The notes below the pieces were generated by a model. It had not been told where the DNA came from. It saw only the letters and a list, made by a program, of their open reading frames with translations, and did not search any database. A DNA stretch of 32,000 bases from Cupriavidus necator (GTDB lineage: Bacteria; Pseudomonadota; Gammaproteobacteria; Burkholderiales; Burkholderiaceae), in NCBI RefSeq assembly GCF_016127575.1, contig NZ_CP066019.1:600001-632000 (forward strand). The letters are read 5' to 3'. Position numbers and translations under genes: made by a program. Shown here piece after piece: positions 1 to 32,000 of the stretch (its first letter is position 1; each line of letters starts with the position of its first letter).

Positions 1-1
1 C

Positions 2-256
2 ATGCTCTATGCCGGCAAGGGGATTCGCGCCAACTCGATCCATCCCGGCTATATCCGCACGCCGATGCTCGAACACGTGGCCCAGGCCTCGGGGCAGGGC
101 GAGGCGCTGTTTGACTACCTGGGTGGACAGACCCCCGCGGGCAAGGTGGGCCAGCCCCGCGACATCGCCGCGGGCATCCTGTACCTCGTGTCCGACGCCG
201 GGCGCTACGTCACCGGCGCCGAGCTGGTGATCGACGGCGGCTACACCGCACGCTAG
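2..256 (+). CDS. Short-chain dehydrogenase/reductase (SDR), C-terminal fragment; 5' end is off-window
   Basis: The frame-2 ORF is open to the window edge. It has the typical SDR C-terminal region IRANSIHPGYIRTPM ... YVTGAELVIDGGYTA. The stop is 24 nt before the next gene. Confidence 0.85.
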   Translation: MLYAGKGIRANSIHPGYIRTPMLEHVAQASGQGEALFDYLGGQTPAGKVGQPRDIAAGILYLVSDAGRYVTGAELVIDGGYTAR

Positions 257-279
257 AACCACCAGACAAGGAGAACCCC

Positions 280-657
280 ATGCCCGATAGCGCCGCGATG
301 AAAGCCACGCTGCTCGCCTATGTCGATCGTTTCAATGCCGGTGACGCGCAGGGCGTTGCCGCGCTCTACGCCGACGATGCCACCGTCGAAGACCCGGTCG
401 GCGCGCAGCCGATCGCCGGCAAGCCGGCCATCCTGGCCTTCTACCAGCACACCACCGCACTGGGCGCGCGCCTGGAGGTGGTGGCGCCGCCGCGCGGCTC
501 GCACGGTGACGCCGCCGCGCTGACCTTTGCCGTGCATGCCCGCCTGGAAGGGCGGCCGGCCCGCATCGACGTGACCGACATCATGACGTTCGGCGCAGAT
601 GGCCGCATCCGCAGCATGCGCGCCCACTGGGGGCCGGACGACGTGCATTTCCTGTAG
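280..657 (+). CDS. ksi: Steroid delta-isomerase (ketosteroid isomerase, NTF2/SnoaL fold)
   Basis: The ORF is 125 aa with an aaggaga RBS upstream. By eye it is collinear with the Comamonas testosteroni KSI sequence as I recall it (ALYADDATVEDPVG vs ALFADDATVEDPVG; SMRA near the C-terminus). Tyr14, Asp38 and Asp100 (equivalent to Asp99) are present. Confidence 0.85.
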   Translation: MPDSAAMKATLLAYVDRFNAGDAQGVAALYADDATVEDPVGAQPIAGKPAILAFYQHTTALGARLEVVAPPRGSHGDAAALTFAVHARLEGRPARIDVTDIMTFGADGRIRSMRAHWGPDDVHFL

Positions 658-670
658 GCCCGCCGCGCCC

Positions 671-1324
671 ATGGCCCGCCACACCCGCGAAGATGCCGCC
701 GTCACGCGGACGCGCATCCTGGCCAGCGCGCTGCAACTGATCCGGCACCGCGGCCTGCATTGCGTCACCGTGGACGATGTGGCCCGCGCCATCGGCATGA
801 CGCGCGGGGCCGTCTACGGGCATTTCCGTTCCCGCGCCGAGTTGCTCGGCGCGCTGCTGTCGTGCGCCGAAGCCGACTTCGCCGCCCGCCTCGCGCCGCT
901 GGCGCAAGGCCGCGCCGCCAACGGGCCAGGCACGCTGGAGCAGGCGCTGGCCGCCTTGCTCGATGGCGATGACCTGGCGCGCCATGTCAGCCTGCTGGCC
1001 GCCCTGCTGCAGCACAAGTGCGGCGACGACTGCGAGCTTTGCCCGCTGCGCGCCCGCGTGCTGGCGGGCGTCGAGACCCTGCGCGCAACCTTCGCCGGCC
1101 TGCTGCCGGCCCCAGGCATGGCCGGCCTGCTGGTGGCGCACCTGTGGGGCCTGCTGAGCGCGCACGCCATGCATCTCGCGCCGTCTGGCCTGTCCGGCTG
1201 TGCCGCAGCGCTGGCCCGGCTGTATCAAGGGCCCGACGTGCCGCCGCATCCGGCCCTGTCCACCATCCCTTCCTGTCGACCCGACGCCACTTTCGATCCG
1301 GCGCTGCTGCGGGATACCCCTTAG
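671..1324 (+). CDS. TetR/AcrR family transcriptional regulator
   Basis: The N-terminal HTH signature is TRTRILASALQLIRHRGLHCVTVDDVARAIGMTRGAVYGHFRSRAELL. I chose the ATG at 671 (Met25 of ORF 599..1324) because the upstream 24 codons overlap the ksi 3' end. Confidence 0.85.
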   Translation: MARHTREDAAVTRTRILASALQLIRHRGLHCVTVDDVARAIGMTRGAVYGHFRSRAELLGALLSCAEADFAARLAPLAQGRAANGPGTLEQALAALLDGDDLARHVSLLAALLQHKCGDDCELCPLRARVLAGVETLRATFAGLLPAPGMAGLLVAHLWGLLSAHAMHLAPSGLSGCAAALARLYQGPDVPPHPALSTIPSCRPDATFDPALLRDTP

Positions 1325-1410
1325 TCTGCTCGGACGAAGCGTTTCGGGCCGGCGCTGACTACGATGCTTTCAAAAGCATGGAAACCCAGTAAGGGTGCGG
1401 AGGAGACAGC

Positions 1411-1647
1411 ATGAAGCGGCTCGGATTTCGTTGGGCGGCGGGCCTGGCCGGGGCCGGCGCCGCGATGGGCGCGGCCTGGGCGATTGCCGTGGGCGGCGAC
1501 CTTGCCACCGCGCATGGCAGCCAGGACGAGATGCCCGCTGTCAGCGTGGCCTCCGCCGACGCGGCGCAAGACCACTGCAACGACGCCTGCGTGCGCAGCC
1601 GCGGCACCGCGGCGTTGGTGGTGCTAAGCCAGAGACCTCCGCATTGA
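1411..1647 (+). CDS. Hypothetical small secreted protein (78 aa)
   Basis: A strong RBS (ggaggag, 1399-1405) sits 5 nt upstream of the ATG. The N-terminus MKRLGFRWAAGLAGAGAAMGAAWA looks like a signal peptide. I recognise no family, and a chance ORF is possible in high-GC DNA. Confidence 0.4.
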   Translation: MKRLGFRWAAGLAGAGAAMGAAWAIAVGGDLATAHGSQDEMPAVSVASADAAQDHCNDACVRSRGTAALVVLSQRPPH

Positions 1648-1685
1648 CCCGTCGATCGACCTGCCTATGCAGGTCGATCGACGGG
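1648..1685. terminator. Perfect 17-bp stem with 4-nt loop between convergent genes (candidate bidirectional terminator or REP-like palindrome)
   Basis: The sequence reads cccgtcgatcgacctgc ctat gcaggtcgatcgacggg. It starts 1 nt after the stop of ORF 1411..1647 and ends 35 nt before the stop of the minus-strand amidohydrolase. There is no U-tract on either side. Confidence 0.5.
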
Positions 1686-1720
1686 CCAGTCCCTAATAGC
1701 CGAAACAGCGATCTGCAACC

Positions 1721-2896
1721 TCAGTCGATCAGGAAGCGCTGCGTCAGCAGCGCCCAATAGGCCGCGCCGATGGTGACGTTGTCGTCGTTGAAGTCGTAGC
1801 CGGGGTTGTGCACCATGCAGGCGCCTGCGCTGTCTCCATCGCCGTTGCCGATCAGCAGATAGCTGCCGGGGCAGCGCTCCAGCATGAAGGCGAAGTCCTC
1901 GCTGCCGGGCAGCGCCGGGCCTTGCGGCACGACCTTGTCCGGCCCAAGCAAGGCGAGCGCCGTCTGGCGCGCGAATTCCGTCTCTTCCGGAGTGTTGACG
2001 AGCACCGCATAGCCTTGCCGGTAATCGATCTCGGCGCGCACGCCGTAGCTTTCCGCCTGGGCCTGCACCAGCGCCTTGATGCGCCGCTCCAGGGTGGCAC
2101 GCACGTCGCGGTCGAGCGCCCGCACGCTGATTTCCAGCGTGGCTTCCTGCGGGATCACGTTGTTGGCCTTGCCGGCATGCATGGCGCCGACCGTCACCAC
2201 CGCCATCTGCAGCGGGTCGACGTTGCGCGAGACCACGGTCTGCAGGGCCAGCACGATGCCGGCGGCGGCCACCAGCGGATCGGCTGCCCGGTGCGGCAGC
2301 GCGCCGTGGCCGCCCACGCCTCTGACCGTGACGGTGGCGTAGTCCGACGAAGCCATGGTGGGACCGTCGCGCAGCACCAGCCGTCCCTGCGTGATGCCAG
2401 GCATATTGTGCATGGCGAAGACGGCGTCGCAGGGATACTTCTCGAACAGCCCGTCCTGGATCATGCGCACGGCGCCGCCCATGCCTTCCTCGGCCGGCTG
2501 GAAAATCAGGTTTAGCGTGCCGGAGAACTGCGCTTCCTGCGCCAGGTATTCCGCGGCGCAAAGCAGCATGGCGGTGTGCCCATCGTGCCCGCAGGCATGC
2601 ATGACGCCGGCATGGCTGCTGGAGTAGGGCAGGCCGGTCGCCTCGCCGATCGGCAGGGCGTCCATGTCGGCGCGCAGGCCGAGCCGGCGCGTGCCGCTGC
2701 CGCGCCGCAGCCTGCCCACCACGCCGGTGCCGCCCAGCCCGCGCTCCACGTCGTAGCCCCATTGGGCGAGGCGCTCGGCCACGGCGTCGCTGGTGCGGTG
2801 CTCCTGGAAGCCAAGTTCCGGATGCTGGTGAATGTCGCGGCGCAGCGCAACGAACTTGTCCGCGCGGGAGCGCAGCGATTCCAGGATGGCGTGCAT
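1721..2896 (-). CDS. M20D-family amidohydrolase (hippurate hydrolase / N-acyl-L-amino-acid amidohydrolase-like)
   Basis: The ORF is 391 aa. It carries the family N-terminus RRDIHQHPELGFQEHRTS and metal-site motifs HACGHDGH and FQPAEEG. An aggaga RBS lies upstream. Confidence 0.9.
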   Translation of the reverse strand: MHAILESLRSRADKFVALRRDIHQHPELGFQEHRTSDAVAERLAQWGYDVERGLGGTGVVGRLRRGSGTRRLGLRADMDALPIGEATGLPYSSSHAGVMHACGHDGHTAMLLCAAEYLAQEAQFSGTLNLIFQPAEEGMGGAVRMIQDGLFEKYPCDAVFAMHNMPGITQGRLVLRDGPTMASSDYATVTVRGVGGHGALPHRAADPLVAAAGIVLALQTVVSRNVDPLQMAVVTVGAMHAGKANNVIPQEATLEISVRALDRDVRATLERRIKALVQAQAESYGVRAEIDYRQGYAVLVNTPEETEFARQTALALLGPDKVVPQGPALPGSEDFAFMLERCPGSYLLIGNGDGDSAGACMVHNPGYDFNDDNVTIGAAYWALLTQRFLID

Positions 2897-2938
2897 GGGA
2901 TTTCTCTCCTCTCTATATGCGATGGCATTGGCGTTGCG

Positions 2939-3976
2939 TCATTGCGGCTGCAGCCCGATGGCCTTGGCCAGGCCGCGGTAGCGCGCCGTCTCGCCTTCGT
3001 AGAAGCGGGCCGCCTCCTGCAGCGTCATCGGCGTGGCCACGGTCTGCATCTGGGCTTCCAGCCCGGCGCGCACGGCGGGATCCTTGAGGACATTGCCGAG
3101 CGCCAGGTTCAGGCGCTGCACCACCTCGGGCGGGGTTCCCTTCTTCACCATGAAGCCGGTCCAGATCGTGAAGGCGAAGTTCTTCAGCAGCTTGCCTTCG
3201 CCGATGGTGGGCACATTGGGCAACAGCGGCGCCCGGGTGGCGCCCGCGGTGGCGAGCAGTTTCAGCCGTCCCTGCTGGGCCATCGCGCCGAGCGCGGCGT
3301 TGAACGGCACGATGGCGAAGTCGAGCTGGCCGCCGCCGAGGTCCTGTACCAGCGGCGCCGCGCCCTTGTAAGGGACGTGGGTCATCCTGGTGCCGGTGAG
3401 TTGCTGCATATGCTCGACCAGGATGTGGTACAGCGAGCCCACTCCCACGCTGCCGTAAGACAGCGGCTTGTCCTTGCGGCTGCGCGCCAGGGCGATCAGT
3501 TCGTCCGCGGAGTTGGCTTCCAGGTCCTTGCGTGCGATCAGTGCCAGCACCGCGGTGGAAATCGGCTGCACCAGCTGGAAGTCCTCCGCCTGCAGCTTGA
3601 CCGCGGCATTGGCCAGCGGAGACAGGATCACTTCGTTGGGAGAGCCCTGGAACAGGTAGTAGCCGTCGCCCGGCGCCGACAGCACCTTCTGCGCGGCGAT
3701 GGCGCCGCTGACGCCGCCCAGGTTCTCCACCAGCACGGTCTGGCCGAGCTGCTTGCCGACGGGCTGGCTCAGCACGCGGGCGATGGCGTCGGAGGCGCCG
3801 CCGGCGGGATAGGGCACCATCAGTGCGATCGGCTTGGCGGGATAGGACGCCCCGGTCGCCCCCGCGGCTGCGGTCGCGCCGGCCGCGCCGGCGCAGATCG
3901 GGCTGGCCAGCACGGCGGCAAGCAGGCCGCCAGTCAGCCTCGTCAGCGGGCGGCGCAGGCATTGTGTGAGGGTCAT
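2939..3976 (-). CDS. Bug-family (TctC-like) tripartite tricarboxylate transporter substrate-binding protein
   Basis: The ORF is 345 aa with a signal peptide. It has the Bug signature YPAKPIALMVPYPAGGASDAIARVL ... VENLGGVSG. An aggaga RBS is present, and the gene lies 42 nt upstream of the amidohydrolase on the same strand. Confidence 0.9.
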   Translation of the reverse strand: MTLTQCLRRPLTRLTGGLLAAVLASPICAGAAGATAAAGATGASYPAKPIALMVPYPAGGASDAIARVLSQPVGKQLGQTVLVENLGGVSGAIAAQKVLSAPGDGYYLFQGSPNEVILSPLANAAVKLQAEDFQLVQPISTAVLALIARKDLEANSADELIALARSRKDKPLSYGSVGVGSLYHILVEHMQQLTGTRMTHVPYKGAAPLVQDLGGGQLDFAIVPFNAALGAMAQQGRLKLLATAGATRAPLLPNVPTIGEGKLLKNFAFTIWTGFMVKKGTPPEVVQRLNLALGNVLKDPAVRAGLEAQMQTVATPMTLQEAARFYEGETARYRGLAKAIGLQPQ

Positions 3977-4062
3977 CGTCGTCTCCTGATCATGGATGCC
4001 GCGTCTGTCTTGTTGCCCCGGCGGGACGCACGGCTGGCAGCCATGTTAGGAAGGCGGCAACC

Positions 4063-4079
4063 TGATGTCCAATGCATCA
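4063..4079. promoter_or_regulatory. Candidate LysR-type operator (dyad TGATG-N7-CATCA) in an AT-rich divergent promoter region
   Basis: The dyad tgatgtccaatgcatca lies between the divergent Bug (start 3976, minus) and LysR (start 4121, plus) genes. This is pattern only. Confidence 0.25.
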
Positions 4080-4120
4080 TTTTTCTCATTATCATTACAA
4101 GATTGCATGCGAGGACGGCG

Positions 4121-5020
4121 ATGAACCTGATTCAGCTCAAGCACCTGATCGCGCTGGCGGAGACCGGCTCGTTCAGCCAGGCTGCCGCGCGGCTGCATCT
4201 GACGCAGCCGGCACTCAGCCGCAGCATCCAGGCCCTGGAAGCGGAGCTGGGCATGCCACTGGTAGACCGCATCGGCAAGCGCAACGAACTGACGCCGTTC
4301 GGGCAGCTGGCGCTGGAAAGGGCACGGCGCATCGTCTTCGAGGCTGGCGAGCTCAGGCAGAGCGCGCTGGCGTTGCAGGCCGGCCAGGCGGGCACGCTGC
4401 GCATCGGCCTGGGATCCGGGCCGGGCGCTATGCTGATGACGCCGCTGCTGGTGCATATGGCCAGGCACCATCCCAGGGTCAGGCTGACCATTTCGCGCGG
4501 CGCGACCAATCTGCAGCTTCAGCAGCTACGCGCCCGCGCGCTTGACGGCGTGGTCATCGATCTGCGCTCGCTAGTGCCGGGCCCCGACCTGCGCGTGGAG
4601 CGGCTGCCGGACCTGCGCGCCGGCTTCATGTGCCGCAGCGGCCATCCGTTGTGCAAGCTGCGCCGCGTGAGCTTCGACGATCTGCTGGCCTATCCGATCG
4701 CTTCCAGCCCCCTGTCGGACGAGGTGGCGCGCATCCTGATCGCCCACTTCGGGCCACGCGCGCATCCCGACCAGATGGTCACGCTGCGCTGCGAGGAGAT
4801 CTCCAGCCTGGTGGAAGCCGCCCGCATCACCGATGCGGTGTTCCTCGGCATCATCGCCGCCGCGCGCGAGCCCATGGCAAGCGGGGAACTGGTGGAGCTG
4901 GCATTGACGCCGCCCTTGCACACCAGCGCGCAGTTCGCGCTGATCACCTTGCAGGGACGGACCGAGACGCCCGCAATGGAGATGCTGCGGGCATTCATGG
5001 CGGAGAGGATGCGGGAGTAG
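4121..5020 (+). CDS. LysR-family transcriptional regulator
   Basis: The N-terminal wHTH reads MNLIQLKHLIALAETGSFSQAAARLHLTQPALSRSIQALEAELGMPLVDR. The gene is divergent from the Bug-amidohydrolase pair. It is the only plausible part of the 814-aa ORF 2576..5020. Confidence 0.92.
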   Translation: MNLIQLKHLIALAETGSFSQAAARLHLTQPALSRSIQALEAELGMPLVDRIGKRNELTPFGQLALERARRIVFEAGELRQSALALQAGQAGTLRIGLGSGPGAMLMTPLLVHMARHHPRVRLTISRGATNLQLQQLRARALDGVVIDLRSLVPGPDLRVERLPDLRAGFMCRSGHPLCKLRRVSFDDLLAYPIASSPLSDEVARILIAHFGPRAHPDQMVTLRCEEISSLVEAARITDAVFLGIIAAAREPMASGELVELALTPPLHTSAQFALITLQGRTETPAMEMLRAFMAERMRE

Positions 5021-5055
5021 CGGCGCTCCCGCCCGCGCGTACAGGCAATGACTGC

Positions 5056-5535
5056 TCAGCGCAGGCCAGCCTGCCGTTGCGCATTCAGCGCTTCCGCGCG
5101 CGCCTTGACGTCCCGTGCCACCTGGTCGAAGCCCTGCTTCACCCAGGCACCGTGCTCGCGCATGATGGTCTCCGCGTTCAGCCCCAGGAACAGGTCAGTG
5201 GTGAAGTAGCGGGTGCGCCCGGGCCCGACGGCTTCCAGGTACTGGTCGCGCCGGGCTGCATCCTTGTTCTCGTCGGTGGGGCGCTGCTCCCACGAGAGCA
5301 GGCGTTCCGGCTCCCACGCCACCAGGTACTCGTTGACCGGGATGACCTGGTCGGTGCCGGGGATGCGCACCTGCATGTACACCATGTCGCCGAGCCGGCC
5401 GGTGGTCTCCAGCTCCGGGCAGAACGTATTCCATTCCGCGTAGCGCGCAAAGTCGGTCAGCACTTCCCACACCAGCGCTACCGGTGCGTCGATCTCCACC
5501 TGGATCGACGTCACGAGATTCTCTGCTTTGGCCAT
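5056..5535 (-). CDS. SRPBCC (START/polyketide-cyclase-like) superfamily protein
   Basis: The sequence MAKAENLVTSIQVEIDAPVALVWEVLTDFARYAEWN is typical of SRPBCC N-termini. I chose the ATG at 5535, which has a ggagg RBS 5-6 nt upstream. Confidence 0.75.
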   Translation of the reverse strand: MAKAENLVTSIQVEIDAPVALVWEVLTDFARYAEWNTFCPELETTGRLGDMVYMQVRIPGTDQVIPVNEYLVAWEPERLLSWEQRPTDENKDAARRDQYLEAVGPGRTRYFTTDLFLGLNAETIMREHGAWVKQGFDQVARDVKARAEALNAQRQAGLR

Positions 5536-5735
5536 CGGCCCCTCCTTCATGAAAGTCATCGGGAAGGGACACACTAGAGCCGTGTGACTTCGGTTCGCAT
5601 ACCCCGAACGGACGAGTCCGGGTGGACGAAGGCGATGTTGTCGAGGTCAGGCAGATTGAGGCTTGCCCCGAGCGCGCGCGGTCCGGCGGCGGCGACGCGC
5701 GGCGGGGTCTCAGTCTCCAACTGCTGTGAGCTTGG

Positions 5736-5768
5736 TGCCGGCCATCGGGGATGGCTGGCATTTTTTTT
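5736..5768 (+). terminator. Rho-independent terminator with no upstream plus-strand gene (orphan; see findings)
   Basis: The stem is tgccggccat / atggctggca (10 bp, one G-U pair) with loop cgggg, followed by T8 at 5761-5768. Confidence 0.75.
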
Positions 5769-5829
5769 GGTTCATCGTCAAACTCTGGGGTCGGGCCGCG
5801 CGCAGGGCCCACACACTTCAGGAGAACCC

Positions 5830-6204
5830 ATGTTTGACCACGTCAAATTCGGAGTCAGCGACTATGCAGCGAGCAAGGCGTTCTTCCTCAAGGCACTCGA
5901 ACCGCTCGGCGTAGCGGTTGCCTCGGAGGGGCCGCCGGCGTACGGTGTCGAGCTTTGCCCAAAGGGCAAGGCTTCATTGTGCCTGTTCCAGACCGAGGAA
6001 AAGCCGGCGCATCTTCACCTGGCGTTCACGGCCGAGAATCGCCGGCAAGTCGAAGCTTTCTATCGCGCGGCCCTGGAGGCGGGTGGCAAAGACAATGGTG
6101 CGCCTGGCCTGCGCCCGCACTACCACGCCAACTACTATGCGGCGTTCGTGATTGGTCCGGACGGGCACAACATCGAAGTGGTTTGCCACCAACCCGAGGC
6201 CTGA
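5830..6204 (+). CDS. VOC (glyoxalase/bleomycin-resistance/dioxygenase) family protein
   Basis: The protein starts MFDHVKFGVSDYAASKAFFLKALEPLG and ends GPDGHNIEVVCH, giving 124 aa. A ggaga RBS lies upstream of the ATG at 5830. The upstream in-frame extension to 5584 spans the terminator and is not credible as coding. Confidence 0.85.
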   Translation: MFDHVKFGVSDYAASKAFFLKALEPLGVAVASEGPPAYGVELCPKGKASLCLFQTEEKPAHLHLAFTAENRRQVEAFYRAALEAGGKDNGAPGLRPHYHANYYAAFVIGPDGHNIEVVCHQPEA

Positions 6205-6222
6205 CCCTGCCATCGAGGACGA

Positions 6223-6933
6223 TTATTTCCCCTCGGGGTATTCCAGCTTCGGATACCAATCCGCCCCCCGGCCTTCCGGCGTGGTGTCCAGCAGGGTCCA
6301 CAGCGGATCCAGGTCCGGCGCACCGCGCGGGTCCTGACCCGGGTCGACCGAGAGGGCATACATCTCGCTGCTCCAGAAATGGCGGATCTTGCCGTCCCGG
6401 CGCGTAAACACCGAGTAGCCCGGAGCGTCGGCATCTTCGGGGCTGACATAGTCGCGGGTGAAATCGCCGTCGACGTCCGCATAGACCTTCAGCTTGGTCC
6501 AGCCCCGCGCCTTCTTGGCGGCGACCAGGCGATCGATGGGCGAGCGGGCGATCATCGCCAGCGCCACGCGCTGCTCGATGTCCGGGACCTTGTGATCCCA
6601 CGACGCCATCACCGACGTGCACATCGGGCAAGGCTGCTCCCGCTGCGGTCCGAACATATAGCTGTAGATGACCAGGGTGTCCTTGTCGCCGAACAGTTCG
6701 GCCAGCGTGACCGGACCGCGTTCGCCCTGGAAGGTATAGCGCTTTGTCACCTCGCCGCCCGCGGGCAGGCCGCGGCGCTGTTCGGCCACGCGCTCAATGT
6801 GGCGCCGCAGCTCGATCTCCTCCGCGAGCAGCGCATTGCGCGCCTTGCGGTACTCCGCGCTTTCATTGGGAAACCGGACGGGGTTTTGTTGCGCCAACTC
6901 GGTTGAGGGAATGAGTTTTGCAGTGGTGTTCAT
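6223..6933 (-). CDS. DUF899 thioredoxin-like family protein
   Basis: The ORF is 236 aa. I recognise the family from FPNESAEYRKARNALLAEEIELRRHIERVAEQRR and the CPMC motif. A ggagga RBS is present. Confidence 0.8.
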   Translation of the reverse strand: MNTTAKLIPSTELAQQNPVRFPNESAEYRKARNALLAEEIELRRHIERVAEQRRGLPAGGEVTKRYTFQGERGPVTLAELFGDKDTLVIYSYMFGPQREQPCPMCTSVMASWDHKVPDIEQRVALAMIARSPIDRLVAAKKARGWTKLKVYADVDGDFTRDYVSPEDADAPGYSVFTRRDGKIRHFWSSEMYALSVDPGQDPRGAPDLDPLWTLLDTTPEGRGADWYPKLEYPEGK

Positions 6934-7276
6934 GTGGGTCCTCCTGCCATAGCTACCGCGAATGGCCGGGGAATGTGATGCCGTCGCGCAGCGTCGGCGT
7001 TTCCGCGGCCCCTCACGTAGTTCGTGTCAGCCCAGGCCGAAATGTTCCACGCCATGCAGGGCCGATGCTGCCGTGACGTGGCCATTGCCTTTCCATTTGA
7101 GAAAGGAAGGTGGAGAAAGCCGCGATTCCAGCTGGGCCTGCCTCCCCTCATCATGTCTGTGGCGCAATAACGCGGCAGATGCCTGCCGCCCTTCGACCGC
7201 AGCCCGTCCCTACGCGCCAGTGTGACAAGCCGTGCCTCACATCGGCACGCTGCGGGGGGCCCGCAACCTGGATGTC

Positions 7277-8239
7277 ATGGCAATGAAGATCGTATTCCTG
7301 GACCGTTCCACCATCTCGCCGCAGGTCACGCTGCCAGCGCTGCCGTTCCCGCATGAGCTCCAACTCTACGGGGAAACGCCTGACGAGGACGTCGCCGCGC
7401 GCATCGCCGCCGCGGACGTGGTCATCACCAACAAGGTGAAGCTGGATGCCCGCCAGCTTGAGCAGGCACCGAACCTGAAGCTCATCGCCATTGCGGCGAC
7501 CGGCACCGATGTTGTCGACCTGCAAGCCTGTGCCGCCCGCGGCATCGTCGTCTCCAATATCCGCAACTATGCCGTCCATACGGTGCCGGAACATACATTT
7601 GCCCTGATCGTCGCGCTGCGGCGAAGCCTGGCCGCCTACCACGATGCGGTCCGGCGCGGCCGCTGGCAGGAATCCGGATCCTTCTGCTTCTTCGACTACC
7701 CGATCAAGGACTTGCACGGGTCGGTGCTTGGCATCATCGGCGACGGCGTGCTCGGCCAGTCGGTGGCCAGGATGGCGAGTGCGCTGGGCATGCAGCCGCT
7801 GTTTGCGGCCCACAAGGGACGCGAGGGCATGGGCCCGCTCTACACGCCTTTCGACGAGGTGCTGCGCCGTAGCGACATCATCACCTTGCATTGCCCGCTG
7901 GTGGCGCAGACACGCAACCTGATCGACACCGCGGAGTTCTCGAAGATGGAGCGGCGCCCGTTGCTGATCAACACCGCCCGAGGCGGGCTGGTCAATGAAG
8001 CGGCGCTGGTGGAAGCGCTGCAATCCGGAAAGGTGGCCGGGGCCGGCTTCGACGTTGCGACGCAGGAGCCGCCCGGCGCGGAACACCCGTTCCATCAGTT
8101 GAAGGATGCGCCGAACTTCATCCTGACCCCGCACGTTGCATGGGCCAGCGACGAGGCCGTGCAAGGCCTGGCCGACCAGCTTATCGACAATATCTGTGCC
8201 TTCGCGCAAGGCGCGCCCAGGAACGTGGTGGCCGCATGA
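7277..8239 (+). CDS. D-isomer-specific 2-hydroxyacid dehydrogenase (glycerate dehydrogenase / hydroxypyruvate reductase-like)
   Basis: It has the NAD-binding loop GIIGDGVLGQSVA and the catalytic region LINTARGGLV ... LTPHVAWAS. The start is ambiguous between the ATGs at 7277 and 7283 (MKIVFLD). Confidence 0.88.
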   Translation: MAMKIVFLDRSTISPQVTLPALPFPHELQLYGETPDEDVAARIAAADVVITNKVKLDARQLEQAPNLKLIAIAATGTDVVDLQACAARGIVVSNIRNYAVHTVPEHTFALIVALRRSLAAYHDAVRRGRWQESGSFCFFDYPIKDLHGSVLGIIGDGVLGQSVARMASALGMQPLFAAHKGREGMGPLYTPFDEVLRRSDIITLHCPLVAQTRNLIDTAEFSKMERRPLLINTARGGLVNEAALVEALQSGKVAGAGFDVATQEPPGAEHPFHQLKDAPNFILTPHVAWASDEAVQGLADQLIDNICAFAQGAPRNVVAA

Positions 8240-8270
8240 CGTGCCCGCCGGACGAAGGATGGTGCCGACA

Positions 8271-9425
8271 ATGAAAGCAGCAGGACTCAAGGTGCTGGTT
8301 GCACCTGACTCGTTCAAAGGCAGCCTCAGCGCGACCGAGGTGGCGGATCGCATCCGCGCCGGCATCCGGCGCGCGGTGCCTGGTGCGGATGTCACCGTGG
8401 CACCGATCGCCGATGGCGGCGAAGGTACCGCCGAAGTCCTGGCGGCCACGCGTGCGGGCGTGTGGGAAGCGGTGGTTGCCACCGATGCCAATGGCGTGCC
8501 AAGGCCGGTGCGGTACTTCCGCGTCCGCACGCAGGAGTTTGGCGAGCTCGCGATCGTCGAGGTGGCTGAAATCGTCGGCCTTCCGCACGCCCTGCTGGCG
8601 CCGGGGCAACGCACGACCAGGGGCATCGGCCATGTCATCCGCGCGCTCGCTGAGCGCAGTGTCGATACCATCGCGATCGGGCTGGGCGGATCTTCCACCA
8701 ATGACGCAGGTGCCGGCCTGCTGGCGGAAACCGGCTTTTGCTTTACCGATGCGCAGGGCAACGCATTGTGGCCAACCCTGGATACGCTGGACGCGATCTG
8801 CGCCGCAACGTATCAGCAGCCTGCGCAGCTTGGCCGGGTCCGGCTGCTGGGCCTGTCCGACGTCAACAATCCGCTCTGCGGGCCAAACGGCGCGACCTTT
8901 GTCTTCGGCCCGCAGAAGGGCGTGCAAGACCTGGCCGCTGCGGATGCCCGGCTGGAACGGTTTGCAACGCGATGCGCCGCCGTGGTCGGGCTGGAGGTTG
9001 CCGATGCGCAAGGCAGCGGCGCCGCCGGCGGCATCGGCTTTGCGTTGCACCTGCTCGGCGCCGAGATCGTTCCCGGCGCGGCCTTTGTGCTGGGTGCTGC
9101 CGGCCTCGATGCAGGGCTCGGCGCCTTCGACTGGGTCATTACCGGCGAGGGACGGTCCGATGCGCAGACCATGATGGGAAAAGGTCCTGCCATGATCGCG
9201 CGCATGGCGCGCCAGGCCGGTGTGCCGGTGACGCTGCTCTCAGGCGCCGTCGAGCCCGATGCCGGACTGGCCGAAGCCTTCGACGGGTGCATCTCGATTC
9301 AGCAGGGGCCGGTATCAATCGGCTTTGCGATGGAGCATGCGGCGGCATTGCTTGAGGATGCTGCGTGCCAGCTTGCGCGCCTGTATGTCGCCGCCAGCCG
9401 GCTGGAAAATCGCCTGGGCGTATAG
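8271..9425 (+). CDS. glxK: Glycerate kinase
   Basis: The family N-terminus is MKAAGLKVLVAPDSFKGSLSATEVA ... PIADGGEGT, and ITGEGRSDAQTMMGK lies near the C-terminus. I chose the ATG at 8271; 8259 is an alternative. Confidence 0.88.
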   Translation: MKAAGLKVLVAPDSFKGSLSATEVADRIRAGIRRAVPGADVTVAPIADGGEGTAEVLAATRAGVWEAVVATDANGVPRPVRYFRVRTQEFGELAIVEVAEIVGLPHALLAPGQRTTRGIGHVIRALAERSVDTIAIGLGGSSTNDAGAGLLAETGFCFTDAQGNALWPTLDTLDAICAATYQQPAQLGRVRLLGLSDVNNPLCGPNGATFVFGPQKGVQDLAAADARLERFATRCAAVVGLEVADAQGSGAAGGIGFALHLLGAEIVPGAAFVLGAAGLDAGLGAFDWVITGEGRSDAQTMMGKGPAMIARMARQAGVPVTLLSGAVEPDAGLAEAFDGCISIQQGPVSIGFAMEHAAALLEDAACQLARLYVAASRLENRLGV

Positions 9426-9455
9426 AAAAAACGGGTCTCCCCACCCGGGGAGACC
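9426..9455 (-). terminator. Rho-independent terminator of the minus-strand Bug gene, possibly bidirectional for glxK
   Basis: The minus-strand RNA reads ggtctcccc gggt ggggagacc cg tttttt (9-bp GC-rich stem plus T6). It lies 20 nt after the Bug stop. On the plus strand the same hairpin follows the glxK stop, with an A-tract before it. Confidence 0.8.
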
Positions 9456-9474
9456 TTCCACGCATCGACGACAC

Positions 9475-10443
9475 TTAGTCCGCGCGAATATTCGATGTCT
9501 TGACCACACGCGACCAGGACGCCAGTTCCTGATCGACGAACTTGCCCAGCTCCTGCGGCCCCATGTAGGCGGCAAAGGCACCTTGTTCCTCGATCTTCTT
9601 CCTGTACGTGTCGCTGGCCACGATCTTCTTCACCTCCTGGGACAAGCGCTCGACGATGGCCGGCGGTGTATTCGCCGGTGCAAACAGTGCAAACCAGGAT
9701 TCCACCTCATACCCTGGCAGCCCAGCCTCCGCGGTGGTCGGCACATTGGGCATGGAGGGATGGCGCTTCGGTCCGGCATAGGCAAGCGCCTTGATCTTGC
9801 CCGCCTGCACATGCCCGATCACGCTCGGCGGGGTCGTGATGAACATGTCGACCTGCCCGCTGATCAGGTCGGTGACCACGGGCCCGGCGCCCTTGTACGG
9901 TACGTGCGTCATCGGCACCCTGGTCTGCCGCGCCAGCATCTCGCCGGCGATATGCTGGATCGAGCCATTGCCGGACGAGGCATAGAACAGGCCCTTGCCA
10001 TTGCTTTTGCCGTAGGTAACCAGTTCGGCTATCGATGTCGCGGGCAGCTTGCCGTTGATGGCGATGACGTGCGGCGCGCGCATGACCAGCGCCACCGGGA
10101 CGAAGCTGGACGGCTTCCAGCGGATCTGCGGGAACAGCGCCGGATTGCCGACGTGGTAGCCGGAATACTGAAGCAGCAGCGTATAGCCGTCCGGCGCGGC
10201 GCGCGCCACGGCTTCGGTGCCGATATTGCCGCTGGCACCGGGCTTGTTGTCCACCACCACGGGCTGGCCAAGCGCGGCCTGCAGTTGTTCGCCGACCAGG
10301 CGGGCAACGATATCGGTGGATCCGGCCGGTGCGCTGGGCACCACCAGGGTGACCGGCTTGGTGGGATAGGCGTTGGTGCTGTGGGCCGGGGCGGCCGCAG
10401 CCAGGGCCGCCAGGGCGGCCGCGGCGATCGTCATGCGTTTCAT
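9475..10443 (-). CDS. Bug-family (TctC-like) substrate-binding protein
   Basis: The protein starts MKRMTIAAAALAALAAAAPAHS (signal peptide), followed by YPTKPVTLVVPSAPAGSTDIVARL ... VDNKPGASG. I chose the ATG at 10443, which has a ggagga RBS. Confidence 0.9.
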   Translation of the reverse strand: MKRMTIAAAALAALAAAAPAHSTNAYPTKPVTLVVPSAPAGSTDIVARLVGEQLQAALGQPVVVDNKPGASGNIGTEAVARAAPDGYTLLLQYSGYHVGNPALFPQIRWKPSSFVPVALVMRAPHVIAINGKLPATSIAELVTYGKSNGKGLFYASSGNGSIQHIAGEMLARQTRVPMTHVPYKGAGPVVTDLISGQVDMFITTPPSVIGHVQAGKIKALAYAGPKRHPSMPNVPTTAEAGLPGYEVESWFALFAPANTPPAIVERLSQEVKKIVASDTYRKKIEEQGAFAAYMGPQELGKFVDQELASWSRVVKTSNIRAD

Positions 10444-10481
10444 GGGTGTCTCCTCCATCGTTTTGCCGGGTTGGCCGATCT

Positions 10482-10868
10482 TCAGTCGACCAGTTCTGAT
10501 ATCTCGATCAGGTTCAGGTCCGGATCGCGCACGTAGACCGAGCGGATCTTCTGCGTTGCGCCGGTGCGCGCCACCGGTCCTTCGACAATGGGCCACTGGC
10601 ATCGCCGAAGATGGGCGATGACGTCGTCGAGCGGGACGGAAGCGATAAAGCAGAGATCGAGTGCGCCGGGAACGGGCAGGTGTGCCTTGGGCTCGAACTC
10701 GGCGCCGCGCTGGTGGAGATTGATCTTCTGGTTGCCGAAGCGGAAGGCCAGGCGACCGTTGCCGAAGGTTTCAGGCTGCATCTGCATGACTTCGGTGTAG
10801 AAGTGCCGCGTGGCTTCGAGGTCAACACAGGTGAGCACCAGATGGTCAAGATGGTCGATCAGGGACAT
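10482..10868 (-). CDS. VOC/glyoxalase-family protein (128 aa)
   Basis: It contains LDHLVLTCVDLEATRHFYTEVMQM ... ALDLCF ... SVYVRDPDLNLIEI, which matches the paired beta-alpha-beta-beta-beta pattern. It lies in the same-strand operon. Confidence 0.8.
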   Translation of the reverse strand: MSLIDHLDHLVLTCVDLEATRHFYTEVMQMQPETFGNGRLAFRFGNQKINLHQRGAEFEPKAHLPVPGALDLCFIASVPLDDVIAHLRRCQWPIVEGPVARTGATQKIRSVYVRDPDLNLIEISELVD

Positions 10869-10887
10869 GATGGTTTCCGGGTGGGTG

Positions 10888-11841
10888 TCAGGGCTGGAAG
10901 GCCCGTTGTTCGGGGATCGCGTCGGCGGCAGGCATCGGATGCAGGTCGAGGCGGCGGCCGGCCTTCAGCAGCTGGCTTGGGACGTCATGGCCGATCAGGC
11001 CAGGCAAGCGCGCGGCGGCATCCAGGATGGCAGCCAGGTCGACGCCGGTGTCGTAGCCGTCCAGTTCAAGCATATGGACGAGTTCTTCGGTGCAGACATT
11101 GCCGGTCGCGCCCGGCGCATACGGGCAGCCACCGAGGCCGCCCAGCGAAGCGTCGAAGCGGTCGATGCCCTGGTCCAGCGCGGCGAGCGCATTGGCCAGC
11201 GCCAGGCCCCGGGTATTGTGGAAATGCAGGGTCAGCGCCAGGCCGGGGAACTGCCGCCGCGCGGCTTGGCACAGCCTCGCGACCTGGGACGGGAACGCCA
11301 TGCCAGTGGTGTCGCACAGCGTCACGCCGTGAGCCCCCAGGTCGGCGAAGCGCTGCATCCAGCCCAGCACGTTTTCCAGCGGCACGTCGCCTTCCATCGG
11401 GCAACCCATCGCGGTCGACAGCGAGATGTTGATCGCGGTCGGCGTCTCCCTCACCACGCGGATGACGTCGGCAAGCTGGGCAAACGATTGCTCGCGCGAC
11501 ATGCGCAGGTTGGTGCGGTTGTGGCTTTCGCTGACCGACATCACCAGGTTGACCTCGTCGACCTGGCAGGAGAGGGCCCGCTCGGCGCCGCGCACATTCG
11601 GCACCAGCACCGTGTAGACCACACCGGGGCGCCGCGCGATGCGATGCATCACCGCTTCCGCGTCGCGCAGCGCGGGAATCGCCTTGGGCGAGGTGAAGGA
11701 AGTCACCTCGATCCTGGCGTAGCCGCATGCGCTCAGCGCGTCGATCAGGGCAACCTTGTCATCGGTCTCGACAAAGCGGGCCTCGTTCTGGAAGCCGTCT
11801 CGCGTGGCGACTTCATGTATGTACACCTTCCTGGCAGTCAT
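10888..11841 (-). CDS. Hydroxymethylglutaryl-CoA lyase family protein
   Basis: It has EVATRDGFQNE (compare EVGPRDGLQNE) and HFHNTRGLALANALAALDQG ... GGLGGCPYAPGATGNVCTEELVHML. The ATG is at 11841. Confidence 0.9.
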   Translation of the reverse strand: MTARKVYIHEVATRDGFQNEARFVETDDKVALIDALSACGYARIEVTSFTSPKAIPALRDAEAVMHRIARRPGVVYTVLVPNVRGAERALSCQVDEVNLVMSVSESHNRTNLRMSREQSFAQLADVIRVVRETPTAINISLSTAMGCPMEGDVPLENVLGWMQRFADLGAHGVTLCDTTGMAFPSQVARLCQAARRQFPGLALTLHFHNTRGLALANALAALDQGIDRFDASLGGLGGCPYAPGATGNVCTEELVHMLELDGYDTGVDLAAILDAAARLPGLIGHDVPSQLLKAGRRLDLHPMPAADAIPEQRAFQP

Positions 11842-11854
11842 GCCGGTCTCCTTG

Positions 11855-13057
11855 TCAGATAATCCCTGCCATGCGCCATGCCTCGCGCTGTGCCGTGCCG
11901 ATGCCAAGGCCTTCCAGCACCGCGTCGGTATGCTGGCCAAGCGCGGGGGCGGGGTTGGGCAGTGCGCCGGGGGTGGCGCTCAGCTTCGGCACGATGCCGG
12001 GCAACTGGACGGGGGTGCCGTCCGGCAATTGCGCGTCCAGGATCATGTCGCGCGCACGGTAGTGCGGATCGCTGGCGATATCGGCGACGTCATAGATCTT
12101 GCCCGCGGGGATGCGGGCGCCATTGAGCGCGTCGAGTGCCGCTTCCAGGCTGCGCTGTGCCGCCCATTCGCCAATGGCGGCGTCGAGCATCGCGACCTGG
12201 CTGACCCGGCCGTCGTTGTGGGCCAGCGCAGGGTCGTCGCGCAGGTCGGGGCGCTCGATCATGTCCATCAGCCGCCTGAAGATGCCATCGCCATTGCCAG
12301 CGATCAGCACATACTTGCCGTCGGCGCAGCGGTACGCATTGGTCGGCGCGATGCCGGGAAGACTGCTGCCGGCCGCCTGCCGCACGGCGCCGAACACCGA
12401 GTATTCCGGCAGCAGGCTCTCCATCATGCTGAACACCGACTCGTACAAGGCCACATCCACGACCTGGCCCTGGCCGCCGTTCTGCTCCCGGTGCCGCAAC
12501 GCCAGCAGGATGCCGATCACACCGTGCAGCGCGGACAGGGAGTCCCCCATCGATACCCCCACGCGCACCGGGGTGCGGCCCGGCTCGCCGCTCAGGTGGC
12601 GCAAGCCGCCCATCGCTTCGCCAATGACGCCGAAGCCCGGCCGGTCGCGATAGGGGCCGGTCTGGCCATAGCCGGACACGCGCAGCATCACCAGCCCGGG
12701 ATTGGCCGCGCACAGGCTGTCCCAGCCCAGGCCCCAGCCTTCCAGCGTGCCCGGGCGGAAGTTCTCGATCAGCACGTCGCTTTGCGCGGCCAGCTTGCGC
12801 ACGACTTCCTGGCCTTGCGGCGTGCGCAGGTCCAGCGTGACCGACTGCTTGTCGCGGGACTGTGCCTCCCACCAGACCGAGGTGCCTTCATGCAACAGCC
12901 GCCACTTGCGCAGCGGATCGCCCGTGCCCGGCGGCTCGACCTTGATCACTTCCGCGCCGAACGCCGCCAGCATGCGCGCGGCAAACGGCCCCGCGATCAG
13001 CTGCCCCAGTTCCAGGACGCGTACGCCGGCAAGGGGCTTTGACTTGCTTGTTTCCAT
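11855..13057 (-). CDS. CaiB/BaiF family III CoA-transferase
   Basis: The N-terminus PLAGVRVLELGQLIAGPFAARMLAAFGAEVIKVEPPGTGDPLR is diagnostic for the family. The ORF is 400 aa and its stop lies 13 nt before the start of the lyase gene. Confidence 0.9.
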   Translation of the reverse strand: METSKSKPLAGVRVLELGQLIAGPFAARMLAAFGAEVIKVEPPGTGDPLRKWRLLHEGTSVWWEAQSRDKQSVTLDLRTPQGQEVVRKLAAQSDVLIENFRPGTLEGWGLGWDSLCAANPGLVMLRVSGYGQTGPYRDRPGFGVIGEAMGGLRHLSGEPGRTPVRVGVSMGDSLSALHGVIGILLALRHREQNGGQGQVVDVALYESVFSMMESLLPEYSVFGAVRQAAGSSLPGIAPTNAYRCADGKYVLIAGNGDGIFRRLMDMIERPDLRDDPALAHNDGRVSQVAMLDAAIGEWAAQRSLEAALDALNGARIPAGKIYDVADIASDPHYRARDMILDAQLPDGTPVQLPGIVPKLSATPGALPNPAPALGQHTDAVLEGLGIGTAQREAWRMAGII

Positions 13058-13335
13058 CTCCAGGCTCCTGCTGTGTGCTGGAGATAGTGGGTCAAAAGCC
13101 GTTGCCTGGTAATCGATGGATTCTCAACCGTCCTTTCCTTACGGGAAAAGGTGGTGCATATTGCCGTACGGGAGCACCACGGCCGGCACAACCCGCCACT
13201 TTGTCGGCTATCCCAGGCGGATCAAGGCCTGCATTGCGCTGCCGGGAGCCGGGCGCGCCGTTTGACAAGGCGCGAGCGGCTTACTAGCCTTTCCTGGCTT
13301 TCAATCCAGTCGGCGCGCGTCGCCAGTGCAATACC

Positions 13336-14253
13336 ATGATCAATCCTGCCCATTTCGATCTCCAGTCCCTGCGCGTCTTCCAGCTGGTGGCCCAATGCGG
13401 CGGGCTGACGCAGGCGGCGAACAAGTCACACATGACGCTGTCGGCCCTGAGCAAACGGATCGCGGATCTTGAGCGCACGGTGGGATGCGCGCTGTTCCTG
13501 CGGGTTCGGCGCGGGCTTGAGCTGACCCCCGCTGGCCATGAGCTGGTCCAGCATGCGCGCATGGTGCTCGACAAGGTCAACCAGATGGCGGGCGAGATGA
13601 GCGACTTCGCCACCGGCGTGCGCGGACACGTCAAGGTCTGGGCCAATACGTCAGCCGTGATCCAGTTCCTTCCGCACGACCTGGCAAGCTTCCTGGCCTC
13701 GCAGCCGATGATCAGGATCAGCCTGGAGGAGCGCCTGAGCCAGGACGTGGTGGTAGCGCTGCTGTCCGGTGAAACCGATATCGGCGTGTTCGCCGACAAC
13801 GTGCCGGCTTATGACATCAGGAAGTCTGTCTATCGGCGTGACCGCCTGGTCGTCCTGGTGCCTGCCGGGCATCCGCTGGCCGGGCGCCCGGAAGTGAGTT
13901 TCGACGAAACCCTGGAGTACGACTTTGTCGGCCTCAACCAGGGCAGCTCGCTGCTGCAGCGCCTGACCGACGCCGCATCGGCACTGGACAAGGTGGTGCG
14001 GCTGAGGATCCAGGTCAGCAGCTTCGATGCGATCTGCCGGATGATCGAGGCCGGCCTGGGCATCGGCGTCCTGCCAGATGGCGCGGTCCGGCCCGAACTG
14101 CTGGGTGCCGGGCTGCATGCCGTCTACCTGTCCGACGCCTGGGCCTCACGCATTCTCTGGCTGGGCGTGAGGGACGAAGCTGGTCTCTTGCCGGAGGCAA
14201 GGACGCTCCTGGAGCATCTGCGTGCAGCGGGCTCTGCCAGCGCGAGTCGCTGA
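13336..14253 (+). CDS. LysR-family transcriptional regulator
   Basis: It contains LQSLRVFQLVAQCGGLTQAANKSHMTLSALSKRIADLERTVGCALFLR. It is divergent from the CoA-transferase operon across a 278-bp intergenic region. Confidence 0.9.
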   Translation: MINPAHFDLQSLRVFQLVAQCGGLTQAANKSHMTLSALSKRIADLERTVGCALFLRVRRGLELTPAGHELVQHARMVLDKVNQMAGEMSDFATGVRGHVKVWANTSAVIQFLPHDLASFLASQPMIRISLEERLSQDVVVALLSGETDIGVFADNVPAYDIRKSVYRRDRLVVLVPAGHPLAGRPEVSFDETLEYDFVGLNQGSSLLQRLTDAASALDKVVRLRIQVSSFDAICRMIEAGLGIGVLPDGAVRPELLGAGLHAVYLSDAWASRILWLGVRDEAGLLPEARTLLEHLRAAGSASASR

Positions 14254-14272
14254 TGACACGGTAGTGCCGTCA

Positions 14273-15760
14273 TCAGATGTCGAAGTAGAGCTGGAATTCC
14301 CACGGGTGTGGCCGCACCTTCAATGTATCGATCTCGCGCGTGCGCTTGTAATCAATCCAGGTCGTGATCAGGTCTTCAGTGAAGACATCCCCCTTGCGCA
14401 GGAACGCTGAATCGGCTTCCAGCGCGCAAAGCGACTCTTCCAGGGAGCCTGGTACCTGCCGGATGCGGGCGGCTTCCTCCGGTGGCAGATCATAGATGTT
14501 CTTGTCGAGCGGGTCGCCGGGGTCCGTCTGGTTTTCAATGCCGTCCAGGCCGGCGAGCAGCATTGCCGAGAAGGCGAGGTAGGCATTGGCCGACGGATCA
14601 GGACAGCGAAATTCAACGCGCCTGGCGCTCGGGGAATCCGAAACCATTGGAATCCGGGCCGCGGCGGACCGGTTGCGCTGCGACATGGCCAGATTGACAG
14701 GCGCCTCGTATCCGGGCACCAGCCGCTTGTAGGAGTTCGTGCTCGGTGCGCAGAATGCCATCAGCGCGGGGGCGTGGCTGAGCAAGCCGCCTATATACCA
14801 ACGGCACATCTGGGACGTCTGCGCCCAACCGTTCTTGTCATAGAAGAGGTTCTCGGCGTCGCGCCAGAGGCTCTGGTGGCAATGCATGCCGCTCGCGTTG
14901 TCGGCAAACAGCGGCTTGGGCATGAAGGTGGCGACCTTGCCGTGGCGGCGCGCAACGTTCTTGCAGATGTACTTGTACATCATCACGTTGTCTGCCATGC
15001 GCATCAGTGGCGCAAAGCGCATGTCGATTTCATTCTGGCCGGCCGTGGCGACCTCATGGTGATGCACTTCGACCTGGATGCCGGCCTGCATCAGCGCGAG
15101 CACGATTTCGGAGCGGATGTCCTGCAGCGTGTCGCTTGGCGGCACGGGAAAGTACCCGCCCTTGTAGCGCTGTTTGTAGCCGAGATTGCCCCCGCCATAG
15201 GCGCCTTCGTCACGGCCCGAGGTCCATTCGCCTTCGGCGGATTCGACATGGTAGTAGCCAGAGTGCTGGTCCTGCCCGAAGCGTATGGAGTCGAAAATAA
15301 AGAATTCCAGTTCGGGGCCAAGGTAGCAAACCGTGGCAAGACCGGTTTGCCGGAGGTACAGCTCGGCCTTGCGTGCGATATGGCGCGGATCGCGCGAGTA
15401 CGGCTGGTGCAGGACAGGGTCCAGCACGTCGCAGATCAGCGCCAGCGTTGGTGCTGCGCAATACGGATCGATGAACGCCGTGGCCGGGTCAGGCCTGACC
15501 AGCATGTCGGACTCGTGGATTTCCTGGAACCCGCGAATGGAAGACCCGTCGAAGCCGATGCCGACAGAGAATAAGTCGTCGTTGACTTCCGGCAGCGTGA
15601 TCGAGAAGTGCTGCCACACGCCGGGCAAGTCGGTGAACCTGAGGTCAACCACCTGGATCGCGTGCGTCCGGATCAGATCGATGACCTCGCCGGGGTTTTG
15701 CGGCGGTACAACGTGATAGCTGCCGGGTTCTATTGAGACCATGCCCATATCCGCCTCCAT
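14273..15760 (-). CDS. glnA: Type I glutamine synthetase (GlnA-like, probably a second copy)
   Basis: By eye it is collinear with E. coli GlnA: VDLRFTD, FDGSSI, GGYFPVPP, HHHEVATAGQNEI, NASGMHCHQSL, NSYKRLVPGYEAP, and the adenylylation-loop-like NIYDLPPEE. The start is uncertain among 15760, 15748 and 15742. The ORF extension to 16048 is rejected. Confidence 0.9.
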   Translation of the reverse strand: MEADMGMVSIEPGSYHVVPPQNPGEVIDLIRTHAIQVVDLRFTDLPGVWQHFSITLPEVNDDLFSVGIGFDGSSIRGFQEIHESDMLVRPDPATAFIDPYCAAPTLALICDVLDPVLHQPYSRDPRHIARKAELYLRQTGLATVCYLGPELEFFIFDSIRFGQDQHSGYYHVESAEGEWTSGRDEGAYGGGNLGYKQRYKGGYFPVPPSDTLQDIRSEIVLALMQAGIQVEVHHHEVATAGQNEIDMRFAPLMRMADNVMMYKYICKNVARRHGKVATFMPKPLFADNASGMHCHQSLWRDAENLFYDKNGWAQTSQMCRWYIGGLLSHAPALMAFCAPSTNSYKRLVPGYEAPVNLAMSQRNRSAAARIPMVSDSPSARRVEFRCPDPSANAYLAFSAMLLAGLDGIENQTDPGDPLDKNIYDLPPEEAARIRQVPGSLEESLCALEADSAFLRKGDVFTEDLITTWIDYKRTREIDTLKVRPHPWEFQLYFDI

Positions 15761-15880
15761 CGTCTGCCCGCAGCCTAGTCCAAGATTAGTCTGTCGGATT
15801 CCGAATGGAAAGTGCCTTACCAACGACGCTGTTGTGGCATCCTTCCATTTCCAAGAAGAAAAAGAAGGGTAGGGGTCAAC

Positions 15881-16171
15881 ATGTATAAGGGCTTGCTGGT
15901 AGTTGCGGCCGCCGCGGCCGCCTTCATCTATTACAAAACGCACGCGCCTTTGGCAAATCCCGTTGCCCAGGCCGAGCCACAGCAGATCGAGGCTCCAGCA
16001 GTGGCAGCCACGGCGGAACCGGCATTCCGCTGCGAGGGCAAACAGCACTGCAGCCAGATGGCATCCTGCGCGGAAGCGCGCTTCTATCTGAAAAACTGCC
16101 CGGCGGTAAAGATGGATGGGGACGGCGACGGTATTCCATGTGAGACGCCGCCCCTCCAGTGCATGTTTTGA
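15881..16171 (+). CDS. Excalibur calcium-binding domain protein (small, with an N-terminal hydrophobic anchor or signal)
   Basis: It has the hydrophobic N-terminus MYKGLLVVAAAAAAFIYY. The C-terminal C...C AEARFYLKNCPAVKMDGDGDGIPCE matches the Excalibur DxDxDGxxCE motif. Confidence 0.75.
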   Translation: MYKGLLVVAAAAAAFIYYKTHAPLANPVAQAEPQQIEAPAVAATAEPAFRCEGKQHCSQMASCAEARFYLKNCPAVKMDGDGDGIPCETPPLQCMF

Positions 16172-16251
16172 CGTGCCGCTTGCTGTCCGACACCGGAACC
16201 ACGCAATGCGTCATGTGACCGACCGGCACGGGCCGCCACGAAGTCAATGGC

Positions 16252-17160
16252 TCAGCTTGCCCGATCATCGATCACCTGCTGCAGCGCCTGCACGAATTGC
16301 CTGACTGCTGGCGTCGCTACCTCCTCGTCGAACGCGAATTCCACGTCGAAGCGGTCAGCGACCTCAGGCAGTGGCACCAGCCGCACGGTCGGCGGACAGA
16401 CGGTTGACAGGCTTGCGGGGACAAACGCGCAACCCATCCCCGCCGAAACCAGACCGAGCACGGTCGGGATGTCGCTGCCCACCTGGGCCACGCGAGGCGA
16501 GAAGCCGGCGCGCTCACACTGCGTCATCAGGAAGCGATGCTGGGACGAGGACCGCGCCGGATCGAACCAGACGAAGGGCAGATCCGCCACGTCCGCCAGT
16601 CGTTTCGGCTGCTTGTGGCGGGCGGTCTGCGATGAAGGCATGGCCAATACGAAGCGGTCGCTGAGCAACACGATGCCAGTCAGATGCGGCGCCTCATGCC
16701 GACGCCAGGCCATGATGCCGCCATCCACCTGCCTGTTCCGGATCGCGGCAATCTGCTCCGTCGACAGCATCGGGTCCACCAGGACCTTGACTTCCGGGCA
16801 CGCTATCCGGAAGGCCCGGAGCACCTCCGTCACGACGGCTGAACTCAGGTAGTTCGGCAACACACCAAGGCGCAGCTCGCCGAGCTGCCCGGCGGCGCAA
16901 CGCAGGGCGCGATCGCGGCTGGCTTGCAGGTTTGCCAGAAGTTGTGTGGCATCCCTCAGGAAGCTCTCGCCCGCCACGGTGAGTTGCACGCCCCTTGCCT
17001 TGCGCGCCAGCAGTGGCGTACCGATGGCCGCCTCAAGTTCGATGATTTGCCGCGACAGGGCTGGCTGGACAATGCCGACGGCACGGGCGCCCGCCACCAC
17101 GCTGCCGGCCTGCGCTACCGCGATGAAGTAGCGAAGATGCCGCAATTCAATGTTCCGCAT
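16252..17160 (-). CDS. LysR-family transcriptional regulator
   Basis: It starts MRNIELRHLRYFIAVAQAGSVVAGARAVGIVQPALSRQIIELEAAIGTPLLAR. The ATG is at 17160. It is divergent from the dehydratase gene. Confidence 0.9.
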   Translation of the reverse strand: MRNIELRHLRYFIAVAQAGSVVAGARAVGIVQPALSRQIIELEAAIGTPLLARKARGVQLTVAGESFLRDATQLLANLQASRDRALRCAAGQLGELRLGVLPNYLSSAVVTEVLRAFRIACPEVKVLVDPMLSTEQIAAIRNRQVDGGIMAWRRHEAPHLTGIVLLSDRFVLAMPSSQTARHKQPKRLADVADLPFVWFDPARSSSQHRFLMTQCERAGFSPRVAQVGSDIPTVLGLVSAGMGCAFVPASLSTVCPPTVRLVPLPEVADRFDVEFAFDEEVATPAVRQFVQALQQVIDDRAS

Positions 17161-17174
17161 ACCGTTTCCGCCCA

Positions 17175-17194
17175 TTCATTTCCATACTCATGAA
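17175..17194. promoter_or_regulatory. Candidate LysR operator (TTCAT-N10-ATGAA dyad)
   Basis: The dyad ttcatttccatactcatgaa lies 15 nt upstream of the LysR start, in the 144-bp divergent region. This is pattern only. Confidence 0.3.
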
Positions 17195-17304
17195 GCATAG
17201 CTAGGCTACCTAAATAACATTGGTTTGCATAGCTTCCTGCGACTACGATGGCGCAGCTTCCCGCGTTGCGGGGACGGCTCGCTTTCCACATTTCGCTACC
17301 AAAC

Positions 17305-18225
17305 ATGACGCTTCACATCAGCACACCTTTTGTACAGTCCCAGCCCAATTCGCGGCGGCTCGGCAAACCGGTCTGGCTAAAGATGGAAGCCGCACAGCCG
17401 TCCGGGTCTTTCAAGCTTCGGGGTGTCGGAGCCTTGTGTGAAGCGCGGCACGCCGCGGGCGTACAGCGATTCGTTGCATCTTCAGGCGGAAATGCCGGGC
17501 TTGCGGCAGCCTATTGCGGACGCGAACTCGGCGTTCCCGTGGTGGTGGTGGTACCGGAGAGCACACCATCGCGAGCGCGCGACCTGATCCGCCTGGAGGG
17601 CTCGGAGTTGATCGTGCGCGGAGGCACATGGGCGGAAGCGCACGAGTTTGCACTGTCCCTGATCGGGCCACGCGATGCCTTCGTGCACCCGTTCGACGAT
17701 CCGCTCATCTGGCAGGGGCACGCCACGCTGGTGGACGAGATCGCGGCATCCGGGCCGAAGCCAGGCGCCATCGTTCTTGCCGTGGGCGGTGGTGGCCTGC
17801 TGTGCGGCGTGCTGGAGGGGCTTCAGCGGAATGGCTGGTCCGACGTGCCTGTGATCGCGGTAGAAACCGACGGTGCGGACTGCTACGCCCGCTCGGTTGC
17901 CGAAGGCAGGCCGGTCGAACTCGCACAGATCACCAGCGTGGCGACGTCGCTTGGCGCCAGGCGGCCGTGTGATGGCGCGCTCCGATGGGCGCAGCGTCAC
18001 GAGATCCACAGCGTCGTTGTGTCAGACAAACAGGCGGTGGAGGCAGCGATAAGGCTTCTTGACGAACACCGCGTCCTGGTTGAGCCGGCATGCGGCGCAG
18101 CCTTGGCGGCATTGGATTGCGACACCCCGGTGCTGCAGGCGGCGTCCAGCATTGCCGTGGTGGTATGTGGCGGGGCCACGGTGACGGCACAGCAACTGCT
18201 TGACTTTGCTGCAAGGCTGGACTGA
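17305..18225 (+). CDS. PLP-dependent L-serine/L-threonine dehydratase (tryptophan-synthase beta fold)
   Basis: It has the PLP-lysine motif PSGSFKLRGV, then SSGGNAG, and the glycine loop AVGGGGLLCGV. I chose the ATG at 17305 (MTLHISTPF). Confidence 0.85.
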   Translation: MTLHISTPFVQSQPNSRRLGKPVWLKMEAAQPSGSFKLRGVGALCEARHAAGVQRFVASSGGNAGLAAAYCGRELGVPVVVVVPESTPSRARDLIRLEGSELIVRGGTWAEAHEFALSLIGPRDAFVHPFDDPLIWQGHATLVDEIAASGPKPGAIVLAVGGGGLLCGVLEGLQRNGWSDVPVIAVETDGADCYARSVAEGRPVELAQITSVATSLGARRPCDGALRWAQRHEIHSVVVSDKQAVEAAIRLLDEHRVLVEPACGAALAALDCDTPVLQAASSIAVVVCGGATVTAQQLLDFAARLD

Positions 18226-18397
18226 GCGGGCTTAAGGTAGCAATTTGGTAAGCTCGGCTACCCGCCGGCGAGATTCGCCCGAATTACCTGGTTCCGGGGA
18301 TGCCCCTCACGGCCGATTTCTGTCAGCCTGGCGTGATCCGGAGATCGGCCAGTTCCGGTGGTACAGCTAAACTCTGGCCGTGACCGCACCGTACCCA

Positions 18398-19105
18398 ATG
18401 AGCCAACCATTGACTGACACCGGCGAATCGGTGTTGCCCGCTCCCTTGCTGGTCGTCGAGGACGAGCCACTGATGCAGACCAGGCTACGCACGATCCTGG
18501 CCACGCTCGGCTATGCCGAGGAGGCCTTGTGGTTTGCCGGCAGCCTCGCCGACGCCAATGCGCTGCTAACCGCCCAGCCATTTGCGATGGTGCTGGTTGA
18601 CGTCGGGTTGCCCGACGGCAATGGCATCGACCTCATTCGCGCGTTGCACGAGCGCGATCCTGCCTTGCCAACTCTGGTAATCTCGACCTGGAACACGGAG
18701 CGCGTCATCGTGAGCGCGCTGCAGGCGGGTGCCACCGGTTACCTGCTCAAGGAGCGCGACGACCTCGAGATTTCCTTGTCGATCCGCAGTGCGCTGCGCG
18801 GCGGAGCGCCGATCGATCCTTTCGTTGCCAGGCACATCCTCGATCTGGTCGCCACGACGGCACCATTGCCAGGCGGGGCGCAAATTCATGCGCGCCGATT
18901 GGTCGGCGCGTCGCCGCTGAGCGCACGGGAAATCGAAATCCTCTCGCTGGTCGGCAAGGGCCTGACCAATCGGGAGATCGCGGATTTGCTGTCCTTGTCC
19001 AGACTGACGGTCGAATGCCACATCAGGAACATATACAAGAAGTTGGCCGTCCACTCCCGCACGCAGGCCGTTTTCGAAGCGCGTGCGCATGGCTTGTTGC
19101 GCTGA
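18398..19105 (+). CDS. NarL/FixJ-type response regulator (REC domain plus LuxR HTH)
   Basis: The REC domain shows LLVVEDEP ... MVLVDVGLPDGNG ... ATGYLLK. The C-terminal HTH reads LSAREIEILSLVGKGLTNREIADLLSLSRLTVECHIRNIYKKL. A GTG at 18380 is an alternative start. Confidence 0.9.
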   Translation: MSQPLTDTGESVLPAPLLVVEDEPLMQTRLRTILATLGYAEEALWFAGSLADANALLTAQPFAMVLVDVGLPDGNGIDLIRALHERDPALPTLVISTWNTERVIVSALQAGATGYLLKERDDLEISLSIRSALRGGAPIDPFVARHILDLVATTAPLPGGAQIHARRLVGASPLSAREIEILSLVGKGLTNREIADLLSLSRLTVECHIRNIYKKLAVHSRTQAVFEARAHGLLR

Positions 19106-21054
19106 TCTTGGGCGCCACGCTCCTCGCCGGCGCTGCAAACGCGCAGGAAGGGCCGGGCGCCACCGCCTTTACCCGCATAGAGGCTGCCCGATCGACCTGG
19201 CAGGGTGATAGCCCGCCGGCGGCGGGCTGGGTCCCAGTGAAGCTGCCGGACGACTGGTCCTCGCGCTGGCCCGATTTCGACGGCGTGGTCTGGTACCGGC
19301 TGAGCTGGCAGTGCGCAGATGCAAGCCAACCCACGGCGCTGATGCTCGCTTACCTGAATATGGCGGGGGCGGTTTATCTCAACGGCAGCTTGCTGATGCG
19401 TGACGCGAGCCTCGTCGAACCGCTCACGCGAGCCTGGAATACTCCCCGTTATCAGTTGATATCTCCGCCGTTGCTGCGGGAGGGCACCAACACGCTGCTG
19501 ATTCGCGTCTCGGGGCTGTCGGCATACCAACCCGGCCTTGGACCAGTATCGGTCGCCGACCCGGACCGCCTGCGGGCCGCTTACGAACAGGCCTACCGGC
19601 TGCGTCATGACCTGCAGTTGGTCAGCCTTGCAATCACCGTCGCGCTAGGTTGCTTCTTCTTTTCGCTCTGGGTGATGCGCCGGCAAGAAGTGACCTACGG
19701 ATGGTTCAGCCTGATGTCGCTGGCCTGGTGGTGGGTGGCGCTGAATCAGGTGGCGACGAGCACCTGGCCGTTTGCCAGTACCGATGCCTGGGGGCGCGCA
19801 AATATCATCGCGCTGCTCATCTACAGTGCTGCCTTCACGATGTCCATGGTGCGCTTCTGCGAACGGCGCCTGCCGCGCATCGAAGCGGTGCTCTGGACGC
19901 TGGTAGTGTTGGGCGCCGCCGTCATGCTCGGGGCGCCGCACGGTTACCTGACCGACGTGCGCAACACGCTGACGGTGGGACTGGCGTGCAATTTCTTCGC
20001 GACGTGCCTCGTATTTCTCTGCTTTGCCGGGCGCAGTGGTCGCACCGACCATCGCATCCTCTCGTTTTGCATTGCAATTTTCCTTGTCGCCGCGGTACAC
20101 GACCTGCTGAGCTTTCTTGGCATCCTCAAGGACAACCTCTACTACGCGGCCCTCACTTCGCAGTTCCAGATGATCGCCATGGCGCTGGTGCTGGCCTGGC
20201 GCTTCGTCGCCAACCTGCGCCGCATTGAACGATTCAATGACGAACTGCACTGCAAGATCGACGCGGCCAAGGCGGAGCTCGCAGCCAACCTGGATCGCCA
20301 GCGCGAGTTCGAAGTCGCCAATGCGCGGCTCAGTGAACGGCTCAATCTCGCACACGACCTGCACGACGGGCTCGGCGGCACGCTCGTCAGCGGAATTGCG
20401 ACACTGGAGCGCATCCCTCACGACATCCCGCCAGGCCAGGTCCTGTCGATCCTCAAGGAGCTGCGCGACGACCTGCGCATCATCATCGATACCACCTCCA
20501 GCCAGCAGTTTGGCGAGCACGCGCTGGCAGGTCAGATCGTGCCGCTGCGGCACCGTCTTACGCGGCTGTTCGAGAGCCACGACATCGAGTGCCGGTGGCA
20601 GCTCACTGGCCTCGATCAATGCTATCTGCCGACTTCGCAAATTCTTGATGTCATGAGGACCTTGCAAGAGGCGCTGACCAATGTGCTGAAGCACAGCAAG
20701 GCGAGTCGCGCGGACGTCGTCCTGCGCAATGATGCCCGGGGGCTGGAGCTGGTTGTCAGCGACAACGGAATGGGCTTCGAACCCGCCGCCATCGAACGGC
20801 ATCCGGGCACCGGCATGCGCAGCATGCGCGCGCGTACCCGGCGTCTTGGCGGGACGCTCAGCGTGCGATCCACAGGGGAGGGGACAATGCTGACCGTGCG
20901 TATCCCAATCGCGGCCGACACCCTTGGATCACCACTTGACCTGCAGCCCGGCCGATCCAGTGATCGAGTTCCTGACCCTGGCATTACCCCCCGTGGCCCA
21001 AAGCCTGCCGGCTTCGCCATAGAGACTGATCCTCCGGTTCAGGGCCAAGGTTAG
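19015..21054 (+). CDS. Sensor histidine kinase: 7TMR-DISMED2-like periplasmic domain, seven TM helices, HisKA_3 and HATPase_c
   Basis: The periplasmic region reads WVPVKLPDDWSSRWPDFDGVVWYRLSW ... GTNTLLIRV, followed by seven hydrophobic segments. The H-box is AHDLHDGLGG, the N-box is EALTNVLKHS, and the G-boxes are DNGMGF and GTGMRSM. An ATG start at 19015 would overlap the regulator gene by 91 nt, so the true start is uncertain. Confidence 0.85.
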   Translation: MPHQEHIQEVGRPLPHAGRFRSACAWLVALILGATLLAGAANAQEGPGATAFTRIEAARSTWQGDSPPAAGWVPVKLPDDWSSRWPDFDGVVWYRLSWQCADASQPTALMLAYLNMAGAVYLNGSLLMRDASLVEPLTRAWNTPRYQLISPPLLREGTNTLLIRVSGLSAYQPGLGPVSVADPDRLRAAYEQAYRLRHDLQLVSLAITVALGCFFFSLWVMRRQEVTYGWFSLMSLAWWWVALNQVATSTWPFASTDAWGRANIIALLIYSAAFTMSMVRFCERRLPRIEAVLWTLVVLGAAVMLGAPHGYLTDVRNTLTVGLACNFFATCLVFLCFAGRSGRTDHRILSFCIAIFLVAAVHDLLSFLGILKDNLYYAALTSQFQMIAMALVLAWRFVANLRRIERFNDELHCKIDAAKAELAANLDRQREFEVANARLSERLNLAHDLHDGLGGTLVSGIATLERIPHDIPPGQVLSILKELRDDLRIIIDTTSSQQFGEHALAGQIVPLRHRLTRLFESHDIECRWQLTGLDQCYLPTSQILDVMRTLQEALTNVLKHSKASRADVVLRNDARGLELVVSDNGMGFEPAAIERHPGTGMRSMRARTRRLGGTLSVRSTGEGTMLTVRIPIAADTLGSPLDLQPGRSSDRVPDPGITPRGPKPAGFAIETDPPVQGQG

Positions 21055-21229
21055 GCCGCCGGCGAGACGAACATAGTCAATGTTGAACGGGCTGCGGATG
21101 CATTCGAACCCTCGAAGCCGGGTGCAGGTCGTTCGCTGACGATCCCACGGCCAACTTCCGTAGACGACCCAGAACGGCCAACCGATTGGTCGTGGTAGAG
21201 TCGACCATCATTTCTTATCGTGTAGCCTT

Positions 21230-21811
21230 ATGTCGCCACCCGTTGAGATTCCGGCAATTGTTCCCGCGCAAACCGCGCTGGTGGTCATGCATTATCAGAC
21301 CGACATCCTGGCGCTATTTCCCTCGGTCGCGCCCACTCTGCTCTCCAACACGCGCAAGCTGTGTGACGCCGCGCGGGCCAGGGGCGTCAGCGTTTATTTT
21401 GCCAAGATCCACTTTGCTCCAGGCTATCCGGAAGTCAGTCCGTTGAACCGGAACGGGCAGGGAATCAAGCAGCTTGGTCTTTTCGTCGACGACCAGATCT
21501 CGCCGGAACTCGGCCAGCAGGCCACCGAGCCGCTGATCATCGCGCATCGCGCCAGCGTGTTCTTTGGTACTGACCTGCAGGTACGGCTTTCCGCGCAGGG
21601 TATCGATACCCTGCTCATGGTGGGCATTGCTTCGACCGGTGTGGTGCTGTCGTCGGTCGCCTATGCGAGCGATGCGGACTTCCGGCTATTCACGGTCAAG
21701 GATTGCTGCTACGACCCGGATCAGGTCGTGCACGACCATCTCTTTTCAACGGCGTTCGATTCGCGCACAACGGTGCTTTCGCTCGCTGATGCCTTGCGCT
21801 TGCTTGCCTAG
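21230..21811 (+). CDS. Isochorismatase-like hydrolase-fold protein lacking the canonical Asp-Lys-Cys triad
   Basis: By eye it is collinear with RutB and EntB: ALVVMHYQ vs ALIVVDMQ, IIAHRASVFFGTDL vs LPKPRYSGFFNTPL, and VGIASTGVVLSS vs TGIATNVCVEST. There is no obvious RBS. Confidence 0.75.
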   Translation: MSPPVEIPAIVPAQTALVVMHYQTDILALFPSVAPTLLSNTRKLCDAARARGVSVYFAKIHFAPGYPEVSPLNRNGQGIKQLGLFVDDQISPELGQQATEPLIIAHRASVFFGTDLQVRLSAQGIDTLLMVGIASTGVVLSSVAYASDADFRLFTVKDCCYDPDQVVHDHLFSTAFDSRTTVLSLADALRLLA

Positions 21812-21847
21812 CATTTCGACCTGCCAGGAGTGCCGCCGCGCCATCTC

Positions 21848-22288
21848 TCAGGCAGACGGGAAGAGCAGATGATCGGTCAGGTTGCCCTTCAGATCGAGCA
21901 TCGAATAATTCCGGCGGCTGAAGCGCCAGCGTCCGTCGACCTTTTCGAAGGCGTCATGATAGCGACCGGCCGCGATCACCTGCAGCGCGATTCGGTCGGA
22001 TGCCTGAAGGACCGTGTAGTACGATCTGACGGTAGCTGTCAGCTTGCCCGAAGCAATCTCAATGATCGGATTGCTGATGACATGCCGGGTTCTGGGCGTT
22101 CCATCCGCATGCAATTTCACATAGGCTTGCCAGAGCTTGAGCATGGCCTCGGAACCTCGCAGCACTGCATCTCCGGTGTCGATCTCTGCATGCTCGAACA
22201 GTGCGGCGACCCCAGGCAGATCGCCGGCGTCCATGCGCTCGGCATAGATGTAGAGGAGATTGGCAAGCTGCACGGCATCCTCGGTCAT
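21848..22288 (-). CDS. SnoaL-like / NTF2-fold protein (146 aa)
   Basis: It contains LANLLYIYAERMDAGDLPGVAALF ... GRYHDAFEKVDGRWRFSRR, a typical SnoaL_4-type pattern. A ggaga RBS is present. Confidence 0.75.
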   Translation of the reverse strand: MTEDAVQLANLLYIYAERMDAGDLPGVAALFEHAEIDTGDAVLRGSEAMLKLWQAYVKLHADGTPRTRHVISNPIIEIASGKLTATVRSYYTVLQASDRIALQVIAAGRYHDAFEKVDGRWRFSRRNYSMLDLKGNLTDHLLFPSA

Positions 22289-22366
22289 CGACTCGTCTCC
22301 GGTGGTTTGCGAGGATTAAAGCAGTCCGGCGCTACTCCGGCATCGTCCGCTTGGAGTACGAAGCCC

Positions 22367-23506
22367 TTACCCCATCCCCACCACACTGGACAGCAACATC
22401 TTCACCAGCAGCGCCTGCCGCGTCGCCCCGGTCTTGGCAAAGATGCCCCGCAGGTGCGCCCGTGCCGTGTTCTTCTTGATGCCGAGCCGCATCGCGGCTT
22501 CGTCCAGCGTCAGCCCGTCGACCATCAGCAAAGCCAGTTCGATCTCGGTCGGGGTCAGGTGGAACAGCTTGCGCAGGTTGGCGTGGGTGTTGCGCGGCGA
22601 TCCCGCCGGGTCGCGGATGAACACCGCCACCGCGGGTCGGCGCGACTTGTCTTCGCTGCGATAGCTGAGCGGGATCGGCCGCACCAGCACGCTCAGGGGC
22701 GTGGGCGCGGCGGGCCGGCTCAGCGTGGTGACTTCGCTGCGCGGTGCGGCCAGCGCGTGGGCCTGGGCCGCGCCTTCCAGGATCTTGCGGAACCTGCGGT
22801 TTTCCACCGGGCAGTGCGCGTGCAGCGCGCCGTCTGACAGGTAGAGGCCGTCGCGCGCCTGCAGCAGGCGGCCGGCGACGTCGTTGGTCCGGATGGTCCT
22901 GCCGTGTTCGTCCAGGATCACCGTGCCGACCTGCAGCCGGTCGACGGCATCCGCGTACAGGGACCGTTCGGATGCAAGCACGTCGAGCGCGGCATGCAGG
23001 TCCACTGCGCGCTTCAGGTGCGGCAGCAGGCCGTGCAGCAGTGCCTTGTCGGCCTCGCCGAAGTCCTGTCCCGCGTGGACGCGGCTGATGAACAGCGCGC
23101 ATTCCACGCCGTCGGGCGTGACCAGGTTGGCCGCCAGGATATAGCGCAGGCCCAGCGGTTGAAGGTATTGCGTGTAGAAGGGGTGTGCCAGCCAGCCGGC
23201 TTCGCCAAACAGTTCGTCGGCGCTGAAGAGCCGGTCCGGGTGCAGGTCCAGGAAGGGGCACAGCGCGTAGTACTGCTCGCTGTACGAGGGCTCGCCCGGC
23301 AGGTGCGGGCCGTAGTCGGAGGCATTGACGATCAGGCCCGGCCGGTCGGTGGCAGGGTGGCGCAGCACCAGCGTGACGAAGGCGGCGCCCAGGCGCTGGC
23401 GCACGCTTTCCAGGAAGCCGGCCCAGGGCATGGCTTCGGTCGGGCCCTGGTAGAGCTGGGCGAGCAGGGCGCTCAGCTCGGCGGCGGGCAGGGGGGCTGG
23501 CAGCAT
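22367..23506 (-). CDS. LuxR-family transcriptional regulator (C-terminal HTH, about 300-aa N-terminal sensory region)
   Basis: The C-terminal HTH reads LTPTEIELALLMVDGLTLDEAAMRLGIKKNTARAHLRGIFAKTG. I chose the ATG at 23506 (MLPAPLPAAEL) because the ORF extension to 23746 runs through the REP elements. Confidence 0.85.
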   Translation of the reverse strand: MLPAPLPAAELSALLAQLYQGPTEAMPWAGFLESVRQRLGAAFVTLVLRHPATDRPGLIVNASDYGPHLPGEPSYSEQYYALCPFLDLHPDRLFSADELFGEAGWLAHPFYTQYLQPLGLRYILAANLVTPDGVECALFISRVHAGQDFGEADKALLHGLLPHLKRAVDLHAALDVLASERSLYADAVDRLQVGTVILDEHGRTIRTNDVAGRLLQARDGLYLSDGALHAHCPVENRRFRKILEGAAQAHALAAPRSEVTTLSRPAAPTPLSVLVRPIPLSYRSEDKSRRPAVAVFIRDPAGSPRNTHANLRKLFHLTPTEIELALLMVDGLTLDEAAMRLGIKKNTARAHLRGIFAKTGATRQALLVKMLLSSVVGMG

Positions 23507-23592
23507 GATGGCGGTCCGTCGGGTCGTGGCAACAGTCAAAAGCGCGAATCTCGCCCCTGATTGCTGACAAAACCCGCATGCCGCGGGTTTGC

Positions 23593-23633
23593 TCCCCTCT
23601 CCCGCTTGCGGGAGAGGGGCCGGGGGAGAGGGC
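23593..23633. repeat. REP-like GC-rich palindromic element, copy 1
   Basis: The sequence is ctcccctctcccgc tt gcgggagagggg ccgggggagagggc. The internal stem (about 11 bp) pairs 23594-23604 with 23609-23619. Confidence 0.8.
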
Positions 23634-23676
23634 AGGCATTGGCAGTATCGACAGCCTGCACTTCGTCGACACACCG

Positions 23677-23715
23677 GCCCTCTCCCCAACCCTCTCCCGC
23701 AAGCGGGAGAGGGAG
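23677..23715. repeat. REP-like element, copy 2, inverted relative to copy 1
   Basis: The sequence is gccctctccccaaccctctcccgc aa gcgggagagggag. It is a near reverse complement of copy 1 and has its own 11-bp stem (23690-23700 with 23703-23713). Confidence 0.8.
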
Positions 23716-23831
23716 CACACAACTGGTCATTCAGACTCAATGGCACTTGGCAAGCTTGTCAGCACTCCGAGACGCAAATCCCGCTGTTCCCATCGTACCG
23801 ACCCCGTCCGTCGCCTCATCGTCCGTTCGGC

Positions 23832-25766
23832 CTAGGGCTTCTCCCGCAGCCACGCCACGATCCGCTCCGCCGCCTGCTGCGCGGTGTCGGCGGTAGTGTC
23901 GATGCGGATCTCGGGCCGCTCGGGCGGCTGGTACGGCGAATCGATGCCGGTGAAGTTCTTCAGCTCGCCGCGCCGCGCCTTGCGGTACAGGCCCTTGGGG
24001 TCGCGTTGCTCGGCCACCGCCAGCGGCGTGTCAATGAAGACTTCGACGAAATCGCCGTCGCCGGCGAGCGCGCGGGCCATCTCGCGTTCCGAGCGGAACG
24101 GCGAGATAAAGGACACCAGCACGATCAGGCCCGCATCGAGCATCAGCCTTGCCACTTCCGCCACGCGCCGGATGTTCTCGACGCGGTCGGCCTCGGCGAA
24201 GCCCAGGTCCTTGTTCAGGCCGTGGCGCACGTTGTCGCCGTCGAGCAGGTAGGTGTGGTGGCCCAGCGCGTGCAGGCGCTTTTCCACCAGGTTGGCGATG
24301 GTGGACTTGCCCGCGCCGGAGAGCCCGGTGAACCAGACGATGCGCGGCGACTGGTGCTTGAGCGCGGCATGGGCGCGGCGGTCCACGTCGATGGCCTGCC
24401 AGTGCACGTTCTGCGCCCGGCGCAGCGCAAAGTGCAGCATGCCGGCGCCGACCGTGTTGTTGCTGAGACGGTCGATGATGATGAAGCCGCCCAGCTCGCG
24501 GTTGCGCGCGTAGGGATCGAAGGCCACCGGCTGGTCCAGGTGCAGGTTGCACACGCCGATCTCGTTCAGCTCCAGCGTGCGCGCGGCCAGGTGTTCGAGC
24601 GTGTTGACATTGACCTTGTACTTGGGCTGCGCCACGGTCACGCCCACGGTGCGCGTGCCGAGCTTGAGCAGGTAGGGGCGCCCGGGCAGCATGGCGTCCT
24701 CGTTCATCCACACCAGCGTGGCCTCGAACTGGTCGGCCACTGCCGGCGGGTCTTGCGGGCAGGCCAGCACGTCGCCGCGGCTGATGTCGATCTCGTCCTC
24801 CAGCGTCAGCGTCACCGCCTGGCCGCGCATGGCGTGCTCGCACGCGCCGGCGGCGCCGACGATGCCGGCCACGCGGCTCTCGCGGCCCGAGGGCAGCGCG
24901 CGCACGCGGTCGCCACGGCGGATCTCGCCGGCGCTGACGGTGCCGGCAAAGCCGCGGAAGTCCAGGTTGGGCCGGTTGACCCACTGCACCGGCAACCGGA
25001 ACGGTTCGCCTTGCACGGGCGCGTTGTCGATCGGCACGTTTTCCAGGTGGGCCATCAGCGTCGGGCCGTGGTACCACGGGGTATTGGCGCTGGGCTCGGT
25101 GATGTTGTCGCCGCGCAGGGCCGACATCGGAATGCAGGTGATATCGGTCAGGCCGATCTGCCGGGCGAACTCCCGGTACTCGTTCTCGATGCGCGTATGG
25201 ACCTCGCGCGAGTAGTCGACCATGTCCAGCTTGTTGACGGCCAGCACCACACGGCGAATGCCAAGCGTGGCCACCAGGTAGCTGTGGCGGCGCGTCTGGG
25301 TCTGCACGCCGCGGCGCGCATCCACCAGCAGGATGGCCAGGTCGGCGGTGGAGGCCCCGGTGACCATGTTGCGCGTGTACTGTTCGTGCCCGGGCGTGTC
25401 GGCGACGATGAACTTGCGCTTGTCGGTGGCGAAGAAGCGGTAGGCCACGTCGATGGTGATGCCTTGTTCGCGCTCCGCGGCCAGGCCGTCCACCAGCAGC
25501 GCGAAGTCGAGGTTCTCGCCCTGCGTGCCCATTTTCTTCGAGTCGGCCTCCAGCTGGGCGAGCTGGTCTTCGAACAGCATCTTGGATTCATACAGCAGCC
25601 GGCCGATCAGCGTGCTCTTGCCGTCGTCGACGCTGCCGCAGGTGATAAAGCGCAGCAGGCTCTTGTTTTGCTGGGCGCGCAGGTAGTGGGCGATCTCGCC
25701 CGAGGTGCCGGTGGCTTGCGCGGCGTCCTGCGCAAGCGCGGGCGCGGTGTCGATCAGGGTTTCCAT
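23832..25766 (-). CDS. cysNC: Bifunctional sulfate adenylyltransferase subunit 1 (CysN GTPase) fused to adenylylsulfate (APS) kinase (CysC)
   Basis: The ORF is 644 aa. GTPase motifs are [17 protein letters not shown] and NKLD. The C-terminal APS-kinase part has the P-loop GLSGAGKST, plus [11 protein letters not shown] and SFISPF. Its ATG shares 1 nt with the cysD stop (TGATG). Confidence 0.95.
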
Positions 25767-26662
25767 CAGAAGTATCCCTCCTGCTTCTTTTTTTCCATCG
25801 ATCCGGCCGAGTCGCTGTCGATCAGCCGTCCCTGGCGCTCCGAGGTGGTTGCCAGCAGCATTTCCTGGATGATGCCGCCGAGGGTGTCGGCCTCGCTCTC
25901 GATCGCGCCGGTGAGCGGGTAGCAGCCCAGCGTGCGGAAGCGCACCTTGCGCAGCTGCGGCGTTTCTCCGGGGCGCAGCGGCAGGCGCTCGTCGTCGACC
26001 ATGATCAGCGTGCCGTCGCGCTCCACCACCGGGCGCTCCTTGGCGTAGTAGAGCGGCACGATGGGGATGTCGTTCAGGTAGATGTATTGCCAGATGTCCA
26101 GCTCGGTCCAGTTGGACAGCGGGAACACGCGCAGGCTTTCGCCCTTGCGCTTGCGGGTGTTGTACTGGCGCCAGAGCTCGGGGCGCTGCATCTTCGGGTC
26201 CCAGCGGTGCTGGGCGGTGCGTACCGAGAACACGCGCTCCTTGGCGCGCGACTTTTCCTCGTCGCGGCGCGCGCCGCCGAAGGCGGCGTCAAAGCCGTAG
26301 TGGTCCAGCGCCTGCTTCAGGCCCTGGGTCTTCCACACGTCGGTATGGACGGCGGAGCCGTGCTCGTGCGGGCTGATATTGCGCGCCAGCCCTTCAGGGT
26401 TGACATGCACGCGCAGGTCCAGGCCAAGCCGCGCGGCGGTCTGGTCGCGGAACGCGATCATCTCGCCGAACTTCCATGTGGTATCGACATGCAGCAGCGG
26501 GAACGGCGGCCGCGCGGGATGGAAGGCCTTCATGGCAAGGTGCAGCATCACGGCGCTGTCCTTGCCGATGGAATAGAGCATGACGGGGTTTTCGCATTCC
26601 GCCACCACCTCCCGCATGATGTGGATGCTCTCCGCCTCCAGTTGCTCCAGGTGGGTCAACAT
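25766..26662 (-). CDS. cysD: Sulfate adenylyltransferase subunit 2 (CysD)
   Basis: It starts [19 protein letters not shown] and has the PP-loop-like YSIGKDSAV. It also has [11 protein letters not shown] and [16 protein letters not shown]. The ATG at 26662 has a gaggag RBS. Confidence 0.95.
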
Positions 26663-26763
26663 CGGGATCTCCTCTTGGTTTGCCGGCGCCGTGCAGGGAT
26701 GTCGCGGCGGTCTGGCATGGGCACAAGGTAGCGAGCCGGGGCCCTTCGCCACTTCGTCCGGGC

Positions 26764-26804
26764 GGACTAAGAAGTCGCGGGACGCGGCGCGCATTTCCTA
26801 GTCC
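26764..26804. promoter_or_regulatory. Imperfect inverted repeat (10-bp arms, 21-bp spacer) in the cysD / DUF1214 divergent promoter region
   Basis: The arms are ggactaagaa (26764-26773) and ttcctagtcc (26795-26804), with 9 of 10 positions complementary. It is either a candidate operator or a 5'-UTR hairpin. Confidence 0.3.
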
Positions 26805-26874
26805 ACCCGGACGAGGCTGGGGCGGCCCCGCGCTCGGTATCGTTGCTTCGCCGACGAACCACGGGAGCAGGCAG

Positions 26875-27993
26875 ATGGCGAACTCCGCCGAAGAACAATT
26901 GCTGAGCGGCCAGACCTGGGCCGAGTTTTGCGAGGTGCTCAAGCGCAGCGGGCAGCAGATCCTGCGCCCGGAGGCCCCGTCGGACGCGCTCACGCGCGCC
27001 GAGGGCTTCCGCTACCTGAGCCGCCTGCTGCGCATTGCGCTGGAGATGCATGTGGAATTTGCCGATCCGGCGTTTCCCGGCTTCTTCTCGCCGTCGCACG
27101 AAACCGCCAAGATCGGCGCGGACAATCCGGACAACCTGTACCGATACGCACGCCTGGACGGCAGTGCCGAGTACCGCATCCGCGGCCGGCGCGGCACGGT
27201 GGCGTACCTGAGTTTCGGCACGCAGAAGGGCGGCTATGAAACCGACGGGCGCATGGTCCAGACCGGCTTTCTCGACAGCAACAAGCTGGCAGTGGCGGCC
27301 GATGGCAGTTTCGAGATCGCCCTCAGCGCGCGCCAGCACGAAGGCAACTGGGTGCGCATGGAGCCGGGCACCAACGCGCTGGTGGTGCGGCAGACCTTTA
27401 TGGACCGCAAGGCCGAGACCCCGGCCGAACTGCACATCGAGCGCCTCAATGGCAGCGACAAGCCGCCCGTGCTCGACGCTGAACGCCTGCATGGCGGCCT
27501 GCTGCGCGCCGCTGGCTTTGTCGAGGGGACCGCGCGCATCTTCGCCGACTGGGCCCAGGGCTATGGCGGCCATGTCAATGCGCTGCCGCCCGCCGACCAG
27601 GCCGTATGCCAGGCGGCCGGCGGCGATCCCAACATCTTCTACTACCACTCCTGCTGGGCGCTGGCGGACGACGAGGCGCTGGTGGTCGAGGTGGACCGGG
27701 TGCCGGCCTGCGATTTCTGGAATTTCCAGATCAACAACTACTGGATGGAGTCGCTCGACTACCGCTACCACGACATCTGCCTGAACAAGCACAGTGCCCG
27801 CCTGGATGCCAACGGCGGCGTCACCGTCGTCCTCAGCGCGCGCGATCCGGGCCTGCCCAACTGGCTGGAAGCCGCGGGCCACCGCAACGGCACCATGTGC
27901 TGGCGCTGGGTGGGGGCGGCGCAGCCGGTGCATCCGCGCACGCGCGTGGTCAAGCTTGAATCGCTCAGGAATGAATGCCGGGAGAACGCATGA
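26875..27993 (+). CDS. DUF1214-like protein of unknown function (372 aa)
   Basis: The ATG at 26875 has a gggag RBS. The protein has no signal peptide. The coding call is solid (high GC3 frame; the stop overlaps the next start as ATGA). The family assignment rests on recalled DUF1214-type motifs (EGFRYLSRLLR, GADNPDNLY) and is unverified. Confidence 0.8.
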   Translation: MANSAEEQLLSGQTWAEFCEVLKRSGQQILRPEAPSDALTRAEGFRYLSRLLRIALEMHVEFADPAFPGFFSPSHETAKIGADNPDNLYRYARLDGSAEYRIRGRRGTVAYLSFGTQKGGYETDGRMVQTGFLDSNKLAVAADGSFEIALSARQHEGNWVRMEPGTNALVVRQTFMDRKAETPAELHIERLNGSDKPPVLDAERLHGGLLRAAGFVEGTARIFADWAQGYGGHVNALPPADQAVCQAAGGDPNIFYYHSCWALADDEALVVEVDRVPACDFWNFQINNYWMESLDYRYHDICLNKHSARLDANGGVTVVLSARDPGLPNWLEAAGHRNGTMCWRWVGAAQPVHPRTRVVKLESLRNECRENA

Positions 27994-29183
27994 ACACCAT
28001 CGCATCCGACCACACCGCAGTGCTTGACGTGGAGCGACTGCTGGCACAGGCCAGCGCACAGTCCGGCGGACTGACTGACTTTGGCCCGGGCGATTACCGC
28101 GAGGCGCTGGCGGTGCTGTCCGACTCGCTTGCGCGCGAAGCCGGGCTGTCGCCGCAGGGCGCGCAGATGCTGCAAGGCAAGCTGCAGGCGCAACTGGTGA
28201 ACCGGCTGGTGATCCAGGACTACTGCCGGCGCTATCCCGAAATCCTGGAAGAGCGCGTCGACGATCCGCTGGTGATCGTCGGCCTGCCGCGCACCGGCAC
28301 CACGCTGCTGCAGCGCATGCTGGCCACGGACGCGCGCTTCCACTCGGCGGCGTGGTGGGAAACGCGCTACCCGGCGCCGCTGCCCGGCGAGGACGTGCGC
28401 GATGCCGGCCGGCGCATCGGGCTGGCGCGCGAGGAGGTGGCGCAGATGATCCGCTTTATCCCGGACATCCTCGCCATCCATCCGCTCGACGCGATGGCGG
28501 CCGACGAGGAATTCATGCTGATGGAGCATTCCTTCCTGTGCGCGATGGATTCCTACGCCAACGTGCCGTCCTATACCGACTGGCTGGCGCGCCAGGACCA
28601 CACCCAGGTCTATGCCTACCTGAAGACCATGCTGCAGTTCCTGCAGTGGCAGAAGCGGCAGCGCGGCGAGCCGCCGGCGCAGCGGTGGGTGCTGAAGACG
28701 CCGCAGCACCTGCATACGCTGGAAATCCTGTTCCGGGTCTTCCCCGGCGCGCAGGTCGTGCTGACCCATCGCGACCCCGCCCAGACCATTCCGTCGATGG
28801 CCAGCATGGCGCATACGCTGTGGAAGCTGTACGCCGACGCGCCCGATGCCGCCACGGTGGGGCGGCAGTGGAGCGGGCAGATGCAGCGCGCCACCGCCCA
28901 TGCCATGACGGTGCGCGACGGGCTGCCTGCCGATTGCTTCCTCGACGTGCGTTTCGAGGATACCGTGCGCGATCCCTTCGGCGTGGCGCAGGCGGTCTAC
29001 CGCTTTGCCGGCATGCCGCTGACCGAGTCCGCGCGCGCCGGCATGTGGGCATGGATGGAGGGCAACCCGCGCAACCAGCGCGCGGCGCACGCCTATACGC
29101 TGGAGCAGTTCGGACTGAGCCAGGAACAACTGGAACGCGATTTCGCCGGCTACCGCGCACGGCACATCCTGAAGCAAAACTAA
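27990..29183 (+). CDS. PAPS-dependent sulfotransferase family protein (Sulfotransfer_3-like)
   Basis: The 5'-PSB-like loop is VIVGLPRTGTTLLQRML and the 3'-PB-like segment is VLTHRDPAQTIPSMAS. There is a ggaga RBS. The ATG overlaps the upstream stop (ATGA). Confidence 0.85.
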   Translation: MNTIASDHTAVLDVERLLAQASAQSGGLTDFGPGDYREALAVLSDSLAREAGLSPQGAQMLQGKLQAQLVNRLVIQDYCRRYPEILEERVDDPLVIVGLPRTGTTLLQRMLATDARFHSAAWWETRYPAPLPGEDVRDAGRRIGLAREEVAQMIRFIPDILAIHPLDAMAADEEFMLMEHSFLCAMDSYANVPSYTDWLARQDHTQVYAYLKTMLQFLQWQKRQRGEPPAQRWVLKTPQHLHTLEILFRVFPGAQVVLTHRDPAQTIPSMASMAHTLWKLYADAPDAATVGRQWSGQMQRATAHAMTVRDGLPADCFLDVRFEDTVRDPFGVAQAVYRFAGMPLTESARAGMWAWMEGNPRNQRAAHAYTLEQFGLSQEQLERDFAGYRARHILKQN

Positions 29184-29216
29184 GACTGCGCACTGCGCAT
29201 CACAGGAGACAACACC

Positions 29217-30008
29217 ATGCTGTTGAAAGACAAGGTCGTCATCGTGTCGGGAATCGGTCCCGGGCTGGGCGTCAAGCTGGCCGTTGAGGCGGCGCGCGAA
29301 GGCGCCCGCGCCGTTGCCATCGCCGCGCGCACCGCGGCGAAGCTGGACGACGCCCAAGCCCGCATCGATGCACTAGGCGCCGACTGCGAAGTGCTCAAGG
29401 TGGTGACCGACATCACCGACCGGGCCCAGTCCCGGCACCTGGCCGGCGAGACCATGCGCCGCTTCGGCCGCATCGATGCGCTGGTCAACAGCGCCTTCCA
29501 GCATGGCAACTTCCCCGAGCCGGTGGAAGCGGCCGACCTGGATGTCTGGCGCCAGGTGTTCGACACTAACGTGTTCGGCACCATGACGCTGACGCAGGAA
29601 GTGGCGGCGCTGATGAAGCCGCAGGGCGGCGGCGCCATTGTCATGATCAACACCCAGGCCACGCGCAAGCCGATGCCCGGCGAATCCGGCTACGCGACGT
29701 CCAAGGGCGCGCTGGCGGTGGCGGTCAAGTACCTGGCGCGCGAACTGGGCCCGCATGGCATCCGCGCCAACAGCATCTTCATGGGCTGGATGTGGGGCGA
29801 GCCGGTGCAGGGCTATGTGCGCCACGCCGCGGCCGAGCAGGGCGTGAGCGAGGACACCGTGATCGCGCCGGTGACCGCGCAGATTGCGCTGGGCCGCATG
29901 CCGACCGACGACGACTGCGCGCGCGCTGCGCTGTTTCTCGTGTCAGACTACGCTAGGGCCATCACCGGCGCTTCGCTCGATGCCAACGGCGGCGATTTCA
30001 TGCCCTGA
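29217..30008 (+). CDS. SDR-family oxidoreductase
   Basis: It has the cofactor loop VVIVSGIGPGLG, then NSAF, and the catalytic YATSKGAL (YxxxK). An aggaga RBS lies upstream. It starts 33 nt after the sulfotransferase gene. Confidence 0.88.
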   Translation: MLLKDKVVIVSGIGPGLGVKLAVEAAREGARAVAIAARTAAKLDDAQARIDALGADCEVLKVVTDITDRAQSRHLAGETMRRFGRIDALVNSAFQHGNFPEPVEAADLDVWRQVFDTNVFGTMTLTQEVAALMKPQGGGAIVMINTQATRKPMPGESGYATSKGALAVAVKYLARELGPHGIRANSIFMGWMWGEPVQGYVRHAAAEQGVSEDTVIAPVTAQIALGRMPTDDDCARAALFLVSDYARAITGASLDANGGDFMP

Positions 30009-30023
30009 GTCCTGACCACACCA

Positions 30024-30989
30024 ATGACACGCTACTTTGCCTTCAACGGCGACGCCGACGGCCTGTGCGCCCTGCAGCAGCTGCGCCTGGCGCAGCCCGG
30101 CGACGCCACGCTGGTCACCGGCGTCAAGCGCGATATCCGGCTGCTCGAGCGCATCGACGCCGGGCCCGGCGATACCGTGACCGCGCTGGACATCTCGCTG
30201 GAGCAGAACCGCGATGGCCTGATGCGGCTGCTCGGCGCCGGTGCGCGGGTGGACTACTTCGACCACCACCATGCCGGCGAACTGCCCGGGCATGCCGGCC
30301 TGTGCGCGCATATCGACGAGGGGCCGGAGGTCTGCACCAGCCTCCTGGTCGACCGCCACCTGGACGGCTGCCACCGGCGCTGGGCGATCACCGCCGCGTT
30401 CGGCGACAACCTGGGCAGCGTGGCGCGCGCGCTGGCGGCGCAGGCCGGGCTGGGCGAGCGCGAAACCGCGGTGCTGGAACAGCTGGGCACGTGCCTGAAC
30501 TACAACGCCTATGGCGAGTGCGTGGCGGACCTGCATTTCGATCCCGCCGAGCTGGCGCGGCACATGCTGCCGTTTGCCGACCCGCTGGCGTTCGCCGCGC
30601 AATGCGGGGCCTATGCGGTGCTGTGCGACGGCTATGCGGACGACATGGCCCGCGCGCGCTGCCTGGCGCCCGCGCACGAAGTGCCCGGCGCCGCGCTGCT
30701 GGTGCTGCCTGACGCGCCGTGGGCCCGGCGCGCGATCGGCGTGCTGGCCAATGAACTGGTGCGCGGGCGGCCCGGCGACGCCATCGGCCTGCTCTCGCCG
30801 AAGTCCGGCGGCGGCTTTGCCGTCAGCGTGCGGGTGCCCGCCCACAGTCCCACCGGGGCGGCCGATTTCTGCCGCGGCTTCGAGACCGGCGGCGGCCGGC
30901 GCCTGGCAGGCGGCATCAACCACCTGCCGGACGCCGAAGTGGAGCGCTTCACGCGCTGCTTTGCAGATTGCTTCGGTCCCCGTTCCTGA
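30024..30989 (+). CDS. DHH-family phosphoesterase-like protein
   Basis: It has FNGDADGLCAL (DxDxDG-type motif I), ALDIS (motif II candidate), DYFDHHH (DHH motif III) and a C-terminal ETGGGRRLAGG (DHHA1 GGGH-like). It starts 15 nt after the SDR stop. Confidence 0.7.
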   Translation: MTRYFAFNGDADGLCALQQLRLAQPGDATLVTGVKRDIRLLERIDAGPGDTVTALDISLEQNRDGLMRLLGAGARVDYFDHHHAGELPGHAGLCAHIDEGPEVCTSLLVDRHLDGCHRRWAITAAFGDNLGSVARALAAQAGLGERETAVLEQLGTCLNYNAYGECVADLHFDPAELARHMLPFADPLAFAAQCGAYAVLCDGYADDMARARCLAPAHEVPGAALLVLPDAPWARRAIGVLANELVRGRPGDAIGLLSPKSGGGFAVSVRVPAHSPTGAADFCRGFETGGGRRLAGGINHLPDAEVERFTRCFADCFGPRS

Positions 30990-30993
30990 TAAT

Positions 30994-32000
30994 TCAGCAC
31001 GGCGGCACGAACTCGGTGACCTCCAGGTCGAAGCCGGTGACGGCGCGATACGGCACCGGGTGGCTGAGCAGGCGCAGCCTGTGCGCCCCCACATCGCGCA
31101 GGATCTGCGCCCCGACCCCCAGCGCGCGTTGCGCGAAGGCCGGCGCCGGCGTGGCGGCGGCCGGCGCTGCCAGCCGCTCCAGCCGCTGCTGCGGCGATTC
31201 GCGCTCATCCAGCAGCACCAGCACCCCACAACCTTCGGCGCCGATGCGGGCGAGCGAGCGCTCCAGGTTCCAGGCGGGCAGGGCCGGCGCGCCGAAGCCG
31301 AGCACGTCGCGCTGCATTTCCACTGCCTGCACGCGCGTCAGCACCGGGCGCTGCGGGTCGGGCTGACCCAGCACCAGCGCCAGATGGAGCGCATCGACCG
31401 GCGCGTCATGGTAGGCGTGCACGGTGAAGCATCCATAGGGCGTAGCCAGTTCCGTCGAATGCGTGCGGCACAGTGCGCTTTCGGTCAGCAGCCGGTGGTG
31501 GATCAGCCCGCTGATCGAAACCGCCGGCAGGCCGTGGTGCCGCGCGAAGGCCAGCAGGGCGGGGCCGCGCAGCAGGTCGCCGTCGTCATCGAGCAGCATC
31601 GCGTAGGCGCCGGCGGCCACGCGCCCGGCCAGCGCCGGCAGGTCGGAGCAGGCCTCGGCAAAGCCCGCGCGGCGCAGCACGCCGTCGGGCTGGGCCACCA
31701 CCGGGAAGATGTGGCCGGGCTGGACCAGGTCATGCGGCTGCGCGCGCGCTGCCGCCGCCACGCGCAGCGTGAGCGCGCGGTCGGCGGCGGAGATGCCGGT
31801 GCTGACGCCGCTGGCCGCTTCGATCGACACCGTGTAGCGCTCGCGCTGGCGGTGGTTCGCGGCCATCGGCGGCAGCTGCAGCAGCGCGCGGCGCGCCTCG
31901 GTGATTGCCATGCAGACCAGGCCGCGCGCCTCGGCGGCCATGAAGTTGACATCGGCCTCGCTGGCGCGCTCGGCGGCAACCAGGACGCAGCCGGTGGCCT
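30994..32000 (-). CDS. RibBA-like protein (DHBP-synthase-like plus GTP-cyclohydrolase-II-like domains, both apparently non-canonical); N-terminus is off-window
   Basis: By eye it is collinear with E. coli RibB (TVSIEAASGVSTGISAADR, QPGHIFPV) and RibA (LATPYGCF..., RPVLTRV...). The frame stays open upstream of Met 31941 to the window edge (ATGCVLVAAERASEADVNF). Confidence 0.8.
   Translation of the reverse strand, partial: ATGCVLVAAERASEADVNFMAAEARGLVCMAITEARRALLQLPPMAANHRQRERYTVSIEAASGVSTGISAADRALTLRVAAAARAQPHDLVQPGHIFPVVAQPDGVLRRAGFAEACSDLPALAGRVAAGAYAMLLDDDGDLLRGPALLAFARHHGLPAVSISGLIHHRLLTESALCRTHSTELATPYGCFTVHAYHDAPVDALHLALVLGQPDPQRPVLTRVQAVEMQRDVLGFGAPALPAWNLERSLARIGAEGCGVLVLLDERESPQQRLERLAAPAAATPAPAFAQRALGVGAQILRDVGAHRLRLLSHPVPYRAVTGFDLEVTEFVPPC

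Follow-up and report, generated by a model that had tools for sequence, protein, structure and literature searches.

Three mutually overlapping genes, Rv3531c-Rv3530c-Rv3529c, adjoin kshA in the part of the Mycobacterium tuberculosis genome concerned with cholesterol degradation; they are uncharacterised, and Rv3529c is the sulfotransferase Stf1. Other mycobacterial Stf enzymes are makers of sulfated lipids. An archaeal 3'-phosphoadenosine 5'-phosphate (PAP) phosphatase, MtPAPP, has been biochemically proven (PMC10322725). The gut-bacterial enzyme ErSULT is predicted to fold like M. tuberculosis STF1 and has 3- and 16-hydroxyhexadecanoic acid as sulfation substrates (PMC13449962).

The locus described here lies in a window of 32,000 nucleotides from Cupriavidus necator (the whole stretch analysed). 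By pairwise BLASTP, three of its genes are homologous to the M. tuberculosis trio, a relationship that was not recognised in the preliminary description of this DNA: the DUF1214-like protein shares 30% identity with the protein at the Rv3531c position (E 6e-33), the SDR 38% with that at the Rv3530c position (E 6e-55), and the sulfotransferase 34% with Rv3529c (E 2e-57). Together with the genes around it, this trio probably forms a regulated, self-sufficient PAPS-dependent sulfation unit composed of two modules, one for the PAPS cycle and one for the acceptor.

Organization of the cassette

Two genes on the minus strand, cysD (25766-26662) and cysNC (23832-25766), are coupled through a TGATG overlap, with base 25766 common to both in TTCTGATGGAA. 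A 212-bp spacer (26663-26874) separates them from four packed plus-strand genes, located at 26875-27993, 27990-29183, 29217-30008 and 30024-30989, with gaps of -4, 33 and 15 nt. This layout agrees in all coordinates and junctions with the preliminary description, whose placement of GLSGAGKST in the APS-kinase part and of GLPRTGTTLLQRML and THRDPAQTIPS in the sulfotransferase was also reproduced. GC3 ranges from 0.84 to 0.93 across the six cassette ORFs, matching the coding pattern of this genome.

The REP pair (23595-23713) reported downstream of cysNC is real, and consists of two 24-nt hairpin units, one inverted relative to the other (23595-23618 and 23690-23713), with 0 chance matches expected. 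Locus comparison showed that the segment 23512-23676 is missing from related Cupriavidus loci, indicating that the REP segment is a strain-specific insertion that lies outside the mechanism.

Conservation of the neighbourhood

The comparison set comprised the 80 best related loci. The six genes plus the LuxR gene, here called the window-type arrangement, were found in 33 of them, in Cupriavidus, Burkholderia, Paraburkholderia, Collimonas and Pseudomonas, so that the conservation anticipated for the neighbourhood extends well beyond Burkholderiaceae. The linkage of the cassette to a PAP phosphatase candidate and to the trio is kept across Beta- and Gammaproteobacteria. Many related loci include SRPBCC, SnoaL_4 and EthD-like genes within the operon, and homologues of kshA, kstD or hsaEFG (at least 40% identity, within 10 kb) were found in 20/80 loci. 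No steroid-catabolic marker was found nearby in this window or in 28 of the 33 window-type loci.

Genes for PAPS supply

The cysD product (298 aa, starting MLTHLEQ) corresponds to the small subunit of ATP sulfurylase, with 574 bits against model NF009214 (cut-off 413). The cysNC product (644 aa) combines the GTPase subunit of ATP sulfurylase with an APS kinase in one fusion protein: it scored 1084 bits with the bifunctional model NF004035 (cut-off 715), contains the Pfam domains GTP_EFTU and APS_kinase as well as P-loop and DGDN motifs, and matched PDB 1zun_B (E 1e-152) and M. tuberculosis CysC (E 2e-53). Together, CysD and the CysN portion would form APS by adenylating sulfate, and the CysC portion would phosphorylate APS to PAPS.

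CysD proteins linked to the cassette in Pseudomonas are 84-87% identical to this Cupriavidus CysD and 70-74% identical to P. syringae CysD (PDB 1ZUN). In a midpoint-rooted tree with a single housekeeping outgroup, cassette-linked CysD formed its own clade, separate from P. syringae CysD.

The DUF1214-like, sulfotransferase and SDR genes

The DUF1214-like gene (26875-27993, 372 aa) is coupled to the sulfotransferase gene by a 4-nt overlap, and the two adjoin each other in 76/80 loci. Its product matched Pfam DUF1214 at only 32.9 bits and over part of the model, and is close in sequence to PDB 6ANS (E 1e-192), deposited as an 'uncharacterized protein'. The sulfotransferase (27990-29183, 397 aa) belongs to the Stf1 type of PAPS-dependent enzymes, with a Pfam Sulfotransfer_3 match of 142.5 bits and its best PDB sequence matches to mycobacterial Stf1 (2zq5, E 7e-51) and Stf9 (2z6v, E 7e-42). 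The PAPS-binding motifs suspected from the sequence were confirmed at the level of residues, with G98, R101, G103, T105, T259, H260, R261 and S269 identical in all 87 homologues compared, M. tuberculosis Stf1 among them. The third gene (29217-30008, 263 aa) encodes an SDR oxidoreductase of the PRK07890 subfamily (NF005909, 365 bits, cut-off 258; Pfam adh_short_C2, 152.7 bits; best PDB match 3ucx, E 1e-49), for which FabG-type models also score. An SDR homologue with at least 50% identity was present no more than 8 kb away in 62/80 loci, and the complete trio was likewise found in 62 of the 80.

A candidate PAP phosphatase

The last gene (30024-30989, plus strand) encodes a protein of 321 aa with no match in the Pfam, NCBIfam or PDB sequence searches. 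The DHH label given to it earlier is correct, since 38 homologues all retain its DxD, D and DHH motifs unchanged and its AF2 model (pLDDT 94.7) has a DHH/DHHA1 fold. The top Foldseek match of this model was 8a8k, the PAP phosphatase of the methanogen M. thermolithotrophicus (MtPAPP), with a TM of 0.72-0.74 at a sequence identity of 14%. The residues D10, D12, D56, H81, H82 and D128, invariant among the same homologues, correspond to the MtPAPP metal ligands D8, D10, D57, H76, H77 and D127, so that 6/6 are kept. The gene probably encodes a PAP phosphatase that serves the PAPS cycle rather than the acceptor chemistry, a role that the preliminary description did not propose; once the sulfo group has been transferred, its product would hydrolyse the inhibitory by-product PAP to AMP and phosphate, like the archaeal enzyme.

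Gene linkage points in the same direction. Among the 80 related loci, all 44 with cysD/cysNC carry a PAP phosphatase candidate, which is the DHH protein in 33 and CysQ in 11 (293-299 bits with the equivalog model TIGR01331), suggesting that the cassette makes PAPS, uses PAPS and removes PAP. The two candidates were never found together in these 44 loci, each of which has exactly one. In three rearranged loci (L007, L069 and L092) there is a 4-nt overlap between the DHH gene and the cysNC stop, and the cysD-cysNC-DHH triad was also found in a polysaccharide cluster with a different, 263-aa sulfotransferase.

Candidate regulatory elements and a detached accessory gene

A LuxR/GerE-type regulator gene (22367-23506, minus strand, 379 aa) is located downstream of cysNC, near the start of the Cupriavidus-wide conserved block at 22364. 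Its GerE HTH match is marginal (Pfam, 24.2 bits, cut-off 23.5), with a weak PAS_4 match in the homologue from P. citronellolis. Homologues with at least 50% identity were present in 33/33 window-type loci, mostly directly downstream of cysNC.

An 18-bp palindromic box occurs twice in the divergent promoter region (26753-26815), as TTCGTCCGGGCGGACTAA at 26753-26770 and again at 26798-26815. Both are conservation islands between Cupriavidus and Burkholderia within an otherwise diverged spacer. Every one of the 33 window-type loci has the box upstream of its DUF1214-like gene; shuffled sequences gave 0 matches. Five matches were found across the window, against 0.28 expected. One lies at the 3' end of a TetR gene (1321-1338), with one mismatch to the palindrome and its position kept in two related loci (L001 and L013). 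In P. putida-type loci the box is located between a LuxR homologue and a DUF1329-kshA operon.

Another operator-like copy (5613-5630, three mismatches to the palindrome consensus) lies 39 nt upstream of the start of an SRPBCC/Polyketide_cyc2 gene (5056-5574, minus strand), which can be counted as an outlying accessory gene of the cassette by its homology to in-cassette SRPBCC: it is 65% identical to the SRPBCC within the Comamonas testosteroni cassette. Homologues were found in 41/80 scanned loci; in C. necator locus L001 the gene is two genes from cysNC and next to a LuxR-like gene, and in this window a 16.7-kb insertion parts it from the cassette. The strict co-occurrence of the LuxR gene with the conserved operator-like palindrome supports the earlier suggestion that it is the local regulator. 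The protein probably binds the palindrome at the divergent promoter as well as the copy ahead of the SRPBCC gene, and would thereby control both operons.

Alternative interpretations

The cysD-cysNC pair could be the sulfate-activation operon of the cell, with unrelated neighbours, a reading that agrees with the fit of full-length CysD and CysNC to general models. The CysN-CysC fusion alone is no mark of specialisation, because the housekeeping cysN of Pseudomonas is likewise fused to cysC. Housekeeping assimilation is nevertheless highly improbable, considering the retained linkage to the trio and PAP phosphatase, the greater similarity of Pseudomonas cassette CysD to the Cupriavidus copy than to P. 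syringae CysD, and the divergent promoter with a cassette-specific operator that serves both operons; moreover, Burkholderiales reduce APS directly, and APS kinase is dispensable for their assimilation. The conserved neighbourhood and the invariant PAPS-binding residues support the dedicated sulfation system put forward in the preliminary description. DHH enzymes also comprise nanoRNases and cyclic-dinucleotide phosphodiesterases, and the last gene could encode one of these, whose position in the operon would be fortuitous or have some other cause, with PAP cleared by a CysQ elsewhere. Foldseek also returned NrnA, Rv2837c, GdpP and RecJ with probability 1.0, the identity to MtPAPP is low, and the DHHA1 motif is GGGR where related enzymes have GGGH. 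This was judged unlikely, given TM values of 0.3-0.55 to the NrnA/GdpP group against those to the PAP phosphatase, the mutual exclusion with CysQ in the 44 loci, the translational coupling to cysNC in the three rearranged loci, and the transfer of the gene with cysD-cysNC into an unrelated polysaccharide sulfation cluster.

For the acceptor, the small hydroxylated molecule favoured over a peptide in the preliminary description fits the conserved SDR, SRPBCC, SnoaL-like and EthD-like partners. Sulfation of tyrosines in a peptide or protein, as by RaxST or TPST, appears extremely improbable: the GLPRTGTT 5'-PSB loop is TPST-like and tyrosylprotein sulfotransferases are weakly similar in sequence (E 8e-4 to 5e-3), but the Stf1 and Stf9 matches are much stronger, the conserved partners are small-molecule enzymes, and no peptidase-containing ABC exporter was found in the window by Pfam scans or among the annotated recurrent neighbour clusters of related loci. 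There is a small but appreciable chance that the same machinery acts on a hydroxy fatty acid or other acyl lipid, such as a 3-hydroxyacyl compound from the FabG-like SDR, in which case the product would be a sulfated envelope or signalling lipid and not a catabolic intermediate. The FabG-type scores, the lipid products of other mycobacterial Stf enzymes and a wax-ester synthase/DGAT gene near the trio in Algiphilus agree with it. So does ErSULT, a characterised enzyme noted for its STF1-like fold, whose substrates are hydroxy fatty acids and not steroids (PMC13449962). However, fatty-acid or lipid biosynthesis genes are not recurrent in the 80 loci, whose recurrent neighbours are SRPBCC, SnoaL_4, EthD-like, meta-cleavage or kshA/kstD-type genes, and neither an exporter nor an acyltransferase is conserved with the cassette. 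Context across genomes favours a hydrophobic alcohol of steroid-like or lipid type, and our best guess is an alcohol encountered in catabolism, whether steroid-like, otherwise polycyclic or lipid.

Proposed function

In the proposed sulfation unit, the Stf1-type sulfotransferase would transfer the sulfo group to a hydroxyl group on a hydrophobic small molecule in the cytoplasm, acting together with the SDR and with the DUF1214-like protein to which it is translationally coupled. The most likely task of the SDR is to create or eliminate the hydroxyl of the acceptor through ketone/alcohol interconversion. In evolutionary terms, the trio is the conserved core, and the PAPS-supply genes are additions carried by some lineages only.

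Gene content of the sulfation cassette

The six genes that the preliminary description had read in the region 23832-30989 were all confirmed, in their positions and in their junctions. On the minus strand, cysNC (23832-25766) shares one base with cysD (25766-26662) inside the TGATG that joins them. A spacer of 212 bp separates cysD from four genes on the plus strand: a DUF1214-like gene (26875-27993), a sulfotransferase gene (27990-29183, gap of -4 nt), an SDR gene (29217-30008, gap of 33 nt) and a DHH gene (30024-30989, gap of 15 nt). The GC3 of the six ORFs ranges from 0.84 to 0.93, which is the third-position bias of the real genes of this genome. The closest locus found, in Cupriavidus sp. 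UYPR2.512, has 95.9% nucleotide identity across 22364-32000.

CysD matched two curated equivalog models over its full length, NF009214 (573.6 bits, cut-off 413) and TIGR02039 (505 bits, cut-off 397); it carries the PP-loop motif SIGKDS and matched PDB entry 1zun_A with an E value of 9e-144. CysNC reached 1084 bits against NF004035 (cut-off 715) and combines in a single chain the Pfam domains GTP_EFTU, GTP-eEF1A_C and APS_kinase, with the P-loop GLSGAGKST and a DGDN motif. The SDR was assigned to the PRK07890 subfamily by curated models. The DUF1214-like protein scored 32.9 bits against PF06742 (cut-off 25) over a partial profile, with no single stretch passing alone. It is highly similar to PDB entry 6ANS (E 1e-192), deposited as an 'uncharacterized protein', and its single-sequence AlphaFold model was unusable (pLDDT 41.6).

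Inspection of the N-termini by eye revealed no obvious signal peptides in the cassette proteins, suggesting that the cassette chemistry is probably cytoplasmic. The Rfam scan of 21000-32000 returned no RNA family, and the matches from a promoter and terminator consensus scan were not above chance.

The last gene encodes a putative PAP phosphatase

The protein encoded by the DHH gene had no sequence match in Pfam (including DHH and DHHA1), NCBIfam or PDB, and PF02272 was found in a minority of its homologues. Its AlphaFold model (pLDDT 94.7) displays a two-domain DHH/DHHA1 fold. The top solved-structure match of this model was 8A8K, the PAP phosphatase of M. thermolithotrophicus (MtPAPP; TM 0.72-0.74), followed by RecJ, NrnA, Rv2837c and other DHH-family enzymes; there were 62 PDB matches at E<=0.001, and the best 50 of the 62 all belong to the DHH family. 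Residues D10, D12, D56, D80-H81-H82 and D128, corresponding to the DxD, D, DHH and D motifs, are invariant in 38 aligned homologues.

MtPAPP hydrolyses PAP rapidly and specifically, with Asp8, Asp10, Asp57, Asp127, His76 and His77 as its metal ligands (PMC10322725). These six ligands correspond to D10, D12, D56, D128, H81 and H82 of the last-gene protein. The two proteins have the same fold and both genes sit with ATP sulfurylase and APS kinase genes; however, the last-gene protein is 14% identical over the structural alignment, and MtPAPP serves assimilation whereas the last-gene protein is linked to a sulfotransferase.

Gene context provides independent support. Among the 80 best loci of the comparison set (see below), cysD and cysNC are present in 44, each of which also encodes a candidate PAP phosphatase: the DHH protein in 33 and CysQ in 11. 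The CysQ proteins of these 11 loci pass the equivalog model TIGR01331. Such an either/or pattern is what would be expected if two unrelated enzymes fill one role. PAP is a by-product of sulfotransferases and inhibits them (PMC3141025). On the basis of the structural model and this context, the product of the DHH gene is most likely a PAP phosphatase. With this candidate beside the PAPS genes and the sulfotransferase, the cassette would encode a complete cycle, in which PAPS would be made, then used, and the resulting PAP removed.

The gene order cysD-cysNC-DHH was found in Pseudomonas fluorescens, Collimonas and Noviherbaspirillum, with the DHH gene overlapping the cysNC stop codon by 4 nt. 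In one related locus (L091:5124-9795) this triad lies inside an exopolysaccharide/O-antigen cluster with a different, 263-aa Sulfotransfer_3 protein, which suggests that the PAPS-cycle module has been reused for polysaccharide sulfation. MtPAPP was described as an archaeal solution and is present in 168 archaea (PMC10322725). Although recently presented as an archaeal invention, DHH-type PAP phosphatases are, as our data suggest, common in bacteria and interchangeable with CysQ.

The trio of DUF1214-like, sulfotransferase and SDR genes has a counterpart in Mycobacterium

The sulfotransferase matched PF13469 (Sulfotransfer_3) with 142.5 bits (cut-off 27). The nearest solved structures by sequence were 2ZQ5 (E 7e-51) and 2Z6V (E 7e-42), which we take to be M. 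tuberculosis Stf1 and M. avium Stf9, respectively. When used as a database query, the 2ZQ5 sequence returned Mycobacterium proteins only. The PAPS-binding residues proposed from the sequence motifs held up, since all are invariant among 87 aligned homologues, mycobacterial ones included: G98, R101, G103 and T105 in the GLPRTGTT loop, for the 5'-phosphosulfate, and T259, H260, R261 and S269 in the THRDP...S motif, for the 3'-phosphate.

On the Stf1 contig of the M. tuberculosis complex, three overlapping genes encode a 375-aa protein, a 260-aa SDR and Stf1; by position, these are Rv3531c, Rv3530c and Rv3529c. The 375-aa protein, which has no Pfam match on record, is the homologue of the DUF1214-like protein. 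Pairwise BLASTP comparisons gave 30% identity for the DUF1214-like proteins (E 6e-33), 38% for the SDRs (E 6e-55) and 34% for the sulfotransferase and Stf1 (E 2e-57). The M. tuberculosis trio adjoins kshA and side-chain degradation genes, and in M. kansasii the same trio was found beside kstD-like and hsaEFG-like genes.

Rv3531c-Rv3530c-Rv3529c is the nearest relative of the cassette trio, though not a characterised system. Both consist of three homologous proteins encoded by tightly packed or overlapping genes, and they have the PAPS-binding residues in common. They differ in gene order, which is DUF1214-like, SDR and sulfotransferase in M. tuberculosis, but DUF1214-like, sulfotransferase and SDR in the window. 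In M. tuberculosis, genes for CysDNC, a PAP phosphatase and a LuxR regulator are all missing from the locus, and the trio has kshA and further steroid genes as neighbours; homologues of kshA, kstD and hsaEFG were not found within the window. [quoted passage not shown]

Distribution and modular structure of related loci

Relatives of the DUF1214-like gene are widespread: a scan of one genome per species, with an alignment of the DUF1214-like protein as query, detected at least 588, and the best 80 were kept for comparison. Among the hosts are model organisms, for example Cupriavidus necator, Pseudomonas putida, the Burkholderia cepacia complex and Comamonas testosteroni. The sulfotransferase gene adjoins the DUF1214-like gene in 76 of the 80 best loci, and 62 of these 80 proteobacterial loci have all three genes of the trio.

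Three gene arrangements were distinguished. Layout A, the window type, in which LuxR, cysNC and cysD genes are divergent from the DUF1214-like, sulfotransferase, SDR and DHH genes, occurs in 33 of the 80 loci, from Cupriavidus to Pseudomonas, so that the conservation of the neighbourhood on which the preliminary description depended was borne out. Its hosts are Cupriavidus, the B. cepacia complex, Paraburkholderia, Collimonas and one Pseudomonas group. Layout B comprises 11 loci, in 10 of which a CysQ gene is divergent from one long operon encoding CysD, CysNC, DUF1214-like, sulfotransferase, EthD-like, SnoaL_4, SRPBCC, SDR and SnoaL_4 proteins. These ten belong to the P. putida group, C. testosteroni and relatives, and Aromatoleum, while the eleventh, from the Steroidobacteraceae, has CysQ and cysD/cysNC in a divergent arrangement. 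In layout C (34 loci, plus Mycobacterium) PAPS genes are absent within 10 kb. The closer relatives in this group have a clear full trio (Nevskiaceae, Solimonas, Algiphilus, Hydrocarboniphaga and Marinobacterium), and several of the most distant loci, Halieaceae included, are without a close SDR or an adjacent sulfotransferase. The three layouts indicate that the trio forms the core, to which a PAPS module has been added in some lineages.

The CysD proteins linked to cassettes form one cluster and are 79-87% identical to the window CysD. The single housekeeping reference in the CysD tree was the P. syringae protein (PDB 1ZUN), which we take to be a housekeeping copy; it stands apart, at 70-74% identity from cassette CysD proteins, including those of Pseudomonas. 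These sequence comparisons argue that the cassette has a cysD lineage of its own, which would have moved between classes. The cassette was not found in a plasmid collection, where the only matches were generic cysDN genes with 74-76% identity.

Some loci showed additional features. In an Undibacterium arcticum locus, a stretch without called genes (L006:3902-6694) gave tblastn matches to homologues of the DUF1214-like protein and the sulfotransferase at ~70% identity, and the flanking gene calls are fragmented; frameshifts or decay of this cassette may be the cause, or else a poor assembly. In the ten long-operon loci of layout B, ~340 codons upstream of cysD are in frame with it and have no intervening stop. 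In the three loci scanned with Pfam (L052:6049-7968, L042:5953-8007 and L043:5071-7059) it gave IS630-like HTH_23/29/33 matches, with weak DDE_3 matches in two of the three. It may be what is left of a transposase, domesticated and fused to CysD; alternatively, it may be open but non-coding. A TauE/SafE-family anion permease is encoded within the cassettes of Collimonas and Aromatoleum (L069:3193-3978 and L043:9136-9921), and could serve the cassette by transporting sulfate or sulfite.

A conserved operator-like box and the surrounding DNA

Alignment of the divergent spacers of Cupriavidus and Burkholderia revealed two sharply conserved islands amid diverged DNA. Each island is a copy of an 18-bp palindrome, TTCGTCCGGGCGGACTAA (consensus TTMGTCCG-NN-CGGACKAA); the two copies are inverted with respect to each other and are located at 26753-26770 and 26798-26815 in the divergent promoter spacer of the window. 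With up to 3 mismatches, the box was found upstream of the DUF1214-like gene in 33/33 layout A loci, and there were 0 matches in shuffled sequence. The window contains 5 matches, against 0.28 expected. One of them precedes an SRPBCC gene (5056-5574) by 39 nt; this gene is orthologous to the SRPBCC gene found inside or beside the cassette elsewhere and is split from the cassette in the window strain by a 16.7-kb insertion. In P. putida-type loci the box recurs in the interval that separates a LuxR homologue from a DUF1329-kshA operon, where the identity of kshA is backed by the Pfam domain KshA_C (220 bits). The match at 23818-23835, with 3 mismatches, spans the cysNC stop codon, and that at 1321-1338, with 1 mismatch, is at the 3' end of a TetR gene, a position kept in two related loci (L001 and L013).

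The LuxR-type gene (22367-23506) matched GerE marginally (24.2 bits, cut-off 23.5). This gene and the candidate operator co-occur in 33/33 layout A loci, and from this strict co-occurrence we infer that the LuxR-type protein, as candidate regulator, is the likely binder of the box.

The REP pair noted earlier between the LuxR-type gene and cysNC (23595-23713) is real; it was rejected as a regulatory element, as close relatives do not have it. The segment 23512-23676, which contains the first REP unit and the DNA leading up to the second, is missing from the locus of C. necator EM36, and other Cupriavidus relatives lose alignment over the REP region with varying boundaries, so the pair appears to be recently inserted. 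The SnoaL_4 gene at 21848-22288 was also rejected as a cassette member, being outside the Cupriavidus-conserved block and not an orthologue of the cassette SnoaL_4 genes.

Relative to C. necator EM36 and another C. necator assembly, the window strain has insertions at 1683-5055 (3.4 kb) and 5667-22364 (16.7 kb). They contain unrelated metabolic and regulatory genes and separate the LuxR-cysNC end of the cassette from the genes for TetR and SRPBCC. On the other side, a ribBA-like gene (30994-31941, minus strand) with DHBP synthase and GTP cyclohydrolase II domains converges on the DHH gene; its 302 bits against a curated cut-off of 513 indicate a divergent paralogue. It is present beside the cassette in all the scanned Cupriavidus loci, and in the C. 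necator loci L001-L003 the genes that come after it encode an esterase, an SDR and a second LuxR paralogue (54% identical).

Candidate acceptors

The recurrent extra genes of the related loci encode SRPBCC proteins (41/80 loci), two groups of SnoaL_4 proteins and one EthD-like protein, all of them small folds that typically hold hydrophobic ligands. In 20 of the 80 loci, homologues of the mycobacterial kshA, kstD or hsaEFG genes (>=40% identity) lie no more than 10 kb away. A DUF1302/DUF1329 outer-membrane pair was nearby in 20 of the 80, and this pair or the steroid homologues in 29, although the steroid-gene signal is weak in layout A (5/33) and the window itself does not show it. These neighbour genes, together with the location of the mycobacterial trio, favour a steroid-like or other polycyclic alcohol as the acceptor.

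A reasonable alternative acceptor is a hydroxy fatty acid. ErSULT of Eubacterium ramulus, a PAPS-dependent enzyme whose predicted fold matches that of M. tuberculosis STF1, sulfates 3- and 16-hydroxyhexadecanoic acid (PMC13449962). The acceptor of ErSULT is a linear lipid, and neither the trio nor a PAPS module has been reported for it. The steroid-like or polycyclic alcohol, which the neighbour genes point to, is the acceptor that we favour.

The Algiphilus locus encodes, near the trio, a wax-ester synthase/DGAT as well as a DUF3604 protein (L064:16355-17776 and L064:922-2946). The same locus has meta-cleavage genes (a tesD/hsaD-like hydrolase and hsaEFG-like genes) and a long flavin reductase.

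Discussion

The proposed complete PAPS cycle, the conserved trio and the conserved operator support the proposal of the preliminary description that this cassette is dedicated to sulfation. Such cassettes, combining PAPS synthesis with a sulfotransferase, are already known for Nod factor, RaxX and gut steroid sulfation. In the NodPQ/NodH system of Rhizobium and the RaxPQ/RaxST system of Xanthomonas, a dedicated CysD and CysN-CysC supply PAPS to a linked sulfotransferase, in hosts that assimilate sulfur through APS. Their acceptors are a lipochitooligosaccharide and the RaxX peptide, and their partner genes differ from those of the cassette: neither system is known to have a PAP phosphatase, a DUF1214-like protein or an SDR linked to it. 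Neither nod genes nor a RaxABC-type transporter were found in the window or among the recurrent neighbours of the related loci. The gene for BtSULT of Bacteroides thetaiotaomicron has cysC, cysD and cysN as neighbours. BtSULT is PAPS-dependent and acts on cholesterol and steroid alcohols (PMC13449962); it is without DUF1214-like, SDR and DHH partners and belongs to a host-associated anaerobe.

No description of the present version of the cassette was found in the literature searched, and searches on DUF1214 with sulfotransferase, on Cupriavidus cys genes and on Comamonas sulfotransferases or steroid degradation gave nothing relevant or usable. The present analysis adds the putative PAP-phosphatase role, the finding that the trio is homologous to Rv3531c-Rv3529c, the modular architecture and the conserved operator. 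The operator and its candidate regulator offer a direct experimental route to the inducer, and thence to the acceptor.

The cassette ties its hosts to the question of the Stf1 substrate and to Rv3531c in M. tuberculosis. The trio might carry out a catabolic step, not described so far, in which a steroid or a related polycyclic alcohol is sulfated, and which would be common to M. tuberculosis and many Proteobacteria, although we regard this as rather unlikely. The sulfate might then act as a leaving group for elimination, or alternatively tag the intermediate, making it soluble or retaining it in the cell. If the trio did perform such a step in steroid catabolism, the importance of the cassette would rise sharply, and the proteobacterial cassettes would be a tractable model giving Stf1 and Rv3531c a function.
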